NCBI GenBank assembly: GCA_035998215.1
Contig: DASYHU010000025.1
Location: forward strand, 134,867-198,866
Length of the DNA stretch: 64,000 nt
Reading direction: 5' to 3'
Source of the DNA: Roseococcus sp.
GTDB lineage: Bacteria; Pseudomonadota; Alphaproteobacteria; Acetobacterales; Acetobacteraceae
The translations under genes were made by a program, and so were the position numbers. Under the pieces are notes generated by a model that saw nothing but the letters and a program-made list of their open reading frames with translations, was not told where the DNA came from and did not search any database. Positions 1 through 64,000 of this stretch are shown in pieces (within the stretch, counting starts at the first letter, position 1; every line of letters starts with the position of its first letter).

Positions 1-195
1 CAGATACAGCGGAAAGATCTGCGCCGCCCCCAGCAGCACCAGGGCCGTCAGCCCCGCCAGCAGTGCCCCCGCCAAGGGGAAGAACATCAGCCCGCGCGGC
101 AGGTCGCGCTGGAAGCGCGCCATCTCCTCCCCGGGCAGCGAGAGGCGGCTGAGGAAGCGCAGCGCCAGGGCTGCCGGCTGCACCCAGTCACGCAT
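1..195 (-). CDS. cobS: Adenosylcobinamide-GDP ribazoletransferase (cobalamin synthase), N-terminal fragment cut by the window edge
   Basis: My minus-strand translation from 195 reads MRDWVQPAALALRFLSRLSLPGEEMARFQRDLPRGLMFFPLAGALLAGLTALVLLG. The FLxRLxxP ... FPLxG pattern is typical of CobS/CobV N-termini. The start overlaps the cobT stop by 1 nt (TGATG). Confidence 0.75.
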   Translation of the reverse strand, partial: MRDWVQPAALALRFLSRLSLPGEEMARFQRDLPRGLMFFPLAGALLAGLTALVLLGAAQIFPLYL

Positions 196-1193
196 CAGCC
201 GGCCGCGACTTCCGCCAGTGTGGCCACCTCGGTCAGCAACGCGGCGGCGGCATCCAGCAGGGGCAGCAGCAGCGCCGCCCCGCTGCCCTCGCCCAGGCGC
301 AACTCCCAGTCGAGGAAGGGTTCGAGGCCAAGTGTGGCCAGCATCCGCGCATGGCCAGGCTCGGCCCCCACATGCGCGGCGATGGCACCGTCCAGCGCGC
401 CGGGGCTGAGGCGCTGGGCCACCAGCGCGGCCGCGCCGACGATCAGCCCGTCCAGCACCACCGTCAGCCGCCGCCGGCTGCCCTCCACGATGCATCCGGC
501 CAGTGCCGCGATCTCATACCCGCACAGGCCGGCGATGGCGGCGCGGAGGTCCGGCTCGGCCCGCGCGCGCGCCACGGCGGCGGCCACGATGGCGTGCTTG
601 CGGGCGAGGCTTTCCGGATTGGCGCCAGCGCCGGGGCCGACCATGGCCTCTGGCGCCTCGCCCGTCAGCAGCGCGCCCAGGGCGGCGGCGGCCGTGGTGT
701 TGCCGATGCCCATCTCGCCCAGCGCCAGCACCGCGATGCCCTGGGCGGCGGCCTCGGCCGCCACGCGCGCACCCAGCGCCCAGGCGGCCTCGAATTCGGC
801 CACCGGCATGGCCGGCCCCTGCGCGAGGCTGGCCGTGCCGCGCCCCACCCGCGCCTCGAGGAAGCCCGGCCCCGGCGCGATGCCCTCGGCCAGCGAACCC
901 GCATCCACCAGAAGGAATTCCGCCCCCGCCGCGCGGGCCAGCGCGCTGGCCGAGGAACGGCCTTCCCGCATCAGCCGCATCATCGCGCCCGTGACGGCGG
1001 AGGGCCACAACCCCACCCCATCCGCCACCACGCCATGATCGCCCGCGAAGATGACAAGGCGCCGGGGCCGCGTGCGGGGGTCGAGTTGCCCCTGGGTGGC
1101 GGCGAGGCGCAGCGCCAGCCGCTCCAGCTTGCCCAGGCTGCCGGGCGGCTTGGCGAGCGCATCCAGCCGCGCCTGGGCTTCGGGAAAGGGCAT
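195..1193 (-). CDS. cobT: Nicotinate-nucleotide--dimethylbenzimidazole phosphoribosyltransferase
   Basis: 332-aa ORF. LDALAKPPGSLGKLERLALRLAA ... VIFAGDHGV ... GEMGIGNTT are hallmark CobT motifs. It sits between cobS and bluB. Confidence 0.9.
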   Translation of the reverse strand: MPFPEAQARLDALAKPPGSLGKLERLALRLAATQGQLDPRTRPRRLVIFAGDHGVVADGVGLWPSAVTGAMMRLMREGRSSASALARAAGAEFLLVDAGSLAEGIAPGPGFLEARVGRGTASLAQGPAMPVAEFEAAWALGARVAAEAAAQGIAVLALGEMGIGNTTAAAALGALLTGEAPEAMVGPGAGANPESLARKHAIVAAAVARARAEPDLRAAIAGLCGYEIAALAGCIVEGSRRRLTVVLDGLIVGAAALVAQRLSPGALDGAIAAHVGAEPGHARMLATLGLEPFLDWELRLGEGSGAALLLPLLDAAAALLTEVATLAEVAAG

Positions 1194-1834
1194 CAGCGCA
1201 TCTCCAGCACGGCAGCGAGGCCTTGGCGTTGCTCCCAGCCCGCCGCGGCCAGCTCGGGCTCCTCGCCCGCCGCCTCGGGCCAGCCCAGGACCAGGTAGGC
1301 CACCAGCTCGGCACCCGGCGGCACGTCGAGGATGGCCTCGGCCACCGCCGGCCGCAGGATGGAGATCCAGCCCAGCCCCAGCCCCTCCACCCGCGCCGCC
1401 AGCCAGATCGTATGGATGGCGCAGACCACCGAATCACGCAGCGTCTCGGGCTGGGTCTGGCGGCCGAGGCCATGGCCCGCCACAGGGTCACGCGCGGCAC
1501 AGACCGCGAGGTGCACGGGCGCCTCGCGCAGCCCCTCCAGCTTCAGCGCGGCATAGCGGGCCGCCTGTTCGCCGGCATAGAGGCGGGATGCCTCGGCGTT
1601 GCTGGCCTCGAACTCGCGGCGGATGGCCGCGCGGCGGTCAGCGCTTTCCACCAGCAGGAAACGCCAGGGCTGCGACAGCCCGACCGAGGGGGCCAGCATC
1701 GCCATCTCCAGCAGGCGGGTGACCAGGGCGGGCGGCACGGGATCAGGGCGGAAGCGGCGTACATCGCGGCGCCAGCGCAGCAGTTCCGCGAAGCCGTCCC
1801 GGAAGGCAGGGGTCTCGAAGGCGGGCGTCAGCAT
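1193..1834 (-). CDS. bluB: 5,6-dimethylbenzimidazole synthase (nitroreductase fold)
   Basis: 213-aa ORF. RRDVRRF ... APSVGLSQPWRF ... is nitroreductase-like and matches BluB in size and in its position beside cobT. 1-nt stop/start overlap with cobT. Confidence 0.8.
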   Translation of the reverse strand: MLTPAFETPAFRDGFAELLRWRRDVRRFRPDPVPPALVTRLLEMAMLAPSVGLSQPWRFLLVESADRRAAIRREFEASNAEASRLYAGEQAARYAALKLEGLREAPVHLAVCAARDPVAGHGLGRQTQPETLRDSVVCAIHTIWLAARVEGLGLGWISILRPAVAEAILDVPPGAELVAYLVLGWPEAAGEEPELAAAGWEQRQGLAAVLEMR

Positions 1835-3144
1835 GGGGGCGCTTCCTCCGCGATCATGTGGAAGAAACTGCCCGAGACATGGCCGCGCCGCCCGCCGGCG
1901 GGGCCGAGGTCCCGCCCCTCGCCATCTTGCAGCGCCGCGAAGGGCGCGTCGGTCCCGGGGTTGGCCTCGGTCGCGTAGTGGAATTCATGGCCGCGCAAGT
2001 GCTGCCCGGCCGCGCCCAGCACCCCACCCGCCAGCAGCCGCGCGCGGCGATAGCCCAGGTGCAGCCGGCGCGTGGCGAAGCTGGTGGAATGGCCCAGCAA
2101 CCCCGTCATGGCATGGGTGGTGCCGGCCGCATCGGTCAGCGCCTGGCCCAGCACCATGTAGCCGCCGCACTCGCCATGCACGGGGCGGGTGGCGGCGAAA
2201 CCGGCCAGCCCCGCGCGGAAACGCGTGGCGGCGGAAAGCCGTGCCGCGTGCAGCTCCGGGTAGCCGCCGGGCAGCCAGCAGGCATCGCAATCCGCGGGCG
2301 GCGCCTCGTCGGCCAGGGGCGAGAAGGGCACCACCTCCGCCCCCGCCGCGCGCCAGCCGGCCAGCACATGCCCATAGACGAAGGAGAAAGCCGCATCCCG
2401 CGCGAGCGCGATGCGCTGCCCCGGCGGGCGCAGCGCCACCGCCCGGCCCGGGTGCAGGCGCACCGGCTGGGCCGCGGCCATGATCCCGTCCAGGTCCAGA
2501 TGCGCCTCGGCCATGGCGGCGAGCCGCGACAGCGCCTCGGCCAGGGCCGGGTGTTCCTCGGCCTGGACCAGGCCCAGGTGGCGCTCCGGCAGGCCGGGCG
2601 GCGCGTCCTTCGGGATGCCGCCCAGCACGGGAATGCCGAGCGGCGCCATCGCCTCCTCCACCAGGCGGCGGTGGCGCGGGCTGCCCAGGCGGTTCAGCAC
2701 CACGCCCGCGATCCGCACCGCGGGGTCATGGGTGGCGAAGCCGCGCAGCATGGCGGCCGCCGTCTGCGCCTGGCCGCCCACATCCAGCACCAGCAGCACA
2801 GGCAGCCCGTGCCGCGCGCAAAGATCAGCGGCCGAGCCGCGCTGCCCCTCCGGCCCCGGGATGCCGTCGAAGAGGCCCATGGCGCCCTCGGCCAGCAGCA
2901 GGTCGGCGCCCTGTGCGGTCTCGGCCAACAGGGCGTCGCGCAGTGCCTCCGGCATGGCCCAGCTGTCCAGGTTCATGCCCGGCCGGCCCGTGGCGGCGGC
3001 GTGGAAGCCCGTATCAATGTAGTCCGGTCCGATCTTCGCCGCGCGCACCGCCACGCCCCGCGCGGCCAGGGCCGCCAGCAGCCCCAGCGTCACCGTGGTC
3101 TTGCCCGCGCCGGAGCGCGGGGCGGCGATGACCAGGCCGCGCAT
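1828..3144 (-). CDS. cobB: Cobyrinic (hydrogenobyrinic) acid a,c-diamide synthase
   Basis: 438-aa ORF. N-terminal P-loop APRSGAGKTTVTLGLL and a C-terminal glutamine amidotransferase-like half (GECGGYM). This is the typical CobB/CbiA architecture. Confidence 0.9.
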   Translation of the reverse strand: MRGLVIAAPRSGAGKTTVTLGLLAALAARGVAVRAAKIGPDYIDTGFHAAATGRPGMNLDSWAMPEALRDALLAETAQGADLLLAEGAMGLFDGIPGPEGQRGSAADLCARHGLPVLLVLDVGGQAQTAAAMLRGFATHDPAVRIAGVVLNRLGSPRHRRLVEEAMAPLGIPVLGGIPKDAPPGLPERHLGLVQAEEHPALAEALSRLAAMAEAHLDLDGIMAAAQPVRLHPGRAVALRPPGQRIALARDAAFSFVYGHVLAGWRAAGAEVVPFSPLADEAPPADCDACWLPGGYPELHAARLSAATRFRAGLAGFAATRPVHGECGGYMVLGQALTDAAGTTHAMTGLLGHSTSFATRRLHLGYRRARLLAGGVLGAAGQHLRGHEFHYATEANPGTDAPFAALQDGEGRDLGPAGGRRGHVSGSFFHMIAEEAPPC

Positions 3145-3933
3145 TCAGGCCAGCAGCCGGCCGGCATGGGCCAGCAGGCGTTCGCGCACCGCCACGATGG
3201 CGCCGATGCCGATGATGGCGGGCGAGGGAATCTCCATCCCCGCCAGCGCATCGAGCCGCGTCACGATCACGGACTGGTCGGGCGTGGTCGCGCCCACCAC
3301 CACGGCGGCGGGGGTCTCGGGCGGCAGCCCGCCCTCCAGCAGCGCCGCCACGATGGCGGGCAGGGTGCGCGTCGCCATGTAGAGCAGGATGGGCTGGCCC
3401 GTGCGCGCCAGCGCCGCCCAGTCCGGCGCCTGCGAGGTGTCGGCGGCGTGGCCGGTGGCGAGGATGATGGCCTGGTTGGTCTCGCGCATGGTGGCCGGGA
3501 TGGAGGCCGCCGTCATCGCCGCGAGGCCCGAGGTCAGGCCGGGCAGCACCCGGAAGGGGATGCGGGCCTCGGCCAGCGCCACCGCCTCCTCCCCGCCGCG
3601 GCCGAACACGAAGGGGTCGCCGCCCTTCAGGCGCAGCACGCGCCGCCCGGCGCGGGCCTCGGCCACGAGCAGGGCCGTGATTTCCACCTGGCGGGCCGAG
3701 GGCCGGCCGCCGCGCTTGCCCACGAAGACGAGATCGGCGCCGGGGCGGGCCAGGGCCAGCACCTCCGGCTCGATCAGCGCGTCATGGATGATGACGTCGG
3801 CCTGGCCCAGCGCGCCCAGCACCTCCAGCGTCAGCAGTCCGGGATCGCCGGGGCCGGCGCCGGCCAGCCAGACCTCGCCCGGCGCCATGACGGGGCCGCG
3901 GGCGAGCAGCGCGGCAAGGGCGTCGGCGTTCAT
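3145..3933 (-). CDS. cobA: Uroporphyrinogen-III C-methyltransferase (SUMT)
   Basis: 262-aa ORF. GAGPGDPGLLTL ... LKGGDPFVFGRGGEE ... are tetrapyrrole methylase family motifs. The length fits stand-alone CobA. Confidence 0.9.
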   Translation of the reverse strand: MNADALAALLARGPVMAPGEVWLAGAGPGDPGLLTLEVLGALGQADVIIHDALIEPEVLALARPGADLVFVGKRGGRPSARQVEITALLVAEARAGRRVLRLKGGDPFVFGRGGEEAVALAEARIPFRVLPGLTSGLAAMTAASIPATMRETNQAIILATGHAADTSQAPDWAALARTGQPILLYMATRTLPAIVAALLEGGLPPETPAAVVVGATTPDQSVIVTRLDALAGMEIPSPAIIGIGAIVAVRERLLAHAGRLLA

Positions 3934-3977
3934 GTCGGGCCTATCGCGGGGCAGGGCGCCGCGCTACCGAAGCCGGC

Positions 3978-5078
3978 ATGGATGAGGGCAAGACGCTGCG
4001 CCGCGGCTGGACCACGGGCGCCTGTGCCACGGCCGCGGCCAAGGCCGCCTATGCCGCGCTGGTGCATGGCGACTTCCCCGACCCCGTGACCATCCGCCTG
4101 CCTGGGGGCGAGACGCCCGCCTTCGCCCTGGCCCGCGCCGAGCGCGTGGCGGGCGGCGCGCTGGCCGCCGTGGTGAAGGATGCGGGCGACGACCCCGACG
4201 TGACCCATGGCGCGCTGATCCTGGTGACGGTGCGGCCGTTGGCGCCCGGCGCGGGGCTGCGCTTCCGCGCGGGGCCGGGCGTGGGTACCATCACCCGTCC
4301 CGGCCTGCCGCTGCCGCCCGGCGAGCCCGCCATCAACCCCGGCCCCCGCGCCATGATCCGCGCGGCGCTGGAGGAGATCTCGCCCGCCCCCGACGCCGAG
4401 GTGGAAATCGCCATCGCCGATGGCGAGCGCCTGGCCGAACGCACGCTGAACGGGCGGCTCGGCATCCTGGGCGGGCTGTCGGTGCTGGGCACCACGGGCA
4501 TCGTCATTCCCTACTCCTGCGCCGCCTGGATCGATTCCATCCATCGCGGCGTGGATGTGGCCCGCGCCATGGGCGTGGCCCATGTGGCGGGCAGCACCGG
4601 CAGCGCGTCCGAGGCCGCCATCCAGAAGCTGCACGGCCTGCCCGATGTGGCGCTGCTGGAGATGGGCGATTTCGTGGGCGGCATGCTGAAATACCTCCGC
4701 CGCCACCCCATCCCGCGCGTGACCGTGGCGGGGGGTGTCGCCAAGATGACCAAGCTGGCCCAGGGCCGGCTCGACCTGCATTCCAAGCGCGGCGAGGCGG
4801 ACCTGGCCGCGCTCGGTGCCCTGCTGCCCGATGCGGCGCTCTCCGCGCGCATCGCCGCCGCCAACACGGTGGCCGAGGCCTTCCACATCGCCGAGACGGC
4901 CGGCCAGCCGCTGGGCCATGCCATCGCCGCCCGCGCCTGGGCGGTCGCCGCCGAGGCGTTGTATCCCGCGCCCACCGAGCTGGAAGTCGTGGTCTTCGAC
5001 CGCACGGGCCGGCTGGTGGGCCGGGCGGATTTCGCTTCGGTGGATCACAGCCCCTCCCTGCCCCGGAACCGGCGCTGA
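3978..5078 (+). CDS. cbiD: Cobalt-precorrin-5B (C1)-methyltransferase family protein
   Basis: 366-aa ORF. The N-terminus [18 protein letters not shown] and the later [15 protein letters not shown] are characteristic of CbiD. The 3' end overlaps the convergent cobM by 34 nt. Confidence 0.9.
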
Positions 5079-5809
5079 TAGTCGGGCGCGTAGAGGGCGC
5101 TCTCGCGGAAATCCTCGGGCGCGAGCGCAGGCCCCACCAGGATCAGCGCCGTGCGCTCCACGCCGGCCGCCGCGACCTGGGGCGCGATGTCCGACAGCGT
5201 GCCGCGGAACACCTGCTCATCGGGCCAGGAAGCGCGGACCACCACGGCGGCGGGGCAACCCGCGCCGTAGAAGGGCGCCAGTTCCTCCACGATGCGCGCC
5301 AGCTGCGGCACCGCCAGGTGGATGGCCAGCGTGGCCCCCGTGGCCGCGAAACCCGCCAGCGTCTCGCCCTCCGGCATGGGCGAGGCCCGGCCCGGCACAC
5401 GCGTCAACACCACCGACTGCGCCAGCGCGGGCACGGTCAACTCCCGCCCCAATACCGCGGCGGCGGCGGCAAAGGCCGGCACGCCGGGGGTGAGGCTGAC
5501 GGGAATGCCCCGCGCCTCCAACCGCCGCTTCTGTTCGGCGATGACGGAATAGATCGAGAGGTCCCCGGAATGCAGCCGCGCCACGTCCTGCCCCGCTTCA
5601 TGGGCGGCGACACATTCGGCCTCGATCTCGTCGAGGCTCATGGGCGCCGTGTCCACCAGCCGCGCGCCGGGCGGGCAATGGACCAGCATCTCGCGCGGGA
5701 TGATGGAGCCGGCGTAGAGGCAGACGGGGCAGCGCGCCAGGATGTCGCGCCCGCGCAGCGTCAGCAGGTCGGCCGCACCTGGCCCGGCGCCGATGAAATG
5801 GACGGTCAT
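5045..5809 (-). CDS. cobM: Precorrin-4 C11-methyltransferase
   Basis: 254-aa [21 protein letters not shown] ... [10 protein letters not shown] ... [11 protein letters not shown] are CobM/CbiF-type tetrapyrrole methylase motifs. Confidence 0.9.
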
Positions 5810-6207
5810 GACAGGCGCTCCGCCAGGGCGCAGGTGACGGCCCGCCCGGCGGCGACGCGCGGACCCAGCAGCACGGCCCCCTCCCCCGCCCCGGCCAGCG
5901 CCGCGGCCTCGGCCAGGGAGGGCAGGCCGGTGGCCTCCAGGGCGCGCACGGAACGGGTGAGTCCATGCGGGGCGGCGGCGTGCAGCGCGGCCTCGGACAG
6001 GGCCAGCAATTCCAGCCCCAGCGTCGCGGCGGCATCGCGCAGGCCGGGTTCCTCCGCCTTGGCGGCGCTGGTGGCCAGCCGGGCCAGCGCCGCGCCCTCA
6101 CGCCCCGCCGCCACCAGCGCGCCCGTGATGGCCGCCAGCACATCCTCCGCCGCCGCGCCACGCCGGCAGCCCAGCCCCGCCACCATCATGGCTTGCGCCA
6201 GGCCCAT
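5806..6207 (-). CDS. cobE: Cobalamin biosynthesis protein CobE (CbiG C-terminal-domain-like)
   Basis: 133-aa ORF with [18 protein letters not shown] near the N-terminus, small size, and a position between cobL and cobM. The true start may be one of the internal Met codons at 6189 or 6186. The 6186 codon would form an ATGA overlap with the cobL stop. Confidence 0.65.
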
Positions 6208-7406
6208 TGGGTCACGGGCATGGCGGGGCGCCAGCCGGTCATGCTGCCCACCGCCTCCGCGCGGGAGAGGTTGAACCGCAACAGTTCACCGCCCAGCGCG
6301 GCGTGGCGGGCCAGCAGGAGCGCCTCGGTCTGCAGCGTCACGGCATGGGCCACGAAGACGCCGCCAGGCTTGAGGGCTTCCAGCGCCGCCTCGAACACGC
6401 CCGGATCATTCGCGCCGCCGCCCAGGAAGATGGCATCGGGCGCCGGCAGGCCCGTGAGCGCGGCGGGCGCCTCGCCCACCACCAGGCGCAGCCCCGGAAC
6501 GCCCAGCGCCGCGGCATTGATGGCGGCGCGCGCGGCACGGTCCGCCCGCGCCTCGATGCCGATGGCGCGGCAGGCGGGGTGCGCCAGCATCCATTCGATG
6601 CCGATGGAGCCGGCGCCCGCCCCCACATCCCACAACAGCCCGCCCGGGAAGGGCCGCAGGGCGGAGAGGGCCAACGCCCGCGCCTCCCGCTTCGTGAGCT
6701 GCCCGTCATGCTGGAAGAGCGCGTCGGGCAGGCCAGGGGCGCGCGGCAGCCAGGTGGCCTCGGGGGAGGCCACCACCTCCACGGCCAGGGTGTTCAGCGG
6801 GTGCGGCGCGTCCAGCGCGAAACCCGAGGCGCGGGCGTTGCGCTGCCGTTCCTCGGGTCCGCCCAGCGCCTCCAGCAAGGTCAGCCGGCTTTCCCCGAAG
6901 CCCGCGCCCGCCAGCAGGGCCGCGATGGCGGCGGGCGCCTCGGTGCCGCTGGTCAGCAGGATCAGCCGCGCGCCGGGGTGCAGGTGCGGACGCAGCAGGG
7001 CGATGTCGCGTCCGTGCAGGGAGAGTGTCGTCACCTCCGCCAGTGCCCAGCCCAGCCGCGCGGCGGCGAGGCTGGCGGCGGAGGCTTGCGGAAACACCCG
7101 CGCCTCATGGGCCGGGATCTCGCGCAGCAGGCTGGCCCCGGCGCCGTGCCACATGGGGTCGCCCGAGGCCAGCACCGCCACGCGCCGCCCGCGCAGGGCC
7201 AGCACGGGGGCGATGCTGAAGGGCGAGGGCCAGGGGTGCCCCTCACCCGTGATTCCCCCGGCCGCGAGGCGCAGATGGCGCGTGCCGCCAAAGACGACCT
7301 CGGCCCCGGCCAGGGAGGCGAGGGCCGCCGTGCCCAGCCCCGCCAACCCGTCCTCGCCGATGCCGATGATGGACAACCACGGCGCGGCGCGCGAAGCCTC
7401 ATCCAT
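6186..7406 (-). CDS. cobL: Precorrin-6Y C5,15-methyltransferase (decarboxylating)
   Basis: Within the 448-aa ORF, the CobL-like sequence begins at MDEASRAAPWLSIIGIGEDGLAGL (ATG at 7406). It has an N-terminal tetrapyrrole methylase half and a C-terminal class I methyltransferase half (LWDVGAGAGSIGIE). Confidence 0.85.
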   Translation of the reverse strand: MDEASRAAPWLSIIGIGEDGLAGLGTAALASLAGAEVVFGGTRHLRLAAGGITGEGHPWPSPFSIAPVLALRGRRVAVLASGDPMWHGAGASLLREIPAHEARVFPQASAASLAAARLGWALAEVTTLSLHGRDIALLRPHLHPGARLILLTSGTEAPAAIAALLAGAGFGESRLTLLEALGGPEERQRNARASGFALDAPHPLNTLAVEVVASPEATWLPRAPGLPDALFQHDGQLTKREARALALSALRPFPGGLLWDVGAGAGSIGIEWMLAHPACRAIGIEARADRAARAAINAAALGVPGLRLVVGEAPAALTGLPAPDAIFLGGGANDPGVFEAALEALKPGGVFVAHAVTLQTEALLLARHAALGGELLRFNLSRAEAVGSMTGWRPAMPVTQWAWRKP

Positions 7407-8163
7407 GCGACCCCACCTCCTCCTGCTGGGCGGCACCACCGAGGCGCGCCTTGTGGCCGAGCGCCTGGCCGCGCGCGATGACCTCGACGTGACCCTCTCG
7501 CTCGCCGGGCGCACGCAAAGCCCGCTGGCCATGCCCGTGCCGGTGCGGGTGGGCGGCTTTGGCGGCGCGGAGGGGCTGGAGGCCTGGCTGCGCGAACACC
7601 GCGTGGCGGCGCTGCTGGACGCGACCCACCCCTATGCCGCGCGCATCTCGGCCCATGCGGCCCTGGCCGCGCGGCGCGCGCGCGTGCCCCTGCTGTGCCT
7701 GGCGCGCCCCGCCTGGGCGCCGGAACCCGGCGATGACTGGCGCCCCGTGGCCGATGTCGCCGCCGCCTGCGTGGCGCTGGGCACCGCCCCCCGGCGCGTG
7801 TTCCTGGCGCTGGGGCGGCAGGAGGTGGCGGGCTTCGCCGCCGCCCCCCAGCACCGCTACCTGATCCGCAGCGTGGACCCCATCACCCCGCCCCCGCCCA
7901 TGCCGGAGGTGACGGCCATCACCGCGCGCGGCCCGTTCACCCTGGCGGATGAGGCGCTTCTGCTGGACACGCACCGCATCGAGGTCATCGTCTGCAAGAA
8001 CAGCGGCGGCACGGCCAGCCACGCCAAGCTGCTGGCCGCCCGCGCGCGCGGCCTGCCGGTGCTGATGCTGCAACGCCCGGCGCCGCCCGAGGCTCCGCAG
8101 GTCGCCACGGTGGCGGCCGCGCTGGAATGGCTGTCTCATGCGCTGAAGCTGCGCGGCGTATAG
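7405..8163 (+). CDS. cobK: Precorrin-6A reductase
   Basis: In frame with ORF 5965..8163. MRPHLLLLGGTTEARLVAERL ... DATHPYA ... KNSGG are typical CobK/CbiJ motifs. Its ATG (7405-7407) shares 2 nt with the divergent cobL ATG (7404-7406). Confidence 0.85.
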   Translation: MRPHLLLLGGTTEARLVAERLAARDDLDVTLSLAGRTQSPLAMPVPVRVGGFGGAEGLEAWLREHRVAALLDATHPYAARISAHAALAARRARVPLLCLARPAWAPEPGDDWRPVADVAAACVALGTAPRRVFLALGRQEVAGFAAAPQHRYLIRSVDPITPPPPMPEVTAITARGPFTLADEALLLDTHRIEVIVCKNSGGTASHAKLLAARARGLPVLMLQRPAPPEAPQVATVAAALEWLSHALKLRGV

Positions 8164-8891
8164 GTCAGCGGCGGCAGACCCGGCCGCGCCACCACCCGGG
8201 TCTGCCGCGTGCCGATGATGATGCAGCTCGCCATGCTGGCGGGCTGGGCGGCGGCTTCCGCCAGCGGGGCGATCACCACCTGTTCCGCCGCGCGCGCCAC
8301 GGCATGGCCGAAGATGACCGGCACCTCGGGCGGCAGATGGCGCGAGAGGCAGGCGAAGGCCGCGGCCAATTGCCAGGGCCGCGCGCGGCTGATGGGGTTG
8401 TAGAGCGCGATGGCGAAGCCCGCGCCGGCGGCGGCGGCGAGTCGCTGCTCCACCACCTCCCAGGGCTTGAGGTTGTCCGAGAGCGAGATGGCGCAGAAAT
8501 CATGCCCGAGCGGCGCGCCGGCCCGTGCCGCCAGCGCCAGCATGGCGGTGATGCCCGGATGGACCTGCACCTCCAGCACGCGCCATTGCGGCGGCCCCTG
8601 TTCGATCGCCTCGCACACCGCCGCCGCCATGGCGAAGACGCCGGGGTCCCCGCCGGTCACCATGGCCACGCGGGCACCCGCGGCGGCGGCGTCCAGCGCG
8701 GCGGCGGCGCGGGCCAACTCCTCGCGGTTGTCGCTGGCGTGGCGGACTTGCCCGGGATGTGGCGGCACGCGGTCGAGATAGGGGCCGTAGCCGTAGAGCG
8801 CCTCTGCCGCCGCCAGCACCGCGCTGGCGGCAGGCGTCACCAGCGCCGCCTCGCCCGGCCCGATGCCCACCACGTCCAGCCGCCCGCTCAT
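8136..8891 (-). CDS. cobJ: Precorrin-3B C17-methyltransferase
   Basis: 251-aa ORF. VVGIGPGEAALVTP ... VTGGDPGVFAMA ... HDFCAISLSD ... are CobJ/CbiH motifs. 28-nt convergent overlap with cobK. Confidence 0.9.
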   Translation of the reverse strand: MSGRLDVVGIGPGEAALVTPAASAVLAAAEALYGYGPYLDRVPPHPGQVRHASDNREELARAAAALDAAAAGARVAMVTGGDPGVFAMAAAVCEAIEQGPPQWRVLEVQVHPGITAMLALAARAGAPLGHDFCAISLSDNLKPWEVVEQRLAAAAGAGFAIALYNPISRARPWQLAAAFACLSRHLPPEVPVIFGHAVARAAEQVVIAPLAEAAAQPASMASCIIIGTRQTRVVARPGLPPLTYTPRSFSA

Positions 8892-9607
8892 CGCGTCCAG
8901 CCGGGCACGAGGATCAGCGAAAAATACGGCGCAGGCGCTTCGTCGCGGTCCACGAGGCGCAGCACGCGCTGGGCGGGCGTGCCCACGCGCTCGGCATAGA
9001 AGGCCGCCTCCAGCCGCCCGGCGCGGGCGAGTGCGGCCCGCACGCGCGGCAGGTTGCGGCCGAGCTTCATGATGATGGCGGCCTCGGTTCCACGCAGGCG
9101 CTGCGTCAGCGCGTCCTCGTCCAGCGTGCCCTGCAGCACGGTCAGCACGTCATCGCCCTGCGCGATGGGCAGGCCGGCCAGCGCCCAGGCGCCGGACATC
9201 GCGGTGATGCCGGGCACCACCTCGGTTGGGAAGCGATGCGCGAGCCGCACATGGAGGTGCATGTAGGAACCGTAGAACAGCGCATCCCCCTCGCTCGCCA
9301 CCGCCACGTCGCGCCCGGCTTCGAGATGGGCCGCGATGTCGGCGGCGGCCGCGTCGTGGAAGGCGTCGAGTGCCGCGCGATACGCCGGATCGCCGCGCGG
9401 GATTTCCGTCGTCACCGGATAGAGCAAGGGCAGTTCCACCACCCCCGGCCGCAGCCGGTGCGCGATGATGGCGCGCGCGTTGCTCGGGCTGCCCTGCTTC
9501 GCGAAATAGGCCACGACCGGCACGGCATCGAGCAGCCGGGCGGCCTTCAGCGTCAGCAGTTCCGGATCGCCGGGGCCGAGGCCCAAGCCATAGAGACGCC
9601 CCGTCAC
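8888..9607 (-). CDS. cobI: Precorrin-2 C20-methyltransferase
   Basis: The CobI-like sequence starts at VTGRLYGLGLGPGDPELLTLKA (GTG at 9607, a GTGA overlap with the cobH stop). The upstream part of the 326-aa ORF is Arg/Gly-rich junk overlapping cobH. Confidence 0.85.
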   Translation of the reverse strand: MTGRLYGLGLGPGDPELLTLKAARLLDAVPVVAYFAKQGSPSNARAIIAHRLRPGVVELPLLYPVTTEIPRGDPAYRAALDAFHDAAAADIAAHLEAGRDVAVASEGDALFYGSYMHLHVRLAHRFPTEVVPGITAMSGAWALAGLPIAQGDDVLTVLQGTLDEDALTQRLRGTEAAIIMKLGRNLPRVRAALARAGRLEAAFYAERVGTPAQRVLRLVDRDEAPAPYFSLILVPGWTR

Positions 9608-10230
9608 AGCCCGGGCCTCGCCAGCGCGTTCAGCGCCGCCGCCGCCATGGCGCTGCCGCCCATGCGCCCGCGCACCACGGCCCAGGGGATGCCGTGCGGT
9701 GCCTGAATCAGCGCCTCCTTCGATTCGGCCGCGCCCACAAAGCCCACCGGCATGCCGATGATGGCGGCGGGGCGGGGCGCGCCGGCCTCGATCATGTCGA
9801 GCAGGTGGAACAGCGCGGTGGGCGCATTGCCGATGACGACGACGCTGCCCGCCAGATGCTCCTCCCACAGCGCCATGGCGGCGACCGAGCGCGTGTTCCC
9901 GATGCGCGCCGCCATCTCCGGCACGCGCGGGTCGCGCAGGGTGCAGATCACGGCGTTGTCGGCGGGCAGGCGCGCGCGGGTGACGCCGCGCGCCACCATC
10001 TCGGCGTCGCAGAGGATGGCGGCGCCGGCCTGGAGCGCGCCGCGTCCCGCCGCGACGAAGCCGGGGGCGAAGGCGAAGTGGGCCGCGGCCTCGACCAGCC
10101 CGCAGGCATGGATCATGCGGACCGCGATGTCCTCTTCCTCGGCCGTGAAGCGCACGAGATCCGCCTCGGCGCGGATGATGGCAAAGGAGCGTTCGTAGAT
10201 CGCCGCGCCATCGCGGATGTAGTCATGCAT
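9604..10230 (-). CDS. cobH: Precorrin-8X methylmutase
   Basis: MHDYIRDGAAIYERSFAIIRAEADL ... VVIGNAPTALFHLL ... is a typical CobH/CbiC sequence. ATG at 10230 was chosen over the longer ORF start at 10266. Confidence 0.9.
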   Translation of the reverse strand: MHDYIRDGAAIYERSFAIIRAEADLVRFTAEEEDIAVRMIHACGLVEAAAHFAFAPGFVAAGRGALQAGAAILCDAEMVARGVTRARLPADNAVICTLRDPRVPEMAARIGNTRSVAAMALWEEHLAGSVVVIGNAPTALFHLLDMIEAGAPRPAAIIGMPVGFVGAAESKEALIQAPHGIPWAVVRGRMGGSAMAAAALNALARPGL

Positions 10231-11311
10231 GGGCGGCAAACTCCCGCGCCAACAAGGCGCGCGCATCCTGGGGGTCGAGCATCTCGGTCACTGTGTCGCC
10301 CGCCCGCCCGCGCCGGATCAAGCCCAGGCCCCGCGGCGTGCCGACCAGCGTGCGGGTGGCGGCGCGGGGATGGGCGCAGCCCTTGGCGCAGCCCGAGACG
10401 TGCAGCAGCGCGCCCCGTGGCACCAGCGGCGCCAACCTCGCGGCGAGCGCGCGGGTCTCCGTCAGCGCCGAGGCGCATGCGGGGGCGCCCGGGCAGGCGG
10501 CGACGCGGCGGCGCGGGTCGGCCGGGTCGGTGATGAAGCCCAGCGCGGCCGCGCGCTCGCGCAGCGCCTCCGGTTCTGCCGCGCCAATGGCCAGCAGGGC
10601 GCGGCCGGGCGCGCCACGCAGGGCACGGGCGCCGCTGGCTTCGGCAAGGGCAATGAGGGTCTCGGCGTCCACCCGTCCGAAGGGCAGGCCCAGGCCCAGC
10701 GCCACGCCGTCGCGCAGCTTGTGCAGGCCGATGGGCTCCGGGGTCCGCCCGGCCTCGGGCACCATCGGCTGGCGGGTGCCGTCACGCGCCATCACGCGCA
10801 GCAGGTCCAGCGCGGCGGTGAAGGCGGCGTCCTCCTCGCCCGCATCCCGCCACGCCCCGCCATACCCCAGCCGCCAGCCATCGGGCCGTGCGACGAGGTG
10901 CAGGTCCGCCGCCTCAGCCGCCAGGTGCAATGGCCCTCCGCCATCCACCAGCACCGTGGCCTTGGGCGGCAGGCCTGGCGGCGCGGCGGCGGCCAGGCGC
11001 CCGGCGAGCGGGCGGGGGTCGCGGATTTCGTCGGCCGCCTCCCCCGCCAGCGGCGAGGTCATCACCAGCGCGCCGCGCGGCCATTCCGCCGGCACGAGTT
11101 CCGCGGCCAGGTCCAGCGTCCCGGCGCTGAGCCCGCGCAGCTGCACGCTGCCGCGCGCCGTGATGTCGAGCAGCCCGTTGCCCGCCCGCCGCGCCGCATG
11201 GGCCAGCGCCACCCAGGACGCGGGCGGCATGGCGGCGGGCGGCAGGCGGGCCAGCAGCCCATCGCCCGTCTCCATGGGGGCATCGAGGCTCGGGCAGGCG
11301 CCGCGACGCAT
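10223..11311 (-). CDS. cobG: Precorrin-3B synthase (O2-dependent, sulfite/nitrite-reductase-like)
   Basis: The last 362 codons of the 804-aa ORF read MRRGACPSLDAPMETGDGLLARL ... ACPGAPACASALTETR ... VSGCAKGCAHP. These are CobG-like Fe-S/sirohaem-type Cys motifs. The start overlaps the cobN stop (TGATG). Confidence 0.8.
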   Translation of the reverse strand: MRRGACPSLDAPMETGDGLLARLPPAAMPPASWVALAHAARRAGNGLLDITARGSVQLRGLSAGTLDLAAELVPAEWPRGALVMTSPLAGEAADEIRDPRPLAGRLAAAAPPGLPPKATVLVDGGGPLHLAAEAADLHLVARPDGWRLGYGGAWRDAGEEDAAFTAALDLLRVMARDGTRQPMVPEAGRTPEPIGLHKLRDGVALGLGLPFGRVDAETLIALAEASGARALRGAPGRALLAIGAAEPEALRERAAALGFITDPADPRRRVAACPGAPACASALTETRALAARLAPLVPRGALLHVSGCAKGCAHPRAATRTLVGTPRGLGLIRRGRAGDTVTEMLDPQDARALLAREFAAHA

Positions 11312-14300
11312 CAGCCGGGCTCCATCAGCAGGGCCAGCTCGGCGGGCGTCGCGTTGCGGCGCGGGTGCCAGAGGCCGCGCCGCAGCGCATCGCCCAGGCG
11401 CAGCGCGATGGCGCGCGCGGCGGCGGGGTTCTCGCGGCGCAGGAAGTCGCGCACCGCCGCGTCCCGCACATAGGCCGCGTGGATGCGGTCCAGCAGGGCG
11501 CTGTCCACCGCCTGGGTGGTCTCGGCGAAGGCCACCAGGCGGTCCACCGTCTCGGCCAGTTCGGAGGCGCCGCGGGGTCCGTGCCGCATCTGGCCGGCGA
11601 GGAAGCGCGGATCCACCGCGCGGCCCATCACGAGCCGGCGCAGCGCCGCCTCCAGGGTGCGGGCGCGCGGGCGGGCGGGGTCGGTGGTGTCGAGGGTGAT
11701 CAACGCGGGCGCAACCCCCAGCGCCGCCGCCGCTGCTGCGAAGCCGCCAAGGTGCGCGACATCGGCACCGCCCTGCAACAGATCGCGCGCGGGGTCGTCG
11801 CCCGGGTGCAGCAGCGCATCGGCCTGGGCCACGCGGGTGGCGAAGCCCGCATCGGGCGCGGCCTCGCCGCCCGGCCCGCCATAGCTGTGCGAGGCGGCGG
11901 CGAGATAGGCGCGGCCCAGCTCCTCGCGCGCGGTCCAGTCGCCGGAAGAAAGCGCGTCCTCCAAGCCAGCTCCATAGGCGCCGGGGGCCGCGCCGAAAAT
12001 ACGCGCGAGCGGCTCGCCCGCGCGGCGCGCGGCGGCGAGGGGATTTTCCTCGCCGCTCTCGTCGCGCGCGGCAACCGCCCGCACGGCGGCGTCCAGCAGC
12101 GCGATCTGCGCCGGGAACAGATCTCGGAACAGGCCGGAGATGCGCCAGGTCACGTCCACGCGGGCGCGGCCCAGCACGGCGGGCGGCTGCACCTCGATGC
12201 CGGTGACGCGGCCCGTCGCCGCTTCCCAGACGGGCGTGCAGCCCAGCAGGGCGAGGCCCTGCGCGATCTCCTCGCCGCCGGTGCGCAGGGTGGCGCTGCC
12301 CCAGAGGTCCAGCACCAGGCGGCGCGGCATCTCGCCATGCTCCTGCGCGTAGAGTCGCAGCGCCTCGGCCGCCGCCAGCCGACCGAGTTCCATGGCGGTC
12401 GGCGTGGGCAGGCCGCGCGGATCGGTGGTGGCGAGGTTGCGGCCCGTGGGCATCACGTCGCGCCGGCCGCGGGCGGGGGCGCCGGCGGGGCCGGGCGGAA
12501 TATGGCGGGCGTCGAGGGCGGCGAGCAACCCGGCGCGTTCGGCTTCCGCGCAGGCCTGTTGCTCGGGGCCGGCGCCGGGAGCGGCGCGGCCATAGATGTG
12601 CAGCCCGTCCTGGAGGGCCAGTTCCTTCACGTCGCACATCCAGGCATCCAGCGCGCGCAGGCGTTCGCCCGCATCCTCCGGCAGCGCGGGCAGGCTGGGC
12701 ACCGAGGCGGCGCGCGCCTGGATGAGCTGCGCCAGGCGTTCGCGGCGGCGGCGGTCCATGCCATCGGCGGCGGCGAATTCATCGAGCAGGCGGTCGAGGT
12801 CCTGCAGTTCGGGCGCCAGGGCGGGCGTGGCGAGGGGGGGCGGCAAATGCCCCAGCGTGACGGCGGCGATGCGGCGCTTGGCCTGCGCCGCCTCGCCCGG
12901 ATTGCTGACGAGGAAGGGGTAGACCACGGGCAGCGCGCCCAGCACGCGCTCGGGGAAGCACTCGGCCGTCAGCGCCACCGCCTTGCCCGGCAGCCATTCC
13001 AACGTGCCATGGGCGCCCATGTGGACCACGGCATGCACATCGCGCGCGCGGCGCAGCCATAGCCCGAAGGCGCGCAGCGCGTGGCGCGGCGGCAGTGCGG
13101 GGTCATGGTAGGTGGCGCGGCGGTCGCTGGCACGCCCGCGATCCGGCGCCACGGCCAGCAGGATGTTGCCGCAGGCCAAGGCGCGGAAGCGGAAGGCGCC
13201 GTCCGCTGCGTCGGGGTCGTTCTCGGGCGCCCCCCAGGCCGCGTCGGGCGGCGCGGCGTAGTTCGCCAGGCACCAGGTGGCGGACGGCTCGGCCAGGGCA
13301 TCGAGCAGGGCGCGGGGCGAGGCGGGCGGCGTACCCGTGTCGTAGCCGGCGGCCCGCAAATCCTCCAGCAGCGCCAGCACGCTGGCCGGCACGTCGAGAC
13401 CCACGGCATAGCCCGTGCGCCCGCCCGCCCCCGGATAATCCGGCAGGAGCACCGCGAGGCGCCGCTGGCCGGGCGGCGTGGCGCGCAGCCGCAGCAGGGC
13501 CAGGATGCGCCCGGCCAGTTGCGCCACGCGGTCAGGCTCGGCGCGATTCACCTGGCGGGTGAAGCCCAGTTCCGGTGCGGTGGGTGCCATGTCCTTGAAG
13601 CCGATGACGCCGCCCAGCACGCGCCCGTCCAGCTCCGGCAGAACGACATGCATGGCGAGGTCGGCGGCCCCCAGCCCACGCGCGCCCTCTTCCCAGGCCA
13701 CGCGCGCGGTGGTGGCGATGACGGCCTGCACCACCGGCACGCCGCAGGCCGCCAGCACCGGCTGCGCCTGCCCTTCGGCGAAGGCGGTGCAGGAGACGAT
13801 CAGCGCGGGGTTCAGGCGCGGAAATTCCTCCCGCAGGAAGGCCACCGAATGCGGCTCTTTCAGGCTCGCCACGAAGATCGGCACCGGCGCCACGCCCTGC
13901 GCCGCAAGCGCTTCGGCCAGGGCGGTGACGGGTGCCATGTCCTCCGCCAGCCGCATGGAGCGGTAGAAGATGATGGGCACCACCGGACGCGTGCCGTCGG
14001 GCCGTGGCCATTCCGCGCAGAAGCCGGCGGGCGGGAGGGCCTCGGCCGGCGCGGCCTCCAGCGCCACCCCGCAATGCGCCGCCATGCGCCGCAGCACGCC
14101 GCGCAGCGCGACCACGCCGCCGGCGCGGAACCCTTCCAGCAGCGCGGCGCATTCCTCCGCCGGCAGGGTGGAGAGGGCGGGCAGGCGCGGATCGGCGCGG
14201 TCCTCGCCCGGCAGCACGGCCAGCGCGATGCCCCGCGCGCGGCAGAAGGCGGCCAGTTGCTCGGCGCCATAGCGCCACCAGTCCAAGCCCCCCAGCAGCC

Positions 14301-14553
14301 GCAGCACGATGACGCGCGCGCCGATGGCCGTGCGGTCCAGCCAGAGGTCCACCGACATGGGGTGGCGCAACTCCCGCAGCGGCACCAGTCGCAGCGCGGG
14401 CAGCACGTCCCGCTCCGCCTCCCAGGCGGCGGCGAGGCCCGCCAGGTCGCTGTCGGTGAAGCTGAGCACCGCCATGGGCGCGGGCGGCTGGCGGAGATCC
14501 ACGGGCTCCGTCTGCTCGTCCAGCGTCGCGGTGGAGGTGTTCAGCAGGTGCAT
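11311..14553 (-). CDS. cobN: Cobaltochelatase large subunit
   Basis: 1080 codons from MHLLNTSTATLDEQTEPVDL (ATG at 14553). The size and sequence are typical of CobN and related to the CobN/Mg-chelatase H family. The ORF portion upstream of 14553 overlaps cobW and is not protein-like. Confidence 0.9.
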   Translation of the reverse strand: MHLLNTSTATLDEQTEPVDLRQPPAPMAVLSFTDSDLAGLAAAWEAERDVLPALRLVPLRELRHPMSVDLWLDRTAIGARVIVLRLLGGLDWWRYGAEQLAAFCRARGIALAVLPGEDRADPRLPALSTLPAEECAALLEGFRAGGVVALRGVLRRMAAHCGVALEAAPAEALPPAGFCAEWPRPDGTRPVVPIIFYRSMRLAEDMAPVTALAEALAAQGVAPVPIFVASLKEPHSVAFLREEFPRLNPALIVSCTAFAEGQAQPVLAACGVPVVQAVIATTARVAWEEGARGLGAADLAMHVVLPELDGRVLGGVIGFKDMAPTAPELGFTRQVNRAEPDRVAQLAGRILALLRLRATPPGQRRLAVLLPDYPGAGGRTGYAVGLDVPASVLALLEDLRAAGYDTGTPPASPRALLDALAEPSATWCLANYAAPPDAAWGAPENDPDAADGAFRFRALACGNILLAVAPDRGRASDRRATYHDPALPPRHALRAFGLWLRRARDVHAVVHMGAHGTLEWLPGKAVALTAECFPERVLGALPVVYPFLVSNPGEAAQAKRRIAAVTLGHLPPPLATPALAPELQDLDRLLDEFAAADGMDRRRRERLAQLIQARAASVPSLPALPEDAGERLRALDAWMCDVKELALQDGLHIYGRAAPGAGPEQQACAEAERAGLLAALDARHIPPGPAGAPARGRRDVMPTGRNLATTDPRGLPTPTAMELGRLAAAEALRLYAQEHGEMPRRLVLDLWGSATLRTGGEEIAQGLALLGCTPVWEAATGRVTGIEVQPPAVLGRARVDVTWRISGLFRDLFPAQIALLDAAVRAVAARDESGEENPLAAARRAGEPLARIFGAAPGAYGAGLEDALSSGDWTAREELGRAYLAAASHSYGGPGGEAAPDAGFATRVAQADALLHPGDDPARDLLQGGADVAHLGGFAAAAAALGVAPALITLDTTDPARPRARTLEAALRRLVMGRAVDPRFLAGQMRHGPRGASELAETVDRLVAFAETTQAVDSALLDRIHAAYVRDAAVRDFLRRENPAAARAIALRLGDALRRGLWHPRRNATPAELALLMEPG

Positions 14554-14557
14554 GGCA

Positions 14558-15601
14558 TCAGGGTGCCGCGAGCGCCTCGGCCACCGCCGCCGCGTCGAAG
14601 CCGTGCAGGCCGAGCACGACGAGTTGCCCCGCCCGCGCCTCGCCCGGCGCCCAGGCGCGGTCGAAATGATGGCCGACGCGCTGGCCCACGGCCTGCACCA
14701 GCAGCCGCATGGGCTTGCCGGCAACGGCCGCGAAGCCCTTGGCGCGCAGCACACCGGGCACGGCGCAGGCGGCGGCGACGCGCTGTGCGAGGGTGCTGGC
14801 ATCCGTCACTTCGGGCAGCGGCAGGACCACGGAATCGAAATCCTCGTGGTCGTGGTCCTCCTCATTGTCGTGATGGGTGCGGCGGGCCTCGATCTCGGCC
14901 TCGGTGGCGAGGCCCAGGCCCAGCAGCAGCGCGGGCGAGATGCGGCCCGACTGTGCCTCCAGCACGCCGATGGGGCGCGGGAGCGCGGCGACCAGCGCGG
15001 CGCGTGCGCGGGCCAGCCCGGCCTCGTCCAGCAGATCGGCCTTGGTCAGCACGATCAGGTCGGCGCAGGCCACCTGGTCCTCGAACACTTCCTCCACCGG
15101 GTCGTCATGGTCGAGCGAGGGGTCGGCGGCGCGTTGCGCCGCCAGCGCCGCCTCGTCATGCGCCACGCGGCCTTCGGCGAGTGCGGCGCCATCCACCACC
15201 GCCACCACGCCATCCACCGTCACGCGGCCCTTGATGGCGGGCCAGTGGAAGGCCTGCACCAGCGGCTTGGGGAGCGCCAGCCCGGACGTCTCGATCAGGA
15301 TGTGGTCCGGGCGGGGGGTTCGCGCCAGCAGGGCGTCCAGCGTGGGCACGAAGTCATCGGCCACGGTGCAGCAGATGCAGCCATTGGCGAGCTCCACGAT
15401 ATCGGCCTCCGCGCAGGCCTCCACGCCGCAGCCGCGCAGGATTTCGGCATCCATGCCGATGTCACCGAACTCGTTCACGATGACGGCGATGCGCCGCCCG
15501 CCCGGGTTTTCCAGCAGGTGCCGGATCAGCGTGGTCTTGCCCGCGCCGAGGAAGCCCGTGACGATCGTGCAGGGGGTCTTGTCCAGGCTCTGGCCGCTCA
15601 T
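14558..15601 (-). CDS. cobW: CobW, COG0523-family G3E GTPase metallochaperone
   Basis: MSGQSLDKTPCTIVTGFLGAGKTTLIRHLL ... GCICCTV ... THHDNEEDHDHEDFD (His/Asp-rich linker). Classic CobW features. ATGA overlap with the upstream gene. Confidence 0.9.
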   Translation of the reverse strand: MSGQSLDKTPCTIVTGFLGAGKTTLIRHLLENPGGRRIAVIVNEFGDIGMDAEILRGCGVEACAEADIVELANGCICCTVADDFVPTLDALLARTPRPDHILIETSGLALPKPLVQAFHWPAIKGRVTVDGVVAVVDGAALAEGRVAHDEAALAAQRAADPSLDHDDPVEEVFEDQVACADLIVLTKADLLDEAGLARARAALVAALPRPIGVLEAQSGRISPALLLGLGLATEAEIEARRTHHDNEEDHDHEDFDSVVLPLPEVTDASTLAQRVAAACAVPGVLRAKGFAAVAGKPMRLLVQAVGQRVGHHFDRAWAPGEARAGQLVVLGLHGFDAAAVAEALAAP

Positions 15602-16014
15602 GGGGCGCTCTCCGCGGGGGTGAAGTCGAAGGGGGGGATGCGCGCGATCATCTGGCGCTTCAGGATTTCGGGGCGGCCCTTCCAGGGCATGGTGCCGTCC
15701 TCGGAGGCGCCGAGCAGCGCGGCGCCGGCGTGCAGCGCCTCGGGCGAGTCCTGGTGTTCCAGCTTGCCGAAGATGTAGCTCCAGCCGCCAGGCCGGACGA
15801 GCGCCGCCGAAGGGCCACGCGAACAATTGGACAGGCAGTTCACGAACTGCACGCGGTGCGGGCCGGCGGCCGCCACGGCCTCGCCCAGCGCGGCGCCGGC
15901 GCGGGGGGCATCGGGCGCATCGCCCTCGCGCTTGCAGGTGGTGCAGACAAAGATCACGACATCGGAGGACACGCGCGGATGCTCCGGCCCCAACGACAGG
16001 GCAAAGGGGTGCAT
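15598..16014 (-). CDS. DUF1636-like predicted metal-binding (thioredoxin-like [2Fe-2S] fold) protein
   Basis: MHPFALSLGPEHPRVSSDVVIFVCTTCK ... FVNCLSNCSRGP ... These small Cys-motif proteins commonly open cobW-cobN operons (recollection). ATG at 16014 is preferred because the longer ORF start at 16095 would lie inside the riboswitch. Confidence 0.65.
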   Translation of the reverse strand: MHPFALSLGPEHPRVSSDVVIFVCTTCKREGDAPDAPRAGAALGEAVAAAGPHRVQFVNCLSNCSRGPSAALVRPGGWSYIFGKLEHQDSPEALHAGAALLGASEDGTMPWKGRPEILKRQMIARIPPFDFTPAESAP

Positions 16015-16089
16015 CCGGGGCGCGCGCGTCACCGCACGCCCCTGCCGGGACGGCCCTGCACCGAGGCACCCCGCCCGGCGCATTCTGTG

Positions 16090-16295
16090 TTCCAAGGCAG
16101 GTCTCCTGGCTCACGGATCACCGCGGGGCATCGTCTTCCCGGGGCCCATCTTCGCGATGGGTTGGCCCAGTGACATGTGATGCCCGCTCACCGTTCACAG
16201 TTGCGGGGGCAGCTCCGGCCTCGGGCCGCAGCCCGCTCCGGATTCCCTTTTCATCCCCGTCCCCGGGGAACCTTCGAACCGGCCTATCAAGCGGA
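16090..16295 (-). promoter_or_regulatory. Cobalamin (AdoCbl) riboswitch in the leader of the DUF1636-cobW-cobN-cobG-cobH-cobI-cobJ operon
   Basis: The minus strand reads ...GGUUCCCCGGGGACGGGGAUGAAAAGGGAAUCCGG...GCUGCCCCCGCAACUGUGAACGG...GUCACUGGGCC...CCGGGAAGAC...GAUCCGUGAGCCAGGAGACCUGCC. This carries the conserved AAxAGGGAA, CUGCCCCCGCAACUGU, B12-box-like (G/U)CACUGG...GGGAAG and GAGCCAGGAGACCUGCC blocks of the cobalamin riboswitch class (RF00174). The boundaries are approximate. Confidence 0.85.
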
Positions 16296-16342
16296 GTGAC
16301 GCGGGGCGTGTCAATCAGCCTTGCCTGGGGCATGATGGCCAC

Positions 16343-16846
16343 GTGAACAGCCTGACCTTGATCCTGGGGGGCGCGCGTTCGGGGAAGAGCCGCCGCGCGG
16401 AAGCCCTCATCGCCGCCCTGCCCTCGCCCTGGACCTATATCGCCACCGCCGAGGCCTTCGACGCCGAGATGGCGGCGCGAATCGCCGAGCACCGCGCCCG
16501 GCGCGCGGCGGGGTGGGAGACGCTGGACGCCCCGCGCGACCTGCCCGCCGCCCTGGCGCGCGCCCGCCCACCCGTGTTGGTGGATTGCCTGACGCTGTGG
16601 CTGTCCAACCTGATGCTGGCCGAGGCGGATATTGGCGCCGCGACGGAAGCGCTGGAGGCCGCGCTGCGCGCGCGCACCGGGCCGGTGGTGCTGGTCTCCA
16701 ACGAGGTGGGCCAGGGCATCGTGCCCGCGACGCCGCTCGGCCGGCGCTTCCGCGACGCCCAAGGGCTGCTGAACCAGCGCATGGCCGCCCTGGCGGACCA
16801 TGTGGAGCTGGTGGTGGCGGGAATTCCGCTCAGGGTGAAGCCATGA
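16343..16846 (+). CDS. cobU: Adenosylcobinamide kinase / adenosylcobinamide-phosphate guanylyltransferase (CobU; CobP in P. denitrificans naming)
   Basis: 167-aa ORF with a GTG start. LILGGARSGKSRRAE P-loop, then IATAEAFDAEMAARIAEHRARR ... VSNEVGQGIVP. Typical CobU. Confidence 0.9.
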   Translation: MNSLTLILGGARSGKSRRAEALIAALPSPWTYIATAEAFDAEMAARIAEHRARRAAGWETLDAPRDLPAALARARPPVLVDCLTLWLSNLMLAEADIGAATEALEAALRARTGPVVLVSNEVGQGIVPATPLGRRFRDAQGLLNQRMAALADHVELVVAGIPLRVKP

Positions 16847-17448
16847 GCGAGGAGGAAGCCCGCCACCGCGCCAAGATGGCCGCGCGCAAGGCCGTGCAGG
16901 ATGCCGAGGTGGCGTCCAAGACCATCACGGAAAAGGGCCTGCTGATCGTCCACACGGGGCCGGGCAAGGGCAAGTCCACCGCGGCTTTCGGCCTCGCGCT
17001 GCGGATGCTGGGCGCCGGCGGGCGCGTGGGCGTGGTGCAGTTCATCAAGGGCGCCTGGGAGACGGGCGAACGCGCGGCGCTGACGCAGTTCGGCGAGCGC
17101 GTGCGCTGGCACTCCATGGGCGAGGGCTTCACCTGGGAAACCCAGGACCGCGCCCGCGACGTGGCCGCCGCCACCCGCGCCTGGGAGATGGCGCGCGCCA
17201 TGCTGGCGGACCCCGCGCTGGACCTGGTGCTGCTGGACGAGTTGAACATCGCCCTGCGCTATGACTACCTGCCGCTGGAAGGCGTGCTGGCGGACCTCGC
17301 CGCGCGGCGGCCGCTGCTGCATGTGGTCGTCACTGGCCGCAACGCGAAGCCCGCGCTGATCGAGGCGGCCGACCTCGTCACCGAGATGGGCGCGGTGAAG
17401 CACCATTTCGCCGCGGGGGTGAAGGCGCAGAAGGGCATCGAGTTCTGA
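16843..17448 (+). CDS. cobO: Cob(I)yrinic acid a,c-diamide adenosyltransferase
   Basis: [12 protein letters not shown] ... [24 protein letters not shown] ... VQFIKG ... LDELN ... TGRNA. CobO/BtuR motifs. ATGA overlap with cobU. Confidence 0.9.
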
Positions 17449-18914
17449 TGTCGCTCGCCTTGATGTTCCAGGGCACCGGCTCCGACGTCGGCAAGTCGTT
17501 GATCGTGGCGGGGCTGGCGCGCGCCTTCACCCGGCGCGGCCTCAGCGTACGCCCCTTCAAGCCGCAGAACATGAGCAACAACGCCGCCGTCACGGCCGAT
17601 GGCGGCGAGATCGGCCGCGCGCAGGCGCTGCAGGCGCGCGCCGCTGGCGTAGCCCCCTCGGTCCACATGAACCCCGTGCTGCTCAAGCCGCAAAGCCAGG
17701 TGGGTGCCCAGATCATCGTGCAGGGGCGCGTGGTGGGGCAGGCGCGGGCGGCGGAATACCAGCGCCTGAAGCCCGGCTTCATGGCCGCCGTGCTCGACAG
17801 TTTCGCGCGGATGCGCGCCGAGGCCGACATCGTGCTGGTCGAGGGCGCCGGCAGTGCCGCCGAGGTCAATCTCCGCGCCAATGACATCGCCAACATGGGC
17901 TTCGCGCGCGCGGCGGATGTGCCCGTGGTGCTGATCGGCGACATTGACCGCGGCGGCGTCATCGCGGCGCTCGTCGGCACCCATGCGGTGCTGGAGGCCG
18001 AGGACGCCGCCATGATCGGCGGCTTCATCGTCAACCGCTTCCGCGGCGACCCCGCGCTCTTCGCCGATGGCATGGCGCTGATCGCCGCGCGCACGGGCTG
18101 GGCGGCGCTGGGCCTCGTGCCCCACCTGCCCGATGCGGCGAAGCTGCCGGCCGAGGATGCGCTGGCGCTGGACCATCCGCTCGCGCGCAAGCCGGGGGCC
18201 AGGCTGCGCGTGGCCGTGCCCATCCTGCCCGCCATCGCCAATTTCGACGACCTCGACCCGCTGATCGCGGAGCCGGAGGTGGAGGTGCTGCGCGTACGGC
18301 CGGGCCAGGCCCTGCCGGGCGATGCGCAGCTCGTCATCCTGCCTGGATCGAAGTCCACGCTCTCCGACCTGCGCGCGCTGCGCGCGGCGGGCTTCGACCT
18401 GGACATCGCCGCACATCTCCGGCGCGGCGGGCATGTGCTGGGTCTGTGCGGCGGCTACCAGATGCTGGGCCGGACCGTGGCCGACCCGGACGGCGTGGAG
18501 GGGCCGCCCGGCACGCTGCCTGGCCTGGGATTGCTGGAGGTGGACACGGTGCTCTCAGGCGAAAAGCGCCTGGTGCCCGTGCGCGGCCGCAGCCATGACG
18601 GCGCATCCCTCACCGGCTATGAGATGCATATGGGCCGCACCGATGGCCCCGCACGCGCCCGCCCCTTCGCCACCCTGGAGGACAGCGGCGCGGAGGGCGC
18701 CGTCTCGCCCGATGGGCGCGTCACCGGCACCTATATTCACGGCCTGTTCGGCAGCACGACCCAGCGCGCATCCTGGCTCGCGCGCTTCGACGCCGGCGCG
18801 CCGCGGCTCGACCATGAGGCGGAGGTGGAGGCGGCGCTGGATGCGCTGGCCGCGCATCTGGAAGCGCATCTGGACCTCGACGCGCTGCTCAGCCTTGCAG
18901 CGCGAGGAAGATGA
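17448..18914 (+). CDS. cobQ: Cobyric acid synthase
   Basis: 488-aa [24 protein letters not shown] ... [11 protein letters not shown] ... and a C-terminal GATase domain ([10 protein letters not shown]). Typical CobQ/CbiP. Confidence 0.9.
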
Positions 18915-19848
18915 GCGCCAGCAGCGCGATGAGCAGGGCGTCCGCCACACGATACAGGCGCAGCGCGGCGCGGATGTCGGCGGCACGGGCCTCCCGCCGC
19001 CCATCGCCCATGAAGGCATCCTCCACCAGCACGCCGCCATAGTGGCGCGGGCCGGCGAGCGCGAGGCCCAGCGCGCCCGCCATCGCGGCCTCCGGCCAGC
19101 CGGCATTGGGCGAGCGGTGGCGCTTCGCATCCCGCCACATGGCGCGCCACGCACCCCGCGCATCCATGCCCGGCAGAAGTGCCGCGGCCGCGATGAGGGC
19201 CAGCCCCGTGAGGCGCGAGGCCGGCAGGTTCAGCACATCGTCGCAGCGCGCGGACGCCCAGCCAAAGGCCTCATGCCGCGCGGTGCGATGGCCGATCATG
19301 CTGTCGGCGGTGTTCACGGCCTTGTAGATGGCCGCCCCCGGCAGCCCGCCCAGCGCCAGCCAGAAGCCCGGCGCGGTGACGCCGTCGGAGAAGTTCTCCG
19401 CGAGGCTCTCGATCGCCGCGCGCGCCACGCCCGCTTCGTCCAGCGAGAGCGGGTCGCGGCCCACGATATGCGAGACGGCCTCGCGCCCCGCATCCAGCCC
19501 GCCCTGTTCCATCGCCTCGGCCACGCGCGCCACATGCTCGTGCAGGCTGCGCTGCGCGAGCAGGCTGCTGGCGACCAGCGCCACGACCAGCAGGCCGAAG
19601 GGCAGCGCCAGCAGCGCCGATTGCAGCGCCAGCCCCACGCCGCCCGCCACCAGCAGCAGCACCAGCAGCGCCGCGACCCCCGCCGCACGGCGCGCGGCGA
19701 AACTCCGCGCCGCCTGGTTCCATCCGCGATCCATCGCCGCGATCAGCCGGCCGATCCAGATGACGGGGTGGCCGATGCGGTCCACCAGGCGCTGCGGATA
19801 GCCGATGGCGGCCTCGATCAGCAGCGCGAGAAGGGCAAGCCCGGTCAC
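18889..19848 (-). CDS. cobD: Adenosylcobinamide-phosphate synthase (CobD/CbiB), integral membrane
   Basis: The CbiB-like sequence starts at [21 protein letters not shown] (GTG at 19848, a GTGA overlap with the cobC stop). It continues [10 protein letters not shown] ... NTADSMIGH ... [16 protein letters not shown], all typical CbiB motifs. 26-nt convergent overlap with cobQ. Confidence 0.9.
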
Positions 19849-20858
19849 GCCAGCGCCGCCGCCAGCCGCGCGAAGCCGGCCTCGTCGGGCGGCAGGCCCA
19901 GGCGCAGACGGTCCGGCCAGTGGGGGAATTCGCGCACCAGGATGCCGGCGCGGCCCAGGCGCTCCCCGGTGCCGGGGGGGGCCGCCACGAAGCGGAACAG
20001 CGGCGTGCCGCCCAGCACCGCGAGGCCTGCGGCCGCGAGCACGGCATCGAGCCGGGCCGACGCCGCATGGAGTTGTTCGCACTGCGCCGCAGCCCAATCC
20101 TCGTCGGCCAGCGCCGCCAGCCCTGCATGCAGGGCCGGCCCCGCGACGCACCAGGGGCCAAGCAGCGCCTCCAGCCGCGCCGCGATGGCCTCCGGCACCA
20201 CGGCGAAGCCCAGCCGGACCCCCGCCAGGCCATGGAACTTGCCGAAGGAGCGCAGCACCACCACCCCGCCCCCCGGCACCAGGGGCAGCGCGGTCGGCAA
20301 GCCCGGGTCGGCGTCGAGAAAGGCCTCATCCACCACCAGCAGCCCCTCCGCCGCACGCTGGGTGGCGGCCAGGGCTTCCAGCGTGGCGAAGGGCAGCACG
20401 CGGCCTGTGGGGTTGTCGGGGTTCACCACCGTCACGACCGCGGCCGGTGTCAGTGCCTCCAGCGCAGGCACCTCGTGCGCCGCATGCCCGGCCAGGGTGG
20501 CGGCGCGGGCGTGCTCGGCATAGGTGGGGCCCAGGATGCGCGCCTGGCCCGGCGGGCGCAGCGCCGCGACCATGGGCAGCAGGATCTGCGTGCCGGGGGC
20601 GGCCACCACCCGCGCCCCCGCCGGCACGCCCCAGCGCCGCGCGGCCAGGGCACAGAGGGCGGCATGGTCGGCGGGTTCCGGCAGGCGGGTAAGGGCGACG
20701 GGCGGCAGTGGCGGCAGCGGATAGGCGCGCGGCGCGATGCCGGTGGAGAGGTCCAGGAACGGCTCGGGCGCGTGCGGGAACCGCCGGCGCGCGGCCGCCA
20801 TATTGCCGCCATGCAGCACGGGCGGACCGCTTGCGTTATTGAATATCATCACACTCAC
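19845..20858 (-). CDS. cobC: Threonine-phosphate decarboxylase (class I/II aminotransferase fold)
   Basis: 337-aa ORF. HGGN ... FLDLSTGI ... VVNPDNPTG ... LRSFGKFHGLAG (PLP lysine context). It lies immediately upstream of cobD. The start is either GTG at 20858 or ATG at 20849. Confidence 0.8.
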   Translation of the reverse strand: MSVMIFNNASGPPVLHGGNMAAARRRFPHAPEPFLDLSTGIAPRAYPLPPLPPVALTRLPEPADHAALCALAARRWGVPAGARVVAAPGTQILLPMVAALRPPGQARILGPTYAEHARAATLAGHAAHEVPALEALTPAAVVTVVNPDNPTGRVLPFATLEALAATQRAAEGLLVVDEAFLDADPGLPTALPLVPGGGVVVLRSFGKFHGLAGVRLGFAVVPEAIAARLEALLGPWCVAGPALHAGLAALADEDWAAAQCEQLHAASARLDAVLAAAGLAVLGGTPLFRFVAAPPGTGERLGRAGILVREFPHWPDRLRLGLPPDEAGFARLAAALA

Positions 20859-20867
20859 GTCGCGCGG

Positions 20868-21374
20868 TCAGGCCTCCGCCGCGGCGCGGGCGCACTCGGG
20901 GCAAGTGCCCACCAGCTCCACCACGCGGCGTTCCACCGCATAGCCGCTGTCATCGGCCGTGACGCCCAGCACGGCCGCCAGCGCTGCGTCCTCCAGGTCA
21001 TTCACGGCGCCGCACCCACGGCAGACGGCAAAGGCGCTGGGGTGGGCATGGTCGTCATAGGGGGCCGGGGTGCAGCCGCAGCTCGGCCGCGCGCTGATGG
21101 CGGAAGTGTAGGCGTTCAGGCTCTCAATGCGATGGATCAGCCCGGCCTCGCGCAGCGCGTCGAGGGCCCGATAGACGGTCTGCGGCCCACGGATTCCCTC
21201 AGGGCGCAGGCGTTCCAGCACCTCATAGGCGGTCAGCGCCCGGCCCGTCTCGGCGCGCAGCACGCCCATCACCAGCGCCTGGTTGCGCGACAGCGGTGGC
21301 GCGGCCGCGCTGGCGAGAAATTCACCCCGCGCGGAGGCGGAGAGCGAACGCGGGAAGGGGATGCTCTTGCACAT
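20868..21374 (-). CDS. zur: Fur-family metalloregulator, Zur-like
   Basis: 168-aa ORF. LSRNQALVMGVL ... LTAYEVLERLR ... TVYRALDALREAGLIHRIESLNAY ... HAHP ... CRGCG ... CPEC. Winged-helix domain plus CxxC...CxxC structural site, closely resembling alphaproteobacterial Zur. Only 9 nt separate its stop from cobC. Confidence 0.75.
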   Translation of the reverse strand: MCKSIPFPRSLSASARGEFLASAAAPPLSRNQALVMGVLRAETGRALTAYEVLERLRPEGIRGPQTVYRALDALREAGLIHRIESLNAYTSAISARPSCGCTPAPYDDHAHPSAFAVCRGCGAVNDLEDAALAAVLGVTADDSGYAVERRVVELVGTCPECARAAAEA

Positions 21375-21376
21375 GA

Positions 21377-21391
21377 TGTGATCTTATCACA
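21377..21391. promoter_or_regulatory. Perfect 6-3-6 palindrome TGTGATcttATCACA; candidate operator (Zur/Fur-family box)
   Basis: Seen directly. It is the only AT-rich element in the 28-nt gap between the divergent zur (ATG 21374) and methyltransferase (ATG 21403) ORFs. The function is inferred. Confidence 0.5.
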
Positions 21392-21402
21392 GGATTGGCC
21401 GG

Positions 21403-22179
21403 ATGGCACCGCAGTCTAACCCCGATCCGCGCCCGGAGGGCAGCCTCTCCCCGGATATGGGCCGAGGTTCCGTCTGGCCCGACCGCGCCGCGCGGTTCTA
21501 CGCGCAGGCATTGGACCGCTCCGACTATGGCGCGGCCATCGCCGGCGCCCTGCACGGCGAGGCGCCGGACAGCCTGCTCGACATCGGCGCCGGCGCCGGC
21601 CATCCGGTCCTGCCCTGGCTGCCGGAAGCCGCGGAATGGACCGCGCTGGAACCCAACCGCTACCTGCGCGCCCGGCTGGGGCGGCTGCGGCGGACGCAGC
21701 TGCGCGCCTTGAACGCCCGCTGGGAAGCCCTGCCCGAACTGGGCCTCGCCCCGCATCACTGGGCCTTCGCCGCCAATATCGGCGCCACGCTCCAGGCACC
21801 GCGAACCCTGCTTGGCCACATGCGGGCGCTCGCGCGGGCGCGGGTGGCCTGGGTGGTGCCGGCCCAGCACGGGCCGCGCCGCTGGTGCCTGGCCGGCGCC
21901 CTGCCCGCCGCCCTGCATGGCGAGGACGAAACGCCCGCCCTGCGCGGCGTGCTCGCCGCCCTGGGTCCGGACCAGCCGCACGACATCCGCCTTGCGCCCT
22001 GGACCTTCCGCGCGCGCTTCGACGGGCTCGACGCCGCCACGCGCTATTGCGCGACCCAGCTCTCCCTGCCGCCCGCCGCCTGCCGCGCGGCGGTGGAGGC
22101 GGCCGCGCGCCCCCTGCCCTGCGGCGGCGTCGAACTTGCCGCGCCAAAAGTCTCCGCCCTTCTCCTCTGGAATCTCTGA
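21403..22179 (+). CDS. Class I SAM-dependent methyltransferase-like protein, unknown substrate
   Basis: 258-aa ORF with an LLDIGAGAGHP glycine-rich motif I and no other recognisable features. The true start may be a downstream Met (for example MGRGS at 21457). Its stop lies 4 nt before the TonB-dependent receptor gene. Confidence 0.55.
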   Translation: MAPQSNPDPRPEGSLSPDMGRGSVWPDRAARFYAQALDRSDYGAAIAGALHGEAPDSLLDIGAGAGHPVLPWLPEAAEWTALEPNRYLRARLGRLRRTQLRALNARWEALPELGLAPHHWAFAANIGATLQAPRTLLGHMRALARARVAWVVPAQHGPRRWCLAGALPAALHGEDETPALRGVLAALGPDQPHDIRLAPWTFRARFDGLDAATRYCATQLSLPPAACRAAVEAAARPLPCGGVELAAPKVSALLLWNL

Positions 22180-22183
22180 ACCG

Positions 22184-24370
22184 ATGCGACAACTTCTTCT
22201 CGCCGGCTCGGCGCTGGCCGTGCTGGGCCTGCCCGCCGCCACCCTTCGCGCGCAGGGCATGGCGCCCGAGGTCCGCCTGCCCCCCACGGCCAGCCTGGAC
22301 GAGGTGGTGGTAACGGCGACACGCCGGCCGGAGCCGCGCTCCGCGCTGGCCGGCACCGTGCAGGTGATTGACGAAGCCACCATCCGCAACAGCACCGCCC
22401 AGAACCTGACGGACCTGCTGGCCGAGAACGCGGTCGGCTTCTTCAGCGAATGGACGCCCGCGCAGACCAGCATCAACATCCGCGGCGGCGCCACTGACGG
22501 CCAGGGGCGTGACTTTCGCAGCCAGGTGCTGGTGCTGGTGAACGGCCGGCGCGCGGGCACGGCGAACCTCTCGAAGCTCAGCCCCTCCGAGGTCGCGCGC
22601 ATCGAGGTGATCCGCGGCCCGGCCAGCGTGGTCTATGGCAGCCAGGCGCTCGGCGGCGTCATCAACCTCATCCTGCGCGACGGGGTGAATTCGCCGGGCG
22701 GGCGGGCCGAGCTTCGCGGCGGCTCCTGGGGGCTGGTCGAGGGGCGCGCGGGCTACGGCGGCGCGCTGGAGAGTGCGGGCGTGGACTACTACCTGGGCTT
22801 CGCCGGCGGCCGGCGCGATTCCTACCGCGCGGGCGGCGGGGCCGAGCAGGCGGGCACGCAGTGGAACCGCCTGGGCGCGCTGGGGGCGCTCGGCGTGCAG
22901 ACCGGGCTGGGGCGCGTGGGCGTGACCCTACGGACCGACGGCACCTATAATTCGGGGTTCCGCGGCTCCGCCTGGAACCCCACCAACAGCGAGGACCGCA
23001 CCAACGCCTCCGCCGACGTGACGCTGGACGGCGGCACGGAAGACGGGCGCTACCGCTGGTTCGGCCAGTTCTACGCGGTGCGCGACGTGGACCATTTCCG
23101 CTGGCGTTCGCCCATCCAGCGCAGCGGAGCGGGGCTGCCGGTGCCGGGCACGGATGCCGACCGCAACCACCGCACGCTGGACATACTCGGCCTGCGCCTG
23201 CAGCCCTCCATGCGGCTGTGGCAGGGGGCGGAACTGGTGACGGGGCTCGATCTCGAATACTCCACCCTGCGCTCCACCCGCTGGCGCGTGGGGCTGCCTG
23301 GGAGCGGCATCACCACCCAGGTGCCGCCCTTCGACAATGACCAGACGGAGCGGACGGCGGGCCTCTTCGCCGAACTCTCGCAGCGCCTGTGGGATGACCG
23401 GCTGACGCTGCGCGGCGGCGTGCGCCGGACCTGGGGCGAGACGCAGGTGGACGCGACCCCCAACCAGCCGGCGCTGCGCCTGCGCCGCGCGGAGTATGAG
23501 GCCACCACCTGGTCGGCCGGCGCGAGCCTGCGCGTGGCGGAGGGTGCCGTGCTGCGCGCCAATGCGGCGACCGGCTTCCGCGCGCCCACGGCCACGGACC
23601 TCGCCGCGGACTTCACGGCGCTGGGCGGCGGGCGCGTCTTCGGTAACCCGAACCTGCGCCCCGAGACCAGCACGCAGTACGAGGTGGGAGCCGCGCTGTT
23701 CCGCCCCGGCTGGCGGGCCGATGTGGCGCTGTTCCAGAACACCATCCATGACCGCATCACCACCCGCGCGCGGCCTGGCGTCGCCAATACCTCGGACTAT
23801 GTGAACAACCCGGGCGACATCCTGGTGCGCGGGCTGGAGGTGCAATTCCAGGCCGACATGGCGCGCGCCTTCGGCATCCAGGGCTGGCGCTGGACCGCCT
23901 TCGCCAACGCATCCTGGAACTTCGACATGATCGACGAGGGCGCGCGGCTTGGCCCCCGGGTGAACACGCGCACGGCGCAGCGCATGTATCGCTACCAGGC
24001 GGCCATCGGCACCACGGTGGGCCAGGCGCGGTGGGATGTCTCGGTGCTGGGCATCCTGCGCGGGCCCGTCCACTACGACACCGAGGAAAACCTGCTGATC
24101 CCGGCCGCGGAGCCCTTCCGCGAATACATCCACCGCAAGGGCCCCTTCTGGGTGTGGAACCTGCGCGGCAGCTTCCAGCCCCTGCCCGAGCAGGCGCCGG
24201 GCTTGCGCATCTTCGGCGCCATCAACAACCTGTTCGACGTGAACAACCACGCGCTCTTCATCGCGACGGCGGGGCAGCCCTTCCTGGGGGATGCACGCTT
24301 CTCCAATGGCGGGCTGGGCAATTCGATGCCGGGGCGGGAGTTCACGGCCGGGTTGCGCGTCACATTCTGA
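22184..24370 (+). CDS. TonB-dependent outer-membrane receptor (BtuB/siderophore-receptor-like)
   Basis: 728 codons from MRQLLLAGSALAVLGLPAATLRAQG (signal peptide). TonB box/plug DEVVVTATR ... IEVIRGPASVVYGSQALGGVINL, and a C-terminal ...GREFTAGLRVTF aromatic terminus. Confidence 0.9.
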   Translation: MRQLLLAGSALAVLGLPAATLRAQGMAPEVRLPPTASLDEVVVTATRRPEPRSALAGTVQVIDEATIRNSTAQNLTDLLAENAVGFFSEWTPAQTSINIRGGATDGQGRDFRSQVLVLVNGRRAGTANLSKLSPSEVARIEVIRGPASVVYGSQALGGVINLILRDGVNSPGGRAELRGGSWGLVEGRAGYGGALESAGVDYYLGFAGGRRDSYRAGGGAEQAGTQWNRLGALGALGVQTGLGRVGVTLRTDGTYNSGFRGSAWNPTNSEDRTNASADVTLDGGTEDGRYRWFGQFYAVRDVDHFRWRSPIQRSGAGLPVPGTDADRNHRTLDILGLRLQPSMRLWQGAELVTGLDLEYSTLRSTRWRVGLPGSGITTQVPPFDNDQTERTAGLFAELSQRLWDDRLTLRGGVRRTWGETQVDATPNQPALRLRRAEYEATTWSAGASLRVAEGAVLRANAATGFRAPTATDLAADFTALGGGRVFGNPNLRPETSTQYEVGAALFRPGWRADVALFQNTIHDRITTRARPGVANTSDYVNNPGDILVRGLEVQFQADMARAFGIQGWRWTAFANASWNFDMIDEGARLGPRVNTRTAQRMYRYQAAIGTTVGQARWDVSVLGILRGPVHYDTEENLLIPAAEPFREYIHRKGPFWVWNLRGSFQPLPEQAPGLRIFGAINNLFDVNNHALFIATAGQPFLGDARFSNGGLGNSMPGREFTAGLRVTF

Positions 24371-25263
24371 CGCTGCCACGCCGCGCGCTGCTGGCCGCAC
24401 CCCTGCTGGCACCCCTGGCCGCGCGCGCGCAGTCCTGGCCGCGCGCGGTGACGGATGGGCTGGGGCGGCGCGTCGTCATCGCGCGGCCGCCGCGGCGGAT
24501 CGTGGCCATCTTTGCCTCGAACACCGAAATGCTGGCGGCCATCGGCGCGCTGGACCGCGTGGTGGGCATCGAGGCCTACACCCGCTTCCCGCCCGAGGTG
24601 CAGGGGCTTCCGTTGGTGGGCGGCAGGCTCGGCTTCTCGGCCGAGGCCATCGCGCGGCTGGAAGCCGACCTCGTGGTGATGACCCCCGCCCGCAACGCCG
24701 CCCATGCGCTGACCGAACCCATGGCGCGCATCGGCGTGCCGGTGCTGGTGGTGACGCATCATGACCTCGCGCAGATCTTCGCCAACCTCCGCCTGCTGGG
24801 AATGGCCACCGGGCAGGAGGCAATGGCCGAAGCGCTGGTGGCGCGGCTGGAGGCGCGGCTCGGCGCCGTGCGGGCCCGGCTTGGGGGGCGCGCGCCGGTG
24901 CGGGTCTTCATGGAAACCTCCAGCACCGGGCGCGGCGTCTATGGCACCATCCGCCCCGGCAGTTATTCCTTCGACGCGGTGCGGCTGGCGGGGGGCGAGA
25001 GCGTGTTTCCGGAGCTTTCGCCCAATGGCCCGCCCCTCGTCTCCGGCGAGGCCATCCTGCGCGCCGACCCCGCCTTCTACCTGGTGGCCGGCCGGCCCGA
25101 CCAGGCGGCGGATGTGCCGCGCCGCACCGGCTTCGTGTCGCTCTCGGCCGTCCGCACGGGCCGGGTGCATGTGGTCAGCCGCGCGCAATTCCTCATCCCC
25201 GGCCCGCGCGTGGTGGATGGGGTCGAGAGCCTCGCGCGGCTGCTGCACGGGGAGGCGGCATGA
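24367..25263 (+). CDS. ABC transporter periplasmic binding protein, BtuF/FecB-type
   Basis: (L/M)TLPRRALLAAPLLAPLAARAQS signal peptide, then RIVAIFASNTEMLAAIGALDRVVG ... typical of this binding-protein class. No in-frame ATG, GTG or TTG precedes the signal peptide, so a CTG (24367) or ATT (24364) start is inferred. The start position is therefore uncertain. Confidence 0.75.
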   Translation: MTLPRRALLAAPLLAPLAARAQSWPRAVTDGLGRRVVIARPPRRIVAIFASNTEMLAAIGALDRVVGIEAYTRFPPEVQGLPLVGGRLGFSAEAIARLEADLVVMTPARNAAHALTEPMARIGVPVLVVTHHDLAQIFANLRLLGMATGQEAMAEALVARLEARLGAVRARLGGRAPVRVFMETSSTGRGVYGTIRPGSYSFDAVRLAGGESVFPELSPNGPPLVSGEAILRADPAFYLVAGRPDQAADVPRRTGFVSLSAVRTGRVHVVSRAQFLIPGPRVVDGVESLARLLHGEAA

Positions 25264-26231
25264 TCGCCTGGCTGCTGCCGCCGCTCGGCCTGCTGGCCGG
25301 GCTGATGCTGGGCGCGGTGACGCTGACGCCGGCCGAGGCGCTATCCCTGCTGGCCGACCCCGCGCAGCCCCTGGGGCAACTCCTGTGGCAATGGCGCCTG
25401 CCGCGCGTGCTGGCGGCGGGCTGCGTGGGGGCTTTGCTGGCGCTCGGCGGCGCGGTGTTCCAGGGCGTGTTCCGCAACCCGCTGGCGGAACCCTACCTGC
25501 TCGGCAGCGCGGGCGGCGCGGCGGTGGGTGCGACCGTGGCGCTGCTGGTCGCGCTGCCGCTGCCGACATGGCTCGCCCTGCCGCTGCTGGCCTTCTGCGG
25601 CGCCTGGGGGGCCACCTGGCTGGTGCTGGCGCTGGCGCGGCTGGCCGATGGGACCTCCGTGGCCGCGCTGCTGCTGGCCGGCGTGGCGGTCGCGGCGCTG
25701 CTGGGGGCGGTGCGCTCCTTCCTGATGCTGGCGCTGTCCGACGAGACGGTGAGCCTGCAGGCCGTGCTGGCCTGGGCGCTCGGGGGCGTGCAGACGCCCT
25801 CCTGGCCCGAACTGGCCGTGCTGGGGGCTCTCACGGCGGCGGCGCTGGTCCTGTGCCTCGGCCTGGCGCGGGGGCTTGATCTGCTGGGGCTGGGCGAGGC
25901 GGTGGCGGAATCCTTTGGCCTTCCGGTGCGGCGCTTCGTCGCGCTGGCCGTGCTGGCCGGCGCCTTCGTGGTCGCGGTCAGCGTGGTGTGGGGCGGGCTG
26001 GTGGGCTTCGTGGGGCTGATGGCGCCGCATCTGGCGCGCTGGACGGCGGGGCCGCTGCACCGCGGACTGCTGCCGCGCGCGGCGGCCATCGGCGCGGGGC
26101 TGGCCATGTTGTGCGACGGCGCGGCCCGCGCCCTGCTGCCGCCCGCCGAAATTCCGCTCGGCCTCGTCACGGCGGCCATCGGCGCGCCCTTCTTCCTGCT
26201 GGTCCTGGCGCGGGAGGCGCGGCGTGGCTGA
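25260..26231 (+). CDS. ABC transporter permease, FecCD/BtuC family
   Basis: 323-aa polytopic ORF. WRLPRVLAAGCVGALLALGGAVFQGVFRNPLAEPYLLGSAGGAA is the FecCD signature region. ATGA overlap with the binding-protein gene. Confidence 0.9.
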   Translation: MIAWLLPPLGLLAGLMLGAVTLTPAEALSLLADPAQPLGQLLWQWRLPRVLAAGCVGALLALGGAVFQGVFRNPLAEPYLLGSAGGAAVGATVALLVALPLPTWLALPLLAFCGAWGATWLVLALARLADGTSVAALLLAGVAVAALLGAVRSFLMLALSDETVSLQAVLAWALGGVQTPSWPELAVLGALTAAALVLCLGLARGLDLLGLGEAVAESFGLPVRRFVALAVLAGAFVVAVSVVWGGLVGFVGLMAPHLARWTAGPLHRGLLPRAAAIGAGLAMLCDGAARALLPPAEIPLGLVTAAIGAPFFLLVLAREARRG

Positions 26232-26976
26232 GGCGGCGCTCAGCCTGCGGGGCGTGGGCCATCGCGCCGGAGGGGTGGCGCTGGTGGAGGATGTCTCCCT
26301 CGACCTGCGCGCTGGCGAGGTGCTGGGCCTCATTGGTCCGAATGGCGCGGGCAAGACCACGCTGCTGCGACTGATGGCCGGGCTGCTCCGCCCCGCCCCG
26401 GGTGAGATCCGGCTGCATGGCCGGCCGCTGCCCGCCTGGCCGGCGCGAGAGCGCGCGCGGCGCATGGGCTACCTTCCCCAGCACTTCGCGCCGCACTGGG
26501 ACTACACGGCGCGGGAATTGCTGCGCCTCGGGCTGGAGCGCGGCGGCAGTGCCGAGGGGCTTGAGGAAGTCGCCACCCTGCATGGCGTGGCCGGGCTGCT
26601 GGGGCGCCGCTGGTCCAGCCTTTCCGGCGGCGAGCGGGCGCGCGTGCTGGCGGCCTCGGTGCTGGCCACGCGGCCCGGCGTTGTCTTGGCCGACGAGGCG
26701 ACGGCGGCGCTGGATGTGGGGCAGTCCCTCGCCCTCATGCGGCGGCTGCGCGCCGCGGCGCGGGAGGGGGCGGCGGTGGCGGTGGTGGTGCATGACCTCA
26801 ACCTCGCGCTGGCGGGCTGCGACCGCCTGGCCCTGCTGCACCAGGGGCGCTTGCAGGCGCTCGGGCCGGCGGCCGCCCTGGCCGAGGATGCGCGGCTGGA
26901 CGCTGCTTTCGGCGTGGCCTTCGTCCGGGTGCGGACGGAGGCGGGGCTGTTGCTCTCCGCGCGCGGAGGCGATTGA
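26224..26976 (+). CDS. ABC transporter ATP-binding protein (BtuD/FecE-like)
   Basis: 250-aa ORF. Walker A GPNGAGKTTLL, ABC signature LSGGERARV, Walker B VVLADEATAALD. GTG start overlapping the permease end. Confidence 0.9.
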   Translation: MAEAALSLRGVGHRAGGVALVEDVSLDLRAGEVLGLIGPNGAGKTTLLRLMAGLLRPAPGEIRLHGRPLPAWPARERARRMGYLPQHFAPHWDYTARELLRLGLERGGSAEGLEEVATLHGVAGLLGRRWSSLSGGERARVLAASVLATRPGVVLADEATAALDVGQSLALMRRLRAAAREGAAVAVVVHDLNLALAGCDRLALLHQGRLQALGPAAALAEDARLDAAFGVAFVRVRTEAGLLLSARGGD

Positions 26977-26986
26977 GGCGCCCCGC

Positions 26987-27934
26987 CTAACCGGCCGCCA
27001 CGCGGTCGGCCATCTGGGCGTGCCGGCGGCCCATCGGCTTGTCCGGCGCGGTGGTCGTGTCGCGGGCCGTCTGGTGCTCCATCTCGGCGTTCAACTCGCC
27101 CCCCAGCAGGATGACGAGGGCCGAGAGCCAGATCCAGGTCATGAACCCCACCACGGCGCCGAGCGAGCCGTAGGTCTCGTTGAAGCTGCCGAAATTCGCG
27201 ACATACCAGGAAAAGGCGGCCGAGCCGCCCAGCCACGCCACCGAGGCGAAGGCGCTGCCCCAGCTCACCCAGCGCCATTTCGCCCGCGCCCGGCTCGGCC
27301 CCCAGCGGTAGAGGCAGGCCAGCACCAGCCCCACCAGGACCAGCAGCACGGGCCAGCGTCCGTGGCGCAGCAGGCTTTCGGCGGTGCCGCCCAGCCCCAC
27401 CATGCCCAGCACCACCGGCACCGCGACCACGCCCATCATGGTCAGGATGGCGAAGAGAATGAGGCAGAGGGTGAAGGCCAGCGTCACCGCGGTGAAGTGG
27501 ATGAAGCTGCGCTTCTCGCGCTCCTCGTAGACGATGTTCAGCGCGTCGAACATCGCCTTCGCCGCCTGGTTGGACGACCACAGGGAGACGAGCAGGCCGA
27601 GCACGGCGCCCAGTCCCAGCGTGCCGCCGCCGGTCTCGGTCACGCGCGCCACCTGTTCCTCGATGATCTGCATGCCGCCTTCGGGAACGAAGCCGCCCAG
27701 CGCGGAAAGGTGGCCCTGGATGGTCGCGGGGTCCGTCCACAGCGCATAGAGCGAGGCCAGCGCCGCCAGCGCCGGGAACAGCGCCAGCAGGGTGTAGAAG
27801 GTGATGGCGGCGGCCTCCATCATCAGCCGGTCCTCACTGGCCTGCTGGGCGGTGCGCTTCAGGATCTGCCACCAGCCCCGGGGCGGGATCTCGGACGGGC
27901 TCCGCGCGGCGGCACCGGCGGGGGGTGTGGCCAT
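26987..27934 (-). CDS. YihY/BrkB-family integral membrane protein
   Basis: WWQILKRTAQQASEDRLMMEAAAITFYTLLALFPAL ... LWSSNQAAKAMFDALNIVY ... is the typical YihY family sequence. ATG at 27934 (MATPPAG...) is preferred. The ORF could extend to 28123. Confidence 0.8.
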   Translation of the reverse strand: MATPPAGAAARSPSEIPPRGWWQILKRTAQQASEDRLMMEAAAITFYTLLALFPALAALASLYALWTDPATIQGHLSALGGFVPEGGMQIIEEQVARVTETGGGTLGLGAVLGLLVSLWSSNQAAKAMFDALNIVYEEREKRSFIHFTAVTLAFTLCLILFAILTMMGVVAVPVVLGMVGLGGTAESLLRHGRWPVLLVLVGLVLACLYRWGPSRARAKWRWVSWGSAFASVAWLGGSAAFSWYVANFGSFNETYGSLGAVVGFMTWIWLSALVILLGGELNAEMEHQTARDTTTAPDKPMGRRHAQMADRVAAG

Positions 27935-28212
27935 TGCCGGCCGCGGGCATCGCGACGGGGCGGCCGCGCGTGGAGATGAAGTGAGCGAACTGCTCGCAAC
28001 CAGCGCCAGAAGCGCCGCCAGGGCGGCACCGCCGAGCAGCCAGTCGCCCCGTCGCGCGCCACGCCCGTCGTCATGCTGCTCCCAGCCCGCCATGCCCAAT
28101 CCCCGCCTTGCCTGCGAAGCCAACGCCGCAGGAAGGCCCAGGTGGCGCGTGACCGACGATTTCGCGGACGGAGGCGGAGATTCTCGAACGGAGGCCGGGC
28201 TTCAGCGACCCC

Positions 28213-29481
28213 TCAGCCGCGCCCCGGCGCGACCCGCTCCAGGAACTCCGCATAGCCGGCGACCACCGCCCCGTCCGCCTCGACGTGGCGCGACAGGACG
28301 CGCAACGCCGTGAGGTAGCGGCTTTCCAGGCTGAGGGAGAGGAATTCCCTGTCTCCGACCGTGATCCGCGCCAGCTCGGCCTTCACGCCGAGGATGGCGC
28401 GGTATTGGCGCCGGGTCTTGCGGACCTCGACCACACCTGGGCGGTATCCGGCCGCCACCAGGGCCGCCAGCAGCTGCTCGCGGTCGCGCAGCTTCGCATG
28501 GACGTCGTTGAACCGAGCGAAGATTCCAGACAGGCGCTGGGCGCGCGCGGGAAAGGCCAGGCGGAGGCTTGGCCCGAAGGCGCAGAACTCGTCGAAGGCC
28601 TCGATGACGGGCTTCACCTTCAGCCCCCCGCCGCGCAGCTTGATGTTGTCCCGCTTGCCATGGACGAAGAGGTAGGTGTCCGCCTCCGTCTCCTCGTCGC
28701 CCGGCCGGGCCGCGCCGGCGAGGTCGAGCGCGGTGGGCAGGAAGGGGCGCGCGCCGGCCGGCCAGAAGGCCCGCCATTCCCAGCGGGCGCCAGGGCGCGG
28801 CGCCGCCCTCGGGCGGCCCTCGGGCCAGAGGACATAGGCGCGCAGCCTCTCCCGCAGGCGGGCCAGCGTGGCCGAGACGCCGCGCCCCAGCAGTTCCATC
28901 CGGCCGATCGCCTCGATCCGCGCCGCATGCCGGGCCTGCCACGTCTCGGGCGCGGGCAGGGCCAGGATATCGGCCATCCTCCCGGAGGCGTGCAGCACCG
29001 AGACCAGAGCCGCCTGTTCGGGCGAGGGCAGGTCGTCGCCCTCCACCAGCGCGCGGATCGTGGCACGCAGCGCGGCCGGCGCGCGCAGGTCGCGCAGCTG
29101 GGGCCGGGCCTGGCAGAAGCCCCATGGCAGCGGCGCCCGCCCGGCCTCCAGATACCCCCGGGTCTGCAACGCCGCCAGGATCTCCGCCCGCACATCTCCG
29201 ATGCGGCCCAGAATGGCCTCGATCACGGGTTCAATCGGCGCCGGCCCGTCCAGCAGCGGGGTAAGGAAGGGCGGCAGAGATCCACGCCCCATCCGGGTGA
29301 CGCTGTGCAGGTCCGTGTCCACCTCGCCCCGCAGCGAGAGGTCCATCAGCTGCGCGGCGGCCAGGGGATAATCCAGGTCGGACCACCAGACGACGTCGCG
29401 CGGGACGGGTGGCAGGGACAGGCGGAGGATTTCGAGCGCCTCGGCCGTGGAAAGCCCGGCGGGCCCCAGCAATGCGTCCAT
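28213..29481 (-). CDS. Two-domain protein: N-terminal GPP34/GOLPH3-like domain fused to a C-terminal CYTH-like (triphosphate tunnel) domain
   Basis: 422-aa ORF. The N-terminal half (LSTAEALEILRLSL ... PLAAAQLMDLSLRGEV ... EQAALVSVLHASG) resembles bacterial GPP34-family proteins. The C-terminal half (RWEWRAFW ... DTYLF ... NIKLRGGGLKVK ... VEVRKTRRQYR ... KAELARITVGDREFLSLSLES) resembles the beta-strand pattern of CYTH domains. Both assignments are by eye. Confidence 0.45.
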   Translation of the reverse strand: MDALLGPAGLSTAEALEILRLSLPPVPRDVVWWSDLDYPLAAAQLMDLSLRGEVDTDLHSVTRMGRGSLPPFLTPLLDGPAPIEPVIEAILGRIGDVRAEILAALQTRGYLEAGRAPLPWGFCQARPQLRDLRAPAALRATIRALVEGDDLPSPEQAALVSVLHASGRMADILALPAPETWQARHAARIEAIGRMELLGRGVSATLARLRERLRAYVLWPEGRPRAAPRPGARWEWRAFWPAGARPFLPTALDLAGAARPGDEETEADTYLFVHGKRDNIKLRGGGLKVKPVIEAFDEFCAFGPSLRLAFPARAQRLSGIFARFNDVHAKLRDREQLLAALVAAGYRPGVVEVRKTRRQYRAILGVKAELARITVGDREFLSLSLESRYLTALRVLSRHVEADGAVVAGYAEFLERVAPGRG

Positions 29482-29484
29482 GGT

Positions 29485-29534
29485 CCGGTTGCCTCCCCTG
29501 GATGGGAATGGAACACCAGGGCCTGGGCAACCGG
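29485..29534 (-). promoter_or_regulatory. Stable stem-loop enclosing the Shine-Dalgarno sequence of the GPP34-CYTH gene
   Basis: Plus strand: CCGGTTGCC-tc-CCCTGG-(14 nt)-CCAGGG-cct-GGCAACCGG. On the mRNA the 3' arm reads CCAGGGGAGGCAACCGG-ACC-AUG, so the GGAGG lies inside the stem, 4 nt from the start codon. Confidence 0.45.
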
Positions 29535-29599
29535 AAGTCCCCGTCGCGCGGTAAGAAACGGCGGGGTTGCAACACTTACGTGCCGGGTCGTGGCGGGCC

Positions 29600-30748
29600 C
29601 TATCGGATGGGCGGCGAGAACTGGAGACCGCCCTGGTTCCACAGCAGGTTCATCCCGCGCTCCACACCCAGGGGGCCGATGTTGCGCTCCCAGATTTCCC
29701 GGTAGTTCCCCACCTGCCGGATGACGCGCGCGCCCCAGTCGGGATCGAGGCCCAGCATCTCGCCCGAGCGGCCCTGGCGGCCGAACAGGCGCTGCACATC
29801 CTGGCTCGCGGCCGCGAGGTTCTGGGCCGGCCCGGTGCGAAGCTGCTCCACCACGGTGCTGTCCAGGCCCATTTCCTCAGCCGTCAGCATCACGAAATGG
29901 GTCCAGCGGGCGATGCGCGAAAGCCGAAGGTCCTCCTGCCGCAGCACGGGGCCGAGAGGCTCCTTCGAGATCACCTCGAAGAGCAGCGCGAAGCGCGAGG
30001 CGCGGCTGCCCTGCTGCGCCATGAAGCCGGCCAGGCCCGTGCTGTCGCCCGTCAGCGCGTCGCATTGCTGGGCCAGAAAGGCCGCACGCGCCGCCTCCCC
30101 GCTCGGCGCGCGGGCCAGGTTGATGCGCAGCCCGGCCCGCGTCATGTGCTCGACGAGCTGCTGCTCGGAGGTGGTGCCGCCCTCGACGCAGATGGTGGCG
30201 CCCTCAAGCTGCTGCACGCGGGTCACCCCGCGCTCACGGCGCACCAGGAAGCCCTGGCCGTCATAGTAGGTCGTGGCGGGGAAGATCACGCCCTCGCCCG
30301 CCTCGCGCTCCAGCGTCCAGGTCGTGTTGCGCGCCAGCAGGTCCACCTCGCCGGCGCGCAGCCGCGCGAAACGGTCCGCGGCCGGGATGGGGACGAAGCG
30401 CACCCGGGCCGGGTCGCCCAGGATGGCCGAGGCGATGCCGCGGCAGAAATCCGCGTCCAGCCCCTGCCAGGCGCCGCGCGCGCCCTGCACGGCGAAGCCG
30501 GGGGCGGCCGGCGCCACCCCGCAAAGCACGTGGCCCCGCGCGCGAATGGCGTCCACCGCATCGGGGGCCGGCGCCGACGCCGTGGGCGGGGCAGGCTGCG
30601 CCGAACCGGGCCGTGGCGCGGCGGCGAGCAAGGCCGCCACCCCCAGCGCCGTGCCCAGCAGGCCACGGGCCGCGCGGCGCAGGGCGCGCATGTCGAATGT
30701 GCCAGCCATCATCATGTTCTGTCCTTCGGGATTGGTGCTTCGCGTCAT
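29600..30748 (-). CDS. Periplasmic amino-acid-binding protein, AapJ/BztA-like (orphan, no adjacent permease or ATPase)
   Basis: 382-aa ORF. Signal peptide ...LGVAALLAAAPRPGSAQ, then IRARGHVLCGV ... GLDADFCRGIASAILGD ... RNTTWTLERE ... YYDGQGF ..., typical of general L-amino-acid binding proteins. Internal Met starts at MMMAG are possible. Confidence 0.75.
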   Translation of the reverse strand: MTRSTNPEGQNMMMAGTFDMRALRRAARGLLGTALGVAALLAAAPRPGSAQPAPPTASAPAPDAVDAIRARGHVLCGVAPAAPGFAVQGARGAWQGLDADFCRGIASAILGDPARVRFVPIPAADRFARLRAGEVDLLARNTTWTLEREAGEGVIFPATTYYDGQGFLVRRERGVTRVQQLEGATICVEGGTTSEQQLVEHMTRAGLRINLARAPSGEAARAAFLAQQCDALTGDSTGLAGFMAQQGSRASRFALLFEVISKEPLGPVLRQEDLRLSRIARWTHFVMLTAEEMGLDSTVVEQLRTGPAQNLAAASQDVQRLFGRQGRSGEMLGLDPDWGARVIRQVGNYREIWERNIGPLGVERGMNLLWNQGGLQFSPPIR

Positions 30749-30751
30749 GCG

Positions 30752-31738
30752 TCAGGCCGGGCCGTCGGCCATGCGCCGGAGCCAGCTTGCGGAGCGGAAG
30801 GGCCAGATGCCCTCGGGCCGCGCCGCCAGCCCCTCGGCCTCGGCGAGGCGCGCGGCCCTTTGCTCGGCCTCGGCGGCGGTGACGCGCACCCCGCTGAGCC
30901 GGCGGTAGAGCTTCGCGCCGTTCTTCACATCGCCCTTGGCAAGGCGTCCCTTGCGATCCTGCACGGAGCGCAGGTAGGCAAGGGTGTCGCGTTCCAGCTG
31001 GCGGCCCGGGAGGCTGCCGGCGGCATCGGCGGTGGCCTCCAGCGCCTGTTGCGCCTCGGTGGCGCTGAGGCCGAACTCCGTGACGCCACGGCTGAGCAGC
31101 GCGAGGTCCGAGGCCGGGTCATGCCCGCCGGTGGCGTTGCGCAGCCGGGCAAGCTCGGTGAAGGCCCGCGCATCGCGCGGCGGGCCCTCCGCCTCCTGCG
31201 GGGCCAGCATGGCGCCGGTGCCGAGGGCCGCCGCGGCCGTCAGCCGGGCGGCGGGCTCCACCCCTTCGGCGCGGAAGCCGCGCGGCACGCAGGTGGCGCA
31301 GGGCAGGACGCGCACGGAGCTGTCCAGCTCCATCAGCTTGATCTCGATCTGCAGGTCGGGGTGGCGGGCGCGCACCGCGGCCGCCGCGCGGTTCAGCACC
31401 TCGCCATGCACGCGCAGCTCGTCGGCCGGATCGGCGGAGAGGCGCCGTCCGGCCCAGAGATGCATGGCCCCGCAGTCGCGGTGGTTCAGGAAGGTGACGG
31501 TGCGGATGCCGTGCAACTGGCGCGACGCGGCGAGGTTGTCGAACAGCGCGCGCGACCAGGCCGCGTTGTGCTCCTCCAGCGCGGCCAGGGCGCCGCCCGC
31601 GATCCGCATCTCGCTGTAGCGGTCGGTGCGGCCGAGCGCCGAGAAATAGAAGGTGGTGTCATCGGTGAGGCGCGGGTCAATGCAGGACACCAGGAAGGTG
31701 TCCGCGGCACGGGGCGTCTCGTTCGAGGCATTTTGCAT
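30752..31738 (-). CDS. Beta-carbonic-anhydrase-like domain protein with a C-terminal uncharacterised helical module
   Basis: 328 codons from MQNASNETP (ATG at 31738). SCIDPR (CxDxR), EMRIAGGA and FLNHRDCGAM (HxxCG) reproduce the beta-CA zinc-ligand and Asp-Arg dyad pattern. Residues ~188-328 align by eye with the whole product of 34789..35220. Confidence 0.55.
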   Translation of the reverse strand: MQNASNETPRAADTFLVSCIDPRLTDDTTFYFSALGRTDRYSEMRIAGGALAALEEHNAAWSRALFDNLAASRQLHGIRTVTFLNHRDCGAMHLWAGRRLSADPADELRVHGEVLNRAAAAVRARHPDLQIEIKLMELDSSVRVLPCATCVPRGFRAEGVEPAARLTAAAALGTGAMLAPQEAEGPPRDARAFTELARLRNATGGHDPASDLALLSRGVTEFGLSATEAQQALEATADAAGSLPGRQLERDTLAYLRSVQDRKGRLAKGDVKNGAKLYRRLSGVRVTAAEAEQRAARLAEAEGLAARPEGIWPFRSASWLRRMADGPA

Positions 31739-31740
31739 CG

Positions 31741-32154
31741 TCAGTAGACCTTTTCGACATGGGCGATACCGGAGAGGCGGTGGTGCAGGTGGGGGAAGGA
31801 CAGGCCGGTCGCGTAGATCAGCGCGACACCGGTCAGCAGGCCGGTGAGGAGGCCGGATGCGCTCCAGCCGCCGCCCATTCCCGTCAGGCCCGAGATGGCC
31901 ATCCAGCTGGCGAAGAGCGTGGCCGCCACCAGCAGCACGCCGCGCCACTTCAGGACGCCCAGCACGCTGGCGATGACCATGGCGTGCAGGCCCACCAGCG
32001 CCATGCCCACCGCAAACTTGAGCCAGAAGCCGCCTTCGCCCAGCCAAAGCCAGTGCCAATAGGAATGGCCGCTCGGGTTGTAGACGGCGAAGACGATGAA
32101 GAAGCCGAACAGGATCCGTGCGATGAGCGAGGTCCAGTCGAAGGGGTGGCTCAT
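31741..32154 (-). CDS. Small integral membrane protein (about four predicted TM helices), unknown function
   Basis: 137-aa ORF. Hydrophobic segments ILFGFFIVFAVY, FWLKFAVGMALVGLHAMVIASVLGVL, VLLVAATLFASWMAISGL and LLTGLLTGVALIYATGL. ATGA overlap with the upstream gene, and 2 nt before the downstream gene. Confidence 0.6.
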   Translation of the reverse strand: MSHPFDWTSLIARILFGFFIVFAVYNPSGHSYWHWLWLGEGGFWLKFAVGMALVGLHAMVIASVLGVLKWRGVLLVAATLFASWMAISGLTGMGGGWSASGLLTGLLTGVALIYATGLSFPHLHHRLSGIAHVEKVY

Positions 32155-33263
32155 GGCATGGCCCTCCCCAGCGGGGCGGCCGCGCCCAGGGTTTCGCAGC
32201 CGCGCGCAGGCGGGCGCAGCGCCACGCGGCGCGCGGCCAGCGTGGCCGCGGCCAGGTCCTGCGCGCCGGCCGCGATACCCTGCTCGGCGGCCTCCAGCAC
32301 GCGCAGCGCCTGCGCCTCGAACTCGCCGCGGTGCAGCGCCGAATCCAGGCGGCTCAGGCCCCAGTCGAGCGTCCAGGAGGCGCCCATGCCGGCCGCGGCC
32401 CCCAACGCGACGCCCGAAGCGCCGCCCATGGCGAAGCCCAACGCCCCGGCGGCCGCGACGATGGAGCCTGCCTCGCTGGCCCGCAGCACCGCCGCGCCCA
32501 CGCGCGCGGCCATGGGCCGGATGGTCCGCAGCAAGGTGACGCCGGCATCACCGGGATGCAGGGCACCCACCGCCGCCGGCGGGACCGCGAGGTCGGGCAC
32601 GAGGGACTGTCCCGCCGCCCGCAGGTCCAGACGCGCCGCCACGGGCGCGCCGGGTGCGGCAGCCGCCTCCAGCGCGGCCAGCATCGCCGCTTCACGCCGC
32701 AGCGCCGCCTGCCACGCCAGGTCCAGCACCCCCGCCGCGTGGCGCAGGTCGGCCAGCAGGCCATCGGCGAGGTCCGGCGGCAGCACACGCGCGCCGAACG
32801 CCTCGCGCATGGGCTGCGAGACCTCCTCGACGAGGCGCTCGGCCCAGCCCGCCTGGTCGGCCTCGGGGGTGGGGGCGACGAGGCCGCGCAGCATGCGCCC
32901 CAGCACCTGGTAGGACGTGACGTAGGACTGCACCCAGCCATAGGCCCAGTCACCGAAGGCCGGCACGCGCTCACGCGCCTCGGCGAGGCGGGCGGCGGCG
33001 GCATCGGCCATCAGGCGCCCGGCCATGGCCGCGAGCCGCTCCGCCTCCTCGGCCAGGCGTGTCTCGACCCCGGCCAGGGCGGCGGCGGGCAGGATGCGCG
33101 CCACGCAGGCACCATCGGGCGCGATGACGGCGACCGCCAGTCGCGCCTCTGCGCGGCTGCCCGAAAGGCCCGCCAGCAGCGCCGCGCCGCCCAGAAGCAG
33201 CAGGCCCGACAGCGACGCGGGCAGCCCGCGCCTTCTCCAAGTTCGGCGCCCGGCCAAATTCAT
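32151..33263 (-). CDS. N-terminally anchored hypothetical protein with a Gly/Ala-rich C-terminal segment
   Basis: 370-aa ORF. RRRGLPASLSGLLLLGGAALLAGL anchor or signal, an Ala-rich helical body, then GSIVAAAGALGFAMGGASGVALGAAAGMGASW. I recognise no family. Coding is supported by tight coupling to downstream genes. Confidence 0.5.
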   Translation of the reverse strand: MNLAGRRTWRRRGLPASLSGLLLLGGAALLAGLSGSRAEARLAVAVIAPDGACVARILPAAALAGVETRLAEEAERLAAMAGRLMADAAAARLAEARERVPAFGDWAYGWVQSYVTSYQVLGRMLRGLVAPTPEADQAGWAERLVEEVSQPMREAFGARVLPPDLADGLLADLRHAAGVLDLAWQAALRREAAMLAALEAAAAPGAPVAARLDLRAAGQSLVPDLAVPPAAVGALHPGDAGVTLLRTIRPMAARVGAAVLRASEAGSIVAAAGALGFAMGGASGVALGAAAGMGASWTLDWGLSRLDSALHRGEFEAQALRVLEAAEQGIAAGAQDLAAATLAARRVALRPPARGCETLGAAAPLGRAMP

Positions 33264-33307
33264 GCTAACCTTCCTGCCATGGGCATTGGCTGGAAGATTG
33301 GAGCTTC

Positions 33308-33946
33308 GTGATGGCCACCGAGGTCGCGATGCGGCTGAGCGAGGCGCTGCTTATGGGCTTGCCCGCCTGGCTGGCGCTTGGCGCCGCCTGGCTGTGCGGC
33401 TGGCGGCTGCGCGACATGGCCTGGCTTGGGGATGCGCGCTGGGCGGCATCCCTGGCACTCGCGGCGGGGACGGCGCTCGGCCTCGCGCTGGTGGCGGCGA
33501 GCCCCCATGCGCGGGAGTTCGCGCCACACCGAATCTTCGCGCCCGACGCCATGTGGGCGGCGAGCCTCGGCGAATTGCTGGGACGCGAGGCGTGGCCCGG
33601 CCCCGTGGCCGCCGCGCGACTCCTGGCCCGGCTGCCGGGCGACGTCCCTGGGGCGCTGGCCGTCCTGGTGGGTCTTATGCTCCTGGCCGGGTTGGCCGGC
33701 CTCTGGGCGCGCAACCGCGGGCTGCCGGCCGGGCGAGGTGTCGCCGCGCTCGCCCTGCTGGTCCTGGCCGGCGCGCTGGGCGCGCACCTGCTGGTGCATC
33801 TTGGCGCCTGGGGCGTGCGGCGCCTCAGCTTCTGGACCTTCCTGGTGCTGCTGCTGGCCTTCCAGCAGTGGCGGTGGCACCGGCGCTGGGCCCGCCTGGG
33901 CTGGGCCTTGCGCGGGATGCATCGGTCGGAGCTGGCGCCGGGCTGA
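33308..33946 (+). CDS. Polytopic membrane protein, unknown function
   Basis: 212-aa ORF with a GTG start. It has several hydrophobic helices (LPAWLALGAAWLCGW, SLALAAGTALGLALVAA, LAVLVGLMLLAGLAGLW, VAALALLVLAGALGAHLLVHLGAW, FWTFLVLLLAF). It is divergent from 32151..33263. Confidence is limited because GC-rich shadow ORFs are common here. Confidence 0.4.
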   Translation: MMATEVAMRLSEALLMGLPAWLALGAAWLCGWRLRDMAWLGDARWAASLALAAGTALGLALVAASPHAREFAPHRIFAPDAMWAASLGELLGREAWPGPVAAARLLARLPGDVPGALAVLVGLMLLAGLAGLWARNRGLPAGRGVAALALLVLAGALGAHLLVHLGAWGVRRLSFWTFLVLLLAFQQWRWHRRWARLGWALRGMHRSELAPG

Positions 33947-33966
33947 GGCGCTAGGGGCCCTGCGCA

Positions 33967-34776
33967 TCATTGCACCTGCATCAGTTCAAGGAAGGGCCGG
34001 GCGGAGAGCAGCGCGGGATCGCCGGCCAGCGGGTGTGCAAGCTTCACCGCCACCAGCAGCACCCCGCCCACGATCAGCGCCGTCACGGCCCCCATCGCGA
34101 TGTGCAGGCCCCGGTTGGGCCCGCCGAAGAACCACTGGAAGCTGATGACCGCGACCGAGACCATCATCACCAGGAACCAGATCAGCCCCGACAGCGTCCG
34201 CGACGTGACCGAGAGCCGGCCGATGCGCGCGTCGCCCACCTGCGCGATCCATTGCGTGGTGTTCTGCAGCAGCGCACCCTGCCCCTGCGTCAGCGGCTCG
34301 GCATCGAGGAAGGCGCGCGCCAGGCGCTGGAAGGCCGCGTCGGAGCCGACCGAGGGGATGCCAGCCTGCAGCGAGGGCCAGTCCAGCGCCACCACATCGC
34401 CGGCATAGCCGCGGATCGCGCCCCGCATGGCCTCGCGCAGCGGGGCCTGTTCGGCCAGGCTGAAGCTGTCCACGCTGAGCGCCAGCATGTAGAGGCCGCC
34501 CACCTCCTGCTGGAGCACGTCGCGCATCGTCGAGTAGATGTCCCAGGCGCCGACCAGCGTCAGCGCCGCCACGGCCGCGTAGATCTCGACCACGAAGCCG
34601 TATTTCACCGAGGCCATGAAGGCGTTCTGGGTGAATTCCTGCTGCGTGAAGATGCCCGAGATCACGCTGCCCACCAGCAGCGCGATCAGGACCGGGACGC
34701 CCACCGCGGCCAGCGCGGCGAGCGGCAAGGGCAACCCGGCCAGCGCGATGGTCAGGGAGCTGTCGAGGAAGAGCAT
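33967..34776 (-). CDS. DUF4239-like membrane protein (TM pairs at both ends, soluble middle)
   Basis: 269-aa ORF. N-terminal LTIALAGLPLPLAALAAVGVPVLIALLVGSVISGIF and VEIYAAVAALTLVGAW. C-terminal LIWFLVMMVSVAVISF and AMGAVTALIVGGVLLVAV. The topology and length match my recollection of DUF4239. Confidence 0.5.
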   Translation of the reverse strand: MLFLDSSLTIALAGLPLPLAALAAVGVPVLIALLVGSVISGIFTQQEFTQNAFMASVKYGFVVEIYAAVAALTLVGAWDIYSTMRDVLQQEVGGLYMLALSVDSFSLAEQAPLREAMRGAIRGYAGDVVALDWPSLQAGIPSVGSDAAFQRLARAFLDAEPLTQGQGALLQNTTQWIAQVGDARIGRLSVTSRTLSGLIWFLVMMVSVAVISFQWFFGGPNRGLHIAMGAVTALIVGGVLLVAVKLAHPLAGDPALLSARPFLELMQVQ

Positions 34777-34788
34777 GGCGTGCGCCGC

Positions 34789-35220
34789 CTACGCTTCGAT
34801 TGCGCGGTACCAGCGGCGGGTCCGCAGCAGCCGGCCGCTTCGCCGCGGCTGCAGCTCCATCTCCTCCATGAGGCGCTTCACCCGCCGCTCGGCCTCGGCC
34901 TGCGACAGGCCAGCCCCCGCGCGCATGCGGTAAAAGCTCGCGACCTTGCCGAAATCCTCGCGCGAGATGCGGCCATGCCGGTCGGCCATGGTGCGAAGCA
35001 ATTGCCCGCCCGAACGGCTGAGATCCCCCTCCAGCGCGATCTCCGTGCCCTCGGCATGGGCGCGCACCACGCCCGTGGCCTCCTCCAGCGTCAGGCCGTA
35101 GCGGCCGACACCCTCCTCCAGCAGCCGGCGCTCCTGCTCGCGGTCCAGGAAGCGGCGGCCCTGCATGTGCAGCTTCACGAGCTCGGCGAAGCGCGCGCTG
35201 GCGCGGCCTTCATGCAACAT
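34789..35220 (-). CDS. Small soluble helical protein homologous to the C-terminal module of 30752..31738
   Basis: 143-aa ORF. FAELVKL ... LLEEGVGRYGLTLEEA ... LLRTMADRHGRISREDF ... FYRMRAGAGLSQAEAERRVKRLMEE aligns by eye with FTELARL ... LLSRGVTEFGLSATEA ... YLRSVQDRKGRLAKGDV ... LYRRLSGVRVTAAEAEQRAARLAEA. Confidence 0.55.
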   Translation of the reverse strand: MLHEGRASARFAELVKLHMQGRRFLDREQERRLLEEGVGRYGLTLEEATGVVRAHAEGTEIALEGDLSRSGGQLLRTMADRHGRISREDFGKVASFYRMRAGAGLSQAEAERRVKRLMEEMELQPRRSGRLLRTRRWYRAIEA

Positions 35221-35313
35221 CGGTCAGCCTCCTCCGGTTGGAGGGAGGGACGCAGGGCGGACAGGCCGCCATTCGGGGCAAGTGGTCCATTTTGGGCCTC
35301 TTCGGAAGAAGGT

Positions 35314-36033
35314 TCAGGAGCGTGTGCCCGGCAGCGTGGCGGGCTGGAGGAACGGGGTCAGAACCGCCGGCGGGAAGGGCTGCTCGGGCGCCTGCGCCCG
35401 GCGCTCCTCCAGCTGTCGGTTCAGCCGGTCGATGGCGCGCAGGATGCGGGCCGCCTCCACGCCCACCGGCGCATCGGTGGGCACGAGCTGCAGCTTCACC
35501 TTGGGCCAGGGAAACAGGTCGATCTCGACCTTCTCGACCGAGAAGCCACCGATCTCGCTCGCCTCCAGCACGGCGCGGACGATGGCCCGCTGCATGGCCT
35601 CGAAGGTGCCCGGGTTGCGGCGCGCGTGGCGCTCCAGCTGGCGTTCCACATGATCCCGGTCGGCCTCGGTCAGCTCGCGTGCTTGCCCGAAGGTCAGCGA
35701 CAGGCTGGGAATGAGGCTGACCGAGCTCTCGATTTCCTTGAGCTTGTAGCCGGCCACGTCCATCAGCCAGGCGAAGTCGTCGCGCGCGCGGGCATGGCGG
35801 CGCGCGGTGTCGGTGGCGCTGCGCATCATGCCATTGGCGCCCGGCGTGATGCCGAGCTGGTCCAGCAGGCCGGACCAGAGCTGGCCCGCGCGCTCGCCCA
35901 GGCTCGGGCTGGGCGGCAGGTCCTGCAGGGGCACGGTGACGACCGTGCTGGGCTGGGTGGCCGCGGGCATCGAGAAGGCGACTGCCCCCAGCAGCGCAAG
36001 CGCGGCGATGGCCCTGGTCTGGCGGTGCGGCAT
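35314..36033 (-). CDS. Secreted hypothetical protein
   Basis: 239 codons from MPHRQTRAIAALALLGAVAFSMPAATQ (signal peptide, ATG at 36033). The remainder (DDFAWLMDVAGYKLKEIESSV ... VEKVEIDLFPWPKVKLQLV) matches no family I recognise. Confidence 0.5.
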   Translation of the reverse strand: MPHRQTRAIAALALLGAVAFSMPAATQPSTVVTVPLQDLPPSPSLGERAGQLWSGLLDQLGITPGANGMMRSATDTARRHARARDDFAWLMDVAGYKLKEIESSVSLIPSLSLTFGQARELTEADRDHVERQLERHARRNPGTFEAMQRAIVRAVLEASEIGGFSVEKVEIDLFPWPKVKLQLVPTDAPVGVEAARILRAIDRLNRQLEERRAQAPEQPFPPAVLTPFLQPATLPGTRS

Positions 36034-36058
36034 GGCGGATGGTTCCTTCGTCGGGGGG

Positions 36059-37132
36059 TCAGCGGGAACGGAGCGAGAGGCGCTCGGCCACGCGCCGCTG
36101 GGCGTGACGCTCAGCCGGCGGGAGGGGGACGAGGCCGGCCAGTCCAAGATAGCCGCCCGGCCCAGCCGCCCGTTCGCTCGTGGCTTCGGTGAGGAGGGCG
36201 CGCAGGCCTTGCACAACGCCCACGCCCTCGCGCGTCGGCAGGTGCTGGCGCTTCGCGTAGAGGAAGACGACCTGCGCCTGGTTGTAGTCGAGCGTGGCGA
36301 TGCCGGCCGCGTCGGGCAGCACGCCGTCGAGCCGCAGCGGCAGCAGGTTGCCACCCGCGCGCAGCAGCTGGTCATAGGAAAGCACGGCGATGGTGCCCGG
36401 CGGCGCCGCCAGCAACGCGCCCATGATCTCCCCATGGGCGACAGGCACCGCCCGCTGATCCTCGCGCAGGGTCACGCACTTGGACCGGCGGTAGGACGCC
36501 TCGAACAACAGGCGAATGGCGCGCACTTCGCGGCAGCCCGCCTCCAGCATCAGGTCTTCCATCAGAGCGCGCATGCCGGTGCCAGCCTCGGGCACCAGCA
36601 TGCGGATCTCGCGCGGCGGCAGGGAGGGGTCGATCTCGGACCACAGCCGGGTGCGGTTGGGCTCGAAGCCCTCACCGCTGGTGCGCTCAGCCGCAAGGGC
36701 CTCATAGATCTGGCGGCTGGTCAGCGCGGGGGCGATGTCGCCACGGCGGGCGGCCAGCACCACGGCACTGTAGCCCAGGCGTAGCTCCACGACCTCGGTC
36801 ACGCCATTGGCGCGGCAGTGCTCCATGACACCGCGCGGCATGCGGCGGCTGACAAGGGCAAAGTCGGGCGTGTCGGGGCCTATGCCGGCACAGAAGCGCT
36901 CGAAAGCTTCACTGCCGCGCATCACCTCCAGTTGCGGCGGGTGCGCGCCCTGCGTCCCCTCGGCGAAGCGCTGCGCCAGCATGCGGCCCACCCCCTCCGT
37001 GGAAAAGGTGCCGGCGACGGTCAGCCGGTCGCGCAGGGTGAGCGAGCCAGTGGCCATGGCGGGCAGCGTGGCGAGCATCACGCCCAGCAGGCCGGCGAGT
37101 CCAAGGGCGGTCTTGCGCAAGATGATCTCCAT
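36059..37132 (-). CDS. Periplasmic PstS/PBP-like substrate-binding domain protein without a cognate transporter
   Basis: MEIILRKTALGLAGLLGVMLATLPAMA signal peptide (ATG at 37132), then LTVAGTFSTEG ... FCAGIGPDTPDFALVSRRM ... ELRLGYSAVVLA ... LPLRLDGVLP, which resembles PBP_like_2-type phosphate/anion-binding folds. Confidence 0.5.
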   Translation of the reverse strand: MEIILRKTALGLAGLLGVMLATLPAMATGSLTLRDRLTVAGTFSTEGVGRMLAQRFAEGTQGAHPPQLEVMRGSEAFERFCAGIGPDTPDFALVSRRMPRGVMEHCRANGVTEVVELRLGYSAVVLAARRGDIAPALTSRQIYEALAAERTSGEGFEPNRTRLWSEIDPSLPPREIRMLVPEAGTGMRALMEDLMLEAGCREVRAIRLLFEASYRRSKCVTLREDQRAVPVAHGEIMGALLAAPPGTIAVLSYDQLLRAGGNLLPLRLDGVLPDAAGIATLDYNQAQVVFLYAKRQHLPTREGVGVVQGLRALLTEATSERAAGPGGYLGLAGLVPLPPAERHAQRRVAERLSLRSR

Positions 37133-37172
37133 GGTCTGGACGGGGGCGACCCACAGGGAGGTGGGAGGGAGC

Positions 37173-37970
37173 TCAGGCGGGACCATCGATCCCCCCTCCC
37201 ATGGCCCGCAGCAGGGTTTCCTGGATGGCGTGCTCGACCGCGAGGCGCCCGCGCGCCTGGGCGAGCCAGCCGCTCAGCAGCGGTTGCAGCGCGGGGTCGA
37301 GCGTGGCCGCGTCATGCAGGGCCGCGGCCAGCTGGCCACGGCGCAGCTGTTCGCGGATGCGCTGCACGGCCGCCTCCGTGCCGCTCGTGGGCGGCGGCGT
37401 GGCAAGGCCCAACGCAGAGAAAGTGCCGCGCGCCGCGAGCCCCAGGCGCTCCAGCAGGCCGCCCTCGGCCGGGGTGCGCGCAAGGAGGGCGGGGGCCAGC
37501 GTGTCGAAGCGCTCCGCAAGGGCGGCCTCGCTGGCCAGGCCGCGCGCGGCGTGGCTAGCCAGCACCTCGGCCACGGGCGGCGGCAGCGCGCCAGCCGGGG
37601 CAAGGCTGACGGCCAGGTCGTATTCGCGTAGCCACGGCCGCGCGGTCGCCGCAGCGGCCTGCAGATGCAGCATGGCAAGGATGAAGCGTTCACGCGGGGC
37701 CGTCGCCGGCCCCATGTGCGCGGGCGCGCTGGCCGGCCGGGCCTGGCCGCGCTCGAGAGCGGAGAGCCGCGCGGAAATGGCCGCCAACTGCTCCTGCGGC
37801 ACCACCGCCATGCCGGAGCCCAGCGGCGGCGTGCGCCATTCGGCCCAGGCGACGCCCGCCACCACGCCCAGCGCCGCCGCGGCCGCAAGGCCCGCCAGCG
37901 CGCGGGGCGAGACGCGGCCAGGCCCGGAAGTCTTGGCCTGGACGTCGGCGCCTGGCGGCATGTGTGCCAT
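37173..37970 (-). CDS. Membrane-anchored protein with a mitofilin (Mic60/COG4223)-like C-terminus
   Basis: 265-aa ORF. Anchor ALAGLAAAAALGVVAGVAWA. The C-terminus VQRIREQLRRGQLAAALHDAATLDPALQPLLSGWLAQARGRLAVEHAIQETL resembles the alphaproteobacterial mitofilin-domain signature (L..GDL..A...L......W...A..R). Assigned by eye. Confidence 0.45.
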   Translation of the reverse strand: MAHMPPGADVQAKTSGPGRVSPRALAGLAAAAALGVVAGVAWAEWRTPPLGSGMAVVPQEQLAAISARLSALERGQARPASAPAHMGPATAPRERFILAMLHLQAAAATARPWLREYDLAVSLAPAGALPPPVAEVLASHAARGLASEAALAERFDTLAPALLARTPAEGGLLERLGLAARGTFSALGLATPPPTSGTEAAVQRIREQLRRGQLAAALHDAATLDPALQPLLSGWLAQARGRLAVEHAIQETLLRAMGGGIDGPA

Positions 37971-37990
37971 CTTGACCTACGCCGACCGCG

Positions 37991-38566
37991 CTAATGGACC
38001 AGCTCGACCGCGCCCGAGGCGGCGGTCAGGCCGGCATCCACCACCAGGGTGGGATGGCGGCGCCGGACCTCGGCGGCGAATTGGCGCAGACATTCATGGT
38101 GCGCCGCCTGTTCCGCCGCGGGCGCCGCCACGGCGGCGTCGCCGAAGGCGAGCTTGGCCGCGCCACAGTCACGATGGGTCAGCGCCACGACCCGCTGGAT
38201 GCGGTGCAGATCGACCGAGACGGCAAGGTTCTCCCAGAATGTCTCGTGCCACCCGGCGAAACGCGGATGCACCGCGCCGATCGGCCCGCCGGCGATCACG
38301 AACTGGCTGAAGCGCCCGCGCAGGCCGCGGGCGGCCATGTAGGCCGAGCTGGGCGAAGCGAAGCGCGGGTCAATGCAGTTCACCAGCATCGCCTCGTAGT
38401 TGCCGCTTGCGGCGCGGGCGGGCGAACCGGCCCAGAGCGTGGCCGCGAGGGCACCGCCCAAGCCGAATGCCTGGCGACGCCCCAGGGCGCCCATCGGCCC
38501 GCAGCAAGGGCAGGAATCCTCCGACGCCCCGGGCGTGCTGCCCTTGTGGCCCATGCTGCGCATCAT
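37991..38566 (-). CDS. Exported (Tat-type signal) beta-carbonic-anhydrase-like protein, paralog of 30752..31738
   Basis: GRRQAFGLGGALAATLWAGSPARA twin-arginine-like signal, then LVNCIDPRF (CxDxR), FVIAGGPIG and ALTHRDCGAAK (HxxCG). The start is ambiguous: Met codons lie at 38566, 38563, 38554 and 38494. Confidence 0.55.
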   Translation of the reverse strand: MMRSMGHKGSTPGASEDSCPCCGPMGALGRRQAFGLGGALAATLWAGSPARAASGNYEAMLVNCIDPRFASPSSAYMAARGLRGRFSQFVIAGGPIGAVHPRFAGWHETFWENLAVSVDLHRIQRVVALTHRDCGAAKLAFGDAAVAAPAAEQAAHHECLRQFAAEVRRRHPTLVVDAGLTAASGAVELVH

Positions 38567-38801
38567 GCGTGCTCCTCGGCTCTGCTGACGCGGCGCAGAC
38601 TGGACCGGCGGGCGTGAAGGCCGGGTTAACAGGGGCGACCCATCACATTCACGGGTGGTCCACCCCGGGCAGGCCAGGCAGGGCCACACGGCCGCCCGTC
38701 ACGCGCGGTTCACTTCCCGTTTACGCGCGGTCCCCGATCATGCGCCGCAGACGACTTGGCATTCGGTCTGGCAGAGGTGCTCGTTGAATCACACGCGGAG
38801 C

Positions 38802-39524
38802 ATGGAGGGCATTTCCTTCGCCGATCGGCAGCTGGCATCCGCCGAGGCCGGATGCGCCGACCCTTGGCGCCCCAGCGAATTCACCGCCTTCCTGCTCCAC
38901 ACGCTGCAGACCCGCGCCAGGCGGCATGTGCGCGGCACGGTGCTGGAGCTCGGCGTGGGCTCGGGTGTCGTGCTGGCGAGCCTGGGCGCACTCGGCGCGG
39001 AACGCCTGGTCGGCACCGACATTGACGCCGGCGCGCTCGACAGCGCCCGGCGCCTGCTGGCCGAAACAGGCCACCAGGCGGAACTGCGGCTGGGGGACCT
39101 TTGGGCCGGGCTGGAAGGCCAACGCTTCGACCTGATCGTGGCCAACCCCCCGCAATTCGCCGCCACCGTGCCCCGGTTTCCAACGCGCGCCCGCAGCTGG
39201 AGCGATGGCGGTCCGGATGGGCGGCGCGTGCTGGATCCCCTGCTGATGGGCCTGGGGCCGCACCTGGCCGAGGGGGGCCGTGCGCTACTCGTGCACAGCG
39301 CCTTTCTGGGCATCGGGCAGACGCGCAGACTGCTGGCGGCGCAGGGCCTCGCCTGCCGGCGCATCGCCTCCACACTCATGGTGGTGCCGCCCGGAAAGCG
39401 GGCCCTGATGAACCCCGCCGTGGCCGCCGCCACGAGCGCCAGGCTGTTGCAGCAGGTAGGCGAACACTGCTTCGTCCAGGCCGACATCCTCGACATCGCC
39501 CACCGCGTTGGCGCTGGCCGCTAG
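38802..39524 (+). CDS. HemK/PrmC-like class I methyltransferase with an NPPQ motif
   Basis: 240 codons from MEGISFADRQ. VLELGVGSGVVLASL (motif I), GTDIDAGAL, and DLIVANPPQF, where N5-glutamine/N6-adenine methyltransferases have NPPY/F. Its stop lies 3 nt before the next gene. Confidence 0.6.
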   Translation: MEGISFADRQLASAEAGCADPWRPSEFTAFLLHTLQTRARRHVRGTVLELGVGSGVVLASLGALGAERLVGTDIDAGALDSARRLLAETGHQAELRLGDLWAGLEGQRFDLIVANPPQFAATVPRFPTRARSWSDGGPDGRRVLDPLLMGLGPHLAEGGRALLVHSAFLGIGQTRRLLAAQGLACRRIASTLMVVPPGKRALMNPAVAAATSARLLQQVGEHCFVQADILDIAHRVGAGR

Positions 39525-39527
39525 GGC

Positions 39528-41168
39528 ATGAGCCATCCGGGCGGCGCCTGCTTCGTGCCTGTGTGGCGCCCGCTGCTGGCGGCGCTGCTGCTCTGGCTGC
39601 TCGCTGGCGGAGCTGCGGCGGGTGCCGCGCCGGGCGAGACGCGCATCGCGGAACTGGTGACGGAGGCGGAGGCTTCCGCCTGCACGGTGAATGACGCCCT
39701 GGTCGCCGTTCTCTGCCGCGGCATCATCCGCGTGGGCGTGCGCACGGACTATGCGCGATTCGCCGAACGCCGCGCCGCGCACGAATGGGTGGGGTTCGAG
39801 GTGGACCTCGCGCGCGGCCTCGCGGCGCGGCTCGGCGTGCAGCTCGAACTGGTCCCCGTCACGCCCGCCAACCGCATCGCCATGCTGGCGGAGCGGCGGG
39901 TGGACGCGGTGATCGGCACCATGGGGCATACGGTGGCGCGCGACAGCCAGGTCCGCTTCATCCGCCCCCACTACTATGCCTCGCGCACCGTCATCGTGGG
40001 CGACCGTCGCGTGGCCACCGACGGCACCGGGGATCTTCGCGGCCTGACCGTCTGCGTGACCATCGGCAACGCGGACAATGCGCGGATCGCGGGCGAGGGC
40101 GCGCGTCTGCTGCTGTTCGACAACCCCGCGCAGATGCTCGACGCGCTTCGCCTCGAGGTCTGCACCCTGGCCATGCACGACGACGCGCTGTTCAGCGTCC
40201 ACCTCGCGGACCCGGCTTTCGCGGCGCGCTTCACGACCCGCATGGTCGTCTCCACCCTGCCCTGGGGCATGGCCACCCGGCAGGAGGATCGCCTGGCGCG
40301 CGTGATGGACATCCTCTCCACCCGCTGGCACGCGGAGGGGTATTTCCTCGCCCTGGCAAATCACCACGGCATCGCGGAGGGTCCGCTGCGCGAGGAACAG
40401 GCGCGCTGGCAGGACCCCGCCTGCCTCGGCGCGGATGGCGCCCCGCGACTGGAATGCCTGGCGCCGCCCGCCGTGCTGCTGCTGCTTCCCTCCGCCATCG
40501 CGCCCGGGGTCGAGGTGCTGGAGCGCTGGCTGCTGGATTGGCTCGGCCTGCGCGTGTCGCTGCCCATGCTGAAGTCCCAGATCGCGCTCGAGGTGTTCCT
40601 GCGGGGCATCGTCATCTCGCTGCTGCTGGTCGCCGGCGCGCTTGTCGCGACACTGGGGCTGGCGCTGGGGTTCGGCGCCGCCCTGTGCGCGCGCCACGCG
40701 CTGCCGCGCCTCGTCATGCGCGCGCTCACGGGGCTGCTGCAATGCTCGCCCCTCGTGCTGCTGCTGTTCTTCGGCTACGCCGCGGTGAGCGTCATCCTGC
40801 CCTATTCGACGGGTGTCGCATTGCTGCTCGCGATCGTGATGATCGGGCTCTACAACGGCAGCCACGCCGCCGCCGGCATCGCCGACGCCCATGCCGCCCT
40901 GCCGCCCGACGTGCCGCCGGAGTTGCGGTTCCGGCTGGCGGTGCGGGGCGCCTCGGTGCAAATCATGTCCTTCCTCGTGAACGCCACCAAGAGCACATCC
41001 ATCGCCAGCATGATCGGCGTGCCCGAATTGCTGAACGCGCTGACCGACATCACCTCCTTCACCAGCGAGCGCGTGCTGACCTACTCCTTCCTGCTGGTGT
41101 TCTATGCGTCGCTGGTGGCGCTGGTGGTGTGGGCCGGAGGGCGGGTGCAGCGCCGGCTACCGGCATGA
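39528..41168 (+). CDS. Fusion of a polar-amino-acid-type periplasmic binding domain with an ABC permease domain
   Basis: 546-aa ORF. Signal/anchor LLAALLLWLLAGGAAAGA, a binding domain (IIRVGVRTDYARFA ... GFEVDLARGLAARLGV ... DAVIGTMGHT), and a C-terminal His/Glu/Gln/Arg-type permease (LLQCSPLVLLLFFGY ... KSTSIASMIGVPELL). Confidence 0.75.
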   Translation: MSHPGGACFVPVWRPLLAALLLWLLAGGAAAGAAPGETRIAELVTEAEASACTVNDALVAVLCRGIIRVGVRTDYARFAERRAAHEWVGFEVDLARGLAARLGVQLELVPVTPANRIAMLAERRVDAVIGTMGHTVARDSQVRFIRPHYYASRTVIVGDRRVATDGTGDLRGLTVCVTIGNADNARIAGEGARLLLFDNPAQMLDALRLEVCTLAMHDDALFSVHLADPAFAARFTTRMVVSTLPWGMATRQEDRLARVMDILSTRWHAEGYFLALANHHGIAEGPLREEQARWQDPACLGADGAPRLECLAPPAVLLLLPSAIAPGVEVLERWLLDWLGLRVSLPMLKSQIALEVFLRGIVISLLLVAGALVATLGLALGFGAALCARHALPRLVMRALTGLLQCSPLVLLLFFGYAAVSVILPYSTGVALLLAIVMIGLYNGSHAAAGIADAHAALPPDVPPELRFRLAVRGASVQIMSFLVNATKSTSIASMIGVPELLNALTDITSFTSERVLTYSFLLVFYASLVALVVWAGGRVQRRLPA

Positions 41169-41178
41169 GCATGGCGCG

Positions 41179-41802
41179 ATGATCGAGGTCCTGCCCGACT
41201 TCCTGCCGCGCTTCTTCGCGGGCCTGGCCGTAAACGTCGAGATCGCGATGCTCTCGCTGCTGGTGGGGCTGGCGGCAGGGCTTCCGCTGGCCGTGATGCT
41301 CTGCGCGGGGCCGCTGGCCGCGGGGCCGGCGGCGGCCGTGGTCGGGCTGCTGCGGGCGGCCCCCACCTTCGTGGTGATGTTCTTCCTGCTCAACGCCGTG
41401 CCGCGCGAGTATGCGGCGACCCTCGGCTTCCTGGGCGATTGGAGCATGACGGCGGTCATCCTCTCGCAAGCCGTCTACGCGGTCTCCTATGTGGCGGACA
41501 ACGGCCAGGTGGCGCTGCGGGCGCTGCGCGCGCGCGACGGCGCGACCGCGGTGCTGTTCCTGCCCAACCTCGCGCGGGCCTTCTGCGTGCTGCTGATGTC
41601 GTCCGGGGTGGCCGCGGCGGTGGGTACGCCAGAGGCCATCTTCACCACCATCCGCGAGGCCGAGCGCATGCCCGCCCTGGCCGACCGCGTGGCCCTCTTC
41701 CTGCTGGTGATGCTCTTCTTCGCGGTGACGATGCAGGCCGCCTTCGCCCTGATCAACCGGCTGCGCTTCCGCCTGGCGCGGGCGCTGGCGCCCCGTGGGT
41801 GA
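41179..41802 (+). CDS. ABC transporter permease (polar amino acid type)
   Basis: 207 codons from MIEVLPDFLPRFFAGLAVNVEIAMLSLLVGL. LLRAAPTFVVMFFL ... is a typical permease core. No ATPase gene follows. Confidence 0.7.
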   Translation: MIEVLPDFLPRFFAGLAVNVEIAMLSLLVGLAAGLPLAVMLCAGPLAAGPAAAVVGLLRAAPTFVVMFFLLNAVPREYAATLGFLGDWSMTAVILSQAVYAVSYVADNGQVALRALRARDGATAVLFLPNLARAFCVLLMSSGVAAAVGTPEAIFTTIREAERMPALADRVALFLLVMLFFAVTMQAAFALINRLRFRLARALAPRG

Positions 41803-42505
41803 GGGGCGCGGGGCCAGGAGCAAGGGTCAGCCGGAGAGGCCGGCCTGTTCCAGGCTGTGCCGGCGGTGGCACCGGCCGGCGGCGCGCCGACATGGGACCT
41901 TCGGGGCGGCTTGATCGCATGCGAAGCATCTTCGCGCATGGTCCCGATGTCCGATTCGATGCTGGCGAAGACAGCGCAACACCCAGCATGAGGACGGGGA
42001 AATTCGGGCCGTGTGGCCGCCGGTTCTGTCGAGTGGCGCTCGTTCGCGGATGGGTGGGCAGGACATGGAAAGCAACGCCCGCGCCGGGGTGCTGCGTGCG
42101 AAACCAGTCCGCTGCGCAAGGGATGTGGTCCAACCCTGGCTCTCCACAGGGGGCCCCATCGGCACAAGTGCAAAGGTCAGCGCCCTGCGCCTGATCTCCA
42201 AATGGGCGTGGCCGTCCGGATCCAGGCCCAGCGAGACATGGCTTGGCTGATCGAACCCCGGCACCCGTTCGACATTGCCGAGCGGCGTGAGCAGGGATTC
42301 AACGGCGTCTCCAGTCAGGCCACCTGCCAACTTGCCGAGGAGGCACGGGCACTGCGCGGGGGAAGCATCGTGAAGGCGGAGGTGTCGCCGCCTTGCACCG
42401 ACGCATAGCCGCATAAAGCTGACACCGAAACGAAGCCAGGGTTGGGGTCAAAACCCCGCCTCACTCCGTAGAGACATCTTTGATTCCTGCGCCTTGGGAG
42501 AGATC

Positions 42506-42581
42506 TGGCGTCCCGTACGGGATTCGAACCCGTGCTGCCAACGTGAAAGGCTGGTGTCCTAGGCCTCTAGACGAACGGGAC
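42506..42581 (-). tRNA. tRNA-Glu (anticodon UUC)
   Basis: Reverse complement: GTCCCGTTCGTCTAGAGGCCTAGGACACCAGCCTTTCACGTTGGCAGCACGGGTTCGAATCCCGTACGGGACGCCA. 7-bp acceptor stem, anticodon stem CCAGC/GTTGG with loop CTTTCAC, T-loop GGTTCGAATCC, encoded CCA. 76 nt. Confidence 0.9.
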
Positions 42582-42703
42582 TAGCGCTGGGCCGTCGCAT
42601 AGAGGCCCCCCGGCCGCAGGTCAAGCGGGGTGGCCCTCGGTTGTGGAACACACGCGCCAGTGCCAGCATCCGCCCCATCAAGGCAGGGAGATGTAGGGCA
42701 AGG

Positions 42704-44098
42704 ATGCAACCGTCCCGGGACGGCGCGCTGCGGCGCGCGGAGGAATGCTTCGACAGCGGCGCCTATCTGGAGGCGCTGCGGCGGCTGGTCGCCGTGCCCA
42801 CCGAGAGCCAGATGGCCGGCAGCCAGCCCGCCCTCACCCGCTATTGCGAGGAAACCATCCCCGCGCTGATGGAAGGCATGGGCTTCGAGGGCCGGGTCAT
42901 TCCCAACCCCAACCCCCAGTTCGGCCCGGTCTATGTCGGCACCCGCATCGAGGACCCTGCCCTGCCCACCATCCTGGTCTACGGCCATGGCGACGTGGTG
43001 CGCGGGCTGGCCGGCAAGTGGACGGATGGGCTCGACCCCTTCGCCGTCACCGTCAAGGGCGACAAGTGGTATGGCCGCGGCACGGTGGACAACAAGGGCC
43101 AGCACCTCATCGCCATCGAGGCGCTGCGCGCGGTGATCGCGGAACGCGGGCGGCTTGGCTTCAACGCCAAGGTGCTGGTCGAGACGGGCGAGGAGCAGGG
43201 CTCGCCCGGGCTGCGTGACCTCATCATCCAGCACCGCGACGCCCTGGCCGCCGATGTCTTCATCGGCCTGGACGGCCCGCGCCAGACCACCTTCATGCCC
43301 GAGCTGAAGCTCGGCGCGCGCGGCGGCATCGCGTTCGACCTCGTGGTGCATCTGCGGAACGAGGCGCATCATTCCGGCCATTGGGGCGGCGTGCTGCGCG
43401 ACCCGGGCTTCGTGCTGGCCCACGCGCTGGCCAGCATCGTGGACCAGGACGGCAAGATCCTGGTGGAGGGCTGGACGCCGAAATCGGTCCCGCCCGGCGT
43501 GCGCCAGGCCATCGCGGGCCTTGTCTTCGAGGACATCCCGGGCCTGCCGGAAGCGGACCCGAAATGGGGCGAACCCGGGCTGACCAAGGCGGAAAAGATC
43601 TTTGGCTGGACCAGCGTCATCGTGCTGGCGCAGATCACGGGCCACCCCGACGCCCCCACCAATGCCGTGCAGGGCGAGGCGCGCGCCCGGCTGCAAATCC
43701 GCCACACGGCGGACGTGCCGGCGAAGGACTTCCTGCCCGCTTTGCGCGCCCACCTGGACGCGCGCGGCTTCGAGAGCGTGCAGATCATCCCCGTGGCCGA
43801 GCGCGATGTCTTCGGCGCCGCCCGCACCGACCCGTACAACCCCTGGGTCGGCGTGGTGGCGGAGAGCATGACGCTGACCGCCGGCCGGGCGCCCAACATC
43901 GTGCCCAATTCCTCAGGCTCCAACCCGTCGGACATGTTCATCGAGGAGCTGGGCCTGCCCGTGCTCTGGATTCCCAACTCCTATGCCGGTTGCAACCAGC
44001 ACGGGCCGGACGAGCACGCGCTGGCGCCGCTGCTGCGCGAGGGGCTGCGGCTGATGGCGGGCATCTGGTGGGATATCGGCGAAGGAAAGCGCGGCTGA
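42704..44098 (+). CDS. M20-family metallopeptidase / amidohydrolase
   Basis: 464 codons from MQPSRDGALRRAEE. LVYGHGDVV ... WYGRGTVDNKGQ ... VETGEEQGS ... are typical M20/M25/M40 metal-ligand motifs. Confidence 0.85.
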   Translation: MQPSRDGALRRAEECFDSGAYLEALRRLVAVPTESQMAGSQPALTRYCEETIPALMEGMGFEGRVIPNPNPQFGPVYVGTRIEDPALPTILVYGHGDVVRGLAGKWTDGLDPFAVTVKGDKWYGRGTVDNKGQHLIAIEALRAVIAERGRLGFNAKVLVETGEEQGSPGLRDLIIQHRDALAADVFIGLDGPRQTTFMPELKLGARGGIAFDLVVHLRNEAHHSGHWGGVLRDPGFVLAHALASIVDQDGKILVEGWTPKSVPPGVRQAIAGLVFEDIPGLPEADPKWGEPGLTKAEKIFGWTSVIVLAQITGHPDAPTNAVQGEARARLQIRHTADVPAKDFLPALRAHLDARGFESVQIIPVAERDVFGAARTDPYNPWVGVVAESMTLTAGRAPNIVPNSSGSNPSDMFIEELGLPVLWIPNSYAGCNQHGPDEHALAPLLREGLRLMAGIWWDIGEGKRG

Positions 44099-45135
44099 TG
44101 GACAAGAAACTCCCCCTCCTGCCCACGACGGTCGTGGGCAGCTACCCCCAGCCCGCCTGGCTCGTGGACCAGGCCAAGCTGCGCGGGCGCCTGGTGCCGC
44201 GCGTGCGCACGCCCGAGGTGTGGCGCGTGGCCGAACCGCTGCTGGAGGAGGCGCAGGATGACGCCACCCTGATCGCGATCCGCGACCAGGAACGCGCGGG
44301 CATCGACATCATCACCGATGGCGAAATCCGCCGCGAGAGCTACAGCAACCACTTCTCCTCCACGCTGGAGGGCATTGACCACGGCAAGCCCGGCGAGGTG
44401 ATCGGCCGTACCGGCAAGCCCACCATCGTGCCGCGCGTGACGGGACGCATCGCGCGCACCCGCGCGGTCGAGGTGCGCGACGTGGAATTCGCGCGCGCCA
44501 ACACGGACCGCGCCATCAAGATCACCCTGCCCGGCCCCTTCACCATGACGGCGCAGGCGAAGAACGAGTTCTATGCCGACGAGGCCGAGCTCGCGATGGA
44601 TTTCGCGGTGGCGCTCAACGCCGAGATCCGTGAACTGAAGGCCGCCGGCGCGGACGTCATCCAGCTCGACGAGCCGTGGATGCAGGCCTTCCCCGAACGC
44701 GCGCGACGCTTCGCCATCCCCGCCATCAACCGCGCGCTGGAAGGCATCGAGGGCACCACCGTCATCCACATGTGCTTCGGCTACGCAGCGATGGTGAGCG
44801 AGAAGCCCTCGGGCTACTCCTTCCTGCCGGAACTGTCGGGCACCACGGCCGCGCAGATCTCCATCGAGGCGGCGCAACCGCGGCTCGACCTCGCCATCCT
44901 GCGGGAGCTGGAGGGCAAGGCGGTGATGCTCGGCGTGATCGACCTCGGCACGCGGGAGGTGGAGACGCCCGAGACCGTGGCGGGCCGCATCCGCGCGGGG
45001 CTGGAGGTGCTGCCACCCGAACGCCTCATCCCCGCGCCCGATTGCGGCATGAAGTATCTGCCGCGCGATGTGGCCTTCGCCAAGCTCCGCGCGCTGTCCG
45101 AAGGTGCAGCGATGGTGCGCGCGGAACTCGGCTGA
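44098..45135 (+). CDS. Cobalamin-independent methionine-synthase-family protein (single MetE C-terminal-like domain)
   Basis: 345 codons from MDKKLPLLPTTVVGSYPQPAWL. IDIITDGEIRRESY ... IQLDEPW ... IHMCFGY ... PDCGMKYL are MetE-like Zn/homocysteine-binding motifs. TGATG overlap with the M20 gene. Confidence 0.8.
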   Translation: MDKKLPLLPTTVVGSYPQPAWLVDQAKLRGRLVPRVRTPEVWRVAEPLLEEAQDDATLIAIRDQERAGIDIITDGEIRRESYSNHFSSTLEGIDHGKPGEVIGRTGKPTIVPRVTGRIARTRAVEVRDVEFARANTDRAIKITLPGPFTMTAQAKNEFYADEAELAMDFAVALNAEIRELKAAGADVIQLDEPWMQAFPERARRFAIPAINRALEGIEGTTVIHMCFGYAAMVSEKPSGYSFLPELSGTTAAQISIEAAQPRLDLAILRELEGKAVMLGVIDLGTREVETPETVAGRIRAGLEVLPPERLIPAPDCGMKYLPRDVAFAKLRALSEGAAMVRAELG

Positions 45136-45213
45136 GCACCACGCCCGCCCGTGTTCGTGGTTGACCCTGCGGGCGAGGTCCTTATCGTCGAGAACAACAA
45201 GGAGGCAGCAAGC

Positions 45214-46734
45214 ATGAGAAGACATCTTCTGGGGGCCGTGGCCATGGCCGCCGCGGTGACGTTCGGCGCACCCGCCGTGCTGGCGCAGCCGGCGCAGAAC
45301 ACCATTCGCTGGTTCTCCGACACCGAGCCCGCGAACATCTCGCCCTACTTCAACTCGGCGCGCGAGGGCGTGATCTTCGGCTTCCATGTGTGGGACGCGC
45401 CGCTCTACCGCAATCTCCGCACCGGCGAGTATGAGAACCATCTCGCGGAATCCGTGCGGGTCATTGACGACACCACGATCGAGCTCCGCATCCGGCAGGG
45501 CATCATCGCGCACAATGGCGACACGGTGGATGCGCGTGACGTGGTGGCCACCGTCCAGTTCGCCCTCGACCCGGCGAACCAGGTGACGAATGGCGGCCGC
45601 GCCCGCTGGCTCGCGGGGGCGGAGCTGGTGGACAACCACACCGTCCGCCTGCGCACCCCGGCCGCCTTCGGCCCCTGGCAGGAATACCTCACCACGCTGC
45701 TGATCATCCCGCGCGCCTCGCTCGCCACCGGGCGGGAGGGCATGGGCCGCAACCCGATCGGCACCGGCCCCTATCGCGTGACGGAACTCAGCGCCGGCCA
45801 GCGCATCGTCTTCGAGCGCTTCGACCGCTATTTCGGCGGCGCCAAGGGCCAGCCCGAGGTGGAGCGCCTGATCTTCCGCCGCGTGCCCGAAGCGAACACC
45901 CGCGTGGCCGAGCTGCTGACCGGCGGGGTGGACTGGGTGTGGCGCGTGACGCCCGACCAGGCGCGCAACCTGCAGCGCCGCCGTGGCATCACCGTGGCCT
46001 CCGGCGGCACGGTGCGCTTCCACTACCTCCAGATGGACGCCGCCGGCCGCACCGGCGAGCAGGACAACCCGATGCGCGACATCCGGGTGCGCCAGGCCAT
46101 CAACCACGCGATTGACCGCGCGGGCATCGTGCGCAACCTGGTGGGCGAGGGCTCCGACCCGCTGCACACCCCCTGCCACCCGGACCAGTTCGGCTGCGTG
46201 CAGGATGGCATCACGCGCTACGACTACGACCCCGCCCGCGCCCGCGCGCTGCTGGCCGAGGCCGGCTACCCCAACGGCTTCACCGTCAACATGATGGGCT
46301 ATCGCGAACGCCCCTGGGGCGAGGCCATCATCGGCAACCTGCGCGCCGTGGGCATCACCGCAAACCTGCAATGGCAGCAATACGACGCCTACCAGCGCGC
46401 GACGCGCGAGGGGCAGGTGCGCCTCGCCTATGGGTCCTGGGGTTCGACCTCACTGTTCGACGTGGCGAACTCCACCTCCTACTTCTTCCGCGGCTCCACC
46501 GACGACATGACGCGGGACCCGGAGGTGATGGCGTTGCTGGAGCGCGGCGACAACAACACCGACCCCGCGGCGCGGCGCGAGGCCTACACGGCCGCCATGC
46601 GCCGCATCACCGAGCAGGCCTACTGGGCACCGCTGTGGACCTTCCCGCTGACCTACGCCTTCAATGCCCAGCTGGAGTTCACGCCGGCGGCCGATGAGGT
46701 GCCGCGCTTCTACTCGGCCCGCTGGCGGCGCTGA
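45214..46734 (+). CDS. ABC transporter substrate-binding protein, family 5 (Dpp/Opp/Nik-like)
   Basis: 506 codons from MRRHLLGAVAMAAAVTFGAPAVLAQ (signal peptide), preceded by AAGGAGG. Family-5 features follow (GTGPYRV ..., ERFDRYFGG ...). Confidence 0.85.
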   Translation: MRRHLLGAVAMAAAVTFGAPAVLAQPAQNTIRWFSDTEPANISPYFNSAREGVIFGFHVWDAPLYRNLRTGEYENHLAESVRVIDDTTIELRIRQGIIAHNGDTVDARDVVATVQFALDPANQVTNGGRARWLAGAELVDNHTVRLRTPAAFGPWQEYLTTLLIIPRASLATGREGMGRNPIGTGPYRVTELSAGQRIVFERFDRYFGGAKGQPEVERLIFRRVPEANTRVAELLTGGVDWVWRVTPDQARNLQRRRGITVASGGTVRFHYLQMDAAGRTGEQDNPMRDIRVRQAINHAIDRAGIVRNLVGEGSDPLHTPCHPDQFGCVQDGITRYDYDPARARALLAEAGYPNGFTVNMMGYRERPWGEAIIGNLRAVGITANLQWQQYDAYQRATREGQVRLAYGSWGSTSLFDVANSTSYFFRGSTDDMTRDPEVMALLERGDNNTDPAARREAYTAAMRRITEQAYWAPLWTFPLTYAFNAQLEFTPAADEVPRFYSARWRR

Positions 46735-46737
46735 TCC

Positions 46738-47655
46738 GTGCTGCGTTTCACCCTACGCCGGCTGCTGCTGGCGCTGGTGGTCGGCATCGCCGTTTCCGCC
46801 ATCGCCTTCATGCTGCTGCGCATCTCCGGCGACCTCGCCATCTCCCTCGCCGGAGAGGATGCAAGCCCCGCGGAAGTCGAACGCATCCGCGAGCAATACG
46901 GCCTGAACCGCCCGATCGTCGTGCAATACGCGGAATGGCTGTGGCGGGCGGTGCAGGGTGACCTCGGGCGATCGCTCTTCTACCCGGAGAGCGTCGCCAA
47001 CCTCATCATGTCGCGGCTTCCGGTGACGCTGACGCTGGCGGGGCTGGGCCTCGTCATCGCGCTGCTGATCTCGCTTCCGCTCGGCATCATTGCCGCCCTC
47101 AAGCGCAACACCTGGGTGGACCGGGGGGCGCTTGGCATCGCGGTGATCGGCCAGGCCATGCCGAATTTCTGGTTCGGCCTGCTGATGATCTTCTTCTTCG
47201 GCCTGGCACTCGGCTGGCTGCCCATCTCGGGCTCCGACACCTGGCTGCACTTCGTCATGCCCGCCATCACGCTGGGCTGGTTCTCGGCGCCGGTGCTGAT
47301 GCGCCTGACGCGCGGCGGCATGGTGGAGGTGATGACCTCCGACTACATCCGGACGGCCCGCGCCAAGGGGCTTCCGGGCCGTGTCGTGGTGCTGAAGCAC
47401 GCGCTGCGCAACGCCATCATCCCCGTGGTGGCGCTGTGCTCCGTGCAGTTCGGGAACATGCTCTCGGGCTCGGTCATCATCGAGACGGTCTTCGCGCTGC
47501 AGGGCATCGGCTACCTGGCCTGGGAGGCCATCTCCCGCCGCGACTTCCCCGTCGTGCAGGGCATCCTGCTGCTGGTCGCGCTGTTCTACGTGATCCTGAC
47601 GCTGGTGGCGGACATCCTGAACGCCTGGCTCGATCCGCGCATTCGCAGGGGCTGA
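46738..47655 (+). CDS. ABC transporter permease (DppB/OppB-like)
   Basis: 305-aa ORF. MLRFTLRRLLLALVV ... YIRTARAKGL ... VIIETVFALQGIGYL are typical DppB motifs. Confidence 0.9.
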   Translation: MLRFTLRRLLLALVVGIAVSAIAFMLLRISGDLAISLAGEDASPAEVERIREQYGLNRPIVVQYAEWLWRAVQGDLGRSLFYPESVANLIMSRLPVTLTLAGLGLVIALLISLPLGIIAALKRNTWVDRGALGIAVIGQAMPNFWFGLLMIFFFGLALGWLPISGSDTWLHFVMPAITLGWFSAPVLMRLTRGGMVEVMTSDYIRTARAKGLPGRVVVLKHALRNAIIPVVALCSVQFGNMLSGSVIIETVFALQGIGYLAWEAISRRDFPVVQGILLLVALFYVILTLVADILNAWLDPRIRRG

Positions 47656-47656
47656 C

Positions 47657-48547
47657 ATGAGCGACATCACCGCAACGCCGCCCCCCATGAAGCTGCGCAA
47701 GAAGCGCGGCCGCATCCTGGGCAATTCCGGGCTGATCCTGGCCGCGACGGTCCTCGGCCTGATCACCCTGATGGCGATCTTCGCGCCGTGGATCGCGCCG
47801 CACGACCCCTATGCGCAGACGTTGGACGACCGGCTGATCCCGCCCGCCTTCATTGATGCCGAAATGGCCGACCCGCGCTACCTGCTGGGCACGGACAATC
47901 TCGGGCGCGACTATCTCTCGCGGCTGATCTATGGCGCGCGCATCTCGCTGCTGATCGGGCTGCTGACCATGCTGGTCTCGGGCGTCATCGGCACGGTGCT
48001 GGGCGTGGCCGCCGGCTATTTCGGCGGGCGCGTGGACACGGTGGTGTCCTTCCTCATCACCACGCGGCTTTCGTTGCCGGTGGTGATGGTGGCACTCGCT
48101 GTCGTGGCCGTGGCCGGCGGATCCTTGCAGGTGGTGGTTCTGGTGCTGGGCCTGCTGCTGTGGGACCGCTTCGCGGTGGTGATGCGAAGTGCGACCATGC
48201 AGTTGCGGAACCTCGAATACGTGGCGGCCGCGCAGGCCGTGGGCTGTTCCACGCCGCGCATCCTGGTGGGCGAAATCCTGCCCAACCTCATCCCCGCGCT
48301 GGTGGTGGTGGCGAGCTACGAGATGGCGCAGGCCATCCTGCTGGAGGCGGCGCTGTCCTTCCTCGGCCTCGGCGTGCAGCCGCCGCTCCCCTCCTGGGGG
48401 CTGATGGTGGCGGAGGCGAAGGAGGTCATGCTCTTCGACCCCTGGGTGATCCTGCTGCCGGGCCTGGCCATCTGTATCCTGGTGCTGGCCATCAACATGC
48501 TGGGCGACGGCATCCGCGACGCCACCGCGCCGGAGGGCCGCTCATGA
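47657..48547 (+). CDS. ABC transporter permease (DppC/OppC-like)
   Basis: 296-aa ORF. LLGTDNLGRDYLSRLIYGARISL ... LSFLGLGVQPPLPSWG are typical DppC motifs. Confidence 0.9.
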   Translation: MSDITATPPPMKLRKKRGRILGNSGLILAATVLGLITLMAIFAPWIAPHDPYAQTLDDRLIPPAFIDAEMADPRYLLGTDNLGRDYLSRLIYGARISLLIGLLTMLVSGVIGTVLGVAAGYFGGRVDTVVSFLITTRLSLPVVMVALAVVAVAGGSLQVVVLVLGLLLWDRFAVVMRSATMQLRNLEYVAAAQAVGCSTPRILVGEILPNLIPALVVVASYEMAQAILLEAALSFLGLGVQPPLPSWGLMVAEAKEVMLFDPWVILLPGLAICILVLAINMLGDGIRDATAPEGRS

Positions 48548-49542
48548 CCACGCCCGTCCTTGATGTGAAGCAGCTCGCGGTGCAGATCCCCGTTGCCGAC
48601 GGCATCCTGCACGCCGTGCGTGACGTGACGCTGACGGTAGCGCGCGGCGAGACGCTCTGCGTGGTGGGGGAAAGCGGCTGCGGCAAATCGCTCACCTCGC
48701 TCGCGGTCATGGGGCTGCTGCCGGGTTCGGCCCGGCGCACCGCGGCCCATATGCGCTTCGCCGGCGAGGACCTGCTGGACATGACGCCGCGCCGCCTGCG
48801 CGACCTGCGCGGCAACCGCATGGCGATGATCTTCCAGGAGCCGATGACCAGCCTCAACCCGGCCTGGACCATCGGCGACCAGCTGACCGAACCCTTCCTG
48901 CGCCACGGCAAGGGCAACCGCCGGGAAGCCACCGACCGCGCCGTCTTCCTGCTGGAGCGCGTGGGCATCGCGGCCGCCGGCCGCCGCCTCGTGCAATACC
49001 CGCACGAACTCTCGGGCGGCCTGCGCCAGCGCGTGATGATCGCGATGGCGCTGATGTGCGGCCCCGACCTGATCCTGGCGGACGAGCCGACAACCGCGCT
49101 CGACGTCACCATCCAGGCCGAAATCCTGCATTTGCTGGCGGAGCTTCAGCGGGAATTCGGCATGGGCCTGCTGCTGGTGACGCACGACCTCGGCATCGTC
49201 GCCCGTGTGGCCCACCGCGTGGCCGTCATGTATGCGGGTGAGGTGGTGGAAAGCGGCCCCACCGTCACCGTCTTCGACGAACCGCGCCACCCCTACACGC
49301 GCGGCCTGATTGACTGCATCCCCATCCCCGCGCGCAGCAGGCCGGGTGTACCGCTGGGCACCATCCCCGGCCTGGTGCCGAGCCTGGTGGGCGGCATCGA
49401 GGGCTGCGCCTTCCGCGAGCGCTGCGCCTTCGCGACCGAACCCTGCGCCCGTCCCGTGCCCGTCACGACCGGCGCGGAAGGCCATGCCTGGCGCTGCATC
49501 CTGCCCTCCGCGGTGCCCTCCCTGCTGGAGAACCCGGCATGA
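48544..49542 (+). CDS. ABC transporter ATP-binding protein (DppD/OppD-like)
   Basis: 332 codons from MTTPVLDVKQL. GESGCGKSLT, LSGGLRQRVMIA, LILADEPTTALD, and the C-terminal oligopeptide-type extension (HPYTRGL). Confidence 0.9.
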   Translation: MTTPVLDVKQLAVQIPVADGILHAVRDVTLTVARGETLCVVGESGCGKSLTSLAVMGLLPGSARRTAAHMRFAGEDLLDMTPRRLRDLRGNRMAMIFQEPMTSLNPAWTIGDQLTEPFLRHGKGNRREATDRAVFLLERVGIAAAGRRLVQYPHELSGGLRQRVMIAMALMCGPDLILADEPTTALDVTIQAEILHLLAELQREFGMGLLLVTHDLGIVARVAHRVAVMYAGEVVESGPTVTVFDEPRHPYTRGLIDCIPIPARSRPGVPLGTIPGLVPSLVGGIEGCAFRERCAFATEPCARPVPVTTGAEGHAWRCILPSAVPSLLENPA

Positions 49543-50528
49543 ACGCCCAGCACCCCATCCTCGAACTGCGCAACGTGGTGAAGCGCTATTCCGTGGGCCG
49601 CGGCATGTTCGCGCCCAAGCGGCCATTGATGGCGGTGGGCGGCGTCTCGCTCGCCGTGCCGCGCGGCCAGGTGCTGGGCCTGGTGGGCGAGAGCGGGTGT
49701 GGCAAGAGCACGCTGGCCAAGATGGTGCTCGGCCTCGAGAAACCCACCGAGGGCGAGGTGCTGATTGACGGCCGCCCCATCGGGCAGTTGGGCCGGCTGG
49801 AACGCGCGCGGCTGGTGCAGCCCGTCTTCCAGGACCCCTATTCCTCGCTGAACCCGCGCAAGACCATCGCCTCCATCGTGGGCCTGCCGCTGGTCGTGCA
49901 TGGCGAGGGAAGTGCCGCCGAACGCGAGACGCGCGTGGAGGAGATGCTGGCGCTGGTGGGTCTCGCCCCACGCCACGCCGCGGCCTATCCCTCGCAGCTC
50001 TCGGGCGGGCAGCGGCAGCGCGTCGCCATCGCGCGCGCGCTGATCCTGAAACCGCAGCTTCTCATCTGCGACGAGCCCACGTCGGCGCTGGATGTCTCGG
50101 TGCAGGCGCAGATCCTGAACCTGCTGATGGATCTGCAATCGCGGCTGGGGCTAACCAGCCTCTTCATCAGCCACAACCTGGCCGTCGTGCAGATGCTCGC
50201 GACCCGTGTGGCGGTGATGTACCTGGGCCGCGTGGTGGAGGAAGGCCCGACCGCCGAAGTCATGGTCAGCGCCCAGCACCCCTACAGCCGCGGCCTGCTG
50301 GCCTCGGTGCTGACGCCCGATCCGCGGCTGGGCCTGCCCGACACGCGGCTGGGCAGCGTCTTCCCGGACCCGCTGGCACCGCCGCCCGGCTGCGCCTTCC
50401 ACCCGCGCTGCCCGCTGGTCTTCGACCGCTGCAAGGCGGAGGCGCCGCAGCTGCGCAACCACCAGGGCGCCTCGCGCGCGGCCTGTCACGCCGCCGAGCG
50501 TGACGCGGTCGCCATGGTTCCGGCCTGA
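49539..50528 (+). CDS. ABC transporter ATP-binding protein (DppF/OppF-like)
   Basis: 329-aa ORF. GESGCGKSTLA, LSGGQRQRVAIARAL, LICDEPTSALD, HPYSRGL. ATGA overlap with the preceding gene. Confidence 0.9.
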   Translation: MNAQHPILELRNVVKRYSVGRGMFAPKRPLMAVGGVSLAVPRGQVLGLVGESGCGKSTLAKMVLGLEKPTEGEVLIDGRPIGQLGRLERARLVQPVFQDPYSSLNPRKTIASIVGLPLVVHGEGSAAERETRVEEMLALVGLAPRHAAAYPSQLSGGQRQRVAIARALILKPQLLICDEPTSALDVSVQAQILNLLMDLQSRLGLTSLFISHNLAVVQMLATRVAVMYLGRVVEEGPTAEVMVSAQHPYSRGLLASVLTPDPRLGLPDTRLGSVFPDPLAPPPGCAFHPRCPLVFDRCKAEAPQLRNHQGASRAACHAAERDAVAMVPA

Positions 50529-50586
50529 GGCTCCACACGGGGTCGCAAGCCGCGCCCTTGGCGATGCCGCCCAGGGCAACCAGGCA

Positions 50587-51846
50587 CTACTTCCAGCGCT
50601 TCAGCCACTCCAGGTCGTGGCAGAGCACGATGTCTCCCATGCCGCCGCGCTTGGTGGTGGTGACGTAGAGGAACCACATCAGCAGTTCCGCATCCCTCAG
50701 CGGCGCGGGGTTGCCGTCATCGCCGAAGGCCACGATGTGCGGGAAGGCGGCGGCCCAGTTCTCCAGCACGCGGCGCGGGTTGGCGCCGGCCATGGCCATG
50801 ATGGTCCAGAGGTTGAACTCGATGTGCACCAGGGTGCGGTAGCGCGCCAGCAGATCGCCGGCGCCGGCCAGCACGGCATCCTCGCCGCCTTCCACATCCA
50901 CCTTCAGCACGTCCAGCCGCTCGCAGCCATGGTCCGCCAGCAGCCGGTCGAGCCGCTGCACCGGCACGCGCAGGACCGTGCGCCCGGCGCCGGCGGCGGC
51001 GCGCTCGCCACCCAGCAGATGGCCGGTCGCGGAGTTGCGCGCATCCGCCATGAACTCGGCTTCGCCGTCGCGCGCGCCGACCGCCATCTCCTCCACACGG
51101 GCGCGCGGCAGGCCGTTCGCCGCGAGGTTGTGCCGCAGATGGTCCGCGTTGACGGCATTTGGCTCGATGGCCAGCAGCACCGCATGGCCGGGTGCGGCCT
51201 GCGCCATGGCCAGCGAGGCCAGGCCGATATTGGCGCCCACATCCATCAGCACCGCGCCCTGCCCGCCCCCGGCCAGGTGGGCCCGGGTGACACGCAGCAG
51301 GGAGGTGACGGAGCTTTCCACCACCCCATGCCGCAGGACACGCCAGTAGGCATCCTCCTCCTGGCCCCGAATCCTCAGGCGGCGCCCGTCCAGCATCACC
51401 TCCGCCTCGCTCGAAGGTGGGCGAGGCGGGGGGGCGCCCATGATCGGGGCCGGCGCCCCGCGCCCGTCGCGCAGCGCGGCATAGGCGGGGCTTTCGAGGA
51501 AGGCCTCGCGCAGCGCGGCACCCGTCGAGCAGAGCACGAGGGTGGCCTCCACCTCCTCCTCTCGCGGCACCTCGCCATGCAGCAGCAATCCGGCGGCGCG
51601 AACGGCCTCGGCATCGAGCGGCTTGTCGGGCCAACTGCCGAGCAACGGGCGGTTCGTGGCCGCCACCTCCTCCGCCTCGCCCGAGCGCGCCAGGTGCCGC
51701 AGCACGGCCTGGGGGTCCCGCAGGGAGGCCCAGTTGGCGATGACCTTGTCGTTTTCCGGATCACGGCCGAGCACCATCCGGTAGGCCCAGCGCACGGCGG
51801 CCACCATGTCGGACTGCGCCACGGGGGTCTGGCTGGCGGCGTTCAT
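50587..51846 (-). CDS. FkbM-family methyltransferase with an N-terminal DUF4214-like segment
   Basis: 419 codons from MNAASQTPV (ATG at 51846). VRWAYRMVLGRDPENDKVIANW is DUF4214-like. VLMDVGANIGLASL ... LKVDVEGGE are FkbM motifs. Confidence 0.7.
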   Translation of the reverse strand: MNAASQTPVAQSDMVAAVRWAYRMVLGRDPENDKVIANWASLRDPQAVLRHLARSGEAEEVAATNRPLLGSWPDKPLDAEAVRAAGLLLHGEVPREEEVEATLVLCSTGAALREAFLESPAYAALRDGRGAPAPIMGAPPPRPPSSEAEVMLDGRRLRIRGQEEDAYWRVLRHGVVESSVTSLLRVTRAHLAGGGQGAVLMDVGANIGLASLAMAQAAPGHAVLLAIEPNAVNADHLRHNLAANGLPRARVEEMAVGARDGEAEFMADARNSATGHLLGGERAAAGAGRTVLRVPVQRLDRLLADHGCERLDVLKVDVEGGEDAVLAGAGDLLARYRTLVHIEFNLWTIMAMAGANPRRVLENWAAAFPHIVAFGDDGNPAPLRDAELLMWFLYVTTTKRGGMGDIVLCHDLEWLKRWK

Positions 51847-51889
51847 GCAACCCGTATCCCTGGGGCGGGGGGGGCTGGTCAAGCGCGCG

Positions 51890-53143
51890 TCACAACGCGC
51901 CCAGCGCCTCGTCGAAAAGGGAAAGCGTGCGGTCCACATCGGCATCGGAGTGCGCGGTGGAGAGGTAGTACTTGCTGTCGCCCTTCATGATGCCACCCGC
52001 GCGCAAATGGCGGTTCACCGCGGCCTGCACGGCGCCATCGGCGCGCAGCGTGTCGCGGTGGCTGCGGATTTCGCCCGCGGCGTAGACCACGTCGAAGAGC
52101 ACCGGCTCACCCACCACCTGGCCTGCCACGCCGCGGCGGCGCAGCGCCTCGGTGAGGCCCGCCATCATGCGGCGCCCGCGCGCGAAGACATCGTCATAGG
52201 CGCCGGGGCGGCGCAGCACGGCCAGCGTGGCAAGCCCCGCCACGGCGGCGACCGGGTTGCCGGAGAGGGTGCCCACCTGCATGAGGAACCCCTCCTCGCC
52301 CACCTTCGCGCGGTCGAAATGCGCCATGATGTCGGCGCGGCCGCAGAGGGCCGCCAGCGGGAAGCCACCCCCGATGATCTTGCCCAGCGTGCAGAGATCG
52401 GGCGTCACGCCATAATAGCCCTGTGCGCCCGAGTAGCCGAAGCGGAAGCCGCAGACGACCTCGTCGAAGATGAGCGGGATGTCGAGGCGCGCGGTCACCT
52501 CGCGGATGGCCTGGAGGAAGCCCGGCACGGGCGGGATGAGGCGCTGGAAGGGCTCCAGGATCACGCCGGCGAGTTCGTCCTGGTGCGCCTCGATCAGCGC
52601 CACGGCGGCGTCCGCGTCGTTGAAGGGGGCGACCAGCACTTCGTCCTGCACGCGGGTGGGAATGCCCGCGCTGTCCGGGATGGGGTGGGGGAAGTTCCCG
52701 GGACGCTTCGGCGCCAGCGACATCAGCGCGTGGTCGCTCATGCCGTGGTAGCCGCCTTCGAACTTCAGGATTTTCTCCCGCCCGCGGAAGGCGCGGACGA
52801 CGCGCATCGCGTACATGTCGGCCTCCGTCCCCGAGGCGAGGAAGCGCACCTGGTCCGCGCAGGGCATGGCGTCCACGATGGCGGCGGCGAGTTCGATGCC
52901 GGCGGGGTTGTTCGCGAAGAAGGTGGTGCCGCGCGGGATCTGCTCCAGCACGGCCGCCGTCACTTCCGGGTGCGCGTGGCCGATGAACATGGGGCCGGAG
53001 CCGAGCAGGTAATCAATATACTCGCGGCCCTCGCTGTCCCAGACATGCCCGCCCTCTCCGCGCACCAGCGCGATGTCGGAGGCCATGTTGCCGAAATGCC
53101 CGCCAGGCAGGACGCGGTGGGCCAGCTGGACCATCTCGTTCAT
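51890..53143 (-). CDS. Class III (GSA-aminomutase-like) PLP aminotransferase
   Basis: 417-aa ORF. LPGGH ... WDSEGREYIDYLLGSGPMFIGHAHP ... ASGTEA ... FDEVVCGFR ... LGKIIGGGFP (PLP lysine). Confidence 0.85.
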   Translation of the reverse strand: MNEMVQLAHRVLPGGHFGNMASDIALVRGEGGHVWDSEGREYIDYLLGSGPMFIGHAHPEVTAAVLEQIPRGTTFFANNPAGIELAAAIVDAMPCADQVRFLASGTEADMYAMRVVRAFRGREKILKFEGGYHGMSDHALMSLAPKRPGNFPHPIPDSAGIPTRVQDEVLVAPFNDADAAVALIEAHQDELAGVILEPFQRLIPPVPGFLQAIREVTARLDIPLIFDEVVCGFRFGYSGAQGYYGVTPDLCTLGKIIGGGFPLAALCGRADIMAHFDRAKVGEEGFLMQVGTLSGNPVAAVAGLATLAVLRRPGAYDDVFARGRRMMAGLTEALRRRGVAGQVVGEPVLFDVVYAAGEIRSHRDTLRADGAVQAAVNRHLRAGGIMKGDSKYYLSTAHSDADVDRTLSLFDEALGAL

Positions 53144-53733
53144 CAGGCGGCGTCCTTCGGCAGCACGGCCTCGCCCAGGGTCTGCATCAGGCGATTGGCA
53201 TTGGCGAACATCGCGACCGACATGGCGATGTCCAGGATCTGCGCATCCTCCAGCCCCTGTTCGCGCAGGCGGGCGATGTCGGCCTCGGTGGCGGCGGAGG
53301 GGGTGGCGGCCAGCTTCACCGCGAAGTCCACGATGGCGCGGGGGCGGGCCTCCATGGGGGTGTCCACGCCATCGGCCATCAGCCGGGCCATGAGGTCAGG
53401 GTCGCCCTTCATCTGCACATAGCGCAGCGCATGGACCGAGGCGCAGTAGGGGCAGCCGTTCAGGCGGGACTCAGCGGTGGCGGCCAGTTCGCGCTCGGCG
53501 CGCGAGGCGCCGCGCGGCCCATACATGATGGTGTTGAACAGCTTCGATCGCTGCCGCAGCACCTCCGCCTCCTGCACGAGCAGTAGGTAGTAGGGGTTTT
53601 CCTTGGCCTTGGGGTGGCTTTCCTCCAGCACCTTGATCTCGTCGGGCGTGGCCTTGGCGAGGTCCAGCACGGGCACCCAGGACGCCCAGTCCAGGCTTTG
53701 CATGGGGAAGCCGAAATCATGGGTGGACGGCAT
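53143..53733 (-). CDS. AhpD/carboxymuconolactone-decarboxylase-fold peroxidase-related protein
   Basis: 196 codons from MPSTHDFGFP (ATG at 53733). ESRLNGCPYCASVHA is the CxxC(xx)H motif of the AhpD-like family. TGATG overlaps on both sides. Confidence 0.75.
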   Translation of the reverse strand: MPSTHDFGFPMQSLDWASWVPVLDLAKATPDEIKVLEESHPKAKENPYYLLLVQEAEVLRQRSKLFNTIMYGPRGASRAERELAATAESRLNGCPYCASVHALRYVQMKGDPDLMARLMADGVDTPMEARPRAIVDFAVKLAATPSAATEADIARLREQGLEDAQILDIAMSVAMFANANRLMQTLGEAVLPKDAA

Positions 53734-54161
53734 CAGGCGCGCTCCAGCAGGCGGAAGGTGGCCAGCATCCGAGCCATGAAGTTCATGTGCGCCACAAGCT
53801 GCGAGAGCATCACCACGTCGCGCGGGACAAGGCCCGCTTCGGCCAGCGCCTGCACCGCGGCGGGCGTCGCTTGGTCGGGGCGCTTCGTCAGCATCTCGGC
53901 ATGGGCCAGCAGGGCTGGCAGGCGGGGTGAGGCGGCGGCGCGGGCGGCGTGGTGCGCGGCCAGGGCCGGCTCGTTGTTCCACTCGGCGACGGCCTGGGCG
54001 ACGGCGTGGCGCTCGGCGGGGGTCAGGCCGCTTTCCCCCTCGAAGATCGCGGCCTCGCTGCCGGCCACGGCGGCGCGCACATCGGGGCGCAGCGCCCGCA
54101 GCCCGTCAAGGCGGCTGCCGGGCTGGATGCGGGCGAGTTCGTCCAGCAGGTCACGCATCAC
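53733..54161 (-). CDS. CMD-domain protein (partner of the adjacent AhpD-like protein)
   Basis: 142-aa ORF, helical, with LTPAERHAVAQAVAEWNNEP ... It recalls the paired CMD-domain/peroxidase gene sets described in TIGRFAMs (recollection, unverified). GTG at 54161 or ATG at 54158. Confidence 0.6.
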   Translation of the reverse strand: MMRDLLDELARIQPGSRLDGLRALRPDVRAAVAGSEAAIFEGESGLTPAERHAVAQAVAEWNNEPALAAHHAARAAASPRLPALLAHAEMLTKRPDQATPAAVQALAEAGLVPRDVVMLSQLVAHMNFMARMLATFRLLERA

Positions 54162-55609
54162 TTGGGTTCCATTCCTCGCGGCACATAGAAGGGTGTGCTC
54201 TCCAGCTCGGGTTCGTCAAATGCGTGAAGCGCTTCGCGGATCGCGGGCCATTCCGCCCGCATCAGCGCGCGCAGGATGGACTGCGCCACACGCTCGCCCG
54301 CCACCATGACGCCCGGGATGTCGCTGGAAATGGCGCCCAGCGAGGCGATGGCACCGTGGTTCATCAGGTGGATGCGGCCGAGTTCGGGCGGCGCGCCGGC
54401 GCCGCGCGGCAGCAGTTCGAAGCCCGTACCCAGGAAGGGGAAGGCCGCGAGGTCGGGCCGCGCCGCCGCCCCCGCAACCACATCGCCGAAGCGCTGGGCA
54501 TGCGGGGCGAAGCGGGCCAGTTCGGGCACATGGTCCATGTCCACGCGATAGCCGGTGGCGACCACCAGGTAGTCATGCGCCACCTCGCGCGGGGCCTCGC
54601 CGCCGAGCGACAGCACCACCTGGCCTCCCTCGCGCCGCGCACCCAAGGTGGGCGCGCCAAAAACGATGGAAAAGCCTTTCAGGCGCAGCGCGCGGTGCAC
54701 GGTTTCGTGCGGCGGGGGCGAGCGCACGTCGAGCATGTAGCCCATCAGTTCCCAGCGCTGTTCAGGCGTCAGGGCGTCCCAGCCGTGGAAGTAGTGCGGG
54801 CCGGTGCTGCCGCGGCCCTTGTTGATCTGTGGCAGAGACTTCGCGCGCACATAGAGCGTGGCCGAGGCCGCGCCGCGTTCCAGCGCCGTCGCCGCATTGT
54901 CCCAGGCCGAGGCACCGGCGCCGATCACGGCCAGTGACTTGCCAACCAAGGGCGCGAAATCCAGCGGTTCGCAGGCCTGGATGGCAAGGTCCGGCACCAG
55001 GGATTGCGGCACGAAGGAGGGCCAGACCAGCCCCCCCGCCCCCGCGCGGCCGGTGGCCAGCACCACATGCCGCGCCAGCAGCGCCTGCGGCCCCGCGGGT
55101 GTCTCGACGGCCACCCGCAGCAGCCCATCCTCCGGCGCCACATCCGTCACGCGCACGCCATGGCGCACGGGCAATTCCAGCACGCGCTGCAGCCAGGAGA
55201 GGTAGTCCTGCCACATGGCGTTGGGGATCTTGTACAGCGCCTCCCAGGCCTCCGGCCCGAAGCGGTCCTCATGCCAGGCGCGGAAGGTGAGCGAGGGGAT
55301 GCCCATGCAAGGCCCCGGCAGCGTCTTGGGCGAGCGCAGCGTGTCCATGCGCGCCGTCGTCATCCAGGGGCCCTCGCGCCCCGGCGCGCGCGCCTCCAGC
55401 ACCACGATATTGCGGATGCCGCGATGGATGAGAGCCCCCGCTGCCGCGATGCCGTTCATCCCCGCGCCCACCACCACCACATCCAGCACGGCCTCGCCCT
55501 GGCGGGCGCGCGGGGGCACCCAGTTGCGCGGCGGCAGGTTCAGGAATTCCAGGTCCCGGCGGACCCGCGCCTCCAGCGCCCCTTTGGCCAGGCGGGTGGT
55601 CTGGTTCAT
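54158..55609 (-). CDS. FAD/NAD(P)-dependent oxidoreductase (N-hydroxylating-monooxygenase-like)
   Basis: 483 codons from MNQTTRLAKG. Two dinucleotide-binding motifs: DVVVVGAGMNGIAAAG and LAVIGAGASAWD. Confidence 0.75.
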   Translation of the reverse strand: MNQTTRLAKGALEARVRRDLEFLNLPPRNWVPPRARQGEAVLDVVVVGAGMNGIAAAGALIHRGIRNIVVLEARAPGREGPWMTTARMDTLRSPKTLPGPCMGIPSLTFRAWHEDRFGPEAWEALYKIPNAMWQDYLSWLQRVLELPVRHGVRVTDVAPEDGLLRVAVETPAGPQALLARHVVLATGRAGAGGLVWPSFVPQSLVPDLAIQACEPLDFAPLVGKSLAVIGAGASAWDNAATALERGAASATLYVRAKSLPQINKGRGSTGPHYFHGWDALTPEQRWELMGYMLDVRSPPPHETVHRALRLKGFSIVFGAPTLGARREGGQVVLSLGGEAPREVAHDYLVVATGYRVDMDHVPELARFAPHAQRFGDVVAGAAARPDLAAFPFLGTGFELLPRGAGAPPELGRIHLMNHGAIASLGAISSDIPGVMVAGERVAQSILRALMRAEWPAIREALHAFDEPELESTPFYVPRGMEPK

Positions 55610-55678
55610 GCGGCGTCCTCGGGCAAGGGGCGGAATTGCTGCATCGCGGCACTGTGTCACCGCCCCTCCGCCCTGTCA

Positions 55679-56629
55679 TCAGTCGCCTGACGGCGAGGCT
55701 CCGGATGGCGTCGTGGCCCAAGGGCGGCCTGGCGCGCCGGCCGGAATCGCGCCGGCCCGCAGCCAGGCCAGCGCCAGTGGCCAGAGCCTTTCCTTGAAGC
55801 GGTCGTGGAAGAAGGCGAAGTGGCCGATGGCGTCCACGCCGATCTCGGCGGGCGCGATCCGCCAATGGCACCGCGGGCTGGCCTGGTAGTAGGCCAGCAG
55901 CCGGTCCAGCGCCTCAGGCGTGCCATAGGGATCATCGTCCAGCCCGATGGCCAGTATGGGCGCGGTGACATGGACAAAGCGGCGCGGCAGCGACCTGGCC
56001 TCACCCCTGCGGCGATCTGGCCCCAGGCTGTCCTCGAACCGCGGCCTCATGCGGCTCCAGTCGCGCACGATGCCGGCGGGGGTGTCCTCCATCCAGCCCA
56101 GGCGGCGGGCCGGGCAATACCCGAAAAGCCGCGTGATCGCCGGCATCAGGACGTGCCATTTCAGATACATGCGCTGTCGCTGGGTCGCGGCGTAATCGCG
56201 CCAATAGGCGTATTGCGCGCCCACCGTCAGGATCCGCGCGACCTTTCCATTGGACGGCGCGAGGCCGATGGCGAAGCCGCCGATGGAATGGCCCACAAGC
56301 TGGATCGGCTGGCCGGGGAAAGAGGCCGCCACGTGTTCCAGAGCGGCCTCCAGGTCCTGCTCGCCCCAATCCAGCCAGTCGGCGCGGAAGCCGCGCAAGC
56401 TGGGCGGGCGGGATGCGCCGATGCCCCGGTAGTCGAAGAGCAGCACGTCATGGCCGTGGGCGAAGAGATAGGCGGCGAAGCGGGCGTAGTAGCGGCACCG
56501 CACGGAGGTGGCAGGCGCGACCACGACAATGGAGCGCGATGGGTCGTGCTGGTCGTGGCGCCAGGCGAATCCACCCAGCAGCGTGCCGTCCGCGGCCCTC
56601 ATCCGCACTTGGGCGCCCTCCTGGCGCAT
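55679..56629 (-). CDS. Alpha/beta-fold hydrolase
   Basis: VVVAPATSVRCRYYARFAAYL ... LFDYRGIG ... nucleophile elbow LVGHSIGG. ATG at 56629 (MRQEGAQV) is preferred. The ORF extends to 56692. Confidence 0.8.
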   Translation of the reverse strand: MRQEGAQVRMRAADGTLLGGFAWRHDQHDPSRSIVVVAPATSVRCRYYARFAAYLFAHGHDVLLFDYRGIGASRPPSLRGFRADWLDWGEQDLEAALEHVAASFPGQPIQLVGHSIGGFAIGLAPSNGKVARILTVGAQYAYWRDYAATQRQRMYLKWHVLMPAITRLFGYCPARRLGWMEDTPAGIVRDWSRMRPRFEDSLGPDRRRGEARSLPRRFVHVTAPILAIGLDDDPYGTPEALDRLLAYYQASPRCHWRIAPAEIGVDAIGHFAFFHDRFKERLWPLALAWLRAGAIPAGAPGRPWATTPSGASPSGD

Positions 56630-56791
56630 CAGGGGAGGATTCGGCGCCGCCGCATGCCCCGGCCTGTCATCCACGCCGCTGCCCCCATGCAAGATGCCCC
56701 GCGACGGCCTGCCCGTGCGACGTGAATGGACATCTTAGGCACCGGTCGGGAGGTCCGAAAACCGCGCAATTGTCCGGAAGTTTTGGGGAAG

Positions 56792-56867
56792 TGGCGCGCC
56801 CGGGAAGATTCGAACTCCCAACCCTCAGATCCGTAGTCTGATGCTCTATCCATTGAGCTACGGGCGC
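56792..56867 (-). tRNA. tRNA-Arg (anticodon ACG)
   Basis: Reverse complement: GCGCCCGTAGCTCAATGGATAGAGCATCAGACTACGGATCTGAGGGTTGGGAGTTCGAATCTTCCCGGGCGCGCCA. Anticodon stem TCAGA/TCTGA with loop CTACGGA, T-loop GTTCGAATC, encoded CCA. 76 nt. Confidence 0.9.
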
Positions 56868-56912
56868 TGGCCGTGACGGGGGAGTTACCGTCCCTCGTGC
56901 GGAAGCGCAAGC

Positions 56913-56947
56913 CCCGGGCCCTGCGCTTTCTGCGCATCAGGCCCGGG
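56913..56947 (-). terminator. Long imperfect stem-loop downstream of leuB (putative terminator)
   Basis: CCCGGGCC-c-TGCGC-tttct-GCGCA-tca-GGCCCGGG starts 13 nt past the leuB stop. On the minus strand only a weak U-containing tail follows (GCUUGCGCUUCC), so terminator function is uncertain. Confidence 0.4.
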
Positions 56948-56959
56948 TTTCGCGCCGCC

Positions 56960-58072
56960 TCACTTGGCGAGCTTCTCCAGCTCGCGCACCACGCTCTCGC
57001 CCATCACGCTGGTGCTGACGCGCGCCATGCCGGGCTGCATGATGTCGGCCGTGCGGAGGCCTCCCGCCAGCACCTTCTCCACCGCCGTCTCGATCAGCTT
57101 CGCGTCCTCCTCCATGCCGAAGGAGATGCGCAGCAGCATGGCGAAGGAGAGGATTTGCGCGGAAGGATTCGCGACCCCCTTCCCCGCGATGTCCGGCGCC
57201 GAGCCATGGATGGGCTCATACAGCGCGTGCCGCTTGCCCGAGGGCTGCACCGCGCCCAGCGTGGCCGAGGGCAGCATGCCGAGCGAACCCGTCAGCGCCG
57301 CGGCGAGGTCCGACAGAACGTCGCCGAACAGGTTGGAACCCAGGATCACGTCAAACTGCTTGGGCCGCGAGCAAAGCTGCATGGCCGCGTTGTCGGCATA
57401 CATGTGCTCCAGCTCCACATCGGCGTATTCGGCCTTGTGGACCTCGCTCACCACGGCACGCCAGAGGCGGCCGGACTGCATGACGTTGGCCTTCTCGGTG
57501 CTGGTCACCTTGTTGCGGCGCTGGCGGGCCAGGTCGAAGGCGACGCGGGCCACGCGGGCGATCTCGTCCTCGGAGTAGACTTCGGTATCAATACCCACGC
57601 GCTTGCCGGCGCTGTCCTTGTGGATGCCGCGCGGCTCGCCGAAATAAATGCCGCCCGTGCTCTCGCGCACGATCATGATGTCGAGGCCGCGCACAACGTC
57701 GGGCTTGAGGCTGGAGGCATCCACCAGGGGGTCCAGCACCACGGCGGGGCGCAGGTTGGCAAACAAGCCAAGTTCCTTGCGCAGCCGCAGGATGCCGAGT
57801 TCCGGCCGCTGCTCGAAGGGCAGGCCATCCCACTTGGGGCCGCCCACGCTGCCGAACAGCACGGCATCGGCCTCGCGCGCGGCTTCCAGGGTGGCGTCGG
57901 GGCAGGGCTGGCCGGTGGCGTCAATGGCGGCGCCGCCCACCAGGCCCTCATCAATGCTGAAACGGGCGGCGCGGCGGTGCTCCATCCAGTCAATGACGCG
58001 TCGGACTTCGCGCATCACCTCGGGGCCAATGCCATCACCGGGCAGGACGAGCAGCTTCTTGTTCGCGGACAT
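56960..58072 (-). CDS. leuB: 3-isopropylmalate dehydrogenase
   Basis: [20 protein letters not shown] ... [10 protein letters not shown] ... NLRP ... [11 protein letters not shown] ... NLFGDVLSD ... HGSAPDIAG. Canonical LeuB. ATG at 58072. Confidence 0.95.
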
Positions 58073-58141
58073 GTTTTTCTCCACCGCCCGGCCCGCCCCC
58101 GGCGTGGGGCGGTGGGGACCAAGGGCCAGGCGGGCTTCAGG

Positions 58142-58753
58142 TTAGGCGTAGAGCCAGGGCTGGGCCGCGCGCTGGCGGGCCTCGAAATCGTCAATGGCGG
58201 GCTTGTGCTGCATGGTCTGGCCGATGTCGTCCAACCCGTTCAGCAACAGGTGCTTGCGGAAGGGGTCCACCTCGAAGGGGATTTCCTCGCCGCTGGGGCG
58301 CACCACCACTTGGCGCTCCAGATCCACCGTGATGCGCGCATTGCCGCCGAGCTTCGCATCCTCCATCAGCGCCGCGCAGATTTCGCGCGGCAGCTTCACG
58401 GGCAGGATGCCGTTCTTGAAGCTGTTGTTGTGGAAGATGTCCGCGAAATCGGGCGCGATGACGCAGCGGATGCCGAAGTCGAGCAGCGCCCAGGGCGCGT
58501 GCTCGCGCGAGGAGCCACAGCCGAAATTCTCGAAGGCGATGAGGATTTCGGCGTTCCGGTAGGGCGCCTGGTTCAGCACGAAGTCGGGGTTTTCCCGCCC
58601 CTGCTCGTCATAGCGGAAATTGGCGAAGAGGCTCTTGCCCAGCCCGGTGCGCGCGATGGTCTTGAGGAAGCGCGCGGGGATGATCTGGTCCGTGTCCACA
58701 TTGGCCTTGGGCAGCGGTGCCGCCACCCCGGTCAGCGTCGTGAAGGGCTTCAT
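58142..58753 (-). CDS. leuD: 3-isopropylmalate dehydratase small subunit
   Basis: 203-aa [17 protein letters not shown] ... [14 protein letters not shown] ... [14 protein letters not shown]. Canonical LeuD. Confidence 0.95.
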
Positions 58754-58756
58754 GGC

Positions 58757-60187
<1,431 letters not shown>

Positions 60188-60218
60188 GGTGCTTCCCCCG
60201 GAAGTGATCGTCACAGTC

Positions 60219-60246
60219 AAAAAAGGCCGCGCCTCGCGGCGCGGCC
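60219..60246 (-). terminator. Rho-independent terminator after rplS
   Basis: The minus strand reads GGCCGCGCC-GCGA-GGCGCGGCC followed by TTTTTT. It starts 9 nt after the rplS stop. Confidence 0.8.
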
Positions 60247-60254
60247 TGGAAGGC

Positions 60255-60650
60255 TCAGCCCTCGGCGGCCGGCGTGTCCTTGGTGCCGCGCAGCCCCAGC
60301 TTCTCGGCGATGCGGGCCGACTTGCCCGTGCGGCCGCGCAGGTAATAGAGCTTCGCGCGCCGCACCTTGCCGCGGCGCACCACCGTGATCTCGGCGATGG
60401 CGGGCGAGTGCAGCGGGAAGACGCGCTCCACGCCCTCGCCGTAGGAGAGCTTGCGCACGGTGAAGTTGCTGTGCAGGCCGCGGTTGGAGCGCGCGATCAC
60501 CACGCCCTCATAGGCCTGGGTGCGGACGCGCTCGCCCTCCACCACCTTCACCATCACGCGCACCGTGTCACCGGCGTCGAACTCGGGCACGGGGCGGGCG
60601 GCGACGAGCTTGGCCTTCTGCTCGGCGTCGAACTGCTGCAACAGGTTCAT
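60255..60650 (-). CDS. rplS: 50S ribosomal protein L19
   Basis: 131-aa [47 protein letters not shown] ... [11 protein letters not shown] ... Canonical L19. Confidence 0.95.
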
Positions 60651-60673
60651 CGGTCAGTCCTTTCTCAATTCAT

Positions 60674-61381
60674 CTAGGCCGCGGCGGCGCCGGCGGCAAT
60701 CCGGTTCCAAAGATCGGGCCGGCGCTCGCGCGTCGCGGCCTCGGCTTGTTCGCGCCGCCAGCGGGCCACCTCGGCGTGGTGGCCGGAAAGCAGCACGGGC
60801 GGCACGGCGCGGCCCTGCCATTCGGCGGGGCGCGTGTAGTGCGGGTATTCCAGCAGGCCGGCGGAGTGGCTTTCCTCCAGCGCGCTCTCGGCACCGCCCA
60901 TCACCCCGGGCAGCAGCCGCACGCAGGCATCGAGCAGGGTCAGCGCCGCCATCTCACCCCCGCTCAGCACATAGTCGCCGAGCGAGATTTCGCGCATGGA
61001 ACGCGCCTCGATGACGCGCTGGTCCACGCCCTCATAGCGCCCGCAGAGCAGCACCACGCCAGGCCCCGCCGCGATCTCCCGCACCAGCGCCTGGTCGAGC
61101 AGGCGCCCGCGCGGGGTGAGGTAGACCAGCGGGCGCGCATCGCCGTCCGGCATGGCGGCCGCGATGGCCGCGTCCACCACATCGGGCCGCATCACCATCC
61201 CTGCCCCGCCGCCGAAGGGCGTATCGTCCACCGTGCGGTGACGATCGCGCGCCTGGGCGCGGATGTCCTGGGCGTCGAGCCGCCAGATCCCCTCGCGCAG
61301 GGCACGCCCGGCGAGGGAAAGGCCGAGCGGGCCCGGGAACATCTCGGGGAAGAGGGTCAGCGCCGTGGCGTGGAAGCTCAT
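60674..61381 (-). CDS. trmD: tRNA (guanine37-N1)-methyltransferase
   Basis: 235-aa [23 protein letters not shown] ... [14 protein letters not shown] ... [13 protein letters not shown] ... [11 protein letters not shown]. Canonical TrmD. Confidence 0.95.
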
Positions 61382-61884
61382 GCCGCGTCCTCCGCACCAC
61401 CCGCCACGCTTTCGGCGGGGGGCACGATGACCAGGCGCCGCGCCGCCACATCCACCACCGGCACCGCGGCGCGGGTGAAGGGGATGAGGCGCTCGGGCGG
61501 GCCGGACAGCACCAGGAAGGCCCCGCCGCCATGGTCCTCGACCGCACGCACCTCGCCCAGGCTTTCGCCCGCCTCGGTGAAGGCGGCCATGCCCTGGAGG
61601 TCGGCCAGGTAGAACTCCTCCTCCTCCGGCGGCGGCAGGGCCTCGCGGGGGACGTAGAGCTTGGTGCCGGTCAGGCGGGCGGCGGCATCGCGGTCGGTGA
61701 TGCCTTCCACGCGGGCGAGGTCGGCGGCGACCAGCGTCAGCACCAGGGTGCGGCCGGCCTCATCCACCAGCGGGCCATAGGCGGTCAGCCCCTCGGGCGC
61801 CGCGGCGAAGCTGCGGACGCGCACCAGGCCCCGCACGCCGTGCGGCCGCCCGATCTCGCCCAGCAGGATCATGCCCGCGCCCAT
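61378..61884 (-). CDS. rimM: 16S rRNA processing protein RimM
   Basis: 168-aa [23 protein letters not shown] ... FYLADLQGM ..., between rpsP and trmD. The start could be the internal MILLG Met at 61872. Confidence 0.85.
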
Positions 61885-61924
61885 GGTGCCGCCCTATGCG
61901 CCTCTGCCCTATGCGCCCTGGGCC

Positions 61925-62260
61925 TCAGCCGCGCGCGGCCGCGGCGGCGCGTTCCTGCGCCTTCTTCTTCGGCGCGGACTGGATCGGCTGCTCCTTGTAG
62001 ACGGGCATGGGGATGATGCCGGCCTTGCCCAGGAACTTCGCCACGCGCTCGGTCGGCAGGGCGCCCTTGCCCACCCACTCGGCGATCTTCTCGTTCTGCA
62101 GGCGCACGCGGTCGGCGTGCTCGGCCGGCAGCATGGGGTTGTAGCTGCCCAGCTTCTCGATGAAGCGGCCGTCGCGCGGGCTGCGGCTGTCGGCCACCAC
62201 GATGTGGTAGTAGGGGCGCTTCTTGGCGCCGGCGCGGGCGAGGCGGATCTTCAGGCCCAT
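61925..62260 (-). CDS. rpsP: 30S ribosomal protein S16
   Basis: 111-aa [45 protein letters not shown]. Canonical S16. Confidence 0.95.
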
Positions 62261-62281
62261 GAACTCACTTCTCCTGTCGGT

Positions 62282-63661
62282 CTAGAATGGACGCTTGCCT
62301 TGGGGCATGAGCGCGGCGAGCCCGCCACGCATCAAGCCTTTCTGGCCCATCTTGTTCATGCGCTTCATCATGTCGCGCATGTCCTCGAATTGCTTGAGCA
62401 GCCGGTTCACCTCCTGCACGGAGGCGCCCGAACCGGCCGCGATGCGCCGCTTGCGCGACGCCTTGATGATGTCGGGGGCGCGGCGTTCCTTCACCGTCAT
62501 GGACGAGATGATGGCCGCCTGTTTCTTCAGGATGGTCTGGTCGAGATTGGCGCCCTCAAGCTGCGACTTCAGCTTGCCGATGCCCGGCAGCATGCCGAGC
62601 ATGCCCGAGAGGGAGCCCATCTTGCCGATCTGCTTGAGCTGGGCCGCATAATCCTCCAGCGAGAACTGGCCCTTCTGCATCCGGGCCGCGAGCTTCTCGG
62701 CCTCGGCCTGGTCAATGGTCTCCGCCGCGCGCTCCACCAGGGAGACGATGTCGCCCATGCCCAGGATGCGGCCGGCGATGCGGTCGGGGTGGAAATCCTC
62801 CAGCGCGTCGAGCTTCTCGCCGGCACCCAGCAGCTTGATGGGCGCGCCCGTGACGGCGCGCATGGACAGCGCGGCGCCACCGCGCGCATCGCCATCCACC
62901 CGCGTCATGACGATGCCGGTGACGCCCACCTTTTCATTGAAGGCGCGGGCGGTGTTCACCGCGTCCTGGCCGGTCATGGCGTCCACGACCAGCAGCGTCT
63001 CGTGCGGCTTCACGGCGGCCTTCACGGCCGCCACCTCGTCCATCAGCGCCTCGTCAATGGCGAGCCGGCCGGCGGTGTCGAGGATGACAACGTCATAGAG
63101 CTCGCCGCGCGCCGTCTCCATGGCCCGCTGCGCGATCTGCAAGGGCGTCTGGCCGGCGATGATGGGCAGCGAGGTGACATCCGCCTGCTGCGCCAGCGTC
63201 TGGAGCTGGAGCTGCGCGGCCGGGCGGTGCACGTCGAGGCTGGCCAGCAGCACCTTCTTGCGCTCCCGCCCCTTCAGGCGCAGCGCGATCTTGCCGGAGG
63301 TGGTCGTCTTGCCCGAACCCTGGAGGCCCACCATCAGGATGGGCACCGGGGCCGCGGCCGCGAGGTCTATGCCCGTGGCGCCATCCTTGCCGCCCAGCGC
63401 GTCCACCAGCGCGTCATGGACGATCTTCACCACCATCTGGCCGGGCTGGATGGAGCGGATCACCTCCTGCCCCACCGCGCGCTCCCGCACCTTGGCGGTG
63501 ATGTCCTTCACCACGGGAAGGGCAACGTCGGCTTCCAGCAGCGCGATCCGCACCTCGCGCAGCGCGTCGTTCACATCGGCTTCGGACAGGGCGCCACGGC
63601 CGCGCAGGCGGTCGAACACACCCTGCAGCTTGGAACCCAGCGCCTCGAACACAGTGAACAC
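62282..63661 (-). CDS. ffh: Signal recognition particle protein Ffh
   Basis: 459-aa ORF with a GTG start. LREVRIALLEADV ... LMVGLQGSGKTTT ... DTAGR ... TRVDGDARGGAALS, and a Met-rich C-terminal M domain. Confidence 0.95.
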   Translation of the reverse strand: MFTVFEALGSKLQGVFDRLRGRGALSEADVNDALREVRIALLEADVALPVVKDITAKVRERAVGQEVIRSIQPGQMVVKIVHDALVDALGGKDGATGIDLAAAAPVPILMVGLQGSGKTTTSGKIALRLKGRERKKVLLASLDVHRPAAQLQLQTLAQQADVTSLPIIAGQTPLQIAQRAMETARGELYDVVILDTAGRLAIDEALMDEVAAVKAAVKPHETLLVVDAMTGQDAVNTARAFNEKVGVTGIVMTRVDGDARGGAALSMRAVTGAPIKLLGAGEKLDALEDFHPDRIAGRILGMGDIVSLVERAAETIDQAEAEKLAARMQKGQFSLEDYAAQLKQIGKMGSLSGMLGMLPGIGKLKSQLEGANLDQTILKKQAAIISSMTVKERRAPDIIKASRKRRIAAGSGASVQEVNRLLKQFEDMRDMMKRMNKMGQKGLMRGGLAALMPQGKRPF

Positions 63662-63965
63662 GCCTCCAAACGAAAATGCGCCGCTGCGCGAAACTCGCGG
63701 AGCGACGGTGATCCCGCATGGGGCGGGACCGGGGTTGGCCTTGGGCCGGAGCGTCGCGAATAGGCGCCAGGGCGGGGAGAGTCAATGGCAAGGGGCGAAA
63801 CGGGCCAGCGAGGCCTGGCAAAACGCGACCCGAGGGAAGTCAGGGCGGCGCCAAGAGGATCCGGCCGCAAAGCGGCCGGCGCGCCCAAACCAACTTCACC
63901 ACCCGCGCGCCGATAGCGGCGCGAAAGCCAAGCGCGCGAAGCGCGCGCCCGGCGTTTGAGGGCGG

Positions 63966-63999
63966 AAAAACACCAAATAACGGCTTCGCCGTTATTTGG
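63966..63999 (-). terminator. Rho-independent terminator for a minus-strand gene lying beyond the right window edge
   Basis: CCAAATAACGGC-ttc-GCCGTTATTTGG is a perfect 12-nt inverted repeat (63973-63999). On the minus strand it is followed by a GTGTTTTTCC tail (TTTTT = plus-strand AAAAA at 63966-63970). Confidence 0.6.
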
Positions 64000-64000
64000 G

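Follow-up and report, generated by a model that had tools for sequence, protein, structure and literature searches.

The window, meaning the whole 64,000-nucleotide stretch of Roseococcus DNA that we analysed, contains an ~8 kb block that is a real, conserved and previously undescribed gene cluster of Roseomonas-type alphaproteobacteria. Its conserved unit is a nine-gene core running from g9 to CA1 (30752-37970), not the bracket of two carbonic anhydrase (CA) paralogs, and CA1 is the only recognisable enzyme in that core. As the best explanation, to which we give a probability of roughly 45%, we propose that the CA is docked to an anion-channel complex of the inner membrane and so couples the interconversion of CO2 and HCO3- to anion flux. 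The CA activity, the docking, the channel function and the direction of flux are what we infer.

A conserved nine-gene core and an optional companion

The genes of the core follow each other in the order g9, g8, g7, g6, g5, g4, g3, g2, CA1 (Table 1). The initial annotation had proposed to test whether the genes occur together as a block in relatives and, in fact, the core order is repeated in 12 other genomes, where the flanks are unrelated and CA1 is again the final gene. Order and orientation are the same in loci L001, L017, L081-L085 and L090-L095, and the carriers are Acetobacteraceae of the Roseomonas, Falsiroseomonas and Humitalea group. All ten ORFs have the signature of coding sequence, with a third-position GC of 0.87-0.94. 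At g4, this value is 0.90 for the + strand ORF versus 0.78 for the overlapping ORF on the - strand. Spacing is as tight as first described, from a 4-nt overlap (g3/g2) to 93 nt (g7 to g6). The coupling of g2, which always lies directly upstream of CA1 in the loci compared, is especially close, with a 2-nt gap here and a 4-nt overlap in relatives. A system with this gene content had been thought undescribed, and we too found no description of such a cluster in the literature. None of the ten proteins matches a PADLOC model of anti-phage defence.

Table 1. The nine core genes and the adjoining CA2 gene, with their main features
Gene	Position	Strand	Features
CA1	30752..31738	-	Cytoplasmic; beta-CA-like domain (aa ~12-145), CxxC, linker, C-terminal helical module (aa ~190-325)
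g2	31741..32154	-	DUF6524 membrane protein, 4 TM (Pfam 63.7 bits and TM prediction)
g3	32151..33263	-	Signal/anchor sequence, helical domain with VPAFGDWAYGWVQSY motif, C-terminal glycine-zipper hydrophobic segment
g4	33308..33946	+	Polytopic membrane protein (4-5 TM), encoded within the cluster on the opposite strand
g5	33967..34776	-	Bestrophin-like (PF14023, former DUF4239), 4 TM; Pfam 113 bits, cut-off 32
g6	34789..35220	-	Soluble protein of 143 aa, all-helical; homolog of the C-terminal module of CA1
g7	35314..36033	-	Secreted or periplasmic 239-aa protein; signal-peptide-like N-terminus
g8	36059..37132	-	Periplasmic binding protein of the PstS family (PBP_like_2); Pfam 53.6 bits; start picked by ortholog alignment
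g9	37173..37970	-	N-terminally anchored, Mic60/mitofilin-like C-terminal domain; first gene of the core
CA2	37991..38566	-	Tat signal, predicted periplasmic; beta-CA-like, Pro_CA_2 family

The bracket of two paralogs, which the initial annotation took as the frame of the block, dissolves in this comparison. CA2 adjoins the core in 6 of the 13 genomes, where it takes three arrangements, and the remaining blocks (7/13) are without it. Elsewhere, 78 of 80 CA2 orthologs lie away from any such block (in 34 of the 80 loci, each side extends for 9 kb or more), and no neighbour of CA2 is conserved among its ortholog loci. In Roseomonas sp. HF4, the CA2 gene (L019) and the block (L083) lie on different contigs. 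Thus, given its absence from over half of the blocks, its varied placement and its mostly unlinked orthologs, CA2 can be no more than an optional companion of the block. It could even be functionally unlinked to it, an independent periplasmic enzyme whose adjacency records nothing but local gene-order history; we consider this doubtful, yet a serious candidate. All the counts just given fit such a history, as does the fact that four of the six linked cases (the window, L001, L091 and L092) have flanking genes in common and thus represent one lineage. The other two cases oppose it: CA2 lies upstream of g9 and divergent from it in L090, and ~2 kb downstream of CA1 in L017, each time amid different flanks, so that the adjacency must have emerged or been kept in no fewer than three configurations.

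Two divergent beta-carbonic-anhydrase-like paralogs

In beta-class carbonic anhydrases, the motifs CxDxR and HxxCG provide the Zn ligands and the Asp-Arg dyad. The products of CA1 and CA2 both carry such motifs (SCIDPR/NCIDPR, IAGG and HRDCGA), as had been read from the sequence at the outset, and they are clear paralogs, identical at 40% of positions along an alignment of 133 aa (E 2e-26). Both have the beta-CA fold and keep the predicted Cys/His/Cys ligands together with the dyad. An AF2 model of CA1 (pLDDT 83) recovers only beta-CAs among its top 50 Foldseek matches in the PDB (best E 3e-5), with target-normalised TM-scores of 0.37-0.55. The assignment of CA2 rests on its 40% identity to the modelled CA1, and a profile match to the beta-CA 1DDZ aligns its HxxCG. 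In comparisons with 1DDZ and Rv1284, HxxCG falls on their ligand motif. The predicted active-site residues are also conserved in homologs, in line with the beta-CA membership first suggested: among 42 CA1 orthologs, D21, R23 and C89 never vary, with C19 and H86 at least 90% conserved, and C64, R68, H131 and C134 are invariant and D66 at least 90% conserved in the CA2 family (n=19).

How far the pair has drifted from known enzymes is apparent from profile searches. Pro_CA (PF00484), the family named at the outset for such a search, has no match in CA1 and gives 14.9 bits for CA2 versus a gathering cut-off of 25.7. The best Pfam match of both is Pro_CA_2 (PF20393, "putative carbonic anhydrase"), and even there they score 21.3 (CA1) and 27.9 bits (CA2), under the cut-off of 30. 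Some CA1 homologs carry a precomputed PF20393 domain, as do most of the 738 homologs of CA2, and most CA2 homologs, like the related P0343 (31.6 bits), pass the cut-off. PF20393 proteins reach E-values of only 0.0036 to 1.5 against PDB sequences and are very divergent from assayed beta-CAs; a characterised member was not found in the literature. Compared with Cab (1G5C), Rv1284 (1YLK) and the Porphyridium enzyme (1DDZ), the window proteins are alike in predicted fold and in CxDxR plus HxxC. They differ in their sub-threshold Pfam scores, their core of only ~130 aa, their low TM-scores and their additions, namely a CxxC and a helical module in CA1 and a Tat signal and Cys-rich N-terminus in CA2. 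By eye, the canonical N-terminal active-site elements are not evident in CA1, because only ~12-18 residues precede the first Cys ligand. Its CxxC (C147, C150) is invariant and directly follows the beta-CA-like domain.

The two paralogs probably work on opposite sides of the inner membrane, as the initial annotation had predicted. CA1, which lacks a signal and has the extra C-terminal module noticed early on, appears to be a cytoplasmic, divergent beta-class CA-like protein with putative CA activity. CA2 starts with the twin-arginine motif GRRQAFGLGG...ARA (sequence GRRQAFGLGGALAATLWAGSPARA), in which a hydrophobic region and then an AxA cleavage site come after the arginine pair. Among the 19 family members, conservation of the pair is at least 90%, and from this conserved motif CA2 is predicted to be exported by Tat to the periplasm.

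Membrane and periplasmic partners

Most descriptors that the intervening ORFs had received (4-TM, DUF4239-like, PstS-like, small helical, secreted) stand. The exception is g3, for which a cleavable signal peptide combined with a C-terminal glycine-zipper membrane segment is more likely than the N-terminal anchor first assigned. No Pfam family matches g3, g4 or g7. A homolog of g4 occupies the same position on the opposite strand in 11 of the 12 other loci by tblastn, and gene callers place an opposite-strand gene of ~200 aa there in most loci, including L090, where tblastn found none. g5 is conserved in all 12 beta-version loci and, as a Bestrophin-like protein, is a candidate anion channel; a test of channel activity was not found in the literature for any PF14023 member. 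The core of g7 is strongly conserved (7 orthologs), and its best profile match is weak (HPF/S30AE-like, E 0.02).

The PstS-like character of g8, together with its isolation from a transporter, is as first reported. The protein resembles PstS in family HMM and in fold, aligning end to end with structure 9JWY (E 1.5e-29 over 314 aa). It departs from PstS in its partly altered Ser/Thr anion-binding motifs (GSST to GTFST, SGTR to GTGMR) and in its lack of pstCAB linkage: no pst permease or ATPase lies within the block at any locus compared, and no pst transporter near g8 in the window.

As for g9 (265 aa), its mitofilin-like nature is only partly borne out. A TM segment (aa 20-38) would anchor it, and the Humitalea ortholog (L081) passes the Pfam Mitofilin cut-off of 27.4 with 32.3 bits; the window protein itself scores a weak 17.4. 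The canonical alphaproteobacterial context of Mic60 is hemC-hemD-mic60-orf52, and Mic60 paralogs can be devoted to a specialised membrane, the paralog of the magnetosome island being a known example (bioRxiv 10.1101/2022.06.14.496148). With these proteins g9 has in common the N-terminal anchor and C-terminal mitofilin-like domain and, as for the magnetosome paralog, a place inside a cluster for what may be a specialised membrane function. Unlike Mic60-Orf52, it is short, has little coiled coil, scores below the cut-off and has neither hemC/hemD nor Orf52 nearby; these neighbours are missing from all 13 loci.

Replacement of the carbonic anhydrase and the proposed working of the cluster

The C-terminal module of CA1 proved to be a homolog of g6 (33% identity with CA1 residues 207-321 by BLASTP, E 4e-12). 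A confident AF2 model of g6 (pLDDT 89.6) has no fold match in the PDB (best E 1.1). The module family comprises 132 representatives, which stand alone or are fused either to Pro_CA_2 or to an iota-CA-like domain. The latter fusions occur in other Alphaproteobacteria, not in the window; their iota-CA-like domain has a conserved HHSS motif and finds its best PDB match in the Xanthomonas campestris iota-CA 3H51 (E 3e-15), and it thus resembles the iota-CAs (3H51, BteCA-iota, LCIP63) of the CaMKII-AD / SgcJ-EcaC family. Described iota-CAs differ in that they are periplasmic or plastid proteins with signal peptides and without such a module (PMC7191908, PMC8425729).

In L086 and L087, the iota fusions adjoin genes for DUF6524 (85.6 bits) and for g3-like, g6-like, g4-like and Mic60-like proteins. 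The g3 homolog is well supported (hhalign probability 98.4%, E 6e-15), the g4 homolog of L087 is weak (E 1e-5), and L087 has two Mic60-like proteins: a 488-aa one with a long coiled coil, which weakly resembles the C-terminal region of g9 (E 5.5e-4) and has no Pfam Mitofilin match, and a second paralog above the Mitofilin cut-off (30.3 bits). A related block thus has an iota-CA-like domain in place of the beta-like CA, and two unrelated CA classes fill one slot. Such clean examples of non-homologous enzyme replacement inside one conserved neighbourhood are rare. The g6 module would then be a new CA-associated domain common to both classes.

That a conserved neighbourhood houses two unrelated CA classes speaks for CO2/HCO3- as the substrate. 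The initial annotation had pictured an envelope-spanning CO2/HCO3- system, and the replacement supports the CO2/HCO3- role in it; transport across the envelope is something we still infer. The beta-CA fold also includes COS and CS2 hydrolases. Together with the divergence of PF20393 from assayed beta-CAs, this allows for enzymes acting on such another small molecule handled by the block, which we consider very unlikely, since the block contains no sulfur-metabolism genes and the slot in related blocks is occupied by an iota-CA-like domain, a class reported as CO2 hydratase (PMC8425729).

To explain these results we envision that the helical module docks the CA onto an inner-membrane complex of DUF6524, g3, g4 and the Bestrophin-like protein, with g6 possibly competing or cooperating with the CA1 module in docking. 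CO2/HCO3- interconversion would then be coupled to transmembrane anion flux in the manner of a CA-channel "metabolon". The periplasmic face would be organised by g7 together with the Mic60-like anchor and the PstS-like anion-binding protein, and CA2, where present, would bring CO2 and HCO3- into equilibrium on the side opposite CA1 without being obligatory. Placing a CA at a membrane anion pathway, next to a periplasmic binding protein and sometimes with a CA on the other face, may recall CA-transporter metabolons and inorganic-carbon uptake systems (AE1-CAII/CAIV, DabAB, SbtA, CmpABCD). The resemblance is one of functional analogy, as no component is homologous; in fact, Pfam and NCBIfam scans found no DabA, DabB, SbtA, Cmp/NrtA-type or BicA signature family among the ten products.

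What the beta and iota versions have in common are membrane and Mic60-like components, not the Bestrophin-like or PstS-like ones. With the Bestrophin-like, PstS-like and g7 proteins of the window as queries, tblastn gave no match in the iota-version loci, so that the "channel" part falls outside the most widely shared core. (A candidate g7-like ORF in an iota-version locus was not supported.) The cluster could therefore be mainly a module of envelope architecture or lipid homeostasis, in which Mic60-type contact sites between inner and outer membrane, or a specialised membrane domain, are built with glycine-zipper proteins and Mla, the CA being a local sensor or supplier of CO2, bicarbonate or pH. 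Each block has one or two Mic60-like proteins, for which the magnetosome island offers a precedent; MlaA adjoins 5 of 12 blocks, and the iota version has a fused MlaF-MlaE gene next to it. This Mla adjacency and the Mic60-like proteins point just as well to a role in membrane architecture or lipids as to the docked CA. However, MlaA is not a universal neighbour and is missing from the window, the coupling between DUF6524 and CA1 is tight, and the CA is always present, swapped for a non-homologous one and never lost. We thus regard a mainly architectural or lipid role as unlikely, though not negligibly so.

The docked-CA proposal can also be put in a broader form, which we offer tentatively. 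The cluster may represent an unrecognised membrane-organised CA system of Alphaproteobacteria, in which a new-fold docking domain brings a CA, beta- or iota-like, to a complex formed by DUF6524, g3, g4 and Mic60-like proteins, possibly defining a Mic60-shaped membrane domain or contact site for CO2, HCO3- and H+. If true, the DUF6524, DUF4239/Bestrophin-like, PF20393, g3, g4 and g7 families and the g6 module would all be tied to inorganic-carbon handling. The cluster would also provide a second precedent, after the magnetosome island, for Mic60-like paralogs in a dedicated gene cluster, and would bear on the pre-mitochondrial use of crista-type membrane organisers.

Sequenced isolates exist for several of the carrier genera (Roseomonas, Falsiroseomonas, Humitalea).

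A conserved gene block closed by a carbonic anhydrase-like gene

All ten ORFs of the region, two carbonic anhydrase (CA)-like genes (CA1 and CA2) and the eight genes between them (g2 to g9), look like genuine genes. In a window of ~74% G+C their third-position GC (0.87-0.94) lies within the range of real genes in 10 of 10 cases, and at the g4 site it reaches 0.90 on the + strand versus 0.78 for the overlapping - strand ORF. The initial annotation was right about the tight spacing, from a 4-nt overlap up to 93 nt, and its 'DUF4239-like' g5 (PF14023, currently named Bestrophin-like) and PstS-like g8 are both supported by Pfam. The Mitofilin match of g9 is sub-threshold in the window, and its Humitalea ortholog clears the cut-off (32.3 bits). 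A profile of g7 gave a weak HPF/S30AE-like match in the PDB (E 0.02, over ~100 aa), probably a resemblance to ribosome hibernation factor structures at the level of the fold only.

Features of the window and of related loci (L0xx, in other genomes), with bit scores from Pfam and locations predicted from sequence
Feature	Position	Strand	Character	Predicted location
CA1	30752-31738	-	328 aa, beta-CA-like	cytoplasmic
CA1 CxxC (C147/C150)	31289-31300	-	aa 147-150
g2	31741-32154	-	4-TM, DUF6524, 63.7 bits	polytopic, membrane
g3	32151-33263	-	no match of profile in PDB	periplasmic
g3-g4 start codon interval	33264-33307		44 nt
g4	33308-33946	+		polytopic, membrane
g5	33967-34776	-	PF14023, 113 bits	polytopic, membrane
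g6	34789-35220	-	143 aa, helical, no Pfam family	cytoplasmic
g7	35314-36033	-	239 aa, secreted	periplasmic
g8	36059-37132	-	PBP_like_2, 53.6 bits	periplasmic
g9	37173-37970	-	Mic60-like; Mitofilin, 17.4 bits	periplasmic (bulk)
Conserved unit	30752-37970		g9 to CA1
CA2	37991-38566	-	191 aa, beta-CA-like	periplasmic via Tat route
CA2 motif EDSCPCCG	38498-38521	-	aa 16-23
AT-skew excursion	24001-26000		-0.26
BrkB-family membrane protein	26987-28123
GPP34 protein	28213-29481		422 aa, 53.5 bits
AapJ-like gene	29600-30748		flank
Methyltransferase	38655-39524
ORF	39528-41168		546 aa
AT-skew excursion	40001-42000		-0.22
~120-150-aa family	L083 2720-3103; L090 11015-11437; L091 10995-11423; L093 11647-12075; L094 11680-12039; L087 6818-7273		L087: iota version
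Fused MlaF-MlaE	L086 8201-9784; L087 8382-9974		ABC_tran+MlaE

How much of this arrangement is conserved? Roseomonas, Falsiroseomonas, Neoroseomonas and Humitalea have full-length CA1 orthologs, counted as such when at least 50% identical and equipped with the C-terminal module. In all 12 further genomes examined (L001, L017, L081, L082, L083, L084/85 and L090-L095) the gene order is identical: Mic60-like, PBP_like_2, ~240-aa secreted, ~144-aa helical, Bestrophin-like, ~200-aa membrane protein on the opposite strand, g3, DUF6524 and finally CA1, which closes the series (g9 is missing in L095, where one end is cut off). DUF6524 and CA1 are coupled by a 2-nt gap or a 4-nt overlap, and the sequence on either side of the block is unrelated between genomes. 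The unit that is conserved thus runs from g9 to CA1, and the AapJ-like gene lies outside it.

The bracket formed by the two paralogs did not survive as a unit. It is lineage-specific, and CA2 is an optional companion of the block at most: it adjoins the block in 6 of 13 genomes and is absent from the other 7 blocks. Three arrangements occur, with CA2 on the same strand upstream of g9 (the window, L001, L091 and L092, one lineage by their shared flanking genes), in divergent orientation upstream of g9 (L090), or ~2 kb downstream of CA1 (L017); in Roseomonas sp. HF4 the two sit on separate contigs (L019 and L083). A scan of species-representative genomes recovered 80 CA2 loci from Acetobacteraceae, Burkholderiales, Stellaceae and Reyranellaceae, 34 of them with at least 9 kb on both sides, and other block genes were present in two (L001, L017). 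ORF clustering in the 78 others found no conserved CA2 neighbour, the largest family reaching at most 17 loci.

Relatives often carry additional genes, which encode a small secreted protein with a glycine zipper, another anchored protein of mitofilin-like type, another Bestrophin-like protein and, usually directly after CA1, a ~130-aa (~120-150) protein without Pfam match, found in 9 of 12 loci of this CA1-bearing (beta) version. MlaA adjoins the block in 5 of 12 (L017, L083, L090, L093, L094). The window has no homologs of these proteins. A plasmid collection held no block, its matches being CA-domain-only homologs on Azospirillum megaplasmids, and the sole find among distant DUF6524 homologs was a tandem DUF6524 pair adjoining a TPR protein on a 2.8-kb contig.

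g4 is the sole opposite-strand gene in a cluster that otherwise runs in one direction; the other genomes examined have it at the same position, and its start codon is divergent from that of g3. Embedded in this way, it implies that transcription of g3-g2-CA1 must begin inside g4 or run antisense through it. Promoter and terminator scans did not outscore shuffled sequence, an expected outcome at 74% GC, and an Rfam scan returned nothing at gathering score.

Two divergent members of the beta-CA fold

The initial annotation had described CA1 and CA2 as beta-CA-like paralogs, and both do carry CIDPR, IAGG and HRDCGA. They align with 40% identity over 133 aa (E 2e-26) and are unambiguous paralogs. 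Both fall below the Pfam Pro_CA threshold and just under the cut-off of 30 bits for Pro_CA_2 (PF20393; 21.3 bits for CA1, 27.9 for CA2). PDB sequence searches matched beta-CAs alone, weakly, and HxxCG aligns on the known ligand motif. The AlphaFold2 model of CA1 (pLDDT 83) points the same way, its 50 best PDB fold matches all being beta-CAs (best E 3e-5; target-normalised TM 0.37-0.55).

The predicted ligand residues are kept in homologs. D21, R23 and C89 never vary among 42 CA1 orthologs, in which C19 and H86 are at least 90% conserved; in the 19-member CA2 family C64, R68, H131 and C134 are invariant, with D66 and the Tat motif's RR pair at least 90% conserved. The fold and ligand claims therefore hold, and the two proteins are very divergent, minimal beta-CA-like proteins, probably of the uncharacterised PF20393 family.

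Two further motifs stand out. Directly after the CA domain, a CxxC is invariant in 42 of 42 CA1 orthologs and may bind a second metal or act as a redox site. CA2 orthologs show a conserved Cys/His-rich motif (consensus HxxxCGC, alignment A1; EDSCPCCG in the window) located N-terminally of the twin-arginine motif, an unusual position in a Tat signal peptide; it may be metal-binding or regulatory.

One module, two unrelated CA classes

The C-terminal module of CA1 has a homolog in the small helical protein g6 (33% identity over 115 aa, E 4e-12). Modelled with CA1 orthologs as alignment, g6 is all-helical (pLDDT 89.6), and the pattern of its helices (4-19, 27-39, 45-59, then 64-78, 87-101, 107-120) looks like two similar halves. 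A PDB fold search with this model gave no significant match (best E 1.1).

Exhaustive searching of 1.84 billion representatives with HMMER turned up 132 relatives of the module. Most are stand-alone proteins of 135-160 aa and some are of CA1 type with an N-terminal Pro_CA_2 (for example P0343, 31.6 bits). In about a dozen the module is N-terminal and is followed by a CaMKII_AD/SnoaL/DUF4440 domain whose best PDB match is 3H51 (E 3e-15 and 5e-11) and which ends in HHSS or HHHSS. Published work regards 3H51 as the iota-class CA of X. campestris and HHSS/HHHSS as the iota-CA signature (PMC8425729, PMC7191908). Named fusion members belong to MAGs labelled 'Alphaproteobacteria bacterium' and 'Rhodospirillaceae bacterium'; the plasmid collection held no match to the fusion.

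A metagenome scan with the fusion proteins led to L086 and L087, with full-length fusions, and to L088. The neighbours of the module-iota-CA gene in L086 and L087 encode a DUF6524 protein (85.6 bits), a homolog of g3 (hhalign probability 98.4%, E 6e-15), a small protein with a glycine zipper and a stand-alone g6-like protein. Also adjacent in both is the gene for a long coiled-coil product (488 aa in L087) without Mitofilin match in Pfam, its C-terminal region weakly g9-like (BLASTP E 5.5e-4), and L088 has a 608-aa coiled-coil protein at the equivalent position. L087 additionally has a homolog of g4, and a second Mic60-like protein there clears the Mitofilin cut-off (30.3 bits). Searched with tblastn, the Bestrophin-like, PstS-like and g7 proteins of the window find no counterpart in these loci; a candidate g7-like ORF in L087 was unsupported (hhalign probability 2.4%).

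The recurring set is thus DUF6524, g3, g4, the g6 module and a Mic60-like protein, together with a CA that belongs to one of two unrelated classes and is in each case fused to the same module. This replacement is the strongest argument that the relevant chemistry would be CO2/HCO3- interconversion, over COS or CS2 hydrolysis, and it suggests that the enzyme is linked to the membrane components through the module.

Possible function and surroundings

We envision that CA1 would dock by its module on an inner-membrane complex, where the Bestrophin-like protein, if present, may be the anion (HCO3-) path. The PstS-like g8, its anion-binding motifs partly altered, would bind a periplasmic oxyanion, the Mic60-like anchor would organise the site, and CA2, where present, would equilibrate periplasmic CO2/HCO3-. 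We give this mechanism as a whole slightly less than an even chance (about 0.45).

Mla lipid-transport components recur beside the block in both versions, as a fused MlaF-MlaE in L086 and L087, and hint at a link to envelope lipid handling. In the main rival reading, the block would instead serve membrane architecture, contact sites or lipids, with the CA as a sensor or supplier of bicarbonate or protons. The Mla genes and the Mic60-like proteins speak for this rather unlikely alternative, as does the precedent of a Mic60 paralog in the magnetosome island; the block itself lacks the canonical hemC-hemD-mic60-orf52 context of alphaproteobacterial Mic60 (bioRxiv 10.1101/2022.06.14.496148).

In Pfam/NCBIfam scans, DabAB, SbtA, Cmp and BicA have no component in common with the block, and PADLOC returned 0 matches to defence systems. 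The searchable literature describes no such cluster, in agreement with the initial annotation, and holds nothing relevant on DUF4239, DUF6524, PF20393, PF14023 or mitofilin together with carbonic anhydrase. We rate the gene-cluster type as categorically new, its function being read from comparative genomics only.

Beyond the block, the GPP34 (Golgi phosphoprotein 3) protein lies just past the AapJ-like gene, and two AT-skew excursions are markedly negative relative to the rest of the window. The methyltransferase and the 546-aa ORF form a flank common to L001, L091 and L092. This ORF has, in its C-terminal half, around six predicted TM segments, and its position-equivalents in L091 and L092 (542 and 544 aa) carry SBP_bac_3, which suggests that its product may be a solute-binding domain fused to a permease.
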